A stretch of DNA of 64,000 nucleotides from Candidatus Palauibacter sp. (GCF_965237495.1 NZ_OZ250143.1:599786-663785); one strand, 5' to 3'; numbered from the stretch's first letter, positions 1 through 64,000 are shown. The notes: a model not told the origin generated them from the letters alone. Program-made: numbers and translations.

Positions 1-1995
1 GGGTCGCGAATTCCCTTCGGCGCCCGGAGGATTCCGCCGCTCCCATGATGGGATCTTCGAATTCTCTCTGGAAATCGCTTCGGCTTCCCAACTGACCTGG
101 CTGGGCAAAATCCACAATGCACCAGAGTTCGCGCAGACTGTTCTCGACGGGCGTACCGGTCAGCGCGAGGCGAAGATTGCTCTTCATGCCCTTAACGGCG
201 GCCGTGGTCTGCGCCCCCGGATTCTTGACTTTCTGCGCCTCATCGCAGGCGACGAAGGTCCAATCCACCTGAGCAAGCGTGACTTGGTCGCGCCGCAGCG
301 TCCCGTAGCTCGTGATTACGACTTGGTGCCTGGCGATCCGCATCGGATCACGTTCTCTTCCCGTGCCCAGGTGGTGGTGGATGTCCCGGATCGAGGGACA
401 GAATCTGCGAAGTTCCTCCTCCCAGTTCTGCACGAGGCCGACGGGGACGACCAGCAGGCAGGGGCCGAGTTCTCCCTGCTCCGCCAGGTGGCTCATAAGT
501 GCGATAACCTGAATCGTCTTTCCGAGCCCCATGTCGTCGGCGAGCAGCCCTCCGAAACCCTTGTCGTACAAGAATCGAAGCCATCGATATCCCGTCCGTT
601 GATACGGGTGCATTTCACCGTTGAAGCTGACCGGGTCGGGGTACTCCGGGAGTTCATCCAGGAACTCGAAATCCGGTTGGCGGCCTTCAAACTCAAGCTC
701 GTCCAGGTTGGAGATGACATCGAGAACGAGCGCCCGTGCCCTCGGGATCTCATAGCCGCCACGGCCATTGGGCTGAACTTCCTTCCAGACGTCGAGGAAA
801 TCCCTGGCATGCCGAGGTTCGATCTCCATCCACTCGCCACCGTGGAGGATCCAGGGATCTCCCGACTGCACAACCTGCCCGCAGACTCCCGCGTACTCCT
901 CGGGAGAGAACTGAGGGGGGCACATCGCCGAGTTCCGCCGAGCCGTGCGGCCGCGAAGAGGGTCTCGCGGGGCCGCGCGACTGCCGCGCCTCCCGCAGCC
1001 CAGTCGGGGAGCGATTCCGGAGTCACTTCGATATTGAAGTCGACGTCGAACCAGCCCCGGCTCTTCCCTTGGCCGAACTCAAATGAAGGCTGGGCATTGT
1101 AGCGTCTCGGGACGAGGCCACGTACCCGCAGGCTGAACTGCTCGGCGTCGACCGAATCGGGAAGATACGCTTCCGGATTCGCCAAGAACCGAGGGACATC
1201 TGTCCCTTCGATCTTCGGTCTTGCCTTGATCTCGTCCGCACCCGCCCGCTGCTCCGGGTTGAGCACGAGGCGCTCTCGGCGAGTCCCCTCCGCACGGAAG
1301 TAGGAGCTTCTTGTGGCTCCACGTCCGAGGTCGAAGCCGGAGGTGGCACCTTTCGATCCGATCGGGATCGGCAAGAGTTCGAGCTCTTCCGGGCCGACGC
1401 CGGTAACTTGGACGCCGACGCCTTCCGGAACCACGATGTCCTGGTCCCGCAGATAGGCGTCCAGATTTGCTCCCGCCCGATCCGCCGCCTCTCGAACGTG
1501 CCCGATGAAGAGCAGCTGGTCGTGAAACGAGGGTGCGTCCAGCGTGGAGAAATAGTCGAGGACCGAGTAGAGGTCTGCCACGGCCTCGGGAACGAGCCTC
1601 CACCCGCTGCCCATTCGGACAAAGGCGCCGATGCGATCTTCGGCCGAGAGAGGGCCCACGCCCGGAATTGTCGTCTCGGCGCGAACGCCGAAGTCGCCCG
1701 TCAAGGAAGCGTAGCCCGTGGCGCGAAGGTCTACGCCGACGCCAAGTGACTCCACGGGAAGACCGAACTCGTCGCGAGCGGGTCTCTCAAGTGCGTAGAT
1801 CTCGCGTGTCGGGAGCAGGTATCCCCCCTCAACTTCGTCGACCCGCTCCTCGAGCCATAGTGTCTCGAGGAGTCGGAGAGCGGGCGGGGCCGTTCGAGGA
1901 TCTCCCACTATCGGAAGGGCGGGGGCAGCTCCGTCCGGGGTCGCTTGAACAACACCAAAAAATGCGCCGTGGGGGTGGGGTGCCCAGTCGATCAT
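1..1995 (-). pseudogene. zorD: ZorD-like SNF2-family helicase (type I Zorya); 3' end runs off the window; one frame break near 915-925
   Basis: ATG at 1995 overlaps the zorC stop (ATGA). The first ~355 codons lie in the frame of track ORF 493..3102. From 925 downward another frame (absent from the track because it has no stop in the window) reads ...HPYQRTGYRWLRFLYDKGFGGLLADDMGLGKTIQVIAL...LVVPVGLVQNWEEE...FVACDEAQKVKNPGAQTT...LALTGTPVENSLRELW, which are SNF2 motifs I/Ia/II/III. The two frames meet at a G6 run (+ strand 915-920); one extra base there would join them. Confidence 0.8.
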
Positions 1996-2112
1996 CGGCC
2001 TCGCCGTGCAGTCCCTCTGGTCCACGTCTCCAGATAACGATCGGCCTGGCCCTGCCAGCCCATACCATGGATGAGCCAATTCGGGGTGCTCGACCACCCG
2101 AACCGCACCGTT
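1992..2112 (-). pseudogene. zorC: zorC 3'-terminal fragment, displaced by the IS21-like insertion
   Basis: Tail of track ORF 1992..2258 (...VRFGWSSTPNWLIHGMGWQGQADRYLETWTRGTARRGR*). After removing 2113-4244 plus one CCGTT copy it continues in frame from the 4245..5319 part. Its stop overlaps the zorD ATG. Confidence 0.75.
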
Positions 2113-2268
2113 TGTTGGCGGCCATGCAAAATTCGACAGTTGTGGCCGTCGAAAATCGTACACCTCGGGTGGGTGATCGAAGGCCGGGCTGGGCGGTGGA
2201 TCGGGGGGCTGGTGAGGTTCCCCGGGCCTTTCTCCACTCTGGCGTCTCCATTCAGCACAGGGGGCGCG

Positions 2269-3306
2269 ATGATCGGGAGAGAGAAGCGGGTGCTTCTGCG
2301 ACACTACCTCGAGCAGGGTGTGCCGAAGGCGGCGATCGCTCGGCACGTGGGAGTGAGCCGCGAGACGATCTATCGTTGGATCGCGACGGGGCAGTTGGAC
2401 CGGGATCTGGACGACGAGGCGGTGAGATACCGGCCGAGAGCTCCGGCGCCGTCGAAGCTCGATCCCTACAAGGGGATCATCGACACCCGGCTGGCGGACT
2501 ATCCGAGGCTGAGCGCCGTGCGGCTGTTCAACGAGGTGCGGGCGGCGGGCTATCCTGGCGGCTACGGCCAAGTGAAGCGCTACGTGCGCAGGGTCCGGCC
2601 ACGGGAGCCCGAGGAGCCGGTCCGGAGGTTCGAGACTCCACCGGGCCACCAAGCGCAAGTGGACTTCGCGGAGTTCCGGCTGCCGTGGGGCAAGCGTCAT
2701 GCGCTGATCGTGGTGCTGGGCTACTCGCGGCTGATGTGGCTCAGGTTCTATGAGCGCCAGACGATGCCGGTCGTGATCCGGGGGCTGGAGACATCGTTCG
2801 CTCATTTCAGCGGCGTGCCGTCGGAGCTTCTGTTCGACCAGATGAAGGCCGTCATCACCGGCGACAAGCGCAACGAGGGGGGCCGGCTGGTCGAGAACCC
2901 GGAGTTCCTGCGCTTCAGCGGCCACTGGGGGTTCCGGATCCGGGCGTGCCGCCCGTACCGGGCCCAGACGAAGGGCAAGGTCGAGCGGCCGATCCGCTAC
3001 ATCCGGAACAACTTCTTCTACGGCCGGGACTTCCTCTCCGATGACGACCTCAACGCACGGGCCCTCCTGTGGCTCGACGGCGTGGCCAACGTTCGGATCC
3101 ACGGCACGCTGAAGGAACGTGTGGCGGACCGGTTCGAGCGGGAGCGGCCGTACCTAAATTCCCTGGCACCGTGGCCTTACCGTCCCGTGACGCCGTTGCC
3201 CGAGCTCCAGACGACACAGACCCGGGTTCCTTCGGCACTCCAGGTCGTGGAGGTCGAACGACGTCCGCTGTCCGAGTACGCCGGGATCACGGGAGAGATC
3301 TCGTGA
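2269..3306 (+). CDS. istA: IS21-family transposase IstA
   Basis: MIGREKRVLLRHYLEQGVPKAAIARHVGVSRETIYRWI (HTH), then ...GHQAQVDFAEF...IVVLGYSRLMWLRFYE...LFDQMKAV...RPYRAQTKGKVERPIRYIR (DDE/integrase core). Lies in frame inside track ORF 2071..3306. Confidence 0.9.
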   Translation: MIGREKRVLLRHYLEQGVPKAAIARHVGVSRETIYRWIATGQLDRDLDDEAVRYRPRAPAPSKLDPYKGIIDTRLADYPRLSAVRLFNEVRAAGYPGGYGQVKRYVRRVRPREPEEPVRRFETPPGHQAQVDFAEFRLPWGKRHALIVVLGYSRLMWLRFYERQTMPVVIRGLETSFAHFSGVPSELLFDQMKAVITGDKRNEGGRLVENPEFLRFSGHWGFRIRACRPYRAQTKGKVERPIRYIRNNFFYGRDFLSDDDLNARALLWLDGVANVRIHGTLKERVADRFERERPYLNSLAPWPYRPVTPLPELQTTQTRVPSALQVVEVERRPLSEYAGITGEIS

Positions 3307-4121
3307 AGGCCCGGTCCCGGAGCACGCGCATCGCGGCCCAACTCGCCGATCTGAAGATGCCCGGCGCCCTGGAAGCCCTCGACGAGGTGCTTGCCGCGGT
3401 GGACGGCGGCGGAACCACCGCGGCAGAAGCCATCGAGCGGCTCCTGACCGCCCAGATCACGCTGCGCAACAGCCGGCGCCTCGCCACCGCCATGCGATCG
3501 AGCCGTCTTCCGGCGATCAAGACGCTCGCGGACTTCGACTTCAGCTTCCAGCCCTCGGTCAAGCGGGAGCAGATCGACTCGCTTCACGAGCTCGGCTTCC
3601 TGGAGCGCAAGGAGAACGTCGTCTTCCTCGGCCCGCCCGGCGTCGGCAAGACACATCTGGCGATCAGTCTGGCCATCGCCGCGGCCGAGAGCGGGCGCAG
3701 GGTCTACTACGGGACGCTCACGGATCTCATCGACTCCCTCGAAGAGGCCGAGGCCGCCGGCCGGCTCAACCACCGGCTCAAGACCCTCACCCACCCCGCG
3801 CTCCTGGTCGTGGACGAGATCGGCTACCTCCCGGTCACCCGCAGCGGTGCCATCCTGTTCTTCCAGCTCGTCAACCGGCGCTACGAGCACGCCTCGACGG
3901 TGCTGACCTCGAACAAGGGCTTCGAGCAGCGGGGAGAGATCCTGCACGACGAGGTCATGGCCGCCGCGCTGCTGGACCGGCTACTGCACCGCTGCCACAT
4001 GGTCAACATCCGGGGCAACAGCTACCGGATGCGACGCCATCTGGAACTCTCCAAGGCCATCCACCCGACCGCCTCCCGGGCGGTCTCGGCGGATCGCTCG
4101 GAACACGGAGGGACTCGGTGA
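3303..4121 (+). CDS. istB: IS21-family helper ATPase IstB
   Basis: GTG start overlaps the istA stop (GTGA). Walker A GPPGVGKTHLA and Walker B LLVVDEIGYLP, then ...LFFQLVNRRYEHASTVLTSNKGF. Confidence 0.9.
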   Translation: MKARSRSTRIAAQLADLKMPGALEALDEVLAAVDGGGTTAAEAIERLLTAQITLRNSRRLATAMRSSRLPAIKTLADFDFSFQPSVKREQIDSLHELGFLERKENVVFLGPPGVGKTHLAISLAIAAAESGRRVYYGTLTDLIDSLEEAEAAGRLNHRLKTLTHPALLVVDEIGYLPVTRSGAILFFQLVNRRYEHASTVLTSNKGFEQRGEILHDEVMAAALLDRLLHRCHMVNIRGNSYRMRRHLELSKAIHPTASRAVSADRSEHGGTR

Positions 4122-4244
4122 TGCGCGCCGACCAGATCCTCTCGGAACGTCCCGCTCCGGTCGCTCCGCTCCCTCCGCGGCGCGTTCCGAAAAGTGTCCC
4201 ATTTTCGACGGCCAGAAGTGTCATATTTTCGATGGCCATTGACA

Positions 4245-5319
4245 CCGTTTCTCGCCTCTTCAGGGCCGCCGGACTGCGTGGTTTCGTGGCTCGCAGCTGA
4301 CGTGCCTGTTGCCGCGCGTAGAAATAAGCGGCATTCCCCACCTCGAAGAACTCGACCACGGCGAACTCTTCGAATACAAGCCAGGCGTATTCTGTGCCCC
4401 CAGCCCTCCCGGTCTCCACATCGATCATCTCCGATACCCTACTCAACCAATAGCCATGGCGGTCGGTGTCTCCAGAGAACGCACGATCGAGTCTCATCCG
4501 CAGGAGCCAGCGCAGAAAGGCATCGCTGCGGTCTTGCGGCACGAGATTCCAGAACGCAGCACGCGGGCCACGAGGAGATCCGTAACTGGACTCGATCGCC
4601 CGCAGAACTGGGTCCTCCCACTCGCCAACGCGTAACGTGACGAGATAGTGCCTCGCAAACCCCTGTTGCCCGAGCGGGTTCAGTTCCGGAAGCCAGCGCA
4701 GGAGTCGTTCGGCACCCTCGGCCCGCAGCTGACTGGATGTCCCCTGGGTCATCACGGCCGTCCGCACCGCGCGCGCCAACGGTGTGTTCGGGCGGAGCGG
4801 GCTTTCCGCAAGATCAGCCAGGTCGGAGTAGGTGTGGCCTTGGGTGGCCAGCCATTTCCGAACAATCTCGCCCGGATTGCGGGCTCCCACCCAGCGACCG
4901 ACCTCTGCCTCCATACCCTCGCGGGCGATCAAGCTCCAACCGTACTGGTCACCGGCCAAAGCGCATAAGTCCGTCACTTCGGTAACGCCCGGATGCTCTT
5001 CCCAGGTCAGCCAAAGCTTAGGCAGCAGCCGCCGGTTCATGCGCCGTCGAACAATGCCGGCCGCCGCGGGGCGCACGTCATCCCACCGTCCCAGCGATCG
5101 CGCGATGCCCCGCACATCGCGACCCGATAACCCATCGGCCAGTCGGCGCAGAGCCACGCTGTCGGCAACGCACTCCCGGATACGGTCATGAAGCGCCTCG
5201 AGGCGGGTGTGTGACGCGTCTACCATCGCCCGCGCCGTCGAGGGATGCGCCTGCACCACTTCGCGCCGGACATTCGCCAGCTTCCGAGGGCTGTAGTCGA
5301 GAATCACCCGTCGACTCAT
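4245..5319 (-). pseudogene. zorC: ZorC-like protein, 5' portion (interrupted at 4244/4245 by IS21)
   Basis: Track ORF 4003..5319; its ATG overlaps the zorB stop (ATGA at 5316-5319). The assignment rests on position between the MotB-like and SNF2 genes and on size (396 aa after rejoining). I did not verify the EH-signature motif by eye. The track ORF's last ~80 codons are IS21 end sequence read through. Confidence 0.65.
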
Positions 5320-6107
5320 CGATCTTCCGACCTGAAGAAGAGCCGCTCGAGGATTTCCTGGATGACCTGCTCATCGTTCAAGCGAAACCGGATCTCAATG
5401 CGTCGGGAGCCCTCCTTATCCACGACGGTCGAGTCCGGAGCGAGAAACAGCAGGTCGGAGAACGAACGGCCGTTCGCCGTCACATACTGGCGCAACGCGT
5501 CCTCATATTCTGTGGATTGCTGCAGCAGGAACTGCATGACGCTGGAAGCACGATCCTGAGAAAGCCCGAGGTTGAACAAGTAGTTATCCTCAACCCGGTC
5601 GGGTGGGAAAGGTCCGTCCTGATCGGTGTGACCTTCTATCACGATCTCTTGCAGATGCTCTTCGAAGCGCGGGATTCCCAGCAGGACGGGCAGGTAGTCG
5701 GCCGCGAACTCGCCCAACCTCTCGCGCCCCAGTTGCCGGAGGTCGCTCGAGCCCCGATCGAAGAGCACCTCGCCTCCGAACCGGACCGATCCGGTCACGG
5801 TGTCGACCCGAAGAAAGCCCCGGCCCTCGAATCGAGCCCGAAGAGTGTCGGCGATCGCCCGGCGTGTCTCGACGAGATCCTGCACAGGGGCGGCCCGGTC
5901 CTGGTAGGTATGGAAGGCGGTCAACAACAGCAGGGCGAAGACCATCAGGAGTCCCGCGAGCAAATCGGCGTAGCTCAGCCAGTACTGATGCGGCGCGCTC
6001 TCGCCCGTCCAGTCGTGGGAGCGACCCTTAAACACGTCTGGACGTTTCCTCTCCGGTCCAGCGGCCGTCACGCTGCTCGAGGGCGTTCCGGAGGCGAACC
6101 AACTCAT
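5316..6107 (-). CDS. zorB: ZorB-like MotB/OmpA-family peptidoglycan-binding protein
   Basis: Single TM segment (YWLSYADLLAGLLMVFALLLLTAF), then an OmpA-like C-terminus (VRFGGEVLFDRGSSDL...IVIEGHTDQDG...NLGLSQDRASSVMQFL). The ATG at 6107 would overlap zorA by 80 nt. An in-frame GTG at 6035 overlaps the zorA stop by only 8 nt and is an alternative start. Confidence 0.8.
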   Translation of the reverse strand: MSWFASGTPSSSVTAAGPERKRPDVFKGRSHDWTGESAPHQYWLSYADLLAGLLMVFALLLLTAFHTYQDRAAPVQDLVETRRAIADTLRARFEGRGFLRVDTVTGSVRFGGEVLFDRGSSDLRQLGRERLGEFAADYLPVLLGIPRFEEHLQEIVIEGHTDQDGPFPPDRVEDNYLFNLGLSQDRASSVMQFLLQQSTEYEDALRQYVTANGRSFSDLLFLAPDSTVVDKEGSRRIEIRFRLNDEQVIQEILERLFFRSEDR

Positions 6108-6269
6108 CTTCCACGGCCTTGGCCTGACCCGAGGCGGCGTTCAGCGAGGCCGGGAGCGGCTCAAGCGCGAGGATGGAGTCGGTAAGAGCCGATAGCTTCT
6201 CCTCGGAAGCCCGCACCGGAGCGAGCGTCTCGGAAATCGCCTCCTCGATGCGCGTCACACCGGGGACTA
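6028..6269 (-). pseudogene. zorA: zorA fragment 3 of 3 (C-terminal end of the tail)
   Basis: ...VPGVTRIEEAISETLAPVRASEEKLSALTDSILALEPLPASLNAASGQAKAVEDELVRLRNALEQ... ending TAA at 6028. Joins fragment 2 in frame once 6270-7488 and one TA are removed. Confidence 0.8.
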
Positions 6270-7488
6270 GTGTCATGTCACACGTGATATGTCGTAAGGA
6301 GCGTGATAGACTTCTTGCCGGTCCACAATGGCGAGGAGGCTGGCATGAAACGGTATTTGGTGGAGTTGGAAGCGGGGGAGCGCGAGGCGTTGGCGGCGAT
6401 GACACGCAAGGGTTCACATCGTTCGCGGAAGGTGATCAACGCGCTGGTTCTGCTCAATTGCGACGAGGGCGAGTTCAACGAGCGGCGCACGACCGGCGGG
6501 GAGATCGCCGGGGTGTCGCGGATCAGCGCGCGCAGGGTGGACCGGGTCAAGAAGCGGTTTGTGGAGGACGGTCTGGAAGCGGCGCTTGGGGGCCGGCGGG
6601 GTCGTCGCGCGAAGTACCTTCGCAAGGCGGACGGCGAATTCGAGGCGCGGCTGGTCGCGCTCAGTTGCGGCGATCCGCCCGAGGGGCGCGCGCGGTGGTC
6701 GCTGCGCCTGTTGGCGGACCGCGCGGTGGAACTCGGCTATATCGACAGCGTCTCGCACGAGACGGTGCGGCGGGTGCTAAAAAAAACGCCATCAAACCGT
6801 GGCGGCGCGTCGGCTGGGTGATCCCGCCGCGGCGCAATGCCGACTTCGCAGCGGGGATGGAGCGGGTGCTCGACGTCTACCGGCGTCCGTACGATGCGAA
6901 CTTACCGGTGGTGTGCATGGACGAGACGCCGCGCCAGCTGATCGGCGAGACGCGCACGCCCGTCCCGCCGGCACCGGGACGGGCGGCCCGCGAAGACTAC
7001 GAGTACCGGCGCCTCGGCACCTGCAACGTGTTCATGGCCACCGAACCACTGGCCGGCCGGCGCCAGACCAAGGTGACCGAGCGCAGGACCAAAACCGACT
7101 GGGCCCGCTTCCTGCGCGACATCGCCGCGCAGTACCCCGGCGCCACCCGAATCACGCTGGTGATGGACAACCTCAACACGCACCGCCCCGGCGCGCTCCA
7201 CGAAACCTTCGAACCCGCCGAGGCCAAGGCGCTTTGGGATCGCTTCGAGTTCGTCCATACCCCCAAGCACGGCAGTTGGCTGAATGTCGCCGAGGTCGAA
7301 CTCAACGTCATGATCCGCCAGTGCCTCAATCGCCGCATCGACTCCATCGACACCCTACGCGCCGAAGTCGCCGCCTGGCAGGCGGCCAGAGACCGAATCC
7401 AAGCCAAGGTCAACTGGCAATTCACCACGGACGACGCACGTGTCAAGCTCAAGCGCCTCTATCCGACGTTTGCTGTGTGACATGACAC
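6270..7488 (+). mobile_element. IS630/Tc1-mariner-family insertion sequence
   Basis: Perfect 14-bp terminal inverted repeats: GTGTCATGTCACAC at 6270-6283 and its complement at 7475-7488. Flanked by TA (6268-6269) and TA (7489-7490), the TA duplication characteristic of IS630. Confidence 0.9.
6345..7480 (+). CDS. IS630-family transposase, two frames joined at an A8 run (-1 shift at 6779-6786)
   Basis: The upstream frame (MKRYLVELEAGEREALAAMTRKG...HETVRRVLKK) reaches the A8 run. The -1 frame continues KKNAIKPWRRVGWVIPP...VCMDETP...LVMDNLNTHR...TPKHGSWLNVAEVEL (DDE). The joined sequence VLKKNAIKPW matches the usual IS630 junction. Confidence 0.85.
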
Positions 7489-7771
7489 TAGGTCCTCGGT
7501 GGCTTCTCGCAATTCTGCCAACGTGCCGGACAGATGGTTCACCACCGTGGCCATCTCGGTATCGAAACGCGCGAAGACCTCCTGCAGCTTCTCTTGAGTG
7601 ACGCTCGTGAACTCGGTGAGACTCCCTTCGAGGGCTGTGGCGAGTGCATCCAGATTGCCCTTCAGATCGTTCCAGAATCCGATGAGCCGATCTACCTGGC
7701 CTCCCGTCTCATCCAGCTGGGTGGCGAGCGCCGTGCGAAGCTCCACATTGGCTTCCGTGAACGCGTCGACC
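7489..7771 (-). pseudogene. zorA: zorA fragment 2 of 3 (tail segment between the IS256-like and IS630-like insertions)
   Basis: ...DAFTEANVELRTALATQLDETGGQVDRLIGFWNDLKGNLDALATALEGSLTEFTSVTQEKLQEVFARFDTEMATVVNHLSGTLAELREATEDL. Overlaps track ORF 7459..7746. Confidence 0.8.
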
Positions 7772-9137
7772 GAGGTCGGGTCAATAGGTGTGTAAACGTC
7801 ATCAGGCGGCGATCCTCTCCCGACCCTCGGGGACGGGCTTTCCGTCCTCGAACCTCTTCCCTTCGTACACCTCTCCCAAGCAAGTGCGGCGCGTTGAGCT
7901 TCCCGGACCTCTTCTCGGCCACCAGCAGCAGCCGCCAGATCAGCGCCGTGGCGTTGTCGACCCGCTTGAACCGCTTCGCGGCCGTCGTGCGCAGCCGGAC
8001 CGAGGCGAACGGGCTCTCCACGACGTTGGTCGTCCGCAGGTGCCGCCAGTGCTTCTCCGGATAGTCGTGGAAGGCCGTCATGCGGTCCCAGTCGTCCTCG
8101 AGCACGGCCACCGCCTTGGCCTCGGCGTCTCCGTAGCGGTCCCGGAAGGCGTCTCTCGCCTCCTTCGCCGCCGCCCGCGAGGGCGCTACGCCGCCGCGCG
8201 CAGCATCTCCCTCGCCGCGGCCTGCTCTCTCTTGGGCAGCCGGTCCAGCACGTTGGTCGTCTTGTGGTTCCAGCACCGCTGCTCGGCCGTCTCCGGCCAC
8301 ACCTCCCGCGCCGCGCCCCAGATGCCCAGGTTCCCGTCGGCGACGAGCAGCTTCGGCGTCCCGAGCCCCCGCGCCTTGAGGTCCCTGAGCACCGCCGCCC
8401 ACGACTCGACCGACTCCCGGTAGCCCGGCGTGACCGCCAGCACCTCCTTCGTCCCGTCGCTCATGGCCCCGATCACCACCAACAGCGCCGCCTTGTCCCG
8501 CTCCAGGCCCGCCTTCACGTAGATCCCGTCCGCCCACGCGTACACGAGCTCACGGTCTCCCAGCGGCCGCCGGCTCCACGCCTCGTGCTCCGCCGTCCAC
8601 CTCGCCCTGAGCCGCCTCACCGAGGACTTCGACAACGGCGCCCCGTCGCCCAACAGCCCCCTGAGCGCCAGCTCGAAATCGCCCTCGGCCAGCCCGTGCG
8701 GGTACAGCTCCGGGATCAGCTCGCCCACCTCCCGCGTCCGGCGCGCGAACAACGGCAGCACCCGGCTCTCGAACCGTTCCTCCAGGCCCCTGACCCGAGG
8801 CCGCCTGACCTCGATCGTCCCCGAACTCGTCGCCAGACGCCGCGGCTTGCCGTACCCGTTCCGGTAGCCCGGAGGCGCGTCCACCGCCGCCCGCCGTTCC
8901 GACTTCACCCGGCCCGGAAGCTCCGTGATCTCCTCCTCCAGTGCCGCCTGGATCAGACCGCGCATCTCCTCCCGCACCCACACCTCCAGCGTCTCCCACG
9001 CTGGCCCGCCGAACCTCTCCCGCGTATCGTTGCCCATGAGGCGACGTCCTTTCTCCGGGTCTCCCCCCGGATCGCTGGTAAACGGTCAGCTGAAAGGTAC
9101 GTCGCCTCGCTTTTTACACACCTTTTGTTCCTACCTC
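7772..9137 (-). mobile_element. IS256-family insertion sequence with a decayed transposase
   Basis: Imperfect ~25-bp terminal inverted repeats: GAGGTCGGGTCAATAGGTGTGTAAA (7772-7796) versus the reverse complement of 9113-9137, GAGGTAGGAACAAAAGGTGTGTAAA. 8-bp direct repeat CGTCGACC at 7764-7771 and 9138-9145. Confidence 0.85.
7802..9037 (-). pseudogene. IS256-family transposase with at least two frame breaks
   Basis: Track ORF 8186..9037 (MGNDTRERF...GYRNGYGKPRRLATSSGTIEVRRPRVR...LVVIGAMSDGTKEVL...CWNHKTTNVL) stops at 8186. The protein continues in another frame (...AFHDYPEKHWRHLRTTNVVESPFASVRLRTTAAKRF...). It needs a further shift near 7865 to reach the family-typical end ...VYEGKRFEDGKPVPEGRERIAA* at 7802. 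Confidence 0.8.
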
Positions 9138-10320
9138 CGTCGACCTCCTTGCCAAGCCGAGAGGATGTCGCGGCCGTATGATCGGCGATCTCGCGAAGGT
9201 GGCCGGTTGCCTCCGAGATGTGTGTGTGGCTTTCCTGCAAGCCGTCCAGGCTCTCAAGGAAACGAGCGGCCGCCTCGCCGCCGCTCTCGACGAGGGTCGC
9301 AGTTACCTCCGACACGGTCACGACCCGTTCGAAGACTGCACGAACGTCGACGTTGACACGCTCCTGCCACTCAGCCGCTCCCTGGACTGCGCTTGCGAGC
9401 CGCTGGATCTGATCATCCGCAGCGCCCAGGAACTGTTCTCGAAACGCGACGACTATATCCTCAAGCGCTTCCATTTGGCGCTGATCCACCTGCGTAGTGA
9501 CGGCCTGTAGGGTCTCATCGATCGACGTCAGCGCAGGCGAGAAGCTCTTCTCCATCACGTCCTGCATCGCGCTTGCGACGTCGGTCCCCAGGTTCTGCAG
9601 GATCCCCTTCTGCTCTTCAAGCAGGACCCTCTGCTCCTCCGCGTTTCGCAGGGAGCCGGCCAAGACTGCCTCGGGAGTCCTCACCGGAAATCGTACCCGG
9701 ACTTCATCGAAGAACGCCCGAGCACGTCCCTGGAACCCGTGGTGCGTGGACCGATGCGCAATTCGCCAGATCAGGGACAGGGCGATCCCGGCCAACGATG
9801 TGACGAAGGCCGCGGACATCCCGGAGAGAAGCGTCTGCACGCTCTCGAACAGTGCGTCCTGATCCGGAATCCCGATGTCCTTGAGTCCGACGTATAATCC
9901 CCAGAAGGTCCCCAGGATCCCAAGGCCGGCGAAGATCGCGGACAGCGCGAGCGAGAGCTGGCGGTTGTATCCCTTGAGGACGGCACTCTCGGTGAAGACT
10001 GCCTCAGGGTCCGTGACGCCGAACGGCAAACCATGAACCGTGACTGCGTCCGCCTCGTATCGCTCGGCGAAGTCGGTCCAGAGGTGAGACAGGACGCTCT
10101 CTGGAGCGAACGGGGACAGTCGGCTCGGAGTCTCGGCACCGTCAAGTCGGACGCTCTCGGCGGCTTCGGCAAACTCGTTACGCCGTCGCCGGACCCCGTT
10201 AAGCCCCGCAGAACCTCGGAACCCAAACAACCCGTACACCGCGAAAGCGATCATGGCGTAGAGAAAGAGAATACTGCTATTGGGAACGATTGCAGGGGGG
10301 AACGGATTTATGATGTCCAC
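9138..10320 (-). pseudogene. zorA: zorA fragment 1 of 3 (MotA/ExbB-like membrane domain and start of the tail)
   Basis: Track ORF 8953..10320. TM-rich MotA/TolQ/ExbB-like segments (LSLALSAIFAGLGILGTFWGLYVGL; LLSGMSAAFVTSLAGIALSLIWRI), then a long helical region. After ...SSRLGKEVD the reading runs into the IS256-like inverted repeat. Confidence 0.8.
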
Positions 10321-10532
10321 GAACTCTATGTGACTCCCCTTGCAAGCGTCGAACGTTTACCCCGGATCCTGCGATCGTGGGCGCGGGGCTCGTCCGGGAG
10401 GGCGGCCGTAGCCGGGCCGTGGAGGCCTTGACGATAGTGAGATCATAGTTTCGGACTATGGAAAAGCACCGCCCGGGGCCCTACGTTCAGAGGGACTGAA
10501 CAAGAGTTCACCCCGGAACGGAGGACACCCGA

Positions 10533-11885
10533 ATGGTGCGTGGAAACGACTATACCGGACCGCGCCCGCACGTGCAAGGATCGGCGGCCGCGCTGAGGGT
10601 CCGCGGGGGCGGCGGGCGGATCACCGACGCGGGCGGCCTCGTCGTGGTTCGGAAGCTGTGGGACGCGCTGGGGCTGGGCGGCTGGATCGACCGGCGGAGC
10701 GGGAACGTCCCCGGCCGCTACCGGCCATCGCTCATGGTCGAGTCGTGGGTGGTGCTGCTCCTGTACGGCGGCGGGGCGATGGACGACCTGCCGCTTCTGG
10801 AGCGGCGGGGCGTGCGCCGCATCTTCGGCTGGGCGCGGGTGCCGCACCCGGCCACGTTCGGGCGCTGGTTGCGGGGTTCGGCGGCCGTGCTGTCGCCGCT
10901 TCTGGACGAGCTGTTGTGGCGGATGGTGCGGCGGCGCTGGGAGCTGGCCGGCGGGGCGCCCCGGTCGGCGACGATCGTCATGGACTCGACCGTCGTGGTG
11001 CGCTACGGGCTGAAGCAGGCCGGGGCGGAGCGGGGCTACAACCCGAAGAAGCGGGGCCGCCCCTCGCACCACCCCCTTCTGGCCTACGTCCTGGAGACGG
11101 GCGACTGCCTCGGGGTGCGCTGGCGGCCGGGGGGCGCGCACACGGCCCGGGGGGCGGAGGCGTGGCTGGCCGAGCTGGTGGCCCGCCTGAGGGGGGCGGG
11201 GGTGCGGCGGATCACCGTGCGGCTGGACAAGGGGTTCTTCTCCAAGTCCATCGCGCGGCGCATGGAGGAGCTCGGCGTGTCCTATCTGCTCAAGGTGCCG
11301 CGGCACGCCTGGCTCGACGGCTTCCGGGGCGCCTGGGAGACCGCCGCCCGGGACGAGGCCGGGGACCGGGAACTGAGGACGGCCTCCGGCGAGCTGTGGG
11401 GGACGCGGCTTCTCTCGGTCGAGAGGCGGAGACGGGTCGGGCCGGACGAGGGAGAACTCGATCTCGCGGCGTGGGAGACCACGATGAGCGCCGACGTTCT
11501 GACCAACATCGGGAGCATCGGCCCCGTCGAGGCGTGGCGCGCCTACAACGCGGGCGCGGTCGTCGAGCAGCGGATCGAGGAGCTGGGCCAGCTCTCGGCC
11601 GGCCGCACCGCGGTGGACGACCTCGGCGGCAACGCCCTGCTGTGGAGCCTCGCCGTGCTCGCCTACCAACTCCTCCACATCCTGCGCGCGAACTTCCTCG
11701 GCGGCCGCTGGCGCGCCGTGCAGCCGCGCGGCATCCGGCTGCGCCTGCTGCGCGCCCCCGCCAGGATCACCTCCCACGCCCGCCGAACCTCGCTCGGGTT
11801 CGCGCGCGCCGAACCGGCCCTCGGCCTCCTGCGACCGGCGCTCCGGGCCATCGAGCGGGGTCTCCCGCCGCCCGCGCCCGCCTAA
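10533..11885 (+). CDS. IS1380-family DDE transposase
   Basis: 450-aa intact ORF with ...IVMDSTVVVRYG...GYNPKKRGRPSHHPLLAYV...VRLDKGFFSKS...NALLWSLAVLAYQLLHIL. I could not fix the element ends or target duplication by eye. Confidence 0.75.
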   Translation: MVRGNDYTGPRPHVQGSAAALRVRGGGGRITDAGGLVVVRKLWDALGLGGWIDRRSGNVPGRYRPSLMVESWVVLLLYGGGAMDDLPLLERRGVRRIFGWARVPHPATFGRWLRGSAAVLSPLLDELLWRMVRRRWELAGGAPRSATIVMDSTVVVRYGLKQAGAERGYNPKKRGRPSHHPLLAYVLETGDCLGVRWRPGGAHTARGAEAWLAELVARLRGAGVRRITVRLDKGFFSKSIARRMEELGVSYLLKVPRHAWLDGFRGAWETAARDEAGDRELRTASGELWGTRLLSVERRRRVGPDEGELDLAAWETTMSADVLTNIGSIGPVEAWRAYNAGAVVEQRIEELGQLSAGRTAVDDLGGNALLWSLAVLAYQLLHILRANFLGGRWRAVQPRGIRLRLLRAPARITSHARRTSLGFARAEPALGLLRPALRAIERGLPPPAPA

Positions 11886-12454
11886 ATCTGACCGGCCCCA
11901 ACTCCGGCTTTCCGAAGGCGCCGCGCGGCGGCGCCCACTCCCCGTGTCTCCGCGAGCCGTTCGGGACCCCTCCCGAGCCCCGCCGGCCCTCCGCCGAGGC
12001 CCGGTCCGGCCCCGAAAACGCCACCGCCCGCGCCAAGTCGCCACAACCGCCGGTCATAATCGCCCTCAGGCCGCCCGACTATGCGCCAACGCAGGATCCG
12101 GGTTTACCCGTCGCCCACGCCTGCCTTGTTAGGTTTCGTATCCCTCGGTACGCCGTCTTTCACAGACGGGCTCGGGCCTCGCTACGGGAATCTTCGCGAC
12201 CGCCTCCGGTGGGTGTCCGGTTACGTTTTGACGGTTGCCGGCGGAGGCTCCTCGACTCGGAGGTCCAATCCGCCGGGAATCGAATAGGCCAAGCGAAGCC
12301 ATTGAGAATGACCAACGAAACCAACAACGTCAAGAGCCTGCCCTTATTGGTCAGCTGCTCAAGCAGCCCCTCGGGTAGCAGCTAGGCCAGCTGGAAGCGC
12401 ATGCTCATACGGATCCCATGACAGCGCTAACCTCACTCCCCTGACAGCGCATCC

Positions 12455-13366
12455 ATGCTTCAACGGCTTGACGAGCGGAACCGCGATCTCCTCGTCAATG
12501 TGAACGGGAAGCTCGTCCATCGTGACGAGGCCGGCGTCAGCCCCTTCGACTCCGTGGTGCAGGGGGGAGATGCCGTCTGGGAAGGCCTGCGCCTGTACGA
12601 TGGCCACATTTTCAAGCTGGAGGAACACCTCGCCCGCCTCCGGTCCTCTGCCCTGGCCCTCGCCTTCGCCGATATCCCCTCGGACGAGGAGATCGTCGGG
12701 GAGATCCGGCGCACGCTCGTCGCGAACCGCATGCGCGACGGCGTGCACATTCGACTGACGCTGACGCGGGGGGTGAAGTTCACCAGCGGCATGGATCCCC
12801 GTCTCAATCAGGCGGGTCCCACGCTGATCGTGCTCGCCGAACACAAGGCGCCGGTCTACGAGCGATCCGGTCTGCGGCTGATCACGAGTTCGCTGCGCCG
12901 CTTCGGTCCGGACACGCTGGACCCGAAGATCCATCACGCCAACCTCCTGCAGTCGATCCTGGCCAAGATCGAGGCGAACGCGGCCGGCGCCGATGATGCG
13001 CTGATGCTCGACCAGCGTGGATTCATCGCCGAGACGAACGCCACCAACCTCTTCTTCGTGCGCGGGGGTGTCGTCATGACGAGCCGGACCGTCGCCTGTC
13101 CCGAGGGGATCACCCGCGCCACGGTACTCGACCTCTGCGCGCGACACGGGATCCCGAGCCGGGTGGACGATCTCTCCCTCACGGAGGCCTACCGCGCGGA
13201 CGAGGCGTTCTGCACCGGCACGATGGGAGAGCTGGCGAGCGTGACCGAGATCGACGGGCGGGTCATCGGAGACGGATCGCCGGGCCCGGCGACGAAAAGA
13301 CTCAGCGAACTCTACCGCGACCTGACGGCGCACGAGGGGGCCACCCTGATCGCGGGAGAGCGGTAG
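12455..13366 (+). CDS. Class IV (branched-chain / D-amino-acid) aminotransferase
   Basis: ...SPFDSVVQGGDAVWEGLRLYDGHIFKLEEHLARLRSSA...HIRLTLTRG...ETNATNLFFVRGGVVMT...GITRATVLDL...EAFCTGTMGEL, the typical fold-type IV PLP enzyme pattern. Confidence 0.85.
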   Translation: MLQRLDERNRDLLVNVNGKLVHRDEAGVSPFDSVVQGGDAVWEGLRLYDGHIFKLEEHLARLRSSALALAFADIPSDEEIVGEIRRTLVANRMRDGVHIRLTLTRGVKFTSGMDPRLNQAGPTLIVLAEHKAPVYERSGLRLITSSLRRFGPDTLDPKIHHANLLQSILAKIEANAAGADDALMLDQRGFIAETNATNLFFVRGGVVMTSRTVACPEGITRATVLDLCARHGIPSRVDDLSLTEAYRADEAFCTGTMGELASVTEIDGRVIGDGSPGPATKRLSELYRDLTAHEGATLIAGER

Positions 13367-13571
13367 GGTCCTGCGGGGCATCGTCGCGGTTCGAACGGGG
13401 ATCTTGCCCGGTTGGCGAAGCCGCTCTCGCTGTCGCTGCTTCGGGCAGTGCTGCGCGGGCACCTCTAACTCTTGCTTGCGGAACCTACCTTCGCTCTTCA
13501 AGGTACGTGCAAGTGCGAGGTTGTAGTCGCGCAAGGGTGCGCTCGAACGTCAAGTTATCGTTGGCGGGTGG

Positions 13572-13793
13572 TTGGCGCCCGTCGTGCGTCAAGTCACGGA
13601 GAGTATGAGCATGTCGCTACAAACTTGGGCAGAGTGGCCCCGCAGGCTCGTGTCGCGGGAGCGGCGACAGGCACGGGCGGACGAGTTCTATGCCAGGATT
13701 GTTCGTGAGGAGGAAGAACTCGTCCGCAACGATCCGAGTCAGATCGTAGGGGGCGCGGACTTGGATGCCGCGCGCAAGGAGATCGTCGGTTAA
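13572..13793 (+). CDS. Small hypothetical protein, possible antitoxin of the adjacent RelE/ParE-like remnant
   Basis: Track ORF; internal ATGs at MSMSLQTW... are likelier starts. No recognisable antitoxin fold by eye. Its position directly upstream of, and overlapping, the toxin-like frame is the only argument. Confidence 0.3.
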   Translation: MAPVVRQVTESMSMSLQTWAEWPRRLVSRERRQARADEFYARIVREEEELVRNDPSQIVGGADLDAARKEIVG

Positions 13794-14070
13794 GGAACCG
13801 CTTGATCTCAGCCACACCCGCCGGGCGTTGAAAGGATTGGCGACCGTCGAACCCCCAACGCGACGAGCCGATCTTGACAAGAAGATCGAGGCCCTACGCA
13901 TCGAACCACGACCACACGATTCTCGATAGATAGCCGGTGTGCTCTGGTTCGGAGCGGCCGTATACCGAATCCGATCAGGGTCTTACCGTGCGCTTTACAG
14001 TATCTCGACGGAACGCGAGATCACCGTCTTCTACGTGGGACATCGGAGTAAGGTATACCGCAACCTTTGA
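13765..14070 (+). pseudogene. RelE/ParE-family toxin remnant with an in-frame TAG
   Basis: This frame reads ...LDLSHTRRALKGLATVEPPTRRADLDKKIEALRIEPRPHDSR * IAGVLWFGAAVYRIRSGSYRALYSISTEREITVFYVGHRSKVYRNL*. The YRIR.G.YR..Y.I....I.V..VGHR..VY tail is the RelE/ParE signature. The TAG is at 13927-13929. The start is uncertain. Confidence 0.6.
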
Positions 14071-14124
14071 TGTCAACTCCGATGGCCGCTCCGATCCGCC
14101 GCGCTGGCCCCGAGCGTGTCGAGC

Positions 14125-14857
14125 AGCCCGTCGGGTACGGTGATCCTGCCCATCCCCGCCTCCGCCGACATCCCCGCGGACGAGGAGATCATCGGGGAGA
14201 TCCGCCGCACGCTCATCGCGAACCGCATGCGCGACGGCGTACACATTCGCCTGACGCTGACGCGGGGCGTGAAGTTCACGAGCGGCATGGATCCCCGTCT
14301 GAATCAGGCGGGTTCCCCCCTGATCGTTCTCGCCAAGTACAAGGCGCCCGTCTACGATCGGTCGGGTCTGCGGCTGATCACGAGTTCGCTGCGCCGCTTC
14401 GGACCGGACACGCTGGACCCGAAGATCCATCACGCCAATCTCCTCCAGTCAACCCTGGCCAAGATCGAGGCGAACGCAGCCGGTGCCGATGATGCGCTGA
14501 TGCTCGACCGCAACGGCTTCATCGCCGAGACGAACGCCACCAACCTCTTCTTCGTGCGCGGGGGCGTCGTGATGACGAGCCGGACGGTCGCCTGTCCCGA
14601 AGGGGATCACCCGCGCCACGGTGCTCGATCTGTGCGGGCAGCACGCGATTCCGAGCCGGGTGGACGATCTCTCCCTCACGGAGGCCCACCGCGCGGACGA
14701 GGCGTTCTGCACCGGCACGATGGGGGAACTGGTGAGCGTGACCGAAATCGACGGGCGGGTCATCGGAGACGGATCGCCGGGCCCGCTGACGAAGAGGCTC
14801 AGCGAACTCTACTCGGAGCTGACGGCGCGCGAAGGGGTTGTCCTGATCAGCGGCTGA
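14125..14857 (+). pseudogene. 5'-truncated, frameshifted paralogue of the class IV aminotransferase
   Basis: Aligns to roughly codon 60 onward of 12455..13366, at about nine of ten nucleotides by eye. The N-terminal region is missing. CCCGAAGGGGATCACC (about 14597-14612) has one base more than CCCGAGGGGATCACC in the intact copy, which splits the reading between track ORFs 14116..14958 and 14621..14857. Confidence 0.8.
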
Positions 14858-14872
14858 GGGTTCGACCCGGCA

Positions 14873-15046
14873 TCAGCCGTCGGGGTCGCGGAACCTCCGG
14901 GCCGAGCCGGCCAGATCGTCAAAATCCTCCAGGTATCGCTCCAGCGCCCGCTGAATGATCTCCTCACAGCTGCGTCCCAGCGCCAGCGCGGAGGCCTCGA
15001 TCGCGTCGAATGCCACGTCGGGCAGGCGTACCTTTATCTGAACCAT
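14873..15046 (-). CDS. Small ribbon-helix-helix (CopG/Arc-like) protein, orphan antitoxin-like
   Basis: 57-codon ORF below the track's size cut-off: MVQIKVRLPDVAFDAIEASALALGRSCEEIIQRALERYLEDFDDLAGSARRFRDPDG*. This is a beta-strand / helix / helix N-terminus typical of RHH antitoxins. No toxin gene follows it. Confidence 0.5.
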   Translation of the reverse strand: MVQIKVRLPDVAFDAIEASALALGRSCEEIIQRALERYLEDFDDLAGSARRFRDPDG

Positions 15047-15270
15047 CCATACCCCCTCGCGGCGAGACCGGCCGCGGCTAACCCCATCCCCTCACAGGGT
15101 TGATACCGTCCCGTCCCGCGAAGCGTTCCCGTGCGAATGCCGCGTGAGGAGGCTGGCCGCCCCTACCCCAGCGTGGTCGGGGACGACGGGAACCCCGGAC
15201 CTCGCTGCGGCGGGGCGGGGTATTCGACTGTCAGATAGGGCGTCTCCACGGAGGCAAAAGGAGGCATCCA

Positions 15271-16191
15271 ATGACGTCATACATGTGGAACGTACCGGAG
15301 CCGCTGGACACGGCGGAGGTCGAGGTGACCTGCGGCGCCCGGATCATCCTGCGGCGGCACGGCAACTCCGACGGTCCCCGTCTCGTCCTCAGCCATGCCA
15401 ATGGACTGGCGGCGGAACTCTACTATCCGTTCTGGAGGCTGCTGGCCTCTCGCTTCGATCTCATCCTCTACGACCTGCGCAGCCACGGCTGGAACCCCCG
15501 GTCGGAGCTGCGACATCAGAACATCGCCACCTTCGCCGCGGACCAGGAACTCGTCCGGCGCGGGGTCGAGCGCCACGTCGGCGCGAAGCCCGCCGTCGGC
15601 GTATTCCATCTGGTGTCGGCGCTGGCGGCGCTCCACCAGGAGGCCCCGGGTCAGGGTTTCGAGGCGCTCGTTCTGTTCGATCCACCCCTGTACCCGCCGA
15701 ACGGGGACCCCCAGGCGGCCGAAGCCCTGTGGCGGCGCCTGCGTACCCAGGCCCGGTTCCGCCGGGATCACTTCGCGACGCGCGAGGAGTTCGCGGAGGA
15801 CTTCCGCCGGCAGTGGATGTTCGAGCTGGTGGCGCCGGGAGTCCCGGAGCTGGCGAGCCGGGCACTGCTTCGTACCGCGGGGAACGGAGGCGGCGGACCG
15901 GGCGGGGGCGGATACGAACTCCGCTGCCCGCGCCTCTGGGAAGCTCACGCGCTTCAGTACGCTTTCGCCTACAGTCTGGAACCGGAGCTGTCGCGTCTCG
16001 CCTGCCCCGTGAAGGTGATCGCCGGCGACCCCACGTTCGCCTTCTCCTTCATGCCGAGCACCGACCTGGAGGGAATCGTGGGGTTCGAGTACGACTTCAT
16101 CCCGAACACGACGCACTTCCTGCCGCTCGAGGAGCCGGCGGAGTGCGCCGCGACCATGGTCGCGTTCCTGGAGAAAGAGGGGTTCGCGTAG
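15271..16191 (+). CDS. Alpha/beta-hydrolase-fold protein
   Basis: AAGGAGG lies 8 nt upstream of the ATG. ...PRLVLSHANGLAAELYYPFWRLL...FDLILYDLRSHGWN...ALVLFDPP...NTTHFLPLEEP. At the expected nucleophile elbow the sequence is VGVFHLVSALAA, with no canonical GxSxG. Confidence 0.7.
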   Translation: MTSYMWNVPEPLDTAEVEVTCGARIILRRHGNSDGPRLVLSHANGLAAELYYPFWRLLASRFDLILYDLRSHGWNPRSELRHQNIATFAADQELVRRGVERHVGAKPAVGVFHLVSALAALHQEAPGQGFEALVLFDPPLYPPNGDPQAAEALWRRLRTQARFRRDHFATREEFAEDFRRQWMFELVAPGVPELASRALLRTAGNGGGGPGGGGYELRCPRLWEAHALQYAFAYSLEPELSRLACPVKVIAGDPTFAFSFMPSTDLEGIVGFEYDFIPNTTHFLPLEEPAECAATMVAFLEKEGFA

Positions 16192-16304
16192 TCGTCGTCC
16201 GGTTTCGGCGAGACCTGCGGCTGCACGACAACCCGGCGCTCGCTGGCCGGGGGTCCGGTGGTCTGCGGGCTCTCCCTGTGCCCGCGTCGGGGTCCCGCGG
16301 TTGA
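16192..16304 (+). pseudogene. Deoxyribodipyrimidine photolyase/cryptochrome N-terminal remnant
   Basis: Reads VVVRFRRDLRLHDNPALAGRG..., matching the conserved photolyase N-terminus (..WFRRDLRLxDNPAL..). It degenerates and stops within ~35 codons, and no photolyase body follows. Confidence 0.5.
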
Positions 16305-16359
16305 CGTCCGCTCCCGATGGTCGACTAGGCGCAGGCCCGCTCGATGCAGCGTTTCGCTC

Positions 16360-17451
16360 TCAGGTCAAGGTGTCGGGCCGCGGAAGACCTCTCGTCGATG
16401 CCAGGGGATCAGTGCGATCGTGGAGGAGGTTCATGGTCAGCCGCGCCATCAAGTCCTTGGCGGCGGGGGCGCTCTCGGCGATGAGCAGGGTGAGCGCCGT
16501 GACCGCCTGGGGGTTCAGCCCGTGCTCGACGTTCTCCTGCTTGAGGTAGAGCAGGAACAGCAGCGATCCGATGCGTTTGTTGCCATCGGTGAAGGGGTGG
16601 TCCTTGACGATGAAGTAGAGCAGATGTGCCGCCTTCTCCTCCCGCGAGCGGTAGAGCGACTCTCCGAACATGGTCTGCTCGATGTTGCCGAGGATGCCGG
16701 CGAGGGCGTCGCCCCGGAGGTTGCCGAACAGCGGAGACGCTTCCTGGCGTTCCATCAACTCCCGCTTGAAGCTGACGATCGCTCCAGTCGCCGTGTCGTA
16801 GTCGAGCACGCCCGTTGACGGACTCCGGCCCGGCGGCATCTGCAGCCGATCCTCGTCGTATTCCAGGAGCAGTCGCCATGTGTCGGCGTAGCGCCCGATG
16901 ACGTCGAGCACCGCCCGACCCGTGTCGGTCACCAGCGCCTGGTTCTTCAGCGTCCGGCTGAGCAGATCGAGGGTTTCGCGAGCCTCGCTCAGGCCGCGCT
17001 CCGCCAGCCGCTGCTCGTTCATGGTGTAGCCGCGGATCAGGTGTTCGCGCAGGGTGTGAGTGGCCCATTGCCGAAAGCGGACACCTCGCTTGGAGTTGAC
17101 GCGATAACCGACGGAGATGATGGCATCGAGGTTGTAGTGCCTCAGGTTGCGCCGCACTCGACGTTGACCCTCGGTCCGAACTACTAAGAAATCCTTAGCA
17201 GTTCCCTCCGCCTCCAACTCGCCGCTTGAGAACACGTTGCGCAGATGCATCAGCACGTTCTCCGGCGTCGTATCGAACACCTCCGCCATCTGCCGCTGGG
17301 TCAGCCAGACGGTTTCGCGGTCGAGGCGGACATCCACTCGCACATCGCCGTCGGACGTCTCGTAAACGAGGACCTCGCCCCCAGGGAGCTCTGCGGACAC
17401 CGTATCACCCATCGCATTGCTCTCCGAGTGCTCGATGGTGGCTCCACCCAT
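16360..17451 (-). CDS. RhuM-family N-terminal domain fused to a Fic/Doc domain
   Basis: N-terminus ...VWLTQRQMAEVFDTTPENVLMHLRNVF...NLRHYNLDAIISVGYRVNSKRGVRFRQWAT (RhuM-like). C-terminus ...AAHLLYFIVKDHPFTDGNKRIGSLLFLLYL (Fic/Doc motif HxFxDGNKR). Confidence 0.8.
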   Translation of the reverse strand: MGGATIEHSESNAMGDTVSAELPGGEVLVYETSDGDVRVDVRLDRETVWLTQRQMAEVFDTTPENVLMHLRNVFSSGELEAEGTAKDFLVVRTEGQRRVRRNLRHYNLDAIISVGYRVNSKRGVRFRQWATHTLREHLIRGYTMNEQRLAERGLSEARETLDLLSRTLKNQALVTDTGRAVLDVIGRYADTWRLLLEYDEDRLQMPPGRSPSTGVLDYDTATGAIVSFKRELMERQEASPLFGNLRGDALAGILGNIEQTMFGESLYRSREEKAAHLLYFIVKDHPFTDGNKRIGSLLFLLYLKQENVEHGLNPQAVTALTLLIAESAPAAKDLMARLTMNLLHDRTDPLASTRGLPRPDTLT

Positions 17452-17475
17452 CCGGCTCTCTCTTCCTATCCCGTG

Positions 17476-18072
17476 TCAGCCCACAAGCGTCCGATCCAGC
17501 CGGTCGAGCGCTTCGCGGACGTCCCGCAGGGCGGCTTCGGCCAGATCACGGTTGTAGGCGGCGTTGGCCGCGCGCTCGCCAGCCGACGGGGTCGGAAACG
17601 GTTCCGGAAGACAGGTGTCGGGTCGATCACCCCCCTCCCGCACCATCGGTGGCTCGGCCCGGGGCCCGACGATCGTGAAGGGCACGTGCCGATGTCCGCG
17701 CTTCATGCGGTAGACGGCGAAATGCCGGCGGTCCAGCGTGAACACCCGATCGATCCCGGAACGCTCGGCCACGGCGACGAGCGAGGCGTCTGCGAAGTCC
17801 ATCGGCGCGTCCGCGTACTGGACCATGAGTTCAAAGCAGCGGCCAAGGTCAAGATTGTCCAGAGCGACCACGCGTAGATGGCCATCGAGTACGAAGTCCA
17901 TGAGACCGGCCCTTGGCCTCGGCGGCCGCAGGAGGTGAAACGACTCGGTGAGCACCGCGATCGTCGTCACCGTCTTCCCGCCGAGCGTCTCCATGGTACG
18001 AACACACCCGGCGTGGTCCGATTGCCGAGGATCGAATGTGGCTACGAGAGGCCCCGTGTCCACCAGAATCAC
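17476..18072 (-). CDS. vapC: PIN-domain VapC-type toxin with a C-terminal extension
   Basis: MILVDTGPLVATFD...AVLTESFHLL...FADASLVAVAERSGIDRVFTLDRRHF carries the PIN acidic residues. The start overlaps the upstream RHH gene's stop by 4 nt. Confidence 0.8.
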   Translation of the reverse strand: MILVDTGPLVATFDPRQSDHAGCVRTMETLGGKTVTTIAVLTESFHLLRPPRPRAGLMDFVLDGHLRVVALDNLDLGRCFELMVQYADAPMDFADASLVAVAERSGIDRVFTLDRRHFAVYRMKRGHRHVPFTIVGPRAEPPMVREGGDRPDTCLPEPFPTPSAGERAANAAYNRDLAEAALRDVREALDRLDRTLVG

Positions 18073-18347
18073 AGGGCGTGCTTCTTCCGGATCGCCTCCA
18101 CTACGGCTTCCTTGTACGGTCGCGGCGGTAGAGCGGCGAGCTCGTCGTCGCGGCGCGACGTAGCGCGCCGCAATGCTTCACCGAAGGTCTCGCCCGTCCT
18201 GCGCCCCAGGCGGAATCCGTTCACGGTCGTGTCGTAAGACCGGAGCCCTCGTCTCAACACCTCTGAGATCGAGCAGCCCGTCTTCTGCCGAAGATCTTCG
18301 AGGATTGCCTCTTCTTCCTCATCCAGCCGTACCGTTCGCAAACTCAT
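18069..18347 (-). CDS. vapB: RHH/CopG-type VapB antitoxin
   Basis: MSLRTVRLDEEEEAILEDLRQKTGCSISEVLRRGLRSY is an RHH N-terminus. Translationally coupled to the PIN gene. Confidence 0.7.
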   Translation of the reverse strand: MSLRTVRLDEEEEAILEDLRQKTGCSISEVLRRGLRSYDTTVNGFRLGRRTGETFGEALRRATSRRDDELAALPPRPYKEAVVEAIRKKHAL

Positions 18348-18597
18348 GGGAGTCTTAATCCTTCCTGTTTCGGGTCTCCGCGTATTTTAGTTGTAATACA
18401 CGGTTATCGCAAACGGGATTGCTTCGGCGGCGAGCAACGATCGTCGCGCGGGCCTTGTTTCTTAGAGAGACATGTGACTTGTAGGTTGGAGTCGCCGGGG
18501 CCGGGATCGGGGCCGACGCCCGTCGCCACCCGACTCCGACGACACGGGAAGGCAGACACCGGAGAGACCGCACAGGAGGGGAAGGGCCAGCCAGCGC

Positions 18598-21012
18598 GTG
18601 TTCGAGTTTCTCTTCAAGTACCGTCCCGTCGTCTTCGAGCGCGGCGATCTCTCGCTGGCCGTGCCGTGGTGGGGCGTGATCCTCGTCTTCCTCGGCCTCG
18701 GCGCCGTCGTGTGGTTCGCCCTCCAGTACCGCCGCATCGGACCCACGATCGAGGCGCGGGATCGCTGGGTGCTCATGGCGCTGCGCGCCGCCGCCCTCGG
18801 GGTCCTCGCCTTCCTCCTGCTGCGGCCGGTGCTCCTCGTCTCAACGGTCGTCCCGCGGCGGAACTTCGTCGCGGTGCTCCTGGACGACTCGCGCAGCATG
18901 CGGGTGGCCGATGAGGACGGCGAAACGCGGGCGCAGCGGGTGCTCGACCTCTTCGGCGGCACGGATGACGGCGGTACGGATGGCGGCGGCATGGATGCCG
19001 CAGCGACGGATCCACTGGCGTCCAACCCCGGAGTGGAGGGCTCCTCCGCCATGGACCCCGCCGAGGAGCCGGAGCCCCTGACGCAGGGCGGCGAGGGTGG
19101 CCTCCGCGCGGCGCTTGAGGAGCGCTTCCGGCTGCGGATGTACGGGTTCGATTCCGACGCGGACCGCATCGACGGGGCGGGGGAGTTGGCCTTCGCCGGC
19201 CCTCGCACGAACCTCGCCGCGGCACTCACCCGGGTGCAGCAGGAGATGGCGGGACTGCCGCTCTCCGGGGTCGTGGTCGTGTCGGACGGGGCGGACAACG
19301 ACGACGAGGCGACACCCCCGCTCTCCGAGGCGCTCTTGGAGGCGCGCGCGGCGGGGATCCCGGTGTACACGATCGGAGTCGGCTCGGAGCGCATCGTCCC
19401 GGACATCGAGGTGCGGCGGGTGGAGGTGCCGCGCGAGGCGCTGGAGGGGACGACGATCGTGGCCGACGTCATCATCTCCCGCGCGGGACTCGCCGGGCGC
19501 ACGGTGCGTCTCGATGTGGAGGACGAGGGCCGGATCGTGGGCACGCACGACCTCACCCTCGGTCCGGACGGGGAGGAACCGGTCCAGGTCCAGTTCACGC
19601 TGGAGGAGTCGGGCCCCCGCGCCATCCGCTTCTCGGTGGACCCGGTGGAGGGGGAGGCGCTCACCGGAAACAACGAGCGGCAGATCCTGGTCGAGGTCGG
19701 GGACACGCGCCGGAAGATCCTCTACTTCGAGGGCTCCCCGCGCCCCGAGAACAAGTTCGTGCGCCGCGCCGTGGCCGATGACGAGAACATCCAGGTCGTG
19801 ACGCTGCTGCGGACGGCGGATGAGAAGTACCTGCGCCTCGATGTGGACGGCCCCGGAGAACTCGCGGGCGGGTTCCCGGACACGCGCGAGGAGTTGTACG
19901 AGTACGACGGGCTCATCCTCGGGAGCGTGGAGGCGAGCTTCTTCACGCACGACCAGTTGCAGATGATGGCGGATTTCGTGGGACAGCGCGGGGGCGGACT
20001 CCTCGTGCTGGGAGGGCGGCGCGCGCTGGGCGAGGGCGGCTACGCGGGGACGGCGCTGGCGGACGCGCTCCCCGTCGTGCTGCCGGGGGCGGGGGAGCCC
20101 GATGTGCTCGAGGTGTCGGCCGAACTCACCCCGGCGGGGCGGCGTCACGCGGCGATGCGGATCGCGGAGACGGCGGAAGCGTCGGCGGCGCGCTGGCCGG
20201 AACTCCCGCCGCTCACCTCGGTGAACCGGGTGTTCGAGACGAAACCGGGGGCGGTGCCGCTTCTGAACGGGGTTCCGGTCGAGGGGGAGCCGCGGGTGCT
20301 GCTCGCGCACCAGAGGTACGGGCGCGGGACGTCGATCGCGTTCACGGCCCAGGACTCCTGGCTGTGGCAGATGCACGCGGACATCCCGCTGGAGGATGAG
20401 ACCCACGAGACGCTGTGGCGGCAGTTGCTGCGCTGGCTCGTGCACGACACGCCGGGTCGCGCCCGCCTCGATCTGGGGGACGACGTGGCGCCCGTGTCGG
20501 AGCCGCTGCGGATCCGGGCCGAGGTGGAGGACGAACGGTACCTGCGCGTGAACGGTGCGGATGTCGTGGCCACGGTGACGGGACCCAGCGGGATGCCGAC
20601 GGAGGTGCGCCTCGACTGGACGGTGGAGCGGGACGGCGAATACGAGGGCCGCTTCGTACCCGAGGAGCCGGGACTGCACCGGGTGAGCGTCCGCGCCGCG
20701 CCCCGCGGGACGGCCCTGACCGAGGACGAGGTCGTCGAGGGTGAGGGCTTCTTCCAGGCGGGAACGCCGCAGATCGAGCAGTTCGGCGCCGGGCGGCGGA
20801 CCGAACTCCTGCGGCGGATCGCGGACGAGACGGGCGGGCGCTACTACACGGCGGAGGACGCGGATCTGCTGGCGGAGGAGATCCGTTACACGGAGAGCGG
20901 CGACACGGTGTACGAGGAGCGGTCGCTGTGGGACATGCCGATCCTCTTCCTCCTCCTCGCCGGGCTGCTGGGGGGCGAGTGGGCCTACCGGCGCTGGAAG
21001 GACCTCGCGTGA
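18598..21012 (+). CDS. Membrane-anchored VWA-domain protein, first gene of the MoxR/BatA-type cluster
   Basis: Two N-terminal TM segments, a VWA MIDAS-like VAVLLDDSRSM...VVVVSDGADN, then KILYFEGSPRPENKF...GLILGSVEASFF...GGGLLVLGG. Confidence 0.8.
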   Translation: MFEFLFKYRPVVFERGDLSLAVPWWGVILVFLGLGAVVWFALQYRRIGPTIEARDRWVLMALRAAALGVLAFLLLRPVLLVSTVVPRRNFVAVLLDDSRSMRVADEDGETRAQRVLDLFGGTDDGGTDGGGMDAAATDPLASNPGVEGSSAMDPAEEPEPLTQGGEGGLRAALEERFRLRMYGFDSDADRIDGAGELAFAGPRTNLAAALTRVQQEMAGLPLSGVVVVSDGADNDDEATPPLSEALLEARAAGIPVYTIGVGSERIVPDIEVRRVEVPREALEGTTIVADVIISRAGLAGRTVRLDVEDEGRIVGTHDLTLGPDGEEPVQVQFTLEESGPRAIRFSVDPVEGEALTGNNERQILVEVGDTRRKILYFEGSPRPENKFVRRAVADDENIQVVTLLRTADEKYLRLDVDGPGELAGGFPDTREELYEYDGLILGSVEASFFTHDQLQMMADFVGQRGGGLLVLGGRRALGEGGYAGTALADALPVVLPGAGEPDVLEVSAELTPAGRRHAAMRIAETAEASAARWPELPPLTSVNRVFETKPGAVPLLNGVPVEGEPRVLLAHQRYGRGTSIAFTAQDSWLWQMHADIPLEDETHETLWRQLLRWLVHDTPGRARLDLGDDVAPVSEPLRIRAEVEDERYLRVNGADVVATVTGPSGMPTEVRLDWTVERDGEYEGRFVPEEPGLHRVSVRAAPRGTALTEDEVVEGEGFFQAGTPQIEQFGAGRRTELLRRIADETGGRYYTAEDADLLAEEIRYTESGDTVYEERSLWDMPILFLLLAGLLGGEWAYRRWKDLA

Positions 21013-22037
21013 GCCGGGCGGGCTTCGGCGCCGCGGCGCTCGGTGCGGCCTTCGCCCTCGCGGGCGTCCCGTCGGTCGCCCTCGCGCAGAGGGCTGCGGC
21101 CCCGCCTCGGGCGCAGGTCCTCATCGTGAGCGGGCTCGGTGGCGCCCCGGAGTACAGCCAGCTCTTCCGGGAGCAGGCCGAGCGGCTGATCGAGGCCCTC
21201 CGCGAGCGCTTCGGCGTGGCGGAGGAGTCCATCGTGTGGCTCGCGGAGGACGCGGCGATCTCGCCGCGCGCGTCGGGCCGGGCGACGCTGGAGGCCGTGG
21301 AGCGCGAGGTGCTCGCGATGGCCACCCGGGCCGGGCCGGCCGACCCGGCCCTCATCCTATTCTTCGGCCACGGGAGCGGAAGCGGCCAGGAGTCGCGCCT
21401 CAACCTGCCCGGTCCCGACCTCTCGGGCGAAACGCTCTCCGTGTGGCTGAGCGCCTTCACCACGCAGACGGTGGCGGTCGTGAACGCGGCGAGTGCGAGC
21501 GGCGGCTTCGTGCCGGCCGTGGCCGGGGACCGGCGCATCGTGGTGACGGCGACCCGCTCCCCGCGCGAGCGCGATCACTCGCACTTCGGCGGCTTCTTCG
21601 TCGACGCCTTCGCGCTCGACGACGCCGATGTCGACAAGGATGAACGCGTCTCGCTGCTCGAGGCGTTCAGCTACGCGACGGGGGAGGTGCAGCGCCGGTA
21701 CGAGAGCGAGAACGAGATGCTGACCGAGCACGCCCTGCTCGACGACGACGGCGATGGCGAGGGAGCGCTGGAGCCGACGGTGGAGGGGCCGGACGGGGCC
21801 CTTGCGAACCGGTTTTTCCTCGCCGCCGCCCCGGCGGCCGTGGCGCAGGCCGCCGCCGATGATCCGGAACTGGCGGCCCTCCTGGCCGACAAACAGCGGG
21901 TCGAGGATGGGATCGCCGCTCTGCGCGGGCGACGCGCCGAGTTGAGCGAGGACGAATACGACGACCGGCTCGAGGCGCTGCTCGTCGAACTCGCGGGCAT
22001 CAACCGGGCCCTCCGGGACCGGGGAGGTGCCCGGTGA
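21009..22037 (+). CDS. Secreted protein with a caspase/legumain-like His...Cys layout in which the Cys position is Ser
   Basis: GTGA overlap with the upstream stop. Signal peptide AAALGAAFALAGVPSVALAQ, then ...ALILFFGHGSGSG...TVAVVNAASASGGF...RIVVTATRSPRE. The fold assignment is a tentative reading of this spacing. Confidence 0.6.
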   Translation: MSRAGFGAAALGAAFALAGVPSVALAQRAAAPPRAQVLIVSGLGGAPEYSQLFREQAERLIEALRERFGVAEESIVWLAEDAAISPRASGRATLEAVEREVLAMATRAGPADPALILFFGHGSGSGQESRLNLPGPDLSGETLSVWLSAFTTQTVAVVNAASASGGFVPAVAGDRRIVVTATRSPRERDHSHFGGFFVDAFALDDADVDKDERVSLLEAFSYATGEVQRRYESENEMLTEHALLDDDGDGEGALEPTVEGPDGALANRFFLAAAPAAVAQAAADDPELAALLADKQRVEDGIAALRGRRAELSEDEYDDRLEALLVELAGINRALRDRGGAR

Positions 22038-24763
22038 GGCGAAGCCGCCGCGGCGCGCGAACCCGCCGACCGGGGCCGCGAGGCTCGCTGGCGGCGCTCA
22101 TCATCGCGCTCGCCGTTCCGCTCCCGGCCTGGGCCCAGGAACGCGGCAGCGGGCCTCCGGCCGACGATCCGCTCGCCGCCGCCGTCGAAGCGCTGCAGAC
22201 CGGCGAATACCGGCAAGCCGTCGCGGGTTTCCGCGACCTGGCGCGCTCCGGGCGCGAGTTCCCGGCCTCCGCGCGCGGGTGGGCGCGGGCGCTCGCCGCC
22301 ACGGGCGAATACGAGTCCGCGCTCGAAGCCCTCGACCGGGCCGCCGGGCGTGCCCCCGACGGCGCCGACCCCGAGACGGAACTCGCGCACGCCCGGGGCG
22401 TCCTCCTGCGGGGGCTCGGCCGCCTCGACGAGGCGGAGGCGAACTTCCGCCGCGCGATCGAGAGCCGGGCCGGCGACGCCCAACTCGCGCGGCTCGACCT
22501 CGGCCGCCTCCTCTTCGAACAGGGCGCGCGCGAGGAAGCACTCGCCCTCTTCGACGGCTTCATCGACTTCTACAACACGGCCGACCCCCGCCGGCTCGAC
22601 GCGGAGCACCTGCGCGCCGTCGCCGCCGCCGTGACCTATCTCGGGGTCCGCGACCCCGACCTCTTCCACGACGCGGTGCGGGCCTACGAAGAGGCGATCG
22701 AGGTCGACCCCGGCGACCCCGAGGCGCGCATCGACCTCGGGCTCCTCTTCCTCGACAAGTACGACAGCTTCGAGGCCGGGCCGCTGATCGACGAGGCGCT
22801 GGCCCGGAACCCCGTCCACCCCCGCGCCCTCCTCGCCAAGGCGCGGCGCGCGAAGTTCGACGGTTCCTCGGAGGCCCTCGAACTCGCGGAACAGAGTCTC
22901 GAGACGAACCCCGGCTTCACCGAGGCGAGGGTCTTTCTCGCGCGTCTCTATCTCGAACTCGAGGACGTGGAGACGGCCGAGGAGGAGGCTCGGCGCGCGC
23001 TCGAGACGAACCCGGTGTCCCTCGCCGCGTGGACCGAGATCGCGGCGGCCGCCCACCTGCGGGGGGACGCGGCCGCCTTCGCCGAGGCGCGCGACCGCGT
23101 ATTCGGGTTGGACCCGAGGCACGCCGACCTCTACGTCGCGCTGGCGCAGGTCGCCTACCGCACGCACCGCTACGGCGACGCCGTCGGGTTCGCGCGCCAG
23201 GCCGTGTCCCTCGATCCCCTCTCCTGGGCCGGCCGGGCCGAACTCGGTCTCAACCAGCTCCGCGTCGGGGAGATCGACGAAGGGCGCGCCACGCTCGAGG
23301 CGACGTTCGAGGGCGACCCGTTCAACGTGTGGGTCTTCAACACGCTCGACCTGCTCGAGGCACTCGCCGGCTTCGAGACGGCGACGAGCCCGCGCTTCTC
23401 CTTCTCGTTCCACCCGCGGGAGGCCGGAGCTCTCTCGATCTACGCCACCGCCCTCGCCGAGAAGGCGTTCGACGCCATGCGGGCGCGCTACGGGTTCGCG
23501 CCGCCCACGCCCATCTTGGTCGAGGTCTACGACCGGCACGCGGACTTCTCCGTGCGGACGGTGGGACTCGCCGGCATCGGGGCGCTGGGCGTGAGCTTCG
23601 GTTCCGTCCTCGCCATGGATTCGCCGAGCGCGCGTCCCGGGAGCGACTTCAACTGGGGCTCGACGCTGTGGCACGAGATCTCGCACGCGTTCACGCTCGG
23701 ATATACCGAACACCGCGTGCCGCGCTGGCTCTCGGAGGGGCTGGCGGTGCTCGACGAACGGCACGCGCGCGAGGGCTGGGGTTCGGATCCCGACCCCGGC
23801 TTCCTGGCCGCCTTCGCGGAGGAACGGCTGCCCTCGCTGGAGCGCTTCAACTACGGGTTCGTGCGGCCCGCCTACCCGGGGCAGGTGCAGCACGCCTACT
23901 ACATGGCCTCCCTCCTGTGCGAGATGCTGGAGACATCGCGCGGCTTCGAGGCGATCCTCGCCATGCTCGACGGCTACCGGGACGGCCTCGAGACGACCGA
24001 AGTCGTGGAACGGGCGCTCGGCACGACGCTGGCCGACCTCGACCGCGAACTGAAGGACTACATCGAGACGCGCTTCGGCCGGACGCTCGCGGCGCTCGGC
24101 GGTGCCGCCCCGGGGGAGCCACACGCGCGGACGCCGGGGCCGGAGCCGGGGCCGGACCCGGAGCCGGGGCCGGAGCCGGAGTCGTTCGCCGGGCAGATGA
24201 TCGCGGCCGCGGAGGCCCATCGCGACGGCCGCACCGAGGCGGCGATCGAGGCGCTGAGCCGCGCCCGCGAGATGTTCCCGGAATACGCCGGCCCGGACGC
24301 CCCGACCCTGCTCCTGGGCCGCATCCACCGCGAGGCGGGGGACGCCGCGCGCGCCGCGGAGGCGTATCGCGCCTACACCGCCCTCAACGAGAACCACCTC
24401 GACGCGCACCTCGAACTCGCGGATGTGGAGGAGGAACTCGGGGACGAGGCCGCGGCCCGCGAGGCGCTCGAGCGCGCGATCTGGATCGACCCCTTCCACC
24501 TCGACATTCACACGCGGCTCGCCGCGAGCTACGAGGCGGCGGAGCGCTGGACGGAGGCGGCGCGCGAACGCCGGGCGCTCCTCGCGCTGGCGCCGGCGGA
24601 TCTCGCGGAGGCCCACTACCGGGTGGCGCTCGCCCTCCACCGCGGCGGCGACGCGGCCGGGGCGCGCCGCGCCGTCCTCGACGCCCTCGAGATCGCGCCC
24701 AACTTCGAGGTGGCGCTCGACCTCCTGCTCGAGATCCGCGGCGACCCCGGGGGGACCCGGTGA
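22034..24763 (+). CDS. TPR-repeat protein with an embedded HExxH metallopeptidase-like domain
   Basis: GTGA overlap with the upstream stop; signal peptide. Multiple TPR-like helices flank ...STLWHEISHAFTLGY...WLSEGLAVLDE (HEISH followed by a downstream E, gluzincin-like). Confidence 0.75.
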   Translation: MRRSRRGARTRRPGPRGSLAALIIALAVPLPAWAQERGSGPPADDPLAAAVEALQTGEYRQAVAGFRDLARSGREFPASARGWARALAATGEYESALEALDRAAGRAPDGADPETELAHARGVLLRGLGRLDEAEANFRRAIESRAGDAQLARLDLGRLLFEQGAREEALALFDGFIDFYNTADPRRLDAEHLRAVAAAVTYLGVRDPDLFHDAVRAYEEAIEVDPGDPEARIDLGLLFLDKYDSFEAGPLIDEALARNPVHPRALLAKARRAKFDGSSEALELAEQSLETNPGFTEARVFLARLYLELEDVETAEEEARRALETNPVSLAAWTEIAAAAHLRGDAAAFAEARDRVFGLDPRHADLYVALAQVAYRTHRYGDAVGFARQAVSLDPLSWAGRAELGLNQLRVGEIDEGRATLEATFEGDPFNVWVFNTLDLLEALAGFETATSPRFSFSFHPREAGALSIYATALAEKAFDAMRARYGFAPPTPILVEVYDRHADFSVRTVGLAGIGALGVSFGSVLAMDSPSARPGSDFNWGSTLWHEISHAFTLGYTEHRVPRWLSEGLAVLDERHAREGWGSDPDPGFLAAFAEERLPSLERFNYGFVRPAYPGQVQHAYYMASLLCEMLETSRGFEAILAMLDGYRDGLETTEVVERALGTTLADLDRELKDYIETRFGRTLAALGGAAPGEPHARTPGPEPGPDPEPGPEPESFAGQMIAAAEAHRDGRTEAAIEALSRAREMFPEYAGPDAPTLLLGRIHREAGDAARAAEAYRAYTALNENHLDAHLELADVEEELGDEAAAREALERAIWIDPFHLDIHTRLAASYEAAERWTEAARERRALLALAPADLAEAHYRVALALHRGGDAAGARRAVLDALEIAPNFEVALDLLLEIRGDPGGTR

Positions 24764-25563
24764 GCGCGCGGACGCGGGGACTCGCGGCCGCGGCGCTGGC
24801 CGCCCTGCTCACGCTGGGCGCCTTCGCCGACCTCGAGGGGCAGCGTCGGCGCGGCCGCGGCCGCGGTGGCGGCGGCGGCTTCGGGAACGACCTCGCCGCC
24901 TACCAGGAGTACAACACGCCCTACACGGGCGAGTTCACCTTCGTGCGTCTCTATTACCGCACGGGGGGCTGGGGCTGGAACCCTGGCTGGTCGCACGACT
25001 GGCCGGTGGCCGAGCGCAACTTCGGCGAGATCGTGGACGCTCTCACGACCATCAACCCGCGCCTGGGCGGCGGCAACGTCCTCGCCATGGACGACCCCGA
25101 TCTGTTCAAGTTCCCGGTCGCGTACCTCTCGGAGCCCGGCGACTGGAGCATGACCGAGGCCGAGGCCGACAACCTGAGCAACTATCTGCGCAAGGGCGGG
25201 TTCCTCATCATCGACGACATGGGCGGCTATCGGGATCTGCAGTGGACGGATCGGATGCTCGAGGTCCTGCTCCCGGGGCACGAACTCGTGCAGCTGGACG
25301 TGAGCCACCCGATCTTCGACTCGTTCTTCCACCTCGAGCAGAGCAACATCGAGATGCCACACCCCTACTGGGGCGGAACGGCGAGCTACTGGGGGGTCCT
25401 CGAGGACAATGATCCCGAGGGCCGGCTCATGGTCATCGTCAATCACGACAACGACATTGGCGACTACATGGAGTGGTCGGACCGGGGGTTCGTCCCCATC
25501 GCGCTCTCAAACGAAGCGTACAAGCTGGGCGTCAACTATGTGGTCTACGCCCTCACACACTAA
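24760..25563 (+). CDS. DUF4159-family protein
   Basis: GTGA overlap with the upstream stop. ...FTFVRLYY...WSHDWPVAERNF...DPDLFKFPVAYLSEPGDW.MTEAEADNLSNYLRKGGFLIIDD...GVNYVVYALTH, as recalled for DUF4159 proteins that travel with MoxR/BatA genes. Confidence 0.7.
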   Translation: MSARTRGLAAAALAALLTLGAFADLEGQRRRGRGRGGGGGFGNDLAAYQEYNTPYTGEFTFVRLYYRTGGWGWNPGWSHDWPVAERNFGEIVDALTTINPRLGGGNVLAMDDPDLFKFPVAYLSEPGDWSMTEAEADNLSNYLRKGGFLIIDDMGGYRDLQWTDRMLEVLLPGHELVQLDVSHPIFDSFFHLEQSNIEMPHPYWGGTASYWGVLEDNDPEGRLMVIVNHDNDIGDYMEWSDRGFVPIALSNEAYKLGVNYVVYALTH

Positions 25564-25620
25564 CAGACGGGCTGACCAACCCCGACCCCGCCTCGCGCGG
25601 TGGTGACGGAAGGAGCCGGC

Positions 25621-26697
<1,077 letters not shown>

Positions 26698-26704
26698 ACT
26701 AGCC

Positions 26705-27631
26705 GTGCGCGCGCGGATCACCTCGAGGACGGTTCCGGGGACGCAGTTCCTCGATCCGACGGTATTGACGCGGATCGGGAACCTCGAACTCGTGGCGCGC
26801 TACGTGGTCGAGGGCTTCATCGCCGGGGCGCACGGATCGCCCTTCCTGGGGCGGTCGCTCGACTTCGCGGCGCACCGGCAGTACCTGCCCGGCGACGATA
26901 TCCGCAAGATCGACTGGAAGGTCTACGGGCGCACCGACCGCCACTACATCAAGGAATACGAGGCCGAGACCAACGCGAACGTCTTCTTCGCGATCGACGC
27001 CTCCCGGTCCATGGACTACGGCTCGCAGGGGATCACGAAGCTCGACTACGCGCGCTACCTGGCGGCCTGTCTGGTCTACCTCTCCGCGAGCCAGCGGGAT
27101 CGGGTGGGCACCGCCGTGTTCGACGACAAGCTGCTCGAGTACATCCCCCCCTCCGTCCGACACCGGCGTCTGATCCTCGCCGCGCTCGACCGCATCAGCG
27201 CGGAGACGGCGGGCGACCTGACGCGGCCGCTCATCCAGGTGGCCGAGAGCCTCACCCGGAAGGGGATCGTCGTCCTCCTCTCCGATCTCTACGCGGAGCC
27301 GAAGACCGTGCTCGACTCGGTGGGGGCGCTCCGGAGCAAGGGGCAGGACGTGATCGTGTTCCAGATCCTGGATCCGGCCGAGGTCGACTTCCCGTTCGAG
27401 GCCGCGAGGTCGTTCGAGGACCTGGAGACGGGCGAGCGGATCCCGGTGATGCCGGATGACATGCGGACGGAGTACCTCTCGCTGGTCGAGGGGCACGTGG
27501 GCGAGCTATCGAAGCTGATGATCGAGCGGGGGATCGACCACGAACTCGCGGTGACGTCGGTGCCGCTCGACGCGGTGCTCTTCCGCTACCTCTCGCACCG
27601 GGCGCGGCGCCTCAAGGGGAAGGAACGATGA
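26705..27631 (+). CDS. DUF58-family (VWA-like) protein
   Basis: ...GAHGSPFLGRSLDFAAHRQYLPGDDIRKIDWKVYGRTDRHYIKEYE...FAIDASRSM. This is the canonical DUF58 partner of MoxR. Confidence 0.85.
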   Translation: MRARITSRTVPGTQFLDPTVLTRIGNLELVARYVVEGFIAGAHGSPFLGRSLDFAAHRQYLPGDDIRKIDWKVYGRTDRHYIKEYEAETNANVFFAIDASRSMDYGSQGITKLDYARYLAACLVYLSASQRDRVGTAVFDDKLLEYIPPSVRHRRLILAALDRISAETAGDLTRPLIQVAESLTRKGIVVLLSDLYAEPKTVLDSVGALRSKGQDVIVFQILDPAEVDFPFEAARSFEDLETGERIPVMPDDMRTEYLSLVEGHVGELSKLMIERGIDHELAVTSVPLDAVLFRYLSHRARRLKGKER

Positions 27632-29715
27632 GTCTCCTGACGCCGTGGTTCCTCGCCGGACTCGGGCTGCTTTCCGTGCCGATCATCATCCATTTGACGC
27701 ACCGGCAGCGGAGCCGGGTGACGGTGTTCCCCTCGCTCATGTTCCTGCGCAAGCTGCCGTTCAAGTCGATGAACCGGCGCAGGATCCGCCACCCGCTGCT
27801 GTTCGCGCTGCGCTGCGCCGCGATCGTCCTGCTCGCGCTCGCGTTCGCGCGGCCCTTCCTCGACACCACGGAGGGAGTGGAGGGGGGATCGGCGCGCGAC
27901 GTGGTGCTCCTCCTCGATGTGTCGGCGAGCCTGGGCTTCGGGGACCGCTGGGAGGCCGCGCTCGACTCCGCCCGCGCCGTCCTTGACGGGCTGGGGGAAG
28001 GGGACCGGGTCGCGGTGGCGAGCTTCAACGAGCAGGCGCGGGAGCGGCTCTCGCTGACGCTCGACCTGGAGGCGGCCCGAACGGTGCTCGAGGGGCTGTC
28101 GCCGACGCATCTGGGAACGCGGCTCGAGGCGGGACTCCAGCTCGCGGGGCGCATCCTCGCCGAGCCCGAGGGGCGGGTGCGGGAGGTCGCGCTCATCTCC
28201 GACTTCCAGCGCACGGGATGGGAGGACGGCGACCGGGTGCGGCTCCCGGACGGAGTCTCGCTGCGAGCGGCGAGCGTGGCGGGCGAGGCGGAGGATGACG
28301 CGGCGGCGAACGTGGCGCTGGCGGAAGCGGCGCTGCGGACGGCGGATGGAGGGCGCGTCCGACTCGTGGCCCGGCTCGCCAACATGGGCGAGACGCCGGT
28401 GGACGCGCTCCCGGTGTCGCTCGAGGTCGGGGGGCGGACGGTGGCCACGAGGCCGGTGGACATGCCGCCGCGCGGGACCGGGACGGTCGTGTTCGAGGAC
28501 CTCGCGCTCCCCGAGGGGCGGAGCCGCGCGCGCCTCACGATCCCCGGCGACGGCCTGGAGATCGACGACGTGTTCCGCTTCGTGGCGGCGTCGGAGACGG
28601 GACTCCGAACGCTCATCCTGGGGACCAGCCGCGGAGCGGAGGACCCGAGCCTCTTCCTCGAGCGCGCCCTGGGGATCGGGGAGGCGCCGCGCATCGAGGC
28701 TTCGCGGGCGCCCGCCAGCGGCATCGACGCCGCGGGGCTGTCGTCGATCGACTTCGTGGTCCTCAACGACGGCGATCTCGCCGACGCGGGGCGGGCCGGC
28801 CGGCTCCGGGACTGGGTGAGCGCGGGCGGCGGCCTGCTGATCGTGCTCGGGCCGGGCGCGCGGATGGGCCGCTGGTCCGCCGCCGGACAGGGCCTGCTCG
28901 GCGCCGAGCCCGGGCCGCTCGTCGACGTCGGCGAGGGCCGCCGGCTCTCGTGGCTCGACTACGACCACCCCGTGTTCGAACTGTTCTCGACCCCCCGCAG
29001 CGGGGACTTCGCGGGCGCGCGCTTCGTTCGCTTCTGGCGGGTCGAGCCCGCCGAGGGGACGGCGGTGCTGGCCCGCTTCGACAGCGGCGAACCGGCGCTG
29101 CTCGAACACGTCGTGGGCGAGGGGCGGGTCCTGGTGTGGACTTCGACCCTCGACCGCTTCTGGAACGACCTCGCGCTCCAGCCCGTCTTCCTCCCCTTCG
29201 TGCATCGGCTCGCGCTGCACGCGACGGGATACCGGGAGCCGGAACGCTGGATCGCGGCCGGGGGCGTGCTCGAACTGGGGTCGCTGGTCGGGGCCGGGGA
29301 CGAGGGCTTCGCCGACGGAGAGGGCGAGTGGGTGCTCGTCGATCCGACCGGGGATCGGCATCAGCTGGAAATCGCGGAAGGTCCGACGTGGATCGGTTTT
29401 CCGGAGACGGGTTTCTATCAGGTCGAGGCGAGGGACGACGCGGCGCGAGCCGTGACCGTGGCGGTCAACCCACGGATTGCCGAATCTGATCTGGCGCCGG
29501 TCGCGACGGAGCGCGTGGTCGAGGCCGTTGCGGGCACAGCGCCGACGGGGGCGACGGGAGAGGGCGGGGCGACGGTCGACGGGGAAGAGGTCCCTAGGCG
29601 CGCCGAACTCTGGTGGCTGCTCCTGCTGCTCGCCGCGCTGGTGCTCGGCGTGGAGAGCGTACTGGCGAACCTGTGGACGCGGCGGCGTCCGGCATCGGCG
29701 CTGACGGGGGCGTAG
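27628..29715 (+). CDS. BatA-N-terminal-domain / VWA membrane protein
   Basis: ATGA overlap with the upstream stop. MSLLTPWFLAGLGLLSVPIIIHLTHRQR (aerotolerance-regulator N-terminal motif), then ...VVLLLDVSASL (VWA) and a C-terminal TM. Confidence 0.8.
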   Translation: MSLLTPWFLAGLGLLSVPIIIHLTHRQRSRVTVFPSLMFLRKLPFKSMNRRRIRHPLLFALRCAAIVLLALAFARPFLDTTEGVEGGSARDVVLLLDVSASLGFGDRWEAALDSARAVLDGLGEGDRVAVASFNEQARERLSLTLDLEAARTVLEGLSPTHLGTRLEAGLQLAGRILAEPEGRVREVALISDFQRTGWEDGDRVRLPDGVSLRAASVAGEAEDDAAANVALAEAALRTADGGRVRLVARLANMGETPVDALPVSLEVGGRTVATRPVDMPPRGTGTVVFEDLALPEGRSRARLTIPGDGLEIDDVFRFVAASETGLRTLILGTSRGAEDPSLFLERALGIGEAPRIEASRAPASGIDAAGLSSIDFVVLNDGDLADAGRAGRLRDWVSAGGGLLIVLGPGARMGRWSAAGQGLLGAEPGPLVDVGEGRRLSWLDYDHPVFELFSTPRSGDFAGARFVRFWRVEPAEGTAVLARFDSGEPALLEHVVGEGRVLVWTSTLDRFWNDLALQPVFLPFVHRLALHATGYREPERWIAAGGVLELGSLVGAGDEGFADGEGEWVLVDPTGDRHQLEIAEGPTWIGFPETGFYQVEARDDAARAVTVAVNPRIAESDLAPVATERVVEAVAGTAPTGATGEGGATVDGEEVPRRAELWWLLLLLAALVLGVESVLANLWTRRRPASALTGA

Positions 29716-29771
29716 CGGAGCCTGGACATCGTCCCCGCGCGAGGGGGCCGAGGTCGTCAAGGAGGATGACG

Positions 29772-32700
29772 ATGCAGGGATGGGCGAGGACGAGAAACTC
29801 CGAGCGGCAGCTGCTCGATGTCGTGGCCGACGTGAGGCGGCGCTGGCGCGCGCGCCAGCTCATCCAGGGCGTCGCGCTGACGCTCGGCGTCGGCTTCGCC
29901 GTCTTCTTCGCCGCGACCTGGGGCATCGACCGGCTCCGTTTCGAGGACACGGCGGTTCTTGTGTTTCGCCTCGTCCTGTGGGCGGTCGCGATCGGTCTCC
30001 TCGGGTGGTTCGTGGTGCGGCCGCTCTTCCGCCGCGTCTCGGACGCGCAGGTCGCGCTCTACCTCGAGGAACACGAGCCGTCGCTCAAGGCGGCGTTCCT
30101 CGCGGCCGTCGAGCGGGCCGGATCGCCCGAAGGCCGCTCCGGCCTCGACGCCCGTCTGCTGGAGGTCGCCGTGGAGCGCGCCCGGCGCATCGAGCGCGGC
30201 CGCCGCGTGGAGCGCGCCGGGCTGCGGCGCTCGACCGCCTGGTTCGCGGGCGTCGCCACCGCCGTGCTGGTCGTCGCCCTCTTCGGACCCGCCTTCCAGG
30301 GGACGGCGGGTTCGCTCCTCCTCAGTCCGTGGCAGACCGCGGACGCGGCCAACCCCTACGCGATCACCGTGGAGCCGGGCGACGCGCTCATCGCGCGCGG
30401 CTCCGACCAGTTGGTGCGCGCCTTCCCCCAGGGCTTCGAGACGGACGAAGTCGAGGTCGCCGTGCGCCGCGGCGAGTCCGAGGTGTGGGAGCGCTACTTC
30501 ATGACGCCGGGCGAGGACGGCGCCTCGTTCGAGATCCTCCTCTTCGACCTCGATGAGCCGGCCGACTACACCGTGTCCTCGGAGGGTGTGCGCTCGCCGG
30601 TGTTCAGGATCGAGGTGGCCGACCTCCCCTACGTGGACCGGATCGACCTCGAGTACCGCTTCCCCGCCTACACCGGACTCAGCCCGCGGACGGTCGAGGA
30701 CGGCGGGGACATCGCGGTGCTCCGGGGGACCGAGGTCCGGCTCCGGGTGACGCCGACGCTGGCCACCGAGGGAGCGCGGCTCGCCTTCGACGACCAGGAA
30801 GAGGGCGAGGGCCCGGCGCTCGAACTCGTGGATGGGGCGTTCGAGACGAGCTTCACCGTCAGCGAGGAGACCTTCTACCGGGTCGAATTCATGGGTCCGG
30901 GCGGGCGCTTCGTCGTCGGTTCCCCCGACTATCTCGTCGAGCCGCTGGATGACCAGCCGCCGGGGATCCGGATCGCCGAACCCGGACGGGACACGCGCCT
31001 GTCGCCGATCGAGGAACTGTACGTCGAGGTCGAGGCGGAGGACGACTTCGGGCTCGGGCGGGTCGAACTCCTCTATTCCGTGAACGGAGGCGAGGAGGCG
31101 TCGCGGGTCCTGCACGGGACGACGCGCGGCGGGACGACGCAGGTCTCCGGCGGACACACGTTCTTCCTCGAGGAACTGGACCTTGAGCCGGGGGATGTCC
31201 TCTCCTACTACGCGCGCGCCACGGATCTCCGGGCCGGCGGCGGCGCCGGAGTCGGCTCCGGCCGTCGAGGGGAGGAGAGTTCGGACATCTACTTCGTCGA
31301 GATCCGCCCCTTCGACCTGGACTACAGCCAGGCGGAGCAGGGAGGCGGCGGAGGCGGCGGCGGCGGCGCCGGCATGCAGGGCGAGTTGTCCGAACAGCAG
31401 AAGCAGATCGCCGCCGCGACCTTCCGCCTCATGCGCGACGAGGACGAGTTCGACGAGGCCGAGATGTCGGAGAACCTCGCCACGCTCACACTCCTTCAGG
31501 GCCGCCTGCGGCAGCAGGTCGAGGAACTCATCGTGCAGATGCAGCAGCGGGGTGTGGCGGGGGATCCGTCGTTCGAGATCGTGTTCCGCGAACTCCCCCT
31601 CGCGCCCGTCGAGATGCGGGAGGCCGAGACGAGGCTGGGGGAGCGTCGACTCCGGGATGCGCTCCCGCCCGAACAGCGGTCGCTGCAGCACCTGCAGCGG
31701 GCCGAGGCCGCCTTCCGCGAGGTCCAGGTGCAGCAGGGCGGCGGAGGCGGCGGAGGCGGCGGCATGGCCGCGGCCGAGGAACTCGCCGACCTGTTCGAGC
31801 TGGAACTCGACCGGCTCCGGAACCAGTACGAGACGGTCCAGCGGGGCCAGCGGCAGCAGCAGGACCAGGAGGTGGACGAGGCGCTCCAGAAGCTGGAGGA
31901 ACTCGCCCGGCGCCAGCAGCAGATGAACGAACGCGCGGCGGCACAGCCCCGCGGAGCGGCGGGCGGAGGCCAGGGCCAGCAGCAGCAGATGATTCAGGAG
32001 ACGGAGGAGCTGGCCCGGCAACTCCAGCGTCTGGCTCGCGAAGATGACCGGGCCGACCTCGAGGAGTCGGCACGCCGGCTTCAGCAGGCCGCGGACGAGA
32101 TGCGGCGGGCGCAGGCGCAGGGGCGCCAGGGACAGGGGCAGGCGGAGTCGTCGAACGCGCTCGACCGTCTGCGCGAGGCGCGACGGTTGCTGGAGAACCG
32201 CCAGGTTGCCGCCGTGGGGCAGGAGGTCGAGGACGCCGCGCGGCGCGCCGCGCGCATCGTCGAGCGCCAGCGCGAACTCCAGAGCGACGTGAATGAGGAT
32301 CCGACGACGCGGGACCCCGACCGTATCGCCGGGCTGCGCGAGCGGAAGGCCGACCTCGCCCAGGAGGTGGACCAGCTCGAGCAGGATCTCGACCGGCTGG
32401 CCCGCGAGGCCCGGCAGGAACAGCCGGAAGCGTCGCGCCGCCTCGGGGAAGCGGCGGCGGAGATCCGCGAGAGTCGGCTGCGGGACAAGCTGCAGTTCTC
32501 GCGAGGGGTCCTCGGCACGCAGTCCGAGGACTACGTGCGGAACTTCGAGGAGCAGATCACGCGCGACGCGGAGAACATGCGCACCCGGGTCGCGGTCGCG
32601 CGCGACGCGCTGAGCGAATCGGACCCGCGCCGCCTCGGGCGGCAACTCGACGAGACCCGCGACCTGGTCCGGGGCCTGGAGTCACTGCAGGAGCGCCTGC

Positions 32701-33296
32701 AGCAGCGCGCCGAGGGCGAGTCAGCCGAGGGCGGCGAACAGGGGCAGGGCGACCAGCAAGGCCAGCAGGGCCAGGAAGGCGAGGGCCAGCAGGGTGGCCA
32801 GGGCCAAGGCCAGCAGGGCCAGCAGGGCGAGGGCCAGCAGGGCCAGCAGGGCGGCGCAGGCCAAGCCGGCGAACTCGGCCCCCGCGGCGGCCAGGGGTTC
32901 GCACCCGGACGGGGTGGCGGCGGAGGCGGCGGCCCGAGGCTCTCGCCGGAAGATATCCGGCAATTCCAGCGGGAATTCCGCCAGAGGCGCGAAGATGCGG
33001 GCCGTCTGCGCGATGACCTGCGCCGGGAAGGCGTCGATGTCGGCGACCTCGATCAGGCGATCGCGGGCCTCGACCGACTCCGGACCATGGGCGATTTCGA
33101 CGATCCCGAGGAAATCGCCCGGCTGCAGACCGATGTGCTGAGGGGGCTGAAGGACTTCGAGTTCGCCCTGCGCCGCAACCTCGGAGAACAGATCGAGCGC
33201 TTCTTCCTCTCGGGGTCGGACGACGTCCCCGACGAGTATCGCGAACTCGTGGAGGCCTACTACCGGGCGCTGTCCGAGGACCGCCCGCCGCGCTGA
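29772..33296 (+). CDS. Large DUF4175-like membrane protein with coiled-coil and G/Q/E low-complexity regions
   Basis: AAGGAGG lies 7 nt upstream of ATG 29772. N-terminal TM pair, a long Q/E/R-rich helical region, G-runs and a GQQ array. Ends ...FFLSGSDDVPDEYRELVEAYYRALSEDRPPR*. Confidence 0.75.
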   Translation: MQGWARTRNSERQLLDVVADVRRRWRARQLIQGVALTLGVGFAVFFAATWGIDRLRFEDTAVLVFRLVLWAVAIGLLGWFVVRPLFRRVSDAQVALYLEEHEPSLKAAFLAAVERAGSPEGRSGLDARLLEVAVERARRIERGRRVERAGLRRSTAWFAGVATAVLVVALFGPAFQGTAGSLLLSPWQTADAANPYAITVEPGDALIARGSDQLVRAFPQGFETDEVEVAVRRGESEVWERYFMTPGEDGASFEILLFDLDEPADYTVSSEGVRSPVFRIEVADLPYVDRIDLEYRFPAYTGLSPRTVEDGGDIAVLRGTEVRLRVTPTLATEGARLAFDDQEEGEGPALELVDGAFETSFTVSEETFYRVEFMGPGGRFVVGSPDYLVEPLDDQPPGIRIAEPGRDTRLSPIEELYVEVEAEDDFGLGRVELLYSVNGGEEASRVLHGTTRGGTTQVSGGHTFFLEELDLEPGDVLSYYARATDLRAGGGAGVGSGRRGEESSDIYFVEIRPFDLDYSQAEQGGGGGGGGGAGMQGELSEQQKQIAAATFRLMRDEDEFDEAEMSENLATLTLLQGRLRQQVEELIVQMQQRGVAGDPSFEIVFRELPLAPVEMREAETRLGERRLRDALPPEQRSLQHLQRAEAAFREVQVQQGGGGGGGGGMAAAEELADLFELELDRLRNQYETVQRGQRQQQDQEVDEALQKLEELARRQQQMNERAAAQPRGAAGGGQGQQQQMIQETEELARQLQRLAREDDRADLEESARRLQQAADEMRRAQAQGRQGQGQAESSNALDRLREARRLLENRQVAAVGQEVEDAARRAARIVERQRELQSDVNEDPTTRDPDRIAGLRERKADLAQEVDQLEQDLDRLAREARQEQPEASRRLGEAAAEIRESRLRDKLQFSRGVLGTQSEDYVRNFEEQITRDAENMRTRVAVARDALSESDPRRLGRQLDETRDLVRGLESLQERLQQRAEGESAEGGEQGQGDQQGQQGQEGEGQQGGQGQGQQGQQGEGQQGQQGGAGQAGELGPRGGQGFAPGRGGGGGGGPRLSPEDIRQFQREFRQRREDAGRLRDDLRREGVDVGDLDQAIAGLDRLRTMGDFDDPEEIARLQTDVLRGLKDFEFALRRNLGEQIERFFLSGSDDVPDEYRELVEAYYRALSEDRPPR
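32737..32866 (+). repeat. In-frame trinucleotide-type array (GGC/CAG/GAG units) encoding GQGDQQGQQGQEGEGQQGGQGQGQQGQQGEGQQGQQGG
   Basis: Repeated GGCCAGCAGGGC / GAGGGCCAGCAGGGC units are visible in the sequence. Confidence 0.8.
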
Positions 33297-33348
33297 CCGG
33301 GGCTGACGAGAGCCCGACTTCGGCCTACAGGAAGGAGACCCGATCCAG

Positions 33349-34260
33349 GTGCCCGACCTCGGCGACCCTCGCCTCTACCTGTTCTCCGCCCTCGCGATCC
33401 TCACCGCGGGCCTGCTCGTCTCCTGGGGGCGCGCCGCGCTCGCCGCCACGCGCGCCGGACGCGAGGGGGACGGCTGGCGCGGATGGCCTCGTCTGTTCGA
33501 ACTCGCCGTCGGCTTCGTGACGAACTTCTTCGACACTCTCGGCATCGGTTCGTTCGCCCCCACCACATCCCTCTTCAAGCTGAAGAAGGTGGTGCCGGAC
33601 GAGGAGATCCCCGGGACCATGATGATCGGCCACACGCCCCCGGTCGTCATCCAGGCTTTCATCTTCATCGCGATCATCACCGTGGAATCGCTCACGCTCT
33701 TCGTCCTCGTCGCGGCCGCGGTGCTCGGCGCGTGGCTGGGGGCGGGGGTCGTCGCGCGCCTGCCCCGCCACCGGATCCAGATCGGGATGGGGATCGCGCT
33801 CCTCATCGCCGCCGCGACATTCGTCATGTCCATCTTCGAGATCACGGCCGTGGGTGGGGACGCAGCGGGACTCTCGGGCGCACAACTCGCGCTCGCCGCC
33901 GGCTGCCTGTTCGTTCTCGGGGCTCTGATGACGATCGGCATCGGGATTTACGCCCCGACCATGATCGTGGTCAGCCTCATGGGACTGAACCCGGCCGTCG
34001 CCTTCCCGATCATGATGGGTGCCGCCGCCTTCCTCATGCCGGTGGCCGGCGTCCGTTTCCTGAAGGCGGGGCGCTACGGGCTCCGCGCGGCGCTGGGGCT
34101 GGCGATCGGAGGCATGCCGGCCGTCCTCCTGGCCGCGTTCAGCGTCCGCTCGCTCCCCCTGAACACGATGCGATGGCTTGTCGTGGCGGTCGTCCTCTAC
34201 GCGGCGATCCTCATGCTGCGCTCCGCCGCGCAGGAACGCCGGTCGTTGACTTCTGGTTGA
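33349..34260 (+). CDS. TauE/SafE (TSUP) family membrane permease
   Basis: ~8 TM segments with internal duplication: ...VTNFFDTLGIGSFAPTTSLF... and ...LGALMTIGIGIYAPTMIVVSLMGL.... Confidence 0.7.
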   Translation: MPDLGDPRLYLFSALAILTAGLLVSWGRAALAATRAGREGDGWRGWPRLFELAVGFVTNFFDTLGIGSFAPTTSLFKLKKVVPDEEIPGTMMIGHTPPVVIQAFIFIAIITVESLTLFVLVAAAVLGAWLGAGVVARLPRHRIQIGMGIALLIAAATFVMSIFEITAVGGDAAGLSGAQLALAAGCLFVLGALMTIGIGIYAPTMIVVSLMGLNPAVAFPIMMGAAAFLMPVAGVRFLKAGRYGLRAALGLAIGGMPAVLLAAFSVRSLPLNTMRWLVVAVVLYAAILMLRSAAQERRSLTSG

Positions 34261-34390
34261 TGGCGCGGTTGAGACTGGCAGGTGGAGCCGGTTGGCGGTG
34301 GGATCGTACATTGGGGCGATTGATATCGCCATCGGAGCTTCGGTAAACCCACCCGACTCTGGGCGCTGAAGCACAGGAGGGCCCAGGAAA

Positions 34391-34792
34391 GTGACGCACG
34401 TGGACAAACTGGAAGGAATCGTCAGAGACGTTCTTGAGCAGCAGTTCAGGGGCGTGGTCTTCGACTCCGTTGAAATCCGCGGGGGCATGGACCATGACGA
34501 CGATGGCGTTCTATACGTGCGGGTGGTTTTCCGGTCGGATACGCCTCTTGATGTGAACGCTCGTGTCGGCTTTGTCCGGCATCTTCGGCCCCATCTCAGG
34601 AGACTTCAGGAGGACCGTTTCCCGATCATGTCGTTCATTTCGGGTGACGATAGTTCTGAAATCGAAGCGTTGAATGCTTTAACTCATCGAGACGGCCTAA
34701 GGGGTTGGCCGGTGGCACGCCCTACAAACCCCGCCAAGCCGACCTGCGCTGTGCAGTCAGTGCAGCATACTACGCCCTGTTTCACTGTCTGA
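34391..34792 (+). CDS. Hypothetical protein (only about the first 95 codons look protein-like)
   Basis: MTHVDKLEGIVRDVLEQQFRGVVFDSVEIRGGMDHDDDGVLYVRVVFRSDTPLDV...; no family recognised. The 3' third overlaps the next ORF in another frame. Confidence 0.3.
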   Translation: MTHVDKLEGIVRDVLEQQFRGVVFDSVEIRGGMDHDDDGVLYVRVVFRSDTPLDVNARVGFVRHLRPHLRRLQEDRFPIMSFISGDDSSEIEALNALTHRDGLRGWPVARPTNPAKPTCAVQSVQHTTPCFTV

Positions 34793-34995
34793 TGCGGACG
34801 TGTGCGGACAGCTTCATCGGTACCGCCGGGGCGCAGCGGAGCGATGCCGCTTGGCGGCAAGTGTACAGGGCTCCGGATCATGGGAGCTGCAAGCAGAGAT
34901 GCGCGCAGGTCGACAAGTTCGGGTCTCCACAGCGCATCCTCGATTTCGAGAATGTGTTTGTCGAGATGCAGGACAAGCGACATCGGGCGGACTGA
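34705..34995 (+). pseudogene. HEPN-like protein, 3'-truncated
   Basis: ...RQADLRCAVSAAYYALFHCLMRTCADSFIG...AWRQVYRAPDHG...FVEMQDKRHRAD* stops inside the conserved R..ADY element seen at that position in HEPN-type proteins. The stop at 34993-34995 lies 2 nt before the ghost DUF4175 3' end. Confidence 0.45.
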
Positions 34996-34996
34996 G

Positions 34997-35050
34997 CAGA
35001 TCAAGCGCTTCTCCCTCTCGGGGTCCGACGACATCCCGGAGGAGTACCGC
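34997..35050 (+). other. Ghost copy of the 3' end of the DUF4175-like gene
   Basis: 54 nt match 33189-33242 at 47 of 54 positions by my count. They encode QIKRFSLSGSDDIPEEYR versus QIERFFLSGSDDVPDEYR in the intact gene. Confidence 0.7.
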
Positions 35051-35138
35051 CCTGGAACGAGATCCAACGGAGCCCGGTTCGAAACGTGACCCACCGCTGA
35101 AGTACCCACTCACCCAGGAGAATCGATCGGGCGGCGGT

Positions 35139-35830
35139 TCAGCGCAGCGCCGTCTCGAGCGGTTTCAGCCATTCGTCGAAGTGCGGGCATTCGGACCGCA
35201 TCGTTTCGAGGCCGATTTTCGACGCGGCTAGGACGCCCATCAGCGGCTTCTGGTATCCGGGAACCAGCTTCGTGATCCGCTTCGATGGAGCCGTCTGCGG
35301 GGAGTCATCGATCTCCTCCGGGCCCGGGAAGGCATCCCGGATGGCTTGAAAGTCCGAAGCCAGAGTCTCTTGGCCGATCCCCTCCGCGAACCCTTGGCAA
35401 TCGCTGCACAGGAGCGCCTCGAATTCATGGATCATGACGAACGGAATGAAGCGAGACGGGTTGAACGCGTGGCCCATTTTGCTCGTGACGTCGCGCAACA
35501 ACTTCTCCTCGACGTGCGCCACGTTCTCGGGATACGGCAAGCCCGAAGCCGCGTCTCGACCGGGCCACGCCTCAGGCCCGCTCTGCGGGAGTCCGTAATA
35601 GTCCACCATCGTGGTGGCGAGAGATCCGTGATCTCCTTCAGGTGATCCGTGATCTCTTTCCGTACCACCTGCCATGACTTGACTCCGCCACGCCGACCAC
35701 GCTGGCGAGCGTTGCCGAGAAGCCGCGCGCCGACTGAGGCGTAGCCGTGATCGTACAGATGAGGCGCGAGCAGTTCATTGACGAACTGCTCCTCAGTCTG
35801 ACCCTCGACATGAACGATCAGCCGGGTCAC
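35139..35830 (-). pseudogene. DUF4276-family (TOPRIM-like) protein with a broken reading frame
   Basis: The N-terminal part, MTRLIVHVEGQTEEQFVNELLAPHLYDHGY...GGVKSWQVVRKEITDHL, is in track ORF 35432..35830. The C-terminal part, ...SLATTMVDYYGLPQSGPEAWPG...FIPFVMIHEFEALL..., is in ORF 35139..35675. The total span is 692 nt, not a multiple of 3. Confidence 0.7.
35623..35664. repeat. 21-bp tandem duplication inside the DUF4276 gene
   Basis: GATCCGTGATCTC occurs at 35623-35635 and again at 35644-35656. On the coding strand this gives EITDHLK-EITD. Confidence 0.85.
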
Positions 35831-35842
35831 CGGTTCGGATCT

Positions 35843-36913
35843 TCAGCCTGCCCGGGGGGACGGTCGTCCACCGAACTGATTTTTTTCCCAGAGCTGCCCC
35901 AGACTGTAGTCCTCTAACCAGCCGCTGAATTTCTCGCCCTCGAGTCGTTGGAGCGTCGTCGCGCCGCCAACCCGATCGGCCACCAGCACGTCTTCCGGTT
36001 CGAAGTGATCCAGCAGCACCGGCGACTGCGTGGCCACGATGATCTGCCCGTCGACTGACGCCTGCTTCAGCAGGGAGGCTAGCAGCGTTACGGCGTACGG
36101 GTGAAGTCCGAGTTCCGGTTCATCAAGGACCATCACCGATGGCCGCAGCGATGTCGGTTGAAGAAGCGCGGTGGCCAACGCCATGAACCGAAGCGATCCG
36201 TCAGACAGTGACGAAGCGTCGAAGTATGCATCCGACCCGGTGTGTCGCCAATCGAGTCGGATCTTGTCCTCGTTCAGCGCGAGGGGCCGGAGTACAAAAT
36301 CTTCGAAGAACGGCGCCACCAAGCGCACCGTCCGCCGAATCATGTCGTACGCGCCCGCGTACCTTTCCCGCAGGAGGTACAGGAACGGTGCGAGATTCGA
36401 GCCGTCGTGGCGCAGTTGAAGATTGTCGTGCAGGTCGGCGTTCTTCTTGATTGCGGAAGTCGGGCTGGTATCGTGAAAATGGAATGTCTCCAGATTGGCC
36501 AGCCTATCCTGCAGGATGCCGAGGAGCCATTTGTTGCCGGGTTTCGACTCGATCTCGCCGAGCAGGTCGGTTCCGGTTGCCGTAATCAGCGGAAAGAGTC
36601 GGTCCTCGGCATCCGGATGCATCAGGATGCTGAAGTTCCCTTTGTCGTCGCCGAATCGGGCTTCGAACTTGACCTGCCGGGTTACCTTCGAACCGAAGTG
36701 AAGGAGCCGGTTCGCCCCCCCGGAGCGCTGTACGTATGCGTCGAGGCGCTGGCCCCTGGAGACGCAAAGCTCCATCAGTTTGAGCGCATCGAGGAAGTTG
36801 GACTTGCCCGAGCCGTTGGCGCCGATCAGAACATTAAGGGGTCTCAGCGGAAGATCCCTCAGAGCAGCGAAACTCCTGAATCCTTCGATCGTGATTGACC
36901 TGATCGCTGACAT
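35843..36913 (-). CDS. ABC/SMC-type AAA ATPase (AAA_21-like), partner of DUF4276
   Basis: ...ITIEGFRSFAALRDLPLRPLNVLIGANGSGKSNFLDAL (Walker A), ...LSDGSLRFMALATALL (signature-like), ...SVMVLDEPELGLHP (Walker B), ...IIVATQSPVLL (D-loop / H region). Confidence 0.8.
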   Translation of the reverse strand: MSAIRSITIEGFRSFAALRDLPLRPLNVLIGANGSGKSNFLDALKLMELCVSRGQRLDAYVQRSGGANRLLHFGSKVTRQVKFEARFGDDKGNFSILMHPDAEDRLFPLITATGTDLLGEIESKPGNKWLLGILQDRLANLETFHFHDTSPTSAIKKNADLHDNLQLRHDGSNLAPFLYLLRERYAGAYDMIRRTVRLVAPFFEDFVLRPLALNEDKIRLDWRHTGSDAYFDASSLSDGSLRFMALATALLQPTSLRPSVMVLDEPELGLHPYAVTLLASLLKQASVDGQIIVATQSPVLLDHFEPEDVLVADRVGGATTLQRLEGEKFSGWLEDYSLGQLWEKNQFGGRPSPRAG

Positions 36914-37124
36914 GGTTTGACTCGGTGGAGTTCGAAAGGCCGCTGGGGCCTACCCCAACGCCTTATCCAATCGGGTGGCGGGTATCGCCCGGCTGCTGGA
37001 GGTCAAGATAGGAGGTTTGGCCACCCAATCTGCACGAGACAGCGGCACACGACCGAGTACCGAGCCGATCCGGCCTACCAAATGACCTCTGGCTAACGCC
37101 CTTCCTTAGAGGCAGGATGTGCGC

Positions 37125-38132
37125 ATGACAATTCGGATTCTCTCAAGAAACGACATCGAACGGGCCGTGGACGCGGCGGCGGCCGTGGACGCGATGCGGG
37201 TCGCGTTCGGGGAGTTGTCCGCCGGCCGAGCCGTGGTGCCCGTGCGGGGGCACGTCGAGAGCGCACGCGGGATCACGCTGCTCATGCCGGCGTTCCTCGG
37301 CGCCTCGCGGGGGCTCGGGGCGAAGATCGTGTCCATATTCCCCGACAATCCGGCCGTGGGCCAGCCGCCGATTCAGGGGGCCGTCATCCTCCTCGATGCG
37401 GAGACGGGACGGGCCCGCGCCCTCCTCGACGGGACATCGCTGACCGAGATCCGGACCGCGGCGGGGAGCGGCCTCGCCACCGAGTTGCTCGCGGATCCGG
37501 CGGCTGATGTCCTCGCCGTGTTCGGTGCGGGAGCGCAGGGGCGGGCCCATATCGAACTCCTGGCGGCGACGCGGTTACTCAGGGAGATCCGCATCGTCTC
37601 GGTCCCGCCCGAGGGCGCCGAGGCGCTGGCGGCGGTGCTCACGGCGAGGGCCGAGACGCTGGTCCCCCCCGGGGGCGGCCCTCCGCCCCGGGTCCGCGCG
37701 GCCGCCACCCCGGCCGAGGCGCTGGACGGCGCGAAGCTCGTCGTCACCGCCACGACGAGCGAGACGCCCGTCTTCTCCCCCGAACACCTCGAGCGCGGGG
37801 CCCACGTGAACGCCATTGGCGCCTTCCAGCCGCACACGCGCGAGATTCCGGGAGAAGTCGTCGCCCGCGCGCGGGTCGTCGTGGACCAGCAGGAAGCGAT
37901 CTGGGAGGAAGCCGGCGACCTCATCATCCCCGTGGAGGAAGGCCTCGTCGGACGGGACGTGATCCACGCCGAACTGGGAGAGATCGTGAACGGGGACGCC
38001 GCCGGCGGCCACGCCGGCTTCGACTTCACCCTCTTCGAGTCGGTGGGGAACGCCGCTCAGGACGTGGCGATCGCCGAGGCCGCCCTCGCCCGGGCCGAAG
38101 CGCTCGGCCTCGGCTCCGTCGTCCCCTTCTGA
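37125..38132 (+). CDS. Ornithine cyclodeaminase / mu-crystallin family protein
   Basis: MTIRILSRNDIERAV...LLMPA...KIVSIFPDN...LDGTSLTEIRTAAGSGLAT...VFGAGAQGRAH...VNAIGAF. Confidence 0.8.
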   Translation: MTIRILSRNDIERAVDAAAAVDAMRVAFGELSAGRAVVPVRGHVESARGITLLMPAFLGASRGLGAKIVSIFPDNPAVGQPPIQGAVILLDAETGRARALLDGTSLTEIRTAAGSGLATELLADPAADVLAVFGAGAQGRAHIELLAATRLLREIRIVSVPPEGAEALAAVLTARAETLVPPGGGPPPRVRAAATPAEALDGAKLVVTATTSETPVFSPEHLERGAHVNAIGAFQPHTREIPGEVVARARVVVDQQEAIWEEAGDLIIPVEEGLVGRDVIHAELGEIVNGDAAGGHAGFDFTLFESVGNAAQDVAIAEAALARAEALGLGSVVPF

Positions 38133-38177
38133 AGCCATGAACGTCCGGGGCTTGAACCTCGGGGGCCTTGCGTCGCG

Positions 38178-38939
38178 ATGACTGAAGCGACGTTCCACGG
38201 CGCGCTGGTGTGGGCGATGTTCGCGCTGGCCGCGGTGACCTTCGCGATTCTGCTGCGCCTGAAGGCGCCCTACGGCCGCCACTACTCCGGGAGCGGCTGG
38301 GGACCAGACATCCCGAACAGGGTCGGCTGGATCGTCATGGAACTCCCGGCGCCAGCCCTCTTCGCCGTCGTCTACTTCATGGGAGAGTCGGCCGGGGCGC
38401 CCCTCCCCCTGATCTTCCTCGGCCTGTGGCAGTTCCACTATCTGCATCGAACCTTCGTCCATCCCCTCCGTACGCGGACGGCGGGGAAGAGGATGCCAGT
38501 CGTCGTGGCGGCCTCCGCCTTCACCTTCAACGTGACCAACGCGTATGTGAACGCGCGCTGGGTCTCGGAGATCGGCACGTACGATCTCGGGTGGCTGGGG
38601 GATCCGCGCTTCCTGGCCGGAGTGCTGGTCTTCGTCGTCGGCTTCGCCATCAACAACCATTCCGACAACATCCTGCTCGGACTGAGGAAACCCGGCGACA
38701 CCGGCTATTCGATCCCGCACGGCGGCGTCTTTCGCTACGTTTCCTGTCCCAACTACTTCGGGGAGCTTCTGGAATGGGCCGGCTGGGCGCTGGCGACGTG
38801 GTCGCTCGCCGGACTGGCCTTCTTCGTCTACACGGCGGCGAACCTCGTGCCGAGAGCGCTCAACCACCACGAGTGGTACAGGGCGCGCTTCGAAGACTAT
38901 CCCGACGACCGAAAGGCCGTAATCCCCGGGCTGCTCTGA
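38178..38939 (+). CDS. 3-oxo-5-alpha-steroid 4-dehydrogenase / DUF1295-type membrane reductase family protein
   Basis: ...GGVFRYVSCPNYFGELLEWAGWALATWSLAGLAFFVYTAANLVPRALNHHEWYRARFEDYP. Confidence 0.75.
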   Translation: MTEATFHGALVWAMFALAAVTFAILLRLKAPYGRHYSGSGWGPDIPNRVGWIVMELPAPALFAVVYFMGESAGAPLPLIFLGLWQFHYLHRTFVHPLRTRTAGKRMPVVVAASAFTFNVTNAYVNARWVSEIGTYDLGWLGDPRFLAGVLVFVVGFAINNHSDNILLGLRKPGDTGYSIPHGGVFRYVSCPNYFGELLEWAGWALATWSLAGLAFFVYTAANLVPRALNHHEWYRARFEDYPDDRKAVIPGLL

Positions 38940-39003
38940 CCAGGCGCGCAGCACACTCCCATCCATCGTTGACATGTGGCGCACATGAAATCATGTTACG
39001 TGC

Positions 39004-39234
39004 ATGGCAAAGATGCTGCAGATTCGCAACGTGCCGGATGACACTCACCGCCGGTTGAAGTCCCGCGCCGCCCTCGCGGGCACGTCGATGTCGGACTACG
39101 TCCTGCGGGAGATCCGACACTCGCTCGAGAAGCCCACCCGTGAAGAGTTGTTCGCGCGGATCGCCCAGCTCCCGCCGATCGAGCTTGATCCACCGGTGAG
39201 TGACGTCCTGCGGGAAGAGCGGGAGAAGCGCTGA
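39004..39234 (+). CDS. vapB: FitA/VapB-like RHH antitoxin
   Basis: MAKMLQIRNVPDDTHRRLKSRAALAGTSMSDYVLREI. Lies immediately upstream of a PIN gene. Confidence 0.75.
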   Translation: MAKMLQIRNVPDDTHRRLKSRAALAGTSMSDYVLREIRHSLEKPTREELFARIAQLPPIELDPPVSDVLREEREKR

Positions 39235-39240
39235 GTCGGT

Positions 39241-39663
39241 GTGAGGGTTGTTCTCGACGCATCCGTCGTCATCGAACTTGTCCTGGGTACGGAGCCCGGC
39301 GTCCAGATCCGGGACAGGGTGGCCGATCCCCGGATCTCGCTGCACAGCCCCGAACTCGTCGACCTCGAAGTCCTGAACGTCCTGCGGCGCTACGAGCGGA
39401 CGGGAACCGTCTCGCCGGACCGCGTCGCGGAGGCGTTCCGTAACCTGCTCGATCTCGATCTCGTGCGGCACGGCCACGGCGTGCTGCTGGAGAGAGTCTG
39501 GGCGCGCCGCCGCAACCTCACGGCGTACGACGCCGCATACGTCGCGCTGGCCGAAATCCTCGACGCTCCGCTACTGACCACGGACGGACGGCTGGCGAGA
39601 GTTCCGCGGCTCCCGATTGCCGTCGAGGTTTTCGCCCCCTCCACCCCAGGTTCGCCCACCTGA
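39241..39663 (+). CDS. vapC: PIN-domain VapC toxin
   Basis: VRVVLDASVVIELVLG...LVDLEVLNVL...TAYDAAYVALAEILDAPLLTTDGRL. Confidence 0.8.
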   Translation: MRVVLDASVVIELVLGTEPGVQIRDRVADPRISLHSPELVDLEVLNVLRRYERTGTVSPDRVAEAFRNLLDLDLVRHGHGVLLERVWARRRNLTAYDAAYVALAEILDAPLLTTDGRLARVPRLPIAVEVFAPSTPGSPT

Positions 39664-39700
39664 TCCGAACCTCCGGGATCGACTTGGCCATTCCTGATCG

Positions 39701-40993
39701 TCAGGACCGTTCCGGAACCGGGATTCCGTAGCGCTCCAGCGTCTGCTTCACCGTGGGGCGGCCGACGCGGACGCGGTCGTCGTCCAGCAGGTAGGAGAAC
39801 AGGTAGCCCGCGCCCAGCATGAGGATCCCGATGAGGAAGCAGTACATGACCGCCCGGTCGGGATAGGAATCCTTCAGATACCCGACGCCCAGCGGGCCGC
39901 AGATCCCCGCCGCGGCCCACGCCGTGAGGATCGCGCCGTAGACCTTCGACATGATGCGCGGGCCGTAGATGTCGAGGATGAAGGAGGGCATGGTCGCGAA
40001 CCCGCCCCCGAAGCAGAGCAGCACGTAGCACACGAGCGCCGAGAACAACCACGGGTTGGACTCGGTCATGAGGACGCCGAACACGACCATCTGGCTCGCG
40101 AGGAGGATCCTGAACACGGCCACCCGCCCGATGCGGTCGGACAGCCAGGCCCACAGGATCCGTCCCAGTCCGTTGCACACGGAACTCGCGGCGATGAGCG
40201 TCGCCCCGTACTCCGCCAGGACCACCGGTTCGATGCCGGGATCGGACAGCCCCCACACCTCCTGCAGGAGCTCGGACTGGAAGCTGATCACCGAGATGCC
40301 GGCGGCGATGTTGAAGAAGAACACGATCCAGATGATGACGAACTGGCTCGTACGCAGGTACTTGCCCACGCTCCCGGGCTGCTTCCACGCCGCCACCTGG
40401 GCGGCCGGCGGGTCGTCGATCACCATGCTGCTCGGGATCAGGATGCAGGCGAAGACGATCCCCAGCCACAGGAAGACCTGCGCCAGATCCCCCTCCGTCT
40501 GCAGGACCAACAGCGGCGCGAGCCCCTTGCTCAGGAGGAGCGCGCCGATGCCGAAGCCCATGACGACGATGCCCGTGACCAGCCCTTTGCGGTCGGGAAA
40601 CCACTTCGCGGCTGTCGTGACGGGCGTCACGTACCCCATGCCGATCCCCGCCCCGCCGACGACGCCATAGCCGAGGTAGAAGAGCAGAATCGAGTCCAGG
40701 CGCAGCGCGAAGCTCGCGATGATGTATCCGCTCGCGAACATGGTGCTTCCGATCAGCGCGAGACGCCGAGGTCCTACCTTGGGCAGCAGCTGGCCGGCCC
40801 AGGCCGCCGACATGCCGAGCGAGAAGATCGCGATGCAGAAGGCCAGCGACCCCTGCGTGAACGTCCACCCCGACTGTCGGACCAGTATCGTCTGAAAGAA
40901 GCTCCAGGCGTATACCGTGCCGAAGCAGACCTGCAGGACGGTGCAGAAGAAGGCGATCGCGACTCTGGGCGCCTTCCACCCCTCGGTGGTCAC
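39701..40993 (-). CDS. MFS transporter, oxalate/formate antiporter (OFA)-like
   Basis: 12-TM pattern. ...FFCTVLQVCFGTVYAWSFF...GYGVVGGAGIGMGYVTPVTTAAKWFPDRKGLVTGIVVMGFGIGAL is typical of OFA-family MFS proteins. Confidence 0.8.
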   Translation of the reverse strand: MTTEGWKAPRVAIAFFCTVLQVCFGTVYAWSFFQTILVRQSGWTFTQGSLAFCIAIFSLGMSAAWAGQLLPKVGPRRLALIGSTMFASGYIIASFALRLDSILLFYLGYGVVGGAGIGMGYVTPVTTAAKWFPDRKGLVTGIVVMGFGIGALLLSKGLAPLLVLQTEGDLAQVFLWLGIVFACILIPSSMVIDDPPAAQVAAWKQPGSVGKYLRTSQFVIIWIVFFFNIAAGISVISFQSELLQEVWGLSDPGIEPVVLAEYGATLIAASSVCNGLGRILWAWLSDRIGRVAVFRILLASQMVVFGVLMTESNPWLFSALVCYVLLCFGGGFATMPSFILDIYGPRIMSKVYGAILTAWAAAGICGPLGVGYLKDSYPDRAVMYCFLIGILMLGAGYLFSYLLDDDRVRVGRPTVKQTLERYGIPVPERS

Positions 40994-40994
40994 C

Positions 40995-41735
40995 TCAGTC
41001 CGCTCCCGAAGTCGTTTCGCCCTTCACCGCGTGCAACATGAGGCGGGCCATCTCCCCGATCTCGTCGTCGCGCGACAGGATCTTCAGGTCCCCCGCAGCG
41101 TCTCCATCGCGTCGAGCCAGCCCCACCACGAACGCGAGCAATTCCTCCAGCGGCGTGACCGCCAGCTTCACGAACCAGATAGACCCGAGGATCCCGAGTA
41201 TGAGAATGATGCAGATGAGATAGATCTGCTGGCCGGTGGCCCTCTGGATCTTGAGCCGCACCACGTCGAGGTCCATCCCCACGTGGACCGTGCCCGCCAC
41301 ACCGGCCAGGATCGGGCTTCCGACCTCGACGAAGTCCCCCATCCCGGACAGGCTGCGCTCGACCGGCTCGGTCGCGAACGGGTCGCCCTCGCGGATCACC
41401 TGCGGGACGCCGGGCACGAACGTGTGGGCGAGGATCTCGCCGGTGTCGCTCGTGATGTAGATGTAGCGGATGCTCTGGATCTCAACGAACTGGTCGATGA
41501 GGGATTGCAGCGTGGCGAGGTTCCGGTTGAGGAGGATGTCGACGCTGGAATCGGCGATGTTCTTGGCGATGTTCGCGCTGTTGCTCTCGTACTCCTCGGA
41601 CAGCTGGCTGGAGACGGTTCGGATGGAGAGCGTGGATGTCGAGAACACGATCGCCCCGAACAGCACGAAGATGCCGAAGCGCGTCTTGCGGAAGAGTTTC
41701 CGGATCCGGATGTCGTGCGGCTCTGGCTGCGTCAC
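40995..41735 (-). CDS. Membrane sensor-like protein ending directly after a HAMP domain (no output domain)
   Basis: The GTG start overlaps the PBP stop (GTGA). TM1 (FGIFVLFGAIVF), a ~150-aa extracytoplasmic domain, TM2 (IYLICIILILGILGSIWF), then a HAMP-like segment (LAVTPLEELLAFVVGLARRDGD...LSRDDEIGEMARLM), stopping ~12 codons later. The stop is 1 nt from the MFS start. Confidence 0.7.
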   Translation of the reverse strand: MTQPEPHDIRIRKLFRKTRFGIFVLFGAIVFSTSTLSIRTVSSQLSEEYESNSANIAKNIADSSVDILLNRNLATLQSLIDQFVEIQSIRYIYITSDTGEILAHTFVPGVPQVIREGDPFATEPVERSLSGMGDFVEVGSPILAGVAGTVHVGMDLDVVRLKIQRATGQQIYLICIILILGILGSIWFVKLAVTPLEELLAFVVGLARRDGDAAGDLKILSRDDEIGEMARLMLHAVKGETTSGAD

Positions 41736-43150
41736 GCGAACTTGGCTTCCCAGTCGCTGAGGGTGACGAAGCGGCCGTCCTCGACGACCGTGTAGTAGAC
41801 GGACTGGAGTCCCTGCCGCCGGTCGGGCCCGAACGACACCCGCTCGCCGATCCCCAGATCGTAGTTGCGCACCGAGAAGACCGCGTCGTTCAGCTTCCCG
41901 CGCTCCGGCGTGCCGTCGATCCGCCGCAGGATCTCGGCCAGCAGCTTCGCATCCAGGTAGCCCTCGAGGCTCACGAAGCTGTTGGGGAAGGCGTCGTACG
42001 ATTCCTTGACGAGTTCCTCCGGCACCTGCGGGTCGTAGCGCGCCATCAGCTCGCGGTACTCGGGCACGGCCGGAATCGAAGTGTCCTCGTAGCTGGGCAC
42101 GACCTGCGAGTTCACGAGCCACGGCGTGTAGTACGCCGGATCATCCTCGTTCGCGTCCATGAGCAGCTGCAGCAGGTTCTCGCTTCCGACGAAGGAGAGG
42201 TTGGCGATGGGCACGTGCAGTCCCAGATCCATCGCGTCGCGGGCGCAGGCGGCGCACGCCGCGTAGGCGCCCACGCAGATCACCGCGTCGGGGGAGGCCT
42301 CCTGCAGGATCTCGACCTGCGCCCTCATCACGGAGGTGAACTGCGTTCCCCGGCTGTAGGTCGCCTCGCCGGCGATCGTTTCGCCATGCCGGGCCAGCGC
42401 CGCCCGCACCCCGGCCCACCCGCTGCGTCCGTACGCATCCGCCTGATAGAAGACCGCGATCCGCCGTCGCCCGATGCGGACGAAGTTGTCCACGAGGCCG
42501 GCCGTCTCCTGGCCGTAGGAGGCGCGCAGGTTGAAGGCGAACTCGCCGTAGGGCGGCTCCCGCTGCGGTTGCGCGCCCGTGAAGGGGAAGAAGATGTACA
42601 TCTGCTGGTCCTGGAACTTCTTCAGCAGCGGCAGCACGCGGGTGACGGTCGGCGTGCCCACGTAGCCGAACAGGAGGAACACCTCGTCCTCCAGCATCAG
42701 CTTGAGCGTGTTCTCCACGCACGGGTCGGGCTGGTAGCCGTCGTCGTAGAGCTTGAGCACAATGCGGCGGCCGTTGACGCCGCCCCGCTCGTTGACCTGA
42801 CCGAAACAGGCCAGGGCGCCGCGGTAGAGTTCGGTGCCGAGTCCCCGCGACGGGCCGGAGAACGCCGCCGATACCCCGAGGACGATCTCGTCGTCCGGCT
42901 GGCGGCGGCGTCGTCCGCTCCAGCGCAGGCCGGGCGCGAGCGGGAGGGTGGCGGCGCTGAGCGAGGAGGCAGCGAAGGGCGCCCCGAGGAGTCCCGCGAC
43001 GCCGGCACGGACCACGGAGCGACGCGTCAGCGGCCCGCCGGCCGGGGGCGGGCTCTCGCCGTCCGGGTCCGGCGGTCGGCGGGGAGATTCCTTCCCGCTG
43101 TCTCGTCCGGACACGCTGGTCTCCCTGAGTCCGTCGATTCCCACCCGCAT
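41732..43150 (-). CDS. Type 1 periplasmic solute-binding protein (Leu/Ile/Val-binding-protein family) with a Tat-like signal
   Basis: ...LTRRSVVRAGVAGLLG (twin-Arg), then ...LGVSAAFSGPSRGLGTELYRGALACFGQVNERGGVNGRRIVLKLYDDGYQP...FGYVGTPT. Confidence 0.8.
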   Translation of the reverse strand: MRVGIDGLRETSVSGRDSGKESPRRPPDPDGESPPPAGGPLTRRSVVRAGVAGLLGAPFAASSLSAATLPLAPGLRWSGRRRRQPDDEIVLGVSAAFSGPSRGLGTELYRGALACFGQVNERGGVNGRRIVLKLYDDGYQPDPCVENTLKLMLEDEVFLLFGYVGTPTVTRVLPLLKKFQDQQMYIFFPFTGAQPQREPPYGEFAFNLRASYGQETAGLVDNFVRIGRRRIAVFYQADAYGRSGWAGVRAALARHGETIAGEATYSRGTQFTSVMRAQVEILQEASPDAVICVGAYAACAACARDAMDLGLHVPIANLSFVGSENLLQLLMDANEDDPAYYTPWLVNSQVVPSYEDTSIPAVPEYRELMARYDPQVPEELVKESYDAFPNSFVSLEGYLDAKLLAEILRRIDGTPERGKLNDAVFSVRNYDLGIGERVSFGPDRRQGLQSVYYTVVEDGRFVTLSDWEAKFA

Positions 43151-43313
43151 AGCGCAGACCCGCCTGTCATGATCATCGACCGAACCGGCAACGGAGTTTA
43201 TTCCGAAACAGATTCATGTTCAACCGGGCGGCGCCGAACGCCGTCGGCGCGCGGTCGATCCCGGGCCGTGGAGTCGATAGGTTGCCCCCATAACTCGGCG
43301 GTTCGTCGTCTCC

Positions 43314-46121
43314 ATGAGGTCCATCATGTCCAACCTTCCCGGTCTCGAATCCGGTCGCGACTCATATGGCGCCCGCGCCTCGCTGGACGCCCCCGGAGGC
43401 CCGATCGCGATCCGCGCCCTGCGGACGGTCGCCGCCGCCACGGGGAGCGACCTCGCGCGCCTGCCCTTTTCGATCAAGGTCGTGCTCGAGAACCTCCTCC
43501 GGCACGAAGACGGCCAGTCCGTGACGGCCGACGACATCGCCGCCATCGCGAACTGGGACGCGCAGGCGACCCCGGGGCGGGAGATTTCCTTCCGGCCGGC
43601 GCGCGTCCTGCTGCAGGACTTCACGGGGGTTCCCGCCGTGGTGGACCTGGCGGCGATGCGCGACGCGATGGCCGACCTGGGAGGCGACCCGGCCTCGATC
43701 AACCCGCTCATGCCGTGCGAACTCGTCATCGACCACTCGGTGCAGGTCGACTCGTTCGGGACGCCGCGTTCGCTCTTCATCAACTCCGAGCGGGAGTTCG
43801 AGCGGAACCACGAGCGCTACGCCTTCCTGCGCTGGGGCCAGACGGCGTTCGACAACTTCAAGGTCGTGCCGCCCGAGACGGGGATCGTGCACCAGGTGAA
43901 CCTCGAGTACCTGGCGCGCGTCGTGTTCGACGAGACGACCGGGGGCGGGCGGGTGGCCTATCCGGACACGGTGGTGGGCACGGACAGCCACACGACGATG
44001 ATCAACGGCCTCGGCGTGCTCGGCTGGGGCGTGGGCGGCATCGAGGCCGAGGCCGCGATGCTGGGCCAGCCGCTCTCCATGCTGGTGCCGCGGGTGCTCG
44101 GGTTCCGGCTGCACGGCGCGCTCCCCGAGGGGGCGACGGCGACCGATCTCGTGCTTCGGGTCACGGAAGTCCTGCGCGGGACGGGGGTCGTCGGGAAGTT
44201 CGTCGAGTTCTACGGGCCCGGTCTGGCGGGGCTCTCGCTCGCCGACCGCGCCACGCTGGGCAACATGTCACCCGAGTTCGGCTCCACCTGCGCCATCTTC
44301 CCGATCGACGCCGAGACGCTTTCCTACCTCCGCTTCACCGGCCGCGCGGAGCCGCACGCCGCGCTCGTCGAGGTGTACGCCCGGGCGCAGGGGCTGTTCC
44401 ACGACGCGGACACCCCGCCAGCGGAGTACAGCGATCACGTGGAGCTTGATCTCTCCACGGTCGAGCCGGCGATCGCGGGCCCGAAGCTGCCGCAGCAGCG
44501 GGTGCCGCTGTCCGAGAGCAAGCCGCGGTTCCTGAACGCGCTCGAGACGCTGAAGGGCCCCGGCGCCGGGGGTGGCGCCAGCGCCCCGGCGGCGGGCTGG
44601 TCGGACGGGGCGGGAGAGGGCGGCGTGGCCGTCGCCGAGGCGCCGGCGGGCGTGGCCGTGCGGCTGACGAACGAACAGGGAGAGGCGCACGAGTTCGCGC
44701 TCCACGACGGCTCCGTGGTCATCGCGGCGATCACCAGCTGCACGAACACCTCGAACCCATCCGTCATGGTGGGGGCGGGCCTCCTGGCCCGGAACGCCGT
44801 CGAGTCGGGCCTCAAGCAGCGTCCATGGGTGAAGACGAGCCTTGCCCCGGGCTCGATGGTCGTGACCGAGTACCTCAACGAGGCCGGCCTCATGCCGTAC
44901 TTCGAGCAGCTCGGCTTCCACGTCGTGGGGTACGGCTGCACGACCTGCATCGGGAACAGCGGACCGCTCCCGGCCGAGGTCTCGAGCGCGATCCGCGAGA
45001 ACGATCTCGTCGCCTGCTCCGTCCTCTCCGGGAACCGCAACTTCGAGGGCCGCATCAGCCCCGATTCCCGCGCCAACTACCTCGCTTCGCCACCCCTCGT
45101 GGTCGCGTACGCGCTGGCGGGCCGGATGGACATCGACCTCTACGCCGAGCCGCTGGGGACGAACGACCGCGGCGAGGAGGTGTTCCTGCGAGACATCTGG
45201 CCCAGCCAGGACGAGATCAACGAGGCCGTCCGCACCTCCGTGAAGACGGAGATGTTCCAGGCCAGGTACTCGGAGGTGTACGCGGGAGACGAGCGCTGGA
45301 ACGCGCTCGACATCCCCACGGGGGACCGCTTCGCATGGGACGAAGTCTCGAGGTACGTGCGGCAGCCGACCTTCTTCGCCGGCATGTCTCGGGAGGCGTC
45401 CGAGCCCGTGGACATCGAGGACGCGCGCTGCCTCGCCCTGCTCGGTGACTCGGTGACGACCGACCACATCTCCCCCGCAGGTTCCATCGCCATGAATTCA
45501 CCGGCCGGGGACTACCTCCGCGCGCACGGGATCGCCCTGCGCGACTTCAACTCGTACGGGGCCCGGCGCGGGAACCACGAGGTGATGATGCGGGGGACGT
45601 TCGCGAACATCCGCCTCAGGAACCTGATGGTGCCGGGCGTCGAGGGCGGCTTCACCGTCCATGTCCCGAGCGGCGAGCAGCTGTCGATCTTCGATGCGGC
45701 CATGCGCTATCGCGAGGAGGGGACGCCCACGATCGTCATCGGCGGCGCCCTCTACGGCTCGGGATCGAGCCGCGACTGGGCGGCCAAGGGTCCGTTCCTC
45801 CTGGGCGTGAGGGCGGCGATCGCGGTCAGCTACGAGCGCATCCACCGTTCGAACCTCATCGGCATGGGGATCCTGCCCCTCCAGTTCCGGGATGGGGAGA
45901 CCGCCGGGAGCCTGGGTCTCACCGGGAACGAGACGTTCCGCATCAACGGGATCGCCGACGGGCTGCGGCCGAAGGACCTGATCACGGTGACGGCGAGTTC
46001 GGACGACGGGTCGGAGACGCGTTTCGAGGCGATCGCCCGGCTCGATACCGAGGTCGAGGTGGACTACTACCGCAACGGCGGGATCCTGCAGACCGTCCTT
46101 CGGCAGCAGCTGGAGGCGTAG
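43314..46121 (+). CDS. acnA: Aconitate hydratase A
   Basis: ...[21 protein letters not shown]...VIDHSVQVD...[26 protein letters not shown]...[10 protein letters not shown]...[12 protein letters not shown]...NRNFEGR...[10 protein letters not shown]. An in-frame ATG at 43326 (MSNLPG...) is an alternative start. Confidence 0.95.
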
Positions 46122-46133
46122 CGTGCTCCGCCG

Positions 46134-46151
46134 CCCCGAGGGCGCCCTCGG
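46134..46151 (+). terminator. GC-rich hairpin just after the acnA stop
   Basis: CCCGAGGG-CG-CCCTCGGG: an 8-bp perfect stem with a 2-nt loop, and no T-tract after it. Confidence 0.3.
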
Positions 46152-46172
46152 GCCCGCGACGGACACGCGCTG

Positions 46173-46916
46173 ATGGATCCGGCGCTCGCCGTCCTCCTTC
46201 TCTCGTCGATCGCGGCGGCGATGTCCACGGCCGGCGTGCTCCCCCTCGTGCGCAGGCCGCACGTGCCCCGTCTCACCATCGGCTGGGCGCACGCGCTCGC
46301 CGCCGGCGCGATGCTGGGCGCGGCGTTCGTCCTCATGACCGCGACCCTGGACCGGAATCTGGATGTCGCCGCGCTGGGCGCACTGCTCGGGATTTCCTTC
46401 GTCCGCTTCACGCACATGGCCTCGGGCACGGAGGACCTCGATCTGGACCGGGTGGATGAATCGAGTGAGACGTACGGGTACAAGGTGCTGCTCGTGAACG
46501 CGTTTCACTCCGCGTCGGAGGGGGTCGCGATCGGGGCGGCCGTCATGGTCAGCCTTCCGTTCGGCGTGTTCGTCGCGCTCTCCATGGCGGTGCACAACGT
46601 GCCCGAGGCGACGGCCCTGGCCGCTGTGCTGCGCGCGCGCGGCGTGCGTCTGCGGCACGCCGCTGGCCTCGCCGTGGTGAGCAACGTCCCCCAGATCCTG
46701 ATGGCGGTCGTCGCCGTCGCCCTGATTCAGGCGGCGCCCTCGCTCCTGCCGTGGGCGCTGGGGTTCGCGTTCGGGGCGCTCGTCTACCTCGTACTGGCGG
46801 AGCACCTGCCCGAGTCGTACCGCAAGGCGGGTCCTACGACGATCGCGCTCGTCACCATCGTCGCCATGGGGATGGTCGTCCTCATCGGTGGCGGCAGCGG
46901 GGGCGGGGGAGGGTGA
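46173..46916 (+). CDS. ZIP-family divalent metal transporter (ZupT-like)
   Basis: ...FHSASEGVAIGAAV...LSMAVHNVPEATALAAVL...FAFGALVYLVLAEHLPE. Confidence 0.8.
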   Translation: MDPALAVLLLSSIAAAMSTAGVLPLVRRPHVPRLTIGWAHALAAGAMLGAAFVLMTATLDRNLDVAALGALLGISFVRFTHMASGTEDLDLDRVDESSETYGYKVLLVNAFHSASEGVAIGAAVMVSLPFGVFVALSMAVHNVPEATALAAVLRARGVRLRHAAGLAVVSNVPQILMAVVAVALIQAAPSLLPWALGFAFGALVYLVLAEHLPESYRKAGPTTIALVTIVAMGMVVLIGGGSGGGGG

Positions 46917-47731
46917 GGGTGCGCCCCCTGATTTCGCTGATGCTCTTGGTCGCCGCGGCTCCCGTCGCGGCCCAGGGACCAGGTCCCGGAGACGTGTTTC
47001 GGGACTGTGCGCACTGCCCGCGGCTGGTTGTGATCCCCGCGGGCGCGTTCGAGATGGGATCTCCGGCGACGGAGGCGGACCGGTGGGAGGACGAGGATCC
47101 ACGTCACCGGGTGGAGATGTCGGCGCCGTTCGCGGTCGGGGTCTACGAAGTGACCTTCTCCGAGTGGAGGGCCTGTGTGTGGGCGCTGGCCTGCGAGCGT
47201 GAACCCGACGACTGGGGTTGGGGCAGGGAAGATCGCCCCGTCATCAGCGTGACCTGGGACGAGGCGCAGCAATATGTCGCCTGGTTGTCGCGTGAGACCG
47301 GACAACACTACCGACTGTTGAGCGAGGCGGAGTGGGAATACGCGGCCCGTGCGGGTGCGGAGACGGCGCGGTACTGGGCGGAGACGGAAGCCGGTCAGTG
47401 CCGGTATGCGAACGGCCGGGACGAACGGGCCCCGTGCGCGGACGGGCACGAACAGACGGCGCCCGTGGGTTCCTATGAGCCGAACGCCTTCGGTCTGTAC
47501 GACATGCTGGGGAACGTCGCGGAGTGGACCCAGGACTGCTGGCATGACAGCTACGCGGGCGCGCCCAGCGACGGAAGCGCGTGGGAGTTGCCTGGGTGCA
47601 TCGAGCGCGTACTGCGGGGAGCGGCGTGGGTCGACGGCCCGGCCTTCCTCCGCCTCGCCTTCCGCACCAGGAACTCGGCGGAGGTCCGGTATCCCAACTA
47701 CGGTTTCCGCGTCGCGCGGACGATGAACTGA
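46913..47731 (+). CDS. Secreted FGE-sulfatase (SUMF1-like) domain protein
   Basis: GTGA overlap with the ZIP stop; signal peptide. ...FEMGSPATE...PRHRVEMSAPFAVGVYEVTFSEW...PVISVTWDEAQQYVAWLS...YRLLSEAEWEYAARAG...FGLYDMLGNVAEWTQDCW...RVLRGAAW...GFRVAR. Confidence 0.8.
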   Translation: MRVRPLISLMLLVAAAPVAAQGPGPGDVFRDCAHCPRLVVIPAGAFEMGSPATEADRWEDEDPRHRVEMSAPFAVGVYEVTFSEWRACVWALACEREPDDWGWGREDRPVISVTWDEAQQYVAWLSRETGQHYRLLSEAEWEYAARAGAETARYWAETEAGQCRYANGRDERAPCADGHEQTAPVGSYEPNAFGLYDMLGNVAEWTQDCWHDSYAGAPSDGSAWELPGCIERVLRGAAWVDGPAFLRLAFRTRNSAEVRYPNYGFRVARTMN

Positions 47732-48471
47732 TGCAGACGCCGGATCCGTGGGTCATTGTCGGGTTGTACGGGCTCATCACGGCGCTCGCCACGGGGCTGG
47801 GCGCGATCCCGTTCGCCTTCGTCCGGAACGTGTCGCCGCGGGCCGTCGCGGTGTCGAACGCGCTCGCCGCCGGGCTCATGCTCGGGGCCAGCTTCGGCCT
47901 CGTGGCCGAGGGGACGGCGCACGGGAGCTGGCAGACGCTGCTCGGCGCGGTGATCGGCGTCGGGTTCATCCTCGTCACGCAGCGGGCGCTGGAAGGACAC
48001 GACCTCGAGATCGGTTCCGTCCGCGGGGCGGACGCCCGGCAGATGGCGCTCATGGTCATCGTCATGACCGTCCACTCCTTCTCGGAGGGGGTGGCGGTCG
48101 GCGTCTCGTTCGGTGGCGGGGTGACGCTGGCGACCGTGATCACGGTGGCGATCGCGGTACACAACATCCCCGAGGGGCTGGCGATCAGCGCCGTGCTGCG
48201 GCCGCGCGGCGTCTCGGTGTGGAAGTGTGCCGGCTGGAGCATCTTCTCGTCGCTCCCGCAGCCGCTGATGGCGGTGCCGGCGTTCCTCTTCGTCGAGGTG
48301 TTCCGGCCGGCGCTGCCCTACGGGATCGGCTTCGCGGCGGGCGCCATGGTGTTCATGGTGCTGGTCGAACTCCTCCCGGAGGCCTACGAGACCGAGAGGA
48401 AGCCGGCCGTGGCGCTGCTCGTGAGCCTCACGCTCGTGGGGATGGTCCTCTTCCAGCGCGCGCTCGGCTGA
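47731..48471 (+). CDS. Second ZIP-family metal transporter
   Basis: The ATG shares one base with the upstream TGA. ...VHSFSEGVAVGVSF...IAVHNIPEGLAISAVL...FAAGAMVFMVLVELLPE. Confidence 0.8.
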   Translation: MQTPDPWVIVGLYGLITALATGLGAIPFAFVRNVSPRAVAVSNALAAGLMLGASFGLVAEGTAHGSWQTLLGAVIGVGFILVTQRALEGHDLEIGSVRGADARQMALMVIVMTVHSFSEGVAVGVSFGGGVTLATVITVAIAVHNIPEGLAISAVLRPRGVSVWKCAGWSIFSSLPQPLMAVPAFLFVEVFRPALPYGIGFAAGAMVFMVLVELLPEAYETERKPAVALLVSLTLVGMVLFQRALG

Positions 48472-48799
48472 TCCGGGAGCCACTCTGAAACGTTCCCGCG
48501 GACTGATTGGATGAGTGACGTAACTCGTGATTCAAGAAAATTTTACCATTCACCTTTGGTGCTCTACCCCCCATTCTGCCCACCGCGCAGAGACGGATTC
48601 CTTTGCACCCTCTCGATCGTCTACGGACAGCGGCGATCCGGGATCGTCACGGATCAAGGATGCCTGGGTGCGAGCAGCTGGACGAGGGGAGAACGCCGCA
48701 TCAGGTAGTCAAGGCGGGAATCCGGCAACCGAAGAAATCAACCCAGAAGGAGGTGAAGACCGCAGCCTGACGCGCTGACCTCGGCGAGGCCGGGTGTCA

Positions 48800-48962
48800 G
48801 GTGATTACCGTACTTGTACACCCAGAGGCACCGATCTCTCCGCCCACTCACAGGACGACCTCGACGCCGTCGCCCGGCAGCTCAACGGCCGCCCTCGACA
48901 AACCCTCGGCTGGCTGAAACCATGCGAGGTCTTCGCCAAGACCGTTGCGGTGACCACTTAAG
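48800..48962 (+). pseudogene. IS30-family transposase C-terminal remnant
   Basis: Reads ...HPRGTDLSAHSQDDLDAVARQLNGRPRQTLGWLKPCEVFAKTVAVTT*, matching the usual IS30 end (..PKGTDLS..s..eL..ia..lN.RPRk.Lg..tP.evf). No upstream catalytic region survives. Confidence 0.6.
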
Positions 48963-49105
48963 ACCGCCCCGCAAATGTACAATCCGTAGGATCGGGCGAT
49001 CAGGTCGTAAACCGGGCCACTCGCCTAGAGCCCTCGTTACAATTCCCCGAAATTGCAGAGCTGCATCGATCTATTCGAGTAGTAGATGATGCGCGATAAA
49101 TGCGG

Positions 49106-49564
49106 CTACCGGACAACAACCTTGCGGGAGACGTGGATGACGTTGGCGGGATTCTCGCGTTGCTCGTACGGATAGCGGATCCCGTCCAACCCGACCACGG
49201 TGACCCGCGCGATGCCTGGCGCAGCGAAGTGCAGATCGACTGTACGTATCGGGGCGGCGAGAAAATCCGGGCAGCTACCAGGACCGAAATAGCGCTTGTA
49301 GGGGGTGATTGTCGCGTGGAGACCATCAACGTCGATCCGTGTTCGGCCCTCTTCCAGAAGACAGGTGTGATACGTTTGGACGGTCACTGGGAACAACTCG
49401 TTCACGTTCACGGTATCGGGCGTCGTCACCGCACTTGTGTCGTACGGCCATCCTGACCCCGCCATAACGAGAGCCGCCATCACTTCTTCATCGCCCGGCC
49501 TGAACAGCTCCCCGCAGCCGGCCGTGAGACCGGCTGCGAGGGCTATTGCAACGATTCGGTTCAT
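49106..49564 (-). CDS. Hypothetical lipoprotein, translationally coupled to the S1 protease
   Basis: MNRIVAIALAAGLTAGC contains a lipobox (LTAGC). The ATG overlaps the protease stop (ATGA at 49561-49564). Confidence 0.6.
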   Translation of the reverse strand: MNRIVAIALAAGLTAGCGELFRPGDEEVMAALVMAGSGWPYDTSAVTTPDTVNVNELFPVTVQTYHTCLLEEGRTRIDVDGLHATITPYKRYFGPGSCPDFLAAPIRTVDLHFAAPGIARVTVVGLDGIRYPYEQRENPANVIHVSRKVVVR

Positions 49565-51115
49565 CTCGGCTCATCTCCGTCTTCGTCCGCTACGGCACGA
49601 TGCACATGGATTGGAACTGCCCACGCCAAGTGTTCATCACCCTCAGTGTTCATTGCACCAAGGTCTTCCTCAATGTTCGCGATTGGCGAGTAGAACACCA
49701 GCCCCTCCAAGTCGTCCTCGGAACTGGTTCCAGCGTCACCGATCCGACCGACATGCGCACCAAACAGCTTCTCGTTCGATCCGTGGAAGATCGGCGCGCC
49801 GCTGTCGCCTCCGTATCGAGGATAGTTCGCCACGTTCTGGCAGCGGATCGCGTAGTTCGTCTGACTGTTGGGCCAGCCGTAGATGTCGACGCAATCATGC
49901 TGGACCCGACCGTGGCTGCGACCACCGAACTGGCCGACCTTGAACAGATACTGACCATCGACCTCACCACCTTCGTATCGTACTACGTAAAGGCTGTCAC
50001 CGCCTGCGTGCTTGTGTCGATAGGCGGTAACGGGGAACGGATCGTCAGTTTCGTCATTCGTGTTGATTCCAACCGTAGTCGCTATCCATCCACGTACGAA
50101 ACGGTCATCGTCCGTATTCTTGCCGAACAGCGCTACGTCCGCCCATCTGCAATCAGCCGCGGCGCCGGGACCGCCGCCCACCGTACAGGTTCGCGTTGGA
50201 TCCGCGATCTCATACCCGAGACGGTCCGCCGCGTTGGTCGTGGACTGGTATAGCGGCGTAGTCGTATCCAGATCAGCAAATCCGTCCACGTCGCAATGCG
50301 AGGATGTCACGTACCGTTGATTGCCGCTCATCGTCACGCCAAGCCAGAGCGTACAGCGGTCTTCGTCCGTCTCGCCGTGACGCACCATGATGCCGCCGAG
50401 TGTCTGCGGGAACCGCTCACGAAGCGTATGGTCGTCGGATTGCGATTCGCCGGGATACGGTTCGGCGGTGCTTCGGTCCGGGTAAGCGCGCCCCACCACC
50501 ACCACACGAATGCCATCGTCCGGGATACCGTTTGTGCGTGCCAGATTCTTCGCGGTCGTCACGGCTGCGGAATTCACCACGCCGACCAGCAGCTTGTTGT
50601 TCGCTTGGTCGATATCAAGAAACGTCACAACGCCCAACGAGTAGAACTGGCTCGTCAGCCCTTCTTTCCAGTTGAGAAGCTGGCTGAACGGACGGGAGAC
50701 CTCCACGTACCGAATCGTTCCGCCCGCGTTGCCGATCTTGTCGTTCAGCTCCGTGTGGGCAACGGCTAGAACATCAGTTTTCTTAGTCGTGTCCGTGAGG
50801 GCCACGACCACGTTACCGTCGTCGTCCATCCAATAACCACCGAACTCCGATACGGATCCACTGATCTCGCTGAATCGCTTATCGGAGCCCAGTAGTGTGC
50901 CGATGGTCACATCTAGCCATGATGGGTTCAGTGACGGGTTCAACGGCATCGGTCACCGCAAATGTGGGAACATCAATCTGCGGTTCTGGACCGGCGAGGT
51001 CGGTGTCGTTGCTACATGCTTCCTCAATCAGCACGATGCCGAGTACGACCAGAACAGCAACCATCCCACGCAGCGGCCGGAGCCGCCGTCCCGCAACATC
51101 TCGCTGCTTCTCCAT
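49561..51115 (-). pseudogene. S1-family (alpha-lytic/streptogrisin-like) serine protease; signal-peptide exon and body are in different frames
   Basis: The body is track ORF 49561..50949, with His in VTSSHC, Asp in WADVALF and Ser in YGGDSGAPIF. The N-terminal leader MEKQRDVAGRRLRPLRGMVAVLVVLGIVLI... (ATG 51115) lies in track ORF 50879..51166. The two frames overlap at 50879-50949, and the total span is 1555 nt (3n+1). Confidence 0.65.
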
Positions 51116-51289
51116 CGTACCACTCCCGCGTTGAAGTGAACATCTACGGCGCAGCACCTCTGCCAATGGGGACCTTCTTCCGCGCTCCCAGCTTTCGCGT
51201 TCCCCAGCCGCTCGCTGGTCTTGCGGGCCGCGCCGAGCCGTTCAGAACCGGCACTCTCAACCTCGCAACGCACGCCGGCCCTCAATAGA

Positions 51290-51347
51290 GGGAAAACCCT
51301 TGAATTCGTGAGGGAAATTCCCCTCAAGCCATACCGGGAAAACCCTT
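51290..51347. promoter_or_regulatory. Operator-like architecture upstream of the protease operon
   Basis: 12-bp direct repeat GGGAAAACCCTT at 51290-51301 and 51336-51347. It flanks a near-perfect 16-bp palindrome, GAGGGAAATTCCCCTC, at 51310-51325. Confidence 0.35.
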
Positions 51348-51486
51348 ACATGCGGATTCCGAGCGCGAGATCATCGCGAGGGTTTAGAGCGGCCAACGCG
51401 GCGGTCGGGAGAATGAGAGGTCGCCCGCGTAACAGGTCAGCGGTCGTATGGGTTGGCGGCCCCCCCGTGCGGGGTGCCGTAAGGGC

Positions 51487-53000
51487 CTATCAGTCCGTGG
51501 TAAAAGTCGGGATGTTCCGCGCCGGCATTGATGGCTGGATTGTGGCCGGGACAGGAGTGGCCAGTCAGTCGGAGGTGGGCGATGGCGATGGGGCGGCGGA
51601 GGGGCGGGCGGCAGAAGGCGCTGTTCGTGGCGGCGGAGAGGATCCGTGCTCCGGGACACCCGTTCTACCGGGCTCTGGAGGGGCTGTTGGCTTCGGCGGG
51701 GTTCGACGGGTGGTGCGAGGAGACGTGCGCGGCGCACTACGCTCAGCGGCTGGGCCGTCCGAGCATCCCGCCGGGGGTGTACTTCCGGATGCTCGTGGTG
51801 GGGTATCTGGAGGGGATCGGATCGGAGCGCGGGATCGCGTGGCGGTGCGCGGAGTCTCTGTCGCTGCGGGAGTTTTTGGGTTACGAGCTGGATGAGAACC
51901 CGCCGGACCACTCGACGGTATCGCGGACGCGGCGGCGCCTGCCGGTGGAGGCGCACGAGGCGGTGTTCGCCCGGGTGCTGGAGCTGCTGGAGGAGAGCGG
52001 GCTTCTGAGCGGCAAGACGCTGGGGATCGACTCGACGACGCTGGAGGGGAACGCGGCGATGCGGTCGATCGTGCGGCGGGACACGGGGGAGGGATACCAG
52101 TTGTTCCTGGAGGGCTTGGCCGAGGCTTCGGGGATCGAGACGCCGAGCCGGGCGGATCTGGCGAAGCTGGACCGGAAGCGGCCGAAGAAGGGGTCCAACG
52201 ATGACTGGGAGCACCCGCACGATCCGGACGCGCGGATCACGAAGATGAAGGACGGGCGGACGCGCATGGGCCACAAGCTGGAGCATGCGGTGGACATGAG
52301 CTCGGGGGCGGTGTGCGGGCTGACGGTGCAGCCGACCGTGGGGGGCGACTGCGCCTCGCTGCCCGGGACGCTGGATGAGGCTTGCGGGCAACTGGCGCGG
52401 GTGGGCGTGGAGGTTCGGGAGCTGGTGTGCGACAAGGGCTACCACTCGAACGCGACGATGAAGCGTCTGGCGGGGCTCGGAGTGCGGAGCTACGTGAGCG
52501 AGCCGAACCGGGGTCGTCGGAGCTGGAAGCGGGACCGGGCCGCGCGGAAGCCCACCTACGCCAACCGGCGCCGGGTCCGGGGCGCCCGGGGCAAGGGCCT
52601 GCTGAGAGCGCGGGGGGAGAAGCTGGAGCGCGCCTTCGCCCACATGCTCACCACCGGCGGCATGCGCCGGACGCACCTTCGCGGGCACGAGAACATCCGC
52701 AAGCGTCTGCTGGTGCACGCGGCCGGGTTCAACCTCGGGCTCCTGATGCGGCACCGGTACGGCTACGGCACGCCGAGGAGTCTTCAGGGCAGACGTGCGT
52801 CCACGCTTCAAACGGGAGGCCTCCGGGTCGCTTTTTCGGCCCTTTTCCGGCCGAAATCGCGCGTTTTCGGCCACCCGGGACCCGTCGAGGCCCGGATATC
52901 ACTCCGACGACGCCCCGGCCGCGCCGGCGCAACAGTCCGCCGACACTTTGCCGAGGTCATATTCCGTGGCCCGCAGCGCGGTTTTGCCACGGCCTGCTAG
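51487..53000 (+). mobile_element. IS1182/IS5-family insertion sequence (ends uncertain by about 5 nt)
   Basis: Terminal inverted repeats: CTATCAGTCCGTGGTAAAAGTCGG (51487-) versus the reverse complement of the right end, CTAGCAGGCCGTGGCAAAACCGCG (-53000). No unambiguous target duplication was resolved. Confidence 0.7.
51528..53000 (+). CDS. IS1182/IS5-family DDE transposase
   Basis: ...HPFYRALEGLLASAGFDGW...IPPGVYFRMLVVGYLEGIGSERG...LGIDSTTLEGNAAM...DPDARITKMKDGRTRMGHKLEHAVD...LVCDKGYHS...NLGLLMR.... A likelier start is the MAMGRRR... ATG near 51582. Confidence 0.75.
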   Translation: MMAGLWPGQEWPVSRRWAMAMGRRRGGRQKALFVAAERIRAPGHPFYRALEGLLASAGFDGWCEETCAAHYAQRLGRPSIPPGVYFRMLVVGYLEGIGSERGIAWRCAESLSLREFLGYELDENPPDHSTVSRTRRRLPVEAHEAVFARVLELLEESGLLSGKTLGIDSTTLEGNAAMRSIVRRDTGEGYQLFLEGLAEASGIETPSRADLAKLDRKRPKKGSNDDWEHPHDPDARITKMKDGRTRMGHKLEHAVDMSSGAVCGLTVQPTVGGDCASLPGTLDEACGQLARVGVEVRELVCDKGYHSNATMKRLAGLGVRSYVSEPNRGRRSWKRDRAARKPTYANRRRVRGARGKGLLRARGEKLERAFAHMLTTGGMRRTHLRGHENIRKRLLVHAAGFNLGLLMRHRYGYGTPRSLQGRRASTLQTGGLRVAFSALFRPKSRVFGHPGPVEARISLRRRPGRAGATVRRHFAEVIFRGPQRGFATAC

Positions 53001-53650
53001 CGCTCGCCTTCGGTCCGCAGGAGCCCGGCCTCAAGAGCGAAGCGCACGACGTCGCGCCGATTGTGGAGGCCGAGCTTGGCCTTGGCGCGGGCGAGGTAGC
53101 CCTCGACGGTCTTGGGACTGAGACGCATCTCCTTGCCCGTCTCGCTGGCCGAAAAGCCGCTCGCGTACAGCTCGATCGCGGTAACCGCGCGCGATGAGAG
53201 CACGTCGGGTCCCGGCTTGTGGTTCGAGGCGCCATGCGCCTTCCGCCGCGCGAGCAAGGTGGCCGCTTGCTGGGGCAGGTAGGTGTGCCCGCGCGCGACG
53301 GCTTCCACGGCCCCAATGAGATCGGTGTCGGCGGCGGATTTGTTCAGAAAGCCCGCCGCGCCGGCGTTCAGGGCGGGTACAAGGTACTCATCTTCGTCGT
53401 GGATCGTGACAACCAGGACCTTGGCTCCGAGTCCAAGTTCGGTCACGCGCCGCGTCGCCTGGACTCCGTCCATCCCGGGCATCGCCAAGTCCATGATGAC
53501 GATGTCCGGCTCCAGGGTCCGGGCCTTCTCCACCGCTTCCTCCCCGGACGATGCTTCGCCCACGACCTCCACCCGCTCGGTGGTCTCGAGCAACGCCTTC
53601 AGGCCGGCACGCACCACCGGGTGGTCGTCGACCAGCAGCACCCTCACCAC
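52997..53650 (-). CDS. NarL/LuxR-family response regulator
   Basis: VRVLLVDDHPVVRAGL...PDIVIMDLAMPGMDG (receiver domain), then ...ETGKEMRLSPKTVEGYLARAKAKLGLHNRRDVV (LuxR HTH). Confidence 0.9.
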   Translation of the reverse strand: MVRVLLVDDHPVVRAGLKALLETTERVEVVGEASSGEEAVEKARTLEPDIVIMDLAMPGMDGVQATRRVTELGLGAKVLVVTIHDEDEYLVPALNAGAAGFLNKSAADTDLIGAVEAVARGHTYLPQQAATLLARRKAHGASNHKPGPDVLSSRAVTAIELYASGFSASETGKEMRLSPKTVEGYLARAKAKLGLHNRRDVVRFALEAGLLRTEGER

Positions 53651-54761
53651 CGTTCCGAATCCCCCCCGTCTTCCGGACCCATGATCGGCACGGCGGCCCG
53701 AACCGCGGTTCCCTTGCCGGGGGAGGTCCGCACGGTAACGTCGCCCCCGACGAGCGCGGCCCTCTCACGCATGGCGACGAGGCCGACGTGACTCCCGTCC
53801 GGTTCCGCGACGGAATCCCGCAACTCGAACCCGCACCCCTCGTCGCGAATCTCGGCGATGACCGCATCGCCCGTCGACCGGAGTGTCACCGTGGCTTCGT
53901 TCACCCGCGCGTGCCTCGCCGCGTTGGTCACGGCCTCCTGAACGATCCGATACAGGGCCAGCGCAGCGGCCGCGTCCACTTCGTCGTCACCCGATCGAGG
54001 CTGGCGTTGACCTCGAATCCGTACATATCCCGGATGTCGCGAAACACCGAACCGAGAGCGGCGGAAAGACCCTGATGATCGAGTGCGGGGGGAAGCAGCT
54101 CCCGAATCATCCGCTTCACCCCCAGGATTGTCTCATGGATCTCGCCGGCGACCAGCGCCCGCATCCGCTCCCTGTCCTCCTTGCTCGTCTCGTCCGCCAG
54201 CAGCTTCACCCGGATCTTGAGGGCCACGAGGGACTGGAGGAATCCGTCGTGAAGCTCGCGGGAAAGACGTTTCCGCTCGTTCTCGGCCGCCGTCACCATC
54301 ATCTTGGACACGCGGCGCATCCGCTTCCAGCCCGCGATGTCACGGACCGTGCAGATCACGTGTTCCTTACCGGATCCCCGTTTCCCGGGGCTCAGACTGA
54401 TCTCCACCGGGATCGTCGTGCCGTCCTTGCGCAACGCCGACAACTCGAGGCCCTGTCCCATGGGCCGCGCCCGCGGCGCCTGGCCGTAGCGTCGGCGGTG
54501 CTGCTCGTGCCCACTGCGACTGGAGGCGGGAACCAGCCGTTCCACGCCGGAACCCACCATCTCCTCTCGGCTCCATCCGAACATCGCGAGCGCCTGAGGG
54601 TTGATGTCCCGGATCACCCCGTCGGGGTCCACGATAAGCGTCGCGTCCGGCGATGCCTCGAAAACGGCTCTGTAGTCCCTGTCGGTAAGCACGACAATCC
54701 GGTTCGACGAAGTGAGGTCGGCAAGGTGGGCGCGGGAGATCAGTAGCCGTCGGCCTCCCAC
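53644..54761 (-). pseudogene. PAS / HisKA_3 / HATPase sensor histidine kinase with one frame break near 53980-53995
   Basis: Track ORF 53928..54761 carries the PAS domain (...FEASPDATLIVDPDGVIRDIN...) and the H-box (ERKRLSRELHDGFLQSL). The ATPase domain (...ALYRIVQEAVTNAARHA...IRDEGCGF...GLVAMRERA...) is in another frame, ORF 53644..53979. The span is 1118 nt (3n+2). Confidence 0.75.
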
Positions 54762-55471
54762 GTGGCAAGGTTCCTATCCCAAGAGCGAGCCCGTTGCGCC
54801 CTCACGAAACACCATGGCGCGTCGGGGTCTCACGAAGCCTGAATCGACCATCCGGCATTAGGCGGCCGATTCCTGGAAGGAGGCAGGTGTCGATACGTAC
54901 CATGTTCCCGTCAAGGACCTCGGTAATCACTCTCGAAGGAAGTCTTCGGCGAACGGGCTCCCGTGGAGGGGCCGGGCCGTCGCCATCCAAGACCCCAGGG
55001 CAAACGGCCCCCGGTCAACCGCGTCGAGCAGTATTCCTGGTTCCATCGTCGGTGGAAGCACCTGAGACGACCCGGAGCGTGCGGTCGTGGATGGCAGAGT
55101 CGGGCGTCCCGGCGGAAGTCGCGGAGGCCTGACTCGCCCAAGTTCCCAGGGAGCCAAGTTGTTCAGGCGTATCAGCAATCCGACCTGCTGACACGCCCCG
55201 CCGAGGTTCTCCAAGCCTGGAGCGATCGCGTCACATAGCTTTGGCAGCTGTGCGGGCTTGATCGTAGCTCCTTTGGAAGGCGGCGGAGGCCAATCTTCTT
55301 CCGGGACGACGCTGGAAGCCTTCGGAAATCGCCTCGATTCGGGCTGTTGACACGGCTTGGACTGGACCTCTCCGTGTACGGCATGGAGACTACACCGACC
55401 CGAGATTCTCACCGCCAGAGGCCGTCCGTCGCGCTTGCCGGGGGGCTGTCTGGCACCCTTCCGGTGGCTAA

Positions 55472-55505
55472 GCCAGCCTACGCAGTGTTGAACACTGCGG
55501 CTGGC
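55472..55505 (+). promoter_or_regulatory. Candidate oriT hairpin upstream of mobC
   Basis: GCCAGC-cta-CGCAGTG-ttgaa-CACTGCG-GCTGGC: 13 paired positions with one 3-nt bulge, ~125 nt upstream of mobC. CTTGTCGCGCC at 55540-55550 loosely resembles the MOBQ nick core as I recall it. Confidence 0.35.
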
Positions 55506-55632
55506 GAGGGGGTGGCTCCGCCCCCCTTAGACCCCCCGGCTTGTCGCGCCGCTGCCGCGGCGGTAGGCGGGCGCGGTGCGCCGCCCCCCGAACCCCGCCG
55601 CCGGTGCGTCCGTGGCTGAGTGCCGCACCGTG

Positions 55633-55950
55633 ATGGTCGCCGCCCGCGTCACGCCGGCGGAGCGCGCCGCCTGGCAGGAAAAGGCGGCGGCCGCCGGCGT
55701 CTCTCCGTCCGAACTGCTGCGGCGGGCGATGGCGCGGACGCGGACGTGGACCGCGCCGGCACGCTCCGCCGAGCGCGAACGCACCCGTCAGATCGCGCGC
55801 ATCGGCAACAACCTGAACCAGCTCGCGCGCTGGGCGAACACGTACGCCTCGGCGACCGAGGCCATCTCGGTGATCGCCCACCTGGTGTCGTTCGAGCGGT
55901 CGCTGCTCGCCCTGGCCCGCTTCGACGGAGACGGCGGCGATGCACCTTAA
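55633..55950 (+). CDS. mobC: MobC-family relaxosome accessory protein
   Basis: ...VAARVTPAERAAWQEKAAAAGVSPSELLRRAM...IARIGNNLNQLARWAN; IGNNLNQxAR is the MobC signature. Overlaps the relaxase start by 11 nt. Confidence 0.8.
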   Translation: MVAARVTPAERAAWQEKAAAAGVSPSELLRRAMARTRTWTAPARSAERERTRQIARIGNNLNQLARWANTYASATEAISVIAHLVSFERSLLALARFDGDGGDAP

Positions 55951-57418
55951 GTTCCTCCCCCACGGCAGGGGCTCGGCCCGGGCAGCGGTCGACTATCTCG
56001 TCGGCGAGCGGGACGCCGAAGGACACAGGCGCGAGGGCGTCCAAGTGCTGCGCGGGAATCCGGACATGGTGGCCGCCGTGGCCGACTCGCTCGACTTCGA
56101 GCGCAGGTATACGTCGGCCGTGATCGCCTGGGCGCCGGAGGACCGGCCGGCCGAGGAACAGATCGAGGCCGTCCTCGACGAGTTCGAGAAGACCGCCTGG
56201 GCGGGATTGGAGCCGGACCGCTACGCCTGGACGGCGGTCGTGCACCGCGAGCGCGGCGGCGGCGTCCACGCGCACGTCCTCGCCGCCCAGTGCGACCTCC
56301 AGACGGGCCGGAGCCTCAACATCGCGCCCCCGGGCTGGCAGAGGACCTTCGATCCGCTCCGCGACGCGTTCAACCACGAGCACGGCTGGAGCCGCCCGGA
56401 CGACCCGGCGCGGGCGAGGGCGCAGCAGCCGGGCCACCTGGCCTTCATCGAGGCCTCGAAACTCAGGGCCGGTCTCGAACACGAAGCCGACCCGCGCGAA
56501 CTGATCCGCGACTACCTCGTGCAGCGCGTCGAGCACGGCGCGGTTGGGAGCCGCGCCGACGTGGTCTCCGCCCTGGAGGACGTCGGCTTCGAGGTGCCGC
56601 GCCGAGGCAAGAACTACCTGACCGCCCACGATCCGGACAGCGGCAAGCGGTGGCGGCTGAAGGGAGAGCTGTATGAGCACGACTTCCACCCCGAACGACT
56701 TGACCTCCCGGCTGCGGCACCGGATGGAGACCGACCGGCAACAGATCGAGGAGACGGCCGCGCGCGAGTTCGAGCGGCTTGGCGAGAACTTGAGCGCCGT
56801 CGCGAGCGGCGCGCTGCGTTCCATCGAGGCCGATACGGAGGAGGCGACCGGGAGGATGCGCGATCTCCTGCTCAAGGCGTGGCTCCGGCCGCTGCTGGTC
56901 GGCCTGAGCCTTTTTCTCGGTATCAGCGGCGGCAGTTGGGCGACGATGCACTGGTTGTGGAGGAGCATCGAACTCCGGATCGAGACCTTGGCGACGCTGA
57001 ACCGGCAGATCGAAGAGGCCCGCTGGACAGTGGACGAGATCGAGGACACGACTTGGGGCGTGACGCTCAGAGAGATCGACGGGGAACGGTTCGTGGTGCT
57101 GCCGGCCGGCTCACTGGAGTATCCGCCCTGGACCGTGCGCGGTCGGCCTGCCGTGAAGCTGTCGAGAGAGTGAGGGAGCTGTATGACCGCGTTAGAGGAG
57201 CAGTTGACGAACGCCTTGGTGAGGTTGTCCGCGCAGTACGAGATGGAACAGCGGCGGCACGCCGAGCTGGTCGAAGCCTTGCAGCGGCAAGTCGAGCGGC
57301 TGGACGGGCGGGTGACACGCTTGGCCGCGGACTACGGGACGCTCGCCGCGACGTTGCGCGGGCGCTGGAGCTGATGCGCCAGCCCCAGCGAGACCGCGAC
57401 CTTGGGCCGAGCCGGTAG
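55940..57418 (+). CDS. Relaxase/mobilization nuclease (MobA/VirD2-type); only about the first 250 codons look like genuine coding frame
   Basis: MHLKFLPHGRGSARAAVDYLVGE...YTSAVIAWAPED...GGGVHAHVLAAQCDLQTGRSLNI (HxH-type motif). After ~56700 the third codon positions of this frame become A/T-rich by eye and the product turns R/G/D/A-rich. Another frame carries two well-formed genes there. Confidence 0.7.
   Translation: MHLKFLPHGRGSARAAVDYLVGERDAEGHRREGVQVLRGNPDMVAAVADSLDFERRYTSAVIAWAPEDRPAEEQIEAVLDEFEKTAWAGLEPDRYAWTAVVHRERGGGVHAHVLAAQCDLQTGRSLNIAPPGWQRTFDPLRDAFNHEHGWSRPDDPARARAQQPGHLAFIEASKLRAGLEHEADPRELIRDYLVQRVEHGAVGSRADVVSALEDVGFEVPRRGKNYLTAHDPDSGKRWRLKGELYEHDFHPERLDLPAAAPDGDRPATDRGDGRARVRAAWRELERRRERRAAFHRGRYGGGDREDARSPAQGVAPAAAGRPEPFSRYQRRQLGDDALVVEEHRTPDRDLGDAEPADRRGPLDSGRDRGHDLGRDAQRDRRGTVRGAAGRLTGVSALDRARSACREAVERVRELYDRVRGAVDERLGEVVRAVRDGTAAARRAGRSLAAASRAAGRAGDTLGRGLRDARRDVARALELMRQPQRDRDLGPSR
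56673..57173 (+). CDS. Membrane/coiled-coil protein nested out of frame in the relaxase ORF (MobB-like arrangement)
   Basis: AGGGAGAGCTGT precedes the ATG. G/C-rich third positions by eye and balanced composition: ...LLLKAWLRPLLVGLSLFLGISGGSWATMHWLW (TM), then ...RIETLATLNRQIEEARWTVDEIED. Confidence 0.65.
   Translation: MSTTSTPNDLTSRLRHRMETDRQQIEETAAREFERLGENLSAVASGALRSIEADTEEATGRMRDLLLKAWLRPLLVGLSLFLGISGGSWATMHWLWRSIELRIETLATLNRQIEEARWTVDEIEDTTWGVTLREIDGERFVVLPAGSLEYPPWTVRGRPAVKLSRE
57183..57374 (+). CDS. Small coiled-coil protein, also out of frame within the relaxase ORF
   Basis: AGGGAGCTGT precedes the ATG, the same initiation-region motif as at 56661. MTALEEQLTNALVRLSAQYEMEQRRHAELVEALQRQVERLDGRVTRLAADYGTLAATL; G/C-rich third positions by eye. 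Confidence 0.55.
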   Translation: MTALEEQLTNALVRLSAQYEMEQRRHAELVEALQRQVERLDGRVTRLAADYGTLAATLRGRWS

Positions 57419-57616
57419 GGGCTTTATACACCTCGCTCCTCACCGCCACGAGCGTGCCCCGACTCACCCGTCACGGTTATCTTCGGACGCAATGAATGCT
57501 GTCCATACGAGAGAACCTTCCGCGACGGATCGACGCGTCCGCCGCACCCCTCCGCCCAATGCGCGGACCGTGCGCGTGATGGGCCTGACGTCCGGGGAAC
57601 GTGGGGGTGGGGACTA

Positions 57617-59054
57617 GTGGCACAATCGCCACAGCACGCGAGGCGCTCCGGAGCGATTCGCGCTGGAGATACAGCGTCACGTCGCCCAAGGTCGGGAAGT
57701 GCGATCAAGTGGTCCATCATCGCCTGGGCGCTGCTCCTGGTCGCCGCTACGATCATCGTCTGGATGAAGTGTCCGGCATGGCTGACGGCAGGTGAGTCAG
57801 GAAGCACGACGATCCGGAACGTCGGGCTCGTTATACTGGCCGCAGTTGGCCTTCCCCTGGCCATTTGGCGAAGCGTGATCGCCGAGCGCCAAGCCCAGGC
57901 GGCGCAGCGCCAATCCGAAGTCGCCGGCCATCCCGACATTGGGTCGGTCCGCATTGGCGGCGTCCATACCCTGGCCCGCCTCGCCGCCCAGTATCCAGAC
58001 GTCTTCCACCTACGCGTCATGCAAACGCTCGCAGCATTTGTCGTGGACCGGACGAAGGCCGACGGCGAGGAAGCACAGCCGGAATCCGCGGCGGCCGAAG
58101 AGGCCAGGGACTATTCTGCATACTCCCCTCCGGAGGTGTTACTCGCTGCTAGTCAAGACGTCGGACCCATCCCCGATCTTGCGAAGGACGTGGAAGAGGC
58201 TATGAGGTCGATCGCCGAGCGGAGCGAGGGCCAGATTGCCTTGGAGCAGGACGGGACGTTCCGGATGAATCTCGCGGATGCCTCCATCGCGGGATTCATT
58301 TTCCATCAGGCAGATTTCTCGGGCTTTGACTTGACGAAGGCGGACATGCGTCGTGTGCGGGGCTGGGACGCCTGCCTCGCCGACGCTCGTCTCGCAGGTG
58401 CTGACTTGTCGGCCGCGAACATGCGGGGTGCCAACTTCCGCGACGCCGACATGAGGCGGGTGAACCTCACGGCCGAGGCTCAGCGGTGCGGACCTGAGGA
58501 ATGCCGACCTCGGGCGCGTTGATATTGCGTCAGAGAACCTGTGGAAGGGAGCACGATTCCCCTCGAAGCTGGTTGGGACGGACCTTCACGGAGCGGACCT
58601 AAGGAACGCCGATCTGGTTGGGGCAGATATGCGTGGAGCATGGTTGGCGGTCGCGAGACTCGACAATGCCCGTCTCCTCCGTGCCAACTTGAGCGGGGCG
58701 GACCTGAGGGGGGCGAATCTCAGCGAGGCTCAACTTGGCAATGCCGACCTGACGAATGCGAACCTCGGTGGCGCGGGCGCGGACTTGAGCGGTGCAGACC
58801 TAGCCGGTGCGAACCTAACGGGTGCGAATCTCGGAAACGCGAGTCTCGCCGGCACAAACCTCGATGGTGCAAACCTCACCGGCGCCGACTTCTCTCGAGA
58901 CTATCTGTGCGGAGATCCATCTCCGGCGCTGGGATTGACGCAACAGCAACTCGATCAGGCAAGAGCGGACCCGAGTAACCCCCCGATTCTGGATGGAACC
59001 CTGGACGGCGAAACGGACGAGCCACTGCTCTGGAGAAGCCATCGAAAGGGGTGA
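57617..59054 (+). pseudogene. Membrane-anchored pentapeptide-repeat protein with one frame break near 58468-58482
   Basis: Track ORF 57617..58522 has two TM segments, a helical domain (...VHTLARLAAQYPDVFHLRVMQTLAAFVVDR...), and then pentapeptide repeats begin. A second frame, open from ~58480, reads LSGADLRNADLGRVDIASENL...GTDLHGADLRNADLVGADMRGAW and runs without a stop into ORF 58629..59054 (...ANLSGADLRGANLSEAQLGNADLTNANLGG...). The span is 1438 nt (3n+1). Confidence 0.7.
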
Positions 59055-59193
59055 TCGGGACGGGTGGGGCTAAATTGGCTTGCTGGAAGCCCTCTTCCAA
59101 ACGGCCCGCATAGAGACATTCGGTGCAGGAGGAGTAGGCTCCCTCCGTGTAGCGGACGAGCTTGCTCCCGCCCGCCTTTGCGAGCGCGGCGGA

Positions 59194-60415
59194 TCACCGG
59201 ATCGGATCGGCCTCCGAGGCCCGGTCCCCGCCGACCAGATAGGCCGTCCAATCGGTCATGAGCCGCCGCCGCCGCTCGAACAGGTCCGTGCGCCGGTACG
59301 CCGCCTCGACCTGGTTGCGCACTTTGTGTGCCAGCGCCGCCTCCGCCACCTCGCGCGGATGATCCGTCTCCTCGGCCGCCCAGTCCCGAAAGCTCGACCG
59401 GAACCCGTGCGGCACCGCCTCGATCCGGGCCACCTTGAGTAGGTGCCAGATGGCGGTGCGCCCGAGCGGTGCCCCGCGCACGCCCGGAAAGATGATCGGC
59501 CCGCCCCGACCGAGTCGGCGCGTCTCCTCCAGAATCTCGAGCGCACGCCCGCTCAAGGGCACCCGGTGCTCCCGGTTCCCCTTCGTGCGCGGGGCCGGGA
59601 TCGTCCATACCCCCTCGGCCAAGTCGATCTCCGTCCACACCGCACCGCGCACCTCGCTCGAACGCGTGGCCGTCAGCACCAGGAACTCGAAGGCCAACTT
59701 CACTGCCGCCCTCCCGTTCGACGCCCGAACCGTTTCGATGGCCGACGCCACCTCGCCGTGCGGCAGCGCCGCCAGATGTTGCGTGCGGTCCGCCTGCGCT
59801 CCGAGCACCGGACCGATCCGGTCGCACGGGTTGTCGGGCCAGGCCCATCGCCACGGCCCACTCCATGACCGCGCGCATCCGCTGGCGCAGCTTCCGGGCC
59901 GTGGCCGCCTTCTCGTGCCACATCGGGGCCAGGATCCCGATCACGTCGGCGCTGGTCACCTCCGAGACCGGCATCTCGCCGATCCGGGGCAGGACATGGC
60001 GCTCAAGGCTGTTCAGCCACACGTGCGCGTGCCGGGTGGAGCGCCAGCCCGGCCGGAGTTGCTTCCAGACCCGCTGGGCCGTCTCCTCGAAGCTGGGCAT
60101 CGACTCGGTCCGCCGCCTGTCGGCCAGCGGGTCGCCCCCCTCGCGCGCCACCTTCCGGTTCGCAAACGCCTTCTCGCGCGCTTCCTTCAGGGAAACCAGC
60201 GGATATCCGCCGAGCCCGAGTTCGGTTCGGCGGCCCCGGATCGTGATCCGCTGGATCCATCCCCGGCTTCCCGTGGGCCGGACATCGAGATAGAGGCCGT
60301 TGCCGTCGCAGTACCGTCCGGCCTCGCTTACGTTGCGGACGAAGGCGGGCGAGAGCGCGTTCTGGGGATGCCGGCCGTGCGGCTTGCGTTGCGGAGGTCG
60401 GTTTGAGAGCGTCAT
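59194..60415 (-). pseudogene. int: P4-type tyrosine integrase with one frame break near 59835-59845
   Basis: The N-terminal arm-binding-like part, MTLSNRPPQRKP...GRYCDGNGLYLDVRPTGSRGWIQRITIRGRRTELGLGGYPLVSLKEAREKA..., is in the frame of ORF 58955..60610. The catalytic part is in ORF 59194..59808 (...LTATRSSEVRGAVWTEID...HRVPLS...HGFRSSFRDWAAE...LAH...AYRR). The join should read ...AMGL..DNPCDRIGPVLG. The span is 1222 nt (3n+1). Confidence 0.75.
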
Positions 60416-60678
60416 ACCTACCAATCTACCCGCCACAGCCTGCTGGATGCAAGGGAATGACGTCAGCCGACTTGGGACGAGGTGGATGCTCCTATCTCGC
60501 GATAAGGCAACATATTCAAGCCATTCGTGGACGTTATGGGACTCCGGTGCACGACCCGAGTAGTCTGTGGAATACAGCCCCGCGGGAACGTCCCTAACCG
60601 AAGAACCCAATAAAGACGGGCGTTTCGCGACGCGAAGCCGGCCGGGCGAACTGACAACTCTGCGGGAGATTCTGAACG

Positions 60679-61842
60679 ATGAAGAAGACGGGAAGGACGG
60701 CTTCCACGGACGCCGTACACGCGGGTCAGCAGGAGCCGAGGCCCGAGGGGGCGATCGTCACGCCGATCTACCAGACGGCCAACTATGTGCTTCAGGGCGA
60801 GGACTACCACGATATCGGGTATATCCGGCTCAGCACGACGCCCAACCACCGCGTGCTGGGCGCGCGCATCGCCGCGCTCGAGCGGACGGAGACGGCGCTC
60901 GTCCTGGCCAGCGGCATGGCGGCGATCTCGGGGTCGCTGCTCACCGTGCTGTCGGCGGGGGATCACGCGCTCGTGCAGGACACGCTGTACGGCGGCACGG
61001 CGAGCTTCCTCCAGCAGGATCTGCCGCGGTTCGGGGTTACGCATACGGTGATCGATCCGCAGGACCCGTCGACCTGGGCCGCGCAGCTGAGGCCGACCAC
61101 GCGGGCGATGTACGTGGAGACGATCACGAATCCCCTCGTGCAGGTCGCGGACCTGGAGGCGGTGGTTGCGTTCGCACGCGAGCACGGGCTGGTGACGCTG
61201 ATCGACAACACGTTCGCGAGCCCGGTCAACTTCAGGCCCGCGGAGATCGGCTTCGATCTCGTGCTCGAGAGCTGCACGAAGTACATGAACGGGCACAGCG
61301 ACATCGTGGCCGGGAGCGTGGCCGGGTCGGCCGATCTGGTGCGCCGCGTGAAGGTGATGCACGACCACCTGGGCGGGGCGCTCGACCCGCACGCGGCGTT
61401 CCTGCTCGAGCGCGGGCTCAAGACGCTGAGCGTGCGGGTCCGTGAGCAGAACGCGTCGGCCGGGCGGCTGGCCGCGCTGCTCGAAGCCCACCCCGCGGTG
61501 TCGGTCGTGCACTATCCGGGGCTGGAGAGCCACGCCCAGCACGGGCGTGCCGCGCGCCTGTTCGACGGTTTCGGCGGGATGATGTCGTTTGAACTCGCGG
61601 GCGGAGTCGACGCGGCCCAGGCCTTCATGGCCGCGCTGACGATTCCGGTGGCCGCGGCCAGTCTCGGCGGCCCGGAGTCGCTCGTCATACGGCCCGCCGC
61701 CGTGACCCACGCGGGGCTGCCGGCCGAGGAGCGGGCGCGGAGCGGCGTCACGGACGGTCTCGTCCGTCTGTCCGTGGGGCTCGAAGGCGTCGAGGACCTG
61801 GCCGCCGACCTGACCGCAGCGCTCGCGGGCCTGTCCGCGTGA
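60679..61842 (+). CDS. Cys/Met-metabolism PLP enzyme (cystathionine gamma-synthase/lyase family)
   Basis: ...TPIYQTANY...NHRVLGARIAALE.TE.ALVLASGMAAI...YVETITNPL...LIDNTFASP...VLESCTKYMNGHSD.... Confidence 0.85.
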   Translation: MKKTGRTASTDAVHAGQQEPRPEGAIVTPIYQTANYVLQGEDYHDIGYIRLSTTPNHRVLGARIAALERTETALVLASGMAAISGSLLTVLSAGDHALVQDTLYGGTASFLQQDLPRFGVTHTVIDPQDPSTWAAQLRPTTRAMYVETITNPLVQVADLEAVVAFAREHGLVTLIDNTFASPVNFRPAEIGFDLVLESCTKYMNGHSDIVAGSVAGSADLVRRVKVMHDHLGGALDPHAAFLLERGLKTLSVRVREQNASAGRLAALLEAHPAVSVVHYPGLESHAQHGRAARLFDGFGGMMSFELAGGVDAAQAFMAALTIPVAAASLGGPESLVIRPAAVTHAGLPAEERARSGVTDGLVRLSVGLEGVEDLAADLTAALAGLSA

Positions 61843-62789
61843 AGCCGCCCGGCCTGCCGGACATCGAGGCGGCGCGGGAGCGCGTCTACGCGGCGGCGCT
61901 CCGCTCCCCGCTCTTCCGCCTCGGCGTCGACGGAGGGCCCGAGATCTGGCTCAAGCTGGAGAACCTGCAGCCGATCGGCTCGTTCAAGATCCGCGGCTCG
62001 GCGAACGCGATCGGTCTGATTCCGCCCGAGGAGTTGACGGCGGGCGTGTGGACGGCGAGCGCGGGGAACATGGCGCAGGGGGTCGCCTGGAACGCCCGGC
62101 GGCTCGGCGTCCCGTGCTCGGTCGTCGTACCGGAGACGGCGCCGCGGCTCAAGCTGGACGCGATCGCCCGACTGGGCGCGACCGCCGTCAAGACCTCCGT
62201 CGCCTCCTGGTTCGAGGTCTTCCGCACGCAACGTTTCGAGGGGATGACGGGACGTTTCGTGCATGCGTTCATGGACCGTGACGTGATGGCGGGCAACGGC
62301 ACGATCGCGCTCGAACTGATCGAGGATCTCCCGAACGTGGACGCCGTCATCGTGCCGTTCGGGGGCGGCGGGCTGGCGTGCGGCATCGCGGCCGGCCTGC
62401 GCGCCCTCGTGCCCGATGTTCCCGTGTACGCCTCGGAAGTCGTCGGCCAGGCCCCGTTCGCGGAATCGCTACGCGCCGGCCGGGCCGTCTCGATCCCCTA
62501 CACGCCCTCCTTCGTTGACGGTATCGGGGGACCGCACGTGGAACCCGCCATGTGGGGACTGGCGCGGGACCTCCTCGCGGGCTCGGTGGAAATCACGCTC
62601 GCGGACACCGCCCGCGCGATCCGGCGGCTCGCGACCCGCAACCGCGTCGTGGCCGAGGGCGCCGGCGCTTCCTCGGTCGCGGCCGCCCTGTCGGGGGCCG
62701 TCAGGGGGGACAAAATTGTCTGCATCGTGTCCGGGGGGAATCTGGATCCGTCCAGCCTGGCGACCATCCTACAGGGCGGGGTGCCCTGA
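61839..62789 (+). CDS. PALP-family PLP enzyme (threonine/serine dehydratase-like)
   Basis: GTGA overlap with the upstream stop. ...LKLENLQPIGSFKIRGSANAI...ASAGNMAQGVAW...VVVPE.AP..K...GNGTIALELIEDLP..DAVIVPFGGGGL. Confidence 0.8.
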   Translation: MKPPGLPDIEAARERVYAAALRSPLFRLGVDGGPEIWLKLENLQPIGSFKIRGSANAIGLIPPEELTAGVWTASAGNMAQGVAWNARRLGVPCSVVVPETAPRLKLDAIARLGATAVKTSVASWFEVFRTQRFEGMTGRFVHAFMDRDVMAGNGTIALELIEDLPNVDAVIVPFGGGGLACGIAAGLRALVPDVPVYASEVVGQAPFAESLRAGRAVSIPYTPSFVDGIGGPHVEPAMWGLARDLLAGSVEITLADTARAIRRLATRNRVVAEGAGASSVAAALSGAVRGDKIVCIVSGGNLDPSSLATILQGGVP

Positions 62790-62853
62790 GCTCCCCGCGG
62801 GGTGGCCGGCTTCCCCACCGAGATCCCGAACGACCTTGCGGAGGGCGTGAATC

Positions 62854-63474
62854 ATGACCGACCCGCCGGCCCGCGGCTCCCCGATGACGCTCACCGCCTC
62901 CCAGGTGTCGCTGGTCCTGAAGCGCGCGGCCGAGATCGACGCCCGCGGTGACTCGATGAGCGTCGAGGAACTGGAGCGCATCGCGAGCGAGGCGGGGATC
63001 GATCCGCGGGCGACCAGAACGGCGATCGCGGAACTGGTCGCGGCGGAGATGCCCACCCCCGCCCCCGAGTCCAGACCTCCGGCGGTCACCACGGCTCGCG
63101 CCGGCAAACCGACCACTCCCTCTCCCGGACGCATCCTCGCCGGCGGGGCGGTCGGGGTGGCCTTCGGATTCCTCTTCGCGAGCTCGCTGGGGGGCGCCAT
63201 CGCGGCATCCGGCGGCACGATGATCTACCTCATACTACGCGCCGTGCAGGGCATGAAGCGCGGCAGCCAGCTCGATTTCCAGCTCCAGAACTTCACCCTC
63301 TGGTTCGTGGCGGGGCTGATAACTGCGGCCGCGCTGGGGGCGGAGGCCCTCATGCTGATGTTGCCCTGCTGGATCCTCACTTCGATCGTCGGCGGACTCC
63401 TCGTCCGCTTCGGACCCAGGGACGAGATGCCGGAGGAAGACGTCCCGCAGATCGAGGCCGTGACGTATGACTGA
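62854..63474 (+). CDS. Unknown membrane protein, copy 1 of a tandem pair
   Basis: MTDPPARGSPMTLTASQVSLVLKRAAEIDARGDSMSVEELERIASEAGIDPRATRTAIAEL, a P/T-rich linker, two or three TM segments, and a conserved KRGSQLDFQLQNF. Confidence 0.6.
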   Translation: MTDPPARGSPMTLTASQVSLVLKRAAEIDARGDSMSVEELERIASEAGIDPRATRTAIAELVAAEMPTPAPESRPPAVTTARAGKPTTPSPGRILAGGAVGVAFGFLFASSLGGAIAASGGTMIYLILRAVQGMKRGSQLDFQLQNFTLWFVAGLITAAALGAEALMLMLPCWILTSIVGGLLVRFGPRDEMPEEDVPQIEAVTYD

Positions 63475-64000
63475 CCCCCCCGCAGCCGGCCCCCCGATGA
63501 AGCTCAGCACATCCCAGGTCTCCCTGATTCTTCAGCGCGCGGCCGAGATCGACGCTCGCGGCGACACGCTGAACGTCGAGGAATTGGAGCGCATCGCCGC
63601 CGAAGCGGGGATAGATCCGCGGGCGACGAGAACGGCGATCGCGGAGTTCATCGACGAGGAGATGCCCGCCCCGAAGCCACAGGTTCCGGCGGTCGCGGAG
63701 GCTCGGCCCGGGACCTCGGCCACGCCCTCCGCCGGGCGCATCGTCGCGGGCGGAGCGGTCGGTCTGGCCTGCGGGTTCATCATCTCCCTCGAGGTTACGG
63801 GCGCGGCGCTGGGCGTTGGCGTCAGCGTGATCTACTTCCTGCTGCGCGCGGCACAGAGCATGAAGCGCGGCAGCCAGCTCGACTTCCAGTTCCAGAACTT
63901 CGCCCTCTGGTTCGGCACGGTGATCGGCGCCCTCGCGACGGATTTCTTCTTCCCCGGGGAGATCATTGGGCCGGTGCTCCTGGTCTGGTTGGCCACCTCG
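63471..64000 (+). CDS. Unknown membrane protein, copy 2 of the tandem pair (runs off the window)
   Basis: The ATG overlaps the copy-1 stop (ATGA). MTDPPAAGPPMKLSTSQVSLILQRAAEIDARGDTLNVEELERIAAEAGIDPRATRTAIAEF...KRGSQLDFQFQNF.... Not in the track because it has no stop in the window. Confidence 0.6.

Follow-up and report, generated by a model that had tools for sequence, protein, structure and literature searches.

Organisation of the locus

A type I Zorya operon, zorA-zorB-zorC-zorD, occupies positions 1-10320 of the window, the whole 64,000-nt stretch analysed, and is broken by insertion sequences, frameshifts and a 3' deletion (Table 1). The host is Candidatus Palauibacter sp., a marine member of the Gemmatimonadota, and the operon is chromosomal. 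The four co-oriented genes lie on the minus strand in the order that a first-pass annotation, made from the DNA alone, had proposed; the order agrees with the matches to the PADLOC type I Zorya profiles and was also found in at least eight related loci. ATGA overlaps couple zorB to zorC and zorC to zorD in the rejoined sequence, as had been described, and zorA overlaps zorB by 8 nt. Elsewhere in the window, a second defence gene, HEC-01B, is likewise frameshifted.

Table 1. Features of the zor locus, in window coordinates.
Feature	Position	Strand	Description
zorD, partial	1..1995	-	runs past window start; three reading frames
zorD frameshift 2	915..920	-	coding-strand C6 vs C5 in intact alleles (+ strand G-run)
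zorD frameshift 1	982	-	extra base (A on coding strand), outside homopolymer; aligned to L016 position 11013
zorC 3' segment	1992..2112	-	codons ~358-396, including EH-signature His372; stop overlaps zorD start (ATGA)
IS21-family element	2113..4244	+	CCGTT 5-bp duplication at 2108-2112 and 4245-4249; TG...CA ends
zorC 5' segment	4245..5319	-	codons 1-357, including Glu323
zorB	5316..6035	-	intact, 239 aa, GTG start
zorA 3' segment	6028..6269	-	codons ~487-565, tail tip
IS630-family element	6270..7488	+	TA duplication in CTAG target; 14-bp perfect inverted ends
zorA middle segment	7489..7771	-	codons ~393-486, tail
IS256-family element	7772..9137	-	8-bp duplication CGTCGACC at 7764-7771 and 9138-9145
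zorA 5' segment	9138..10320	-	GTG start at 10320; MotA/ExbB-like membrane domain and start of tail
IS1380-family element	10361..12102	+	TTTAC duplication at 10356-10360 and 12103-12107

Rejoined genes and their products

Excision of the IS256 and IS630 elements, each with one duplicate copy, gave a 1698-nt zorA (565 codons and a stop), and removal of the IS21 element with one duplicate gave a 1191-nt zorC (396 codons and a stop). The lengths and junction peptides quoted for both genes in the first-pass annotation were reproduced in silico, and neither rejoined frame contained an overlooked stop. The PADLOC search that it had recommended, carried out with the rejoined proteins, returned ZorA1, ZorB1, ZorC1 (weakly) and ZorD1.

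The 565-aa ZorA matched PADLOC ZorA1 (1.9e-21) and Pfam MotA_ExbB (5.4e-7), and its profile matched the PDB entries 8QYK (ZorA, 9.7e-13) and 8QYD. Residues ~220-565 resembled a helical tail, with weak matches to coiled-coil families. From these similarities, ZorA is predicted to have the MotA/ExbB-like membrane domain and long helical cytoplasmic tail that define the type I protein. The tail is split by IS256 at about codon 393 and by IS630 at about codon 486.

ZorB, also called at 239 aa in the contigs L015 and L016 described below, matched PADLOC ZorB1 (1.2e-54), Pfam OmpA (1.4e-6) and the PDB entries 8VVI (1.2e-16) and 8QYD_F (3.6e-8). It combines a MotB-like transmembrane helix with an OmpA-like peptidoglycan-binding domain, and Asp24 of the helix, in 'YWLSYADLL', pairs with the Asp of 'YWISLSDMM' in the PDB alignment. 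The transmembrane aspartate and the OmpA-like domain together point to a type I ZorB.

IS21 cuts zorC between the signature residues Glu323 and His372. The window's own rejoined ZorC matched PADLOC ZorC1 weakly (5.8e-5) and gave no Pfam match at E<=5. A search for the family found 332 relatives, and in the 67 diverse members used for conservation only W257, R287, W291, E323, H372 and W376 were invariant. The Pfam EH_Signature domain (PF15611) was matched by 41 of these 67 (best 2.2e-16). For the AlphaFold model of an intact homologue 92% identical to the window's ZorC (P0001, pLDDT 87), the sole significant PDB fold match was E. coli ZorC, 8R68 (E 4.3e-4), with a TM of only 0.37. The first-pass annotation had asked whether the protein at this position might lack the EH signature; with E323 and H372 invariant and the domain matched across the family, it appears to be an EH-signature ZorC, for which the family-level support is strong and the direct matches are weak or absent.

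The first-pass annotation had divided the operon into seven gene segments. The pieces of zorA, zorB and zorC stood as drawn, but zorD, taken there as one uninterrupted segment, carries two frameshifts and a 3' deletion relative to the intact L016 allele. Its frames, assigned by comparison with L002 and L016, hold the N-terminal domain (1995 to 983), the linker (981 to 921) and the SNF2 N-lobe (914 to 1, with a DEAQ box at ~244). One frame matched positions 55-336 of PADLOC ZorD1 (PDLC00633) and another positions 345-636 (2.4e-41 and 2.7e-97), and PDB entry 8QY7 was also matched. Homologues of zorD in the clade each form one ORF, 925-940 aa in length. Both frameshifts are 1-nt insertions (+1) and lie where a variable linker joins the N-terminal to the C-terminal domain. 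The 479-bp deletion lies just left of the window and removes the last ~160 codons, helicase motif VI among them. An internal ATG gene call, P0277, starts directly after the linker frameshifts.

Insertion elements

The IS256, IS630 and IS21 sites, families and target duplications given in the first-pass annotation were exact to the coordinate and in agreement with the transposase domains. Its count of three families was too low, since a fourth, IS1380, lies beyond the coordinates that it covered, and its tally of damage omitted this element, the two zorD frameshifts and the zorD deletion. The frameshift inside the IS256 transposase had likewise escaped it.

Elements of the IS256 family encode a mutator-type DDE transposase and have ~20-30-bp inverted ends and 8-9-bp target duplications. 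The copy in zorA has imperfect ~26-bp inverted ends, and Transposase_mut was matched in two frames (3.3e-39 and 1.2e-8), its transposase being frameshifted (283 aa plus a remainder, versus 411 aa in intact copies of the same genome). Intact 411-aa relatives carry the source name 'IS256 family transposase'. IS630 elements encode an HTH and DDE_3 transposase and duplicate TA, usually in CTAG. Here DDE_3 (2.1e-29) and HTH_32 were both found, two transposase frames meet at an A8 slippery run, and the empty site reads CCTAGT. The IS21 family is characterised by istA (rve integrase core) and istB (AAA+ helper), TG...CA ends that bear repeated motifs, and a 4-8-bp duplication; in the zorC element, istA lies at 2269-3306 (rve, 7.7e-12) and istB at ~3306-4121 (IstB_IS21, 2.1e-77), within 44-nt inverted arms. 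IS1380 elements encode a DDE_Tnp_1_4 transposase, ~450 aa long, between short inverted ends and make a 4-5-bp duplication. The copy at the zor locus has 13-bp perfect inverted ends, CCCGGATCCTGCG, and a 450-aa transposase (10533-11885) that covers the full PF13701 profile (2.8e-32); it lies upstream of zorA, 36 nt from the start codon. Relatives of the same length carry the source name 'IS1380 family transposase'. Each element thus shows the features of its family.

Transposases identical or at least 90% identical to those of all four families were found in many Candidatus Palauibacter assemblies, and IS256 and IS1380 are present as several distinct variants on the window's own 4.29-Mb contig. 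The 64-kb window contains five IS, four of them within or beside the ~5.6-kb zor locus (P = 5e-4 under uniform insertion; P reaches 0.02-0.06 only on the assumption that 20-30% of the remaining window tolerates insertion).

Intact alleles

The search for an uninterrupted locus in related genomes, suggested in the first-pass annotation, was successful. Contig L016 (ENA ERZ25071132 ctg819094_12x_l), from a co-occurring Candidatus Palauibacter strain, carries an uninterrupted operon whose ZorA, ZorB, ZorC and ZorD products are 565, 239, 396 and 933 aa long, the first three lengths equal to those of the rejoined genes. Nucleotide identity to the window was 99.65-99.85% over zorA-C, where only 12 substitutions and six amino-acid differences were found, and 98.65% over zorD. 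The excised window aligned to L016 gap-free at all four IS sites. Unlike the window, L016 has no IS at these sites and a complete zorD without frameshifts, its product containing SNF2-rel_dom and Helicase_C. Both share a class IV aminotransferase gene upstream of the operon.

More distant intact copies were found in L001 (94% identity) and L013, and the IS21, IS630 and IS1380 sites are empty in both L001 and L016. The dN/dS of the window branch was 0.22, equal to that of the L001 branch. With only ~0.2% divergence between the rejoined zorABC and the intact allele of the co-occurring strain, the lesions are very recent.

Interpretation

By homology to E. coli, ZorA5B2 of the intact system would be a motor driven by protons and anchored to peptidoglycan, from which a long ZorA tail reaches into the cytoplasm. 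When a phage attacks, this tail would recruit or activate ZorC, a DNA-binding EH-signature protein, and ZorD, an autoinhibited SNF2 nuclease/helicase, and ZorC and ZorD would degrade the invading DNA. In E. coli, every ZorA tail truncation, tip deletions included, abolishes defence, the EH motif of ZorC is required for DNA binding and defence, and ZorC and ZorD give no protection without ZorAB (PMC11946911). Because such tail truncations and EH-motif mutations abolish E. coli defence, anti-phage defence is predicted to be lost here; any single one of the zorA, zorC or zorD lesions would be expected to abolish it. The IS1380 insertion, in addition, parts zorA from its upstream region.

The operon is therefore, with high probability, a dead type I Zorya pseudo-operon that probably took a first hit and then accumulated damage neutrally. 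Most probably, a single inactivating hit came first and neutral hits followed, in a lineage whose genomes are rich in all four IS families. Gene identities and lesions are established directly; the loss of function, like the order and neutrality of the events, is inferred. The first-pass annotation spoke of stepwise inactivation; the lesions are there, but their order cannot be read from the sequence. Because the IS are clustered at the zor locus, pure neutrality is not proven.

It is unlikely that the shut-down was adaptive and multi-step, inactivation being positively selected since Zorya was costly, autoimmune or blocking useful mobile DNA, and later hits detoxifying a partial system. For example, the linker frameshifts might free the ZorD C-terminal nuclease from autoinhibition and the 3' deletion then neutralise it. 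The C-terminal domain of ZorD alone is an active nuclease and the full-length protein is autoinhibited (PMC11946911), and the frameshifts fall exactly in the inter-domain linker with the P0277 ATG call right behind. The locus has also gathered at least seven independent lesions in ~6.4 kb, yet differs by only 0.2-1.2% from an intact allele, and the IS cluster there relative to the remaining window. A single hit kills the system, however, so selection need not be invoked for the others; the genus is IS-rich, the frameshift in HEC-01B argues for general decay of accessory genes, and the lesion order is not recoverable. A related form, somewhat less likely still, holds that after the first knock-out the leftovers were harmful and each further lesion was selected as detoxifying, the candidates being a tail-less ZorAB proton channel or the ZorD nuclease domain freed from N-terminal autoinhibition. 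If this were true, the locus, set beside the intact allele (99.7% identical), would preserve the record of a dismantling pathway, favoured by selection, for a motor-coupled nuclease defence.

An assembly artefact is very improbable; on this reading, the assembler misplaced multi-copy IS, or consensus errors created the frameshifts, and the true operon is intact. Such a reading could draw on contig L015, 100% identical to the window and labelled 3.73x coverage, on the fragmented zor genes without IS in the related low-coverage contigs L011 (2x) and L002, and on the position of one zorD frameshift in a homopolymer. Given that coverage label, the C6-versus-C5 frameshift could be a consensus error. 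The frameshift at 982 is outside a homopolymer, and the 479-bp deletion, with its defined breakpoints, is a structural change. Every IS has a perfect target duplication of a length typical of its family, the long housekeeping ORFs in ~20 kb of the window are free of frameshifts, and excision recovers, base for base, an intact allele that was assembled independently, a result not expected four times over from random mis-joins. Since the duplications are perfect and the IS ends intact, precise excision is in principle conceivable, and with it a reversible on/off control of defence. This is effectively refuted already by the physical loss of the zorD 3' end; four elements, two frameshifts and one deletion would each need reversion, and the transposase of the IS256 copy is defective.

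Comparison with known systems

A dead pseudo-operon at this locus is a clean but ordinary case of defence-gene loss, of a kind already known, and a new, heavily decayed member of the known Zorya system. The type I Zorya of E. coli NCTC9026 (EcZorI; structures 8QYD for ZorAB, 8R68 for ZorC and 8QY7/8QYC for ZorD, Hu et al., Nature 2024/25, PMC11946911) shares the zorA-zorB-zorC-zorD order and overlapping start and stop codons, but the window operon is interrupted and presumably non-functional. ZorA is alike in its MotA/ExbB-like membrane domain and long helical tail, the tail being shorter here (565 versus 729 aa in total), and ZorB in its MotB-type transmembrane aspartate (Asp24 here) and OmpA-like domain. 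The R-x3-W...E...H...W network of ZorC is R287/W291/E323/H372/W376 here and R335/W339/E400/H443/W458 in E. coli. Sequence identity between the two systems is low (18% for ZorC in the fold alignment). At 396 aa, ZorC ends ~20 residues past the signature Trp and, judged by lengths, appears to be without the C-terminal globular domain of EcZorC. ZorD, too, has an N-terminal domain and an SNF2 ATPase with a DEAQ box, at ~933 aa (intact allele) versus 1080 aa.

Defence systems fragmented by mobile elements or pseudogenised are a recognised class (PADLOC web-server paper, PMC9252829), which the present locus resembles in its intervening mobile elements, its frameshifts and its detection only after reconstruction. 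It differs from that class in an unusually heavy load, a single ~6.4-kb operon having taken four IS of different families, one deletion and two frameshifts, and in the availability of an essentially identical intact allele.

Results

The GC content of the window (62-77%) makes long spurious ORFs common, and the analysis was therefore based on junctions. The first-pass annotation had placed IS256-, IS630- and IS21-like elements within a type I Zorya operon (zorABCD), and at all three sites the flanks and ends matched its description exactly. The families it assigned were also borne out by the encoded transposase domains. The IS256 element codes for a Mutator-type transposase (Transposase_mut) in two frames, the IS630 element for HTH and DDE_3 domains in two frames that meet at an A8 run, and the IS21 element for IstA (rve) and IstB (IstB_IS21, 2.1e-77). 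When each element was removed with one copy of its duplication, unbroken minus-strand ORFs were obtained and the junction peptides proposed earlier were reproduced. As now encoded, the ZorA product would be 455 aa long (~394 residues native) and the ZorC product 438 aa (~357 residues native, without His372), the IS21 insertion at codon 357/358 having separated the signature Glu of ZorC from its His.

A fourth element, of the IS1380 family, had been missed; it lies outside the 1-10320 interval first assigned to the operon and codes for a 450-aa DDE_Tnp_1_4 transposase. The zorA start codon is 36 nt downstream of it. Scans of the zorA upstream region for sigma-70 promoters and terminators, in intact and interrupted form, found none, so that any effect of this element on zorA transcription is one that we infer. 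No extra copies of the four elements were found in the rest of the window. Near-identical transposase variants of all four families were numerous across Candidatus Palauibacter assemblies, and several distinct IS256 and IS1380 variants were present on the window's own 4.29-Mb contig. The IS256 copy in zorA is defective (transposase of 283 aa plus a remainder); intact 411-aa IS256 transposases elsewhere on the same contig could act on it in trans.

Features of the Zorya locus and its surroundings (window coordinates)
Feature	Position	Strand	Description
zorD	from 1995	minus	partial; leaves the window
zorC, rejoined	5319->1992	minus	1191 nt, 396 aa; both ends in ATGA overlaps
IS21-family element	2113-4244		TG...CA ends; CCGTT flanks; 44-nt inverted arms, as usual for IS21 multi-repeat termini
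zorB	6035->5316	minus	239 aa; GTG start
zorA, rejoined	10320->6028	minus	1698 nt, 565 aa; GTG start
IS630-family element	6270-7488		TA on both flanks; 14-bp perfect inverted ends (GTGTCATGTCACAC)
IS256-family element	7772-9137		CGTCGACC on each flank; imperfect ~26-bp inverted ends
IS1380-family element	10361-12102		1742 bp, GC 74%; 13-bp perfect inverted ends (CCCGGATCCTGCG); TTTAC duplication
Class IV aminotransferase, two copies	12455-13366, 14116-14955		one full, one 5'-truncated
RhuM-Fic fusion protein	16360-17475	minus	PADLOC candidate PDC-S23, 4.8e-120
Bat-type operon	25576-33296		MoxR (AAA_3)-DUF58-BatA/VWA-DUF4175, 'Bat aerotolerance' type
Repeat in last gene of Bat-type operon	32739-32861		imperfect, Gln/Gly-rich
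HEC-01 candidate defence system	35139-36913	minus	HEC-01A intact, 356 aa, AAA_21
Probable integrated mobile element	~49500-60610		
IS5/IS1182-like transposase	51504-52997		in putative mobile element
Relaxase-like ORF	55940-57415		in putative mobile element
Tyrosine-integrase-like protein	58958-60610	minus	in putative mobile element
Tandem paralogous genes	62841-64000		~207 aa, no Pfam match; repeats 81-85% identical, 607-613 bp apart

The uninterrupted locus was found in relatives: three metagenome contigs (L001, L013 and L016) carry the operon without IS, and the IS1380 element is missing from both L001 and L016. L001 is 94% identical to the window and colinear over all insertion sites, where the matched blocks share roughly one duplication length. 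The L001 ZorA and the rejoined ZorA have 95% identity and the same residues in both junction peptides. The products of L013, a short-read scaffold, are 563/238/396/925 aa.

The closest intact copy is on L016, a contig from a near-identical strain (ctg819094_12x_l, ENA ERZ25071132; 515 kb, 12x coverage), with 99.65-99.85% identity to the window in zorA-C and 98.65% in zorD. Its ZorA, ZorB, ZorC and ZorD are 565, 239, 396 and 933 aa, equal to the lengths predicted by in-silico excision, and the excised window aligned with it gap-free throughout zorA-C and the upstream spacer. The empty sites in L016 (GGTCGACG, CCTAGT, AACGG and GTAAA) are the reverse complements of the window duplications and show that IS630 entered a classic CTAG target. 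Twelve substitutions separate the two strains in zorA-C (6 synonymous, 6 non-synonymous), and zorD differs by 18 synonymous and 9 non-synonymous changes. Divergence is thus ~1.2% in zorD as against ~0.2% in zorA-C, and the rise, seen over L016 9900-12325, sets in at the zorC 3' end. With most zorD changes synonymous, this pattern is suggestive of a recombination boundary and not of decay.

Genome contigs scanned with ZorB gave no match, and with the ZorC profile gave only ~31%-identical loci from Longimicrobiales, Gemmatimonadota and Bryobacterales. Scans of metagenome contigs with a conserved zorA 29-mer and with the ZorA profile were both empty. Split zor genes also occur in two related Zorya-bearing contigs, L011 (a 2x contig, with many of them) and L012; no IS lies inside them, which excluded insertion as the cause, and sequencing errors are the more likely explanation. 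A further relative, L002, has breaks without IS, in zorD (a frameshift near codon 6, 11190-11210 of that contig) and in a split aminotransferase (5075-5991). The breaks in L002 and L011 may be sequencing errors at these coverages. In L002, a gene of 259 aa (13987-14766) shows translational coupling to the zorD end; it was considered as a fifth component and rejected, having no Pfam or PADLOC match and no conservation among the other Zorya loci of the clade.

The rejoined proteins matched the PADLOC models of type I Zorya, in agreement with the original assignment: ZorA1 at 1.9e-21, ZorB1 at 1.2e-54, and ZorD1 at 2.4e-41 (N-terminal part) and 2.7e-97 (SNF2 part). The families matched in Pfam were MotA_ExbB, OmpA and SNF2-rel_dom. 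In PDB sequence searches ZorA matched E. coli ZorA (8QYK, 8QYD), ZorB matched 8VVI and 8QYD_F with the MotB-type aspartate (Asp24) aligned, and the ZorD clade matched E. coli ZorD (8QY7, 8.8e-95).

The window's own ZorC matched PADLOC ZorC1 weakly (5.8e-5) and no Pfam family, and against PDB sequences the ZorC profile gave chance matches only. Because these matches were weak, ZorC was tested at the family level. Full-length homologues (391-396 aa, 51-92% identity) aligned with no break where IS21 had been removed. A third homologue search, started from the alignment, added nothing to the family; an exhaustive profile search of representatives enlarged it and gave 332 relatives. When 67 diverse members were aligned, the only invariant residues were W257, R287, W291, E323, H372 and W376; 41 of the 67 matched EH_Signature (best 2.2e-16), which was the sole Pfam family matched. 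The AlphaFold model of an intact homologue 92% identical to the window ZorC (P0001, pLDDT 87) had one significant PDB fold match, E. coli ZorC (8R68, E 4.3e-4, 370 columns), with a low global TM-score of 0.37. The family alignment, Pfam and the fold match place an EH-signature protein at the ZorC position, which had been named as the weak point of the first-pass annotation.

A zorD gene is present as that annotation stated, although not as the single clean segment it described: compared with intact ZorD it lies in three frames. Homology to intact ZorD is seen for all three parts (N-terminal domain, linker of 22 codons, SNF2 domain), every one in a frame of its own, and the N-terminal reading frame now ends after 500 aa. 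Relative to L016 there are two +1 frameshifts, both at the linker between the N- and C-terminal domains: a single-base insertion at 982, outside a homopolymer, and another in a C-run (C6 vs C5, 915-920). Homology of the middle 22 codons in the third frame rejected a single event in favour of two. A deletion of 479 bp at the 3' end, which begins ~331 nt to the left of the window, has taken away the last ~160 codons, helicase motif VI among them, as well as the stop codon. It was seen in a contig 100% identical to positions 1-13306 (L015, ERZ26167216), which reaches 3 kb further left, and in two gene products of the window's source genome, P0275 and P0277. L015 may share its reads with the window and is therefore not independent confirmation. 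Because it is labelled 3.73x coverage, the frameshift in the homopolymer may be an error of the consensus. Against frequent errors in general stand ~20 kb of long housekeeping ORFs that are unbroken in the window, and sequencing error is further opposed by the frameshift at 982, which is outside a homopolymer, and by the structural nature of the deletion and the IS.

The GC content of the Zorya operon (63.0%) is below that of the surrounding chromosomal genes (68-70%) and the IS (66-74%), and is consistent with horizontal acquisition. HEC-01B lies in two frames, with a break near 35630 that is not in a homopolymer, making HEC-01 a second frameshifted defence locus. Together, Zorya, RhuM-Fic and HEC-01 suggest a defence-island-like region. 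The two aminotransferase copies, separated by about 1.5 kb, form direct repeats of ~90% identity. A class IV aminotransferase upstream of Zorya is synteny common to L001, L002 and L016; one flanks Zorya in L001, L002, L012, L013 and L016, on varying sides. The putative mobile element also codes for a pentapeptide-repeat protein and a PAS-HisKA_3 kinase. The whole window contained no tRNA genes.

Discussion

The E. coli ZorA5B2 complex works as a proton-driven motor, and its ZorA tail passes signals to ZorC and ZorD; ZorC binds DNA via its EH motif, and ZorD is an autoinhibited nuclease (PMC11946911). All tested truncations of the ZorA tail, tip deletions included, abolish defence, as do mutations of the EH motif or the ZorD DEAQ box, and ZorC with ZorD gives no protection without ZorAB (PMC11946911). 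By this standard, the lesions in zorA, zorC and zorD would each be independently inactivating.

These events are young. All IS target duplications are perfect, only the 12 zorA-C substitutions separate the window from L016, and dN/dS polarised with L001 and L002 is 0.22 on the window branch, equal to the intact L001 branch. No relaxed selection was seen on the window branch by dN/dS, which we read as recency of the lesions and not as a sign of function.

The 64-kb window has five IS, and four of them are in or adjoining the 5.6-kb Zorya locus (P = 5e-4 under uniform insertion; 0.02-0.06 only where insertions are tolerated in no more than 20-30% of the remaining sequence). The simplest reading is that one inactivating hit came first and further hits accumulated neutrally in an IS-rich genome, in which case the dead locus would have been a safe landing site for later IS. 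Selection might instead have dismantled a partial Zorya system by stepwise 'detoxification', which we consider improbable. The two strains, which differ by ~0.2% at the Zorya locus, form a natural 'before and after' pair for defence turnover: an intact type I Zorya and a seven-lesion copy. The pair shows the speed of immune-system loss in an IS-rich uncultured marine lineage; the genus Candidatus Palauibacter is in the Gemmatimonadota order Palauibacterales, a marine, sponge- or coral-associated group (PMC10469786). It also carries a warning for automated censuses of defence systems, in which such a locus would be overlooked or wrongly scored.

The intact alleles define a compact Gemmatimonadota type I Zorya clade, with a short ZorA tail and a ~930-aa ZorD, that could aid comparative mechanistic work. 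The 396-aa ZorC of the clade appears, from its length, to be without the C-terminal globular domain of EcZorC, the E. coli protein, and its invariant set mirrors the EcZorC network of Arg335, Trp339, Glu400, His443 and Trp458 (PMC11946911). No new mechanism is revealed by this locus. The operon is a new and heavily degraded example of a defence system already known, and the inactivating event is of a known kind, fragmentation of defence systems by mobile elements and by pseudogenisation being already recognised (PMC9252829).
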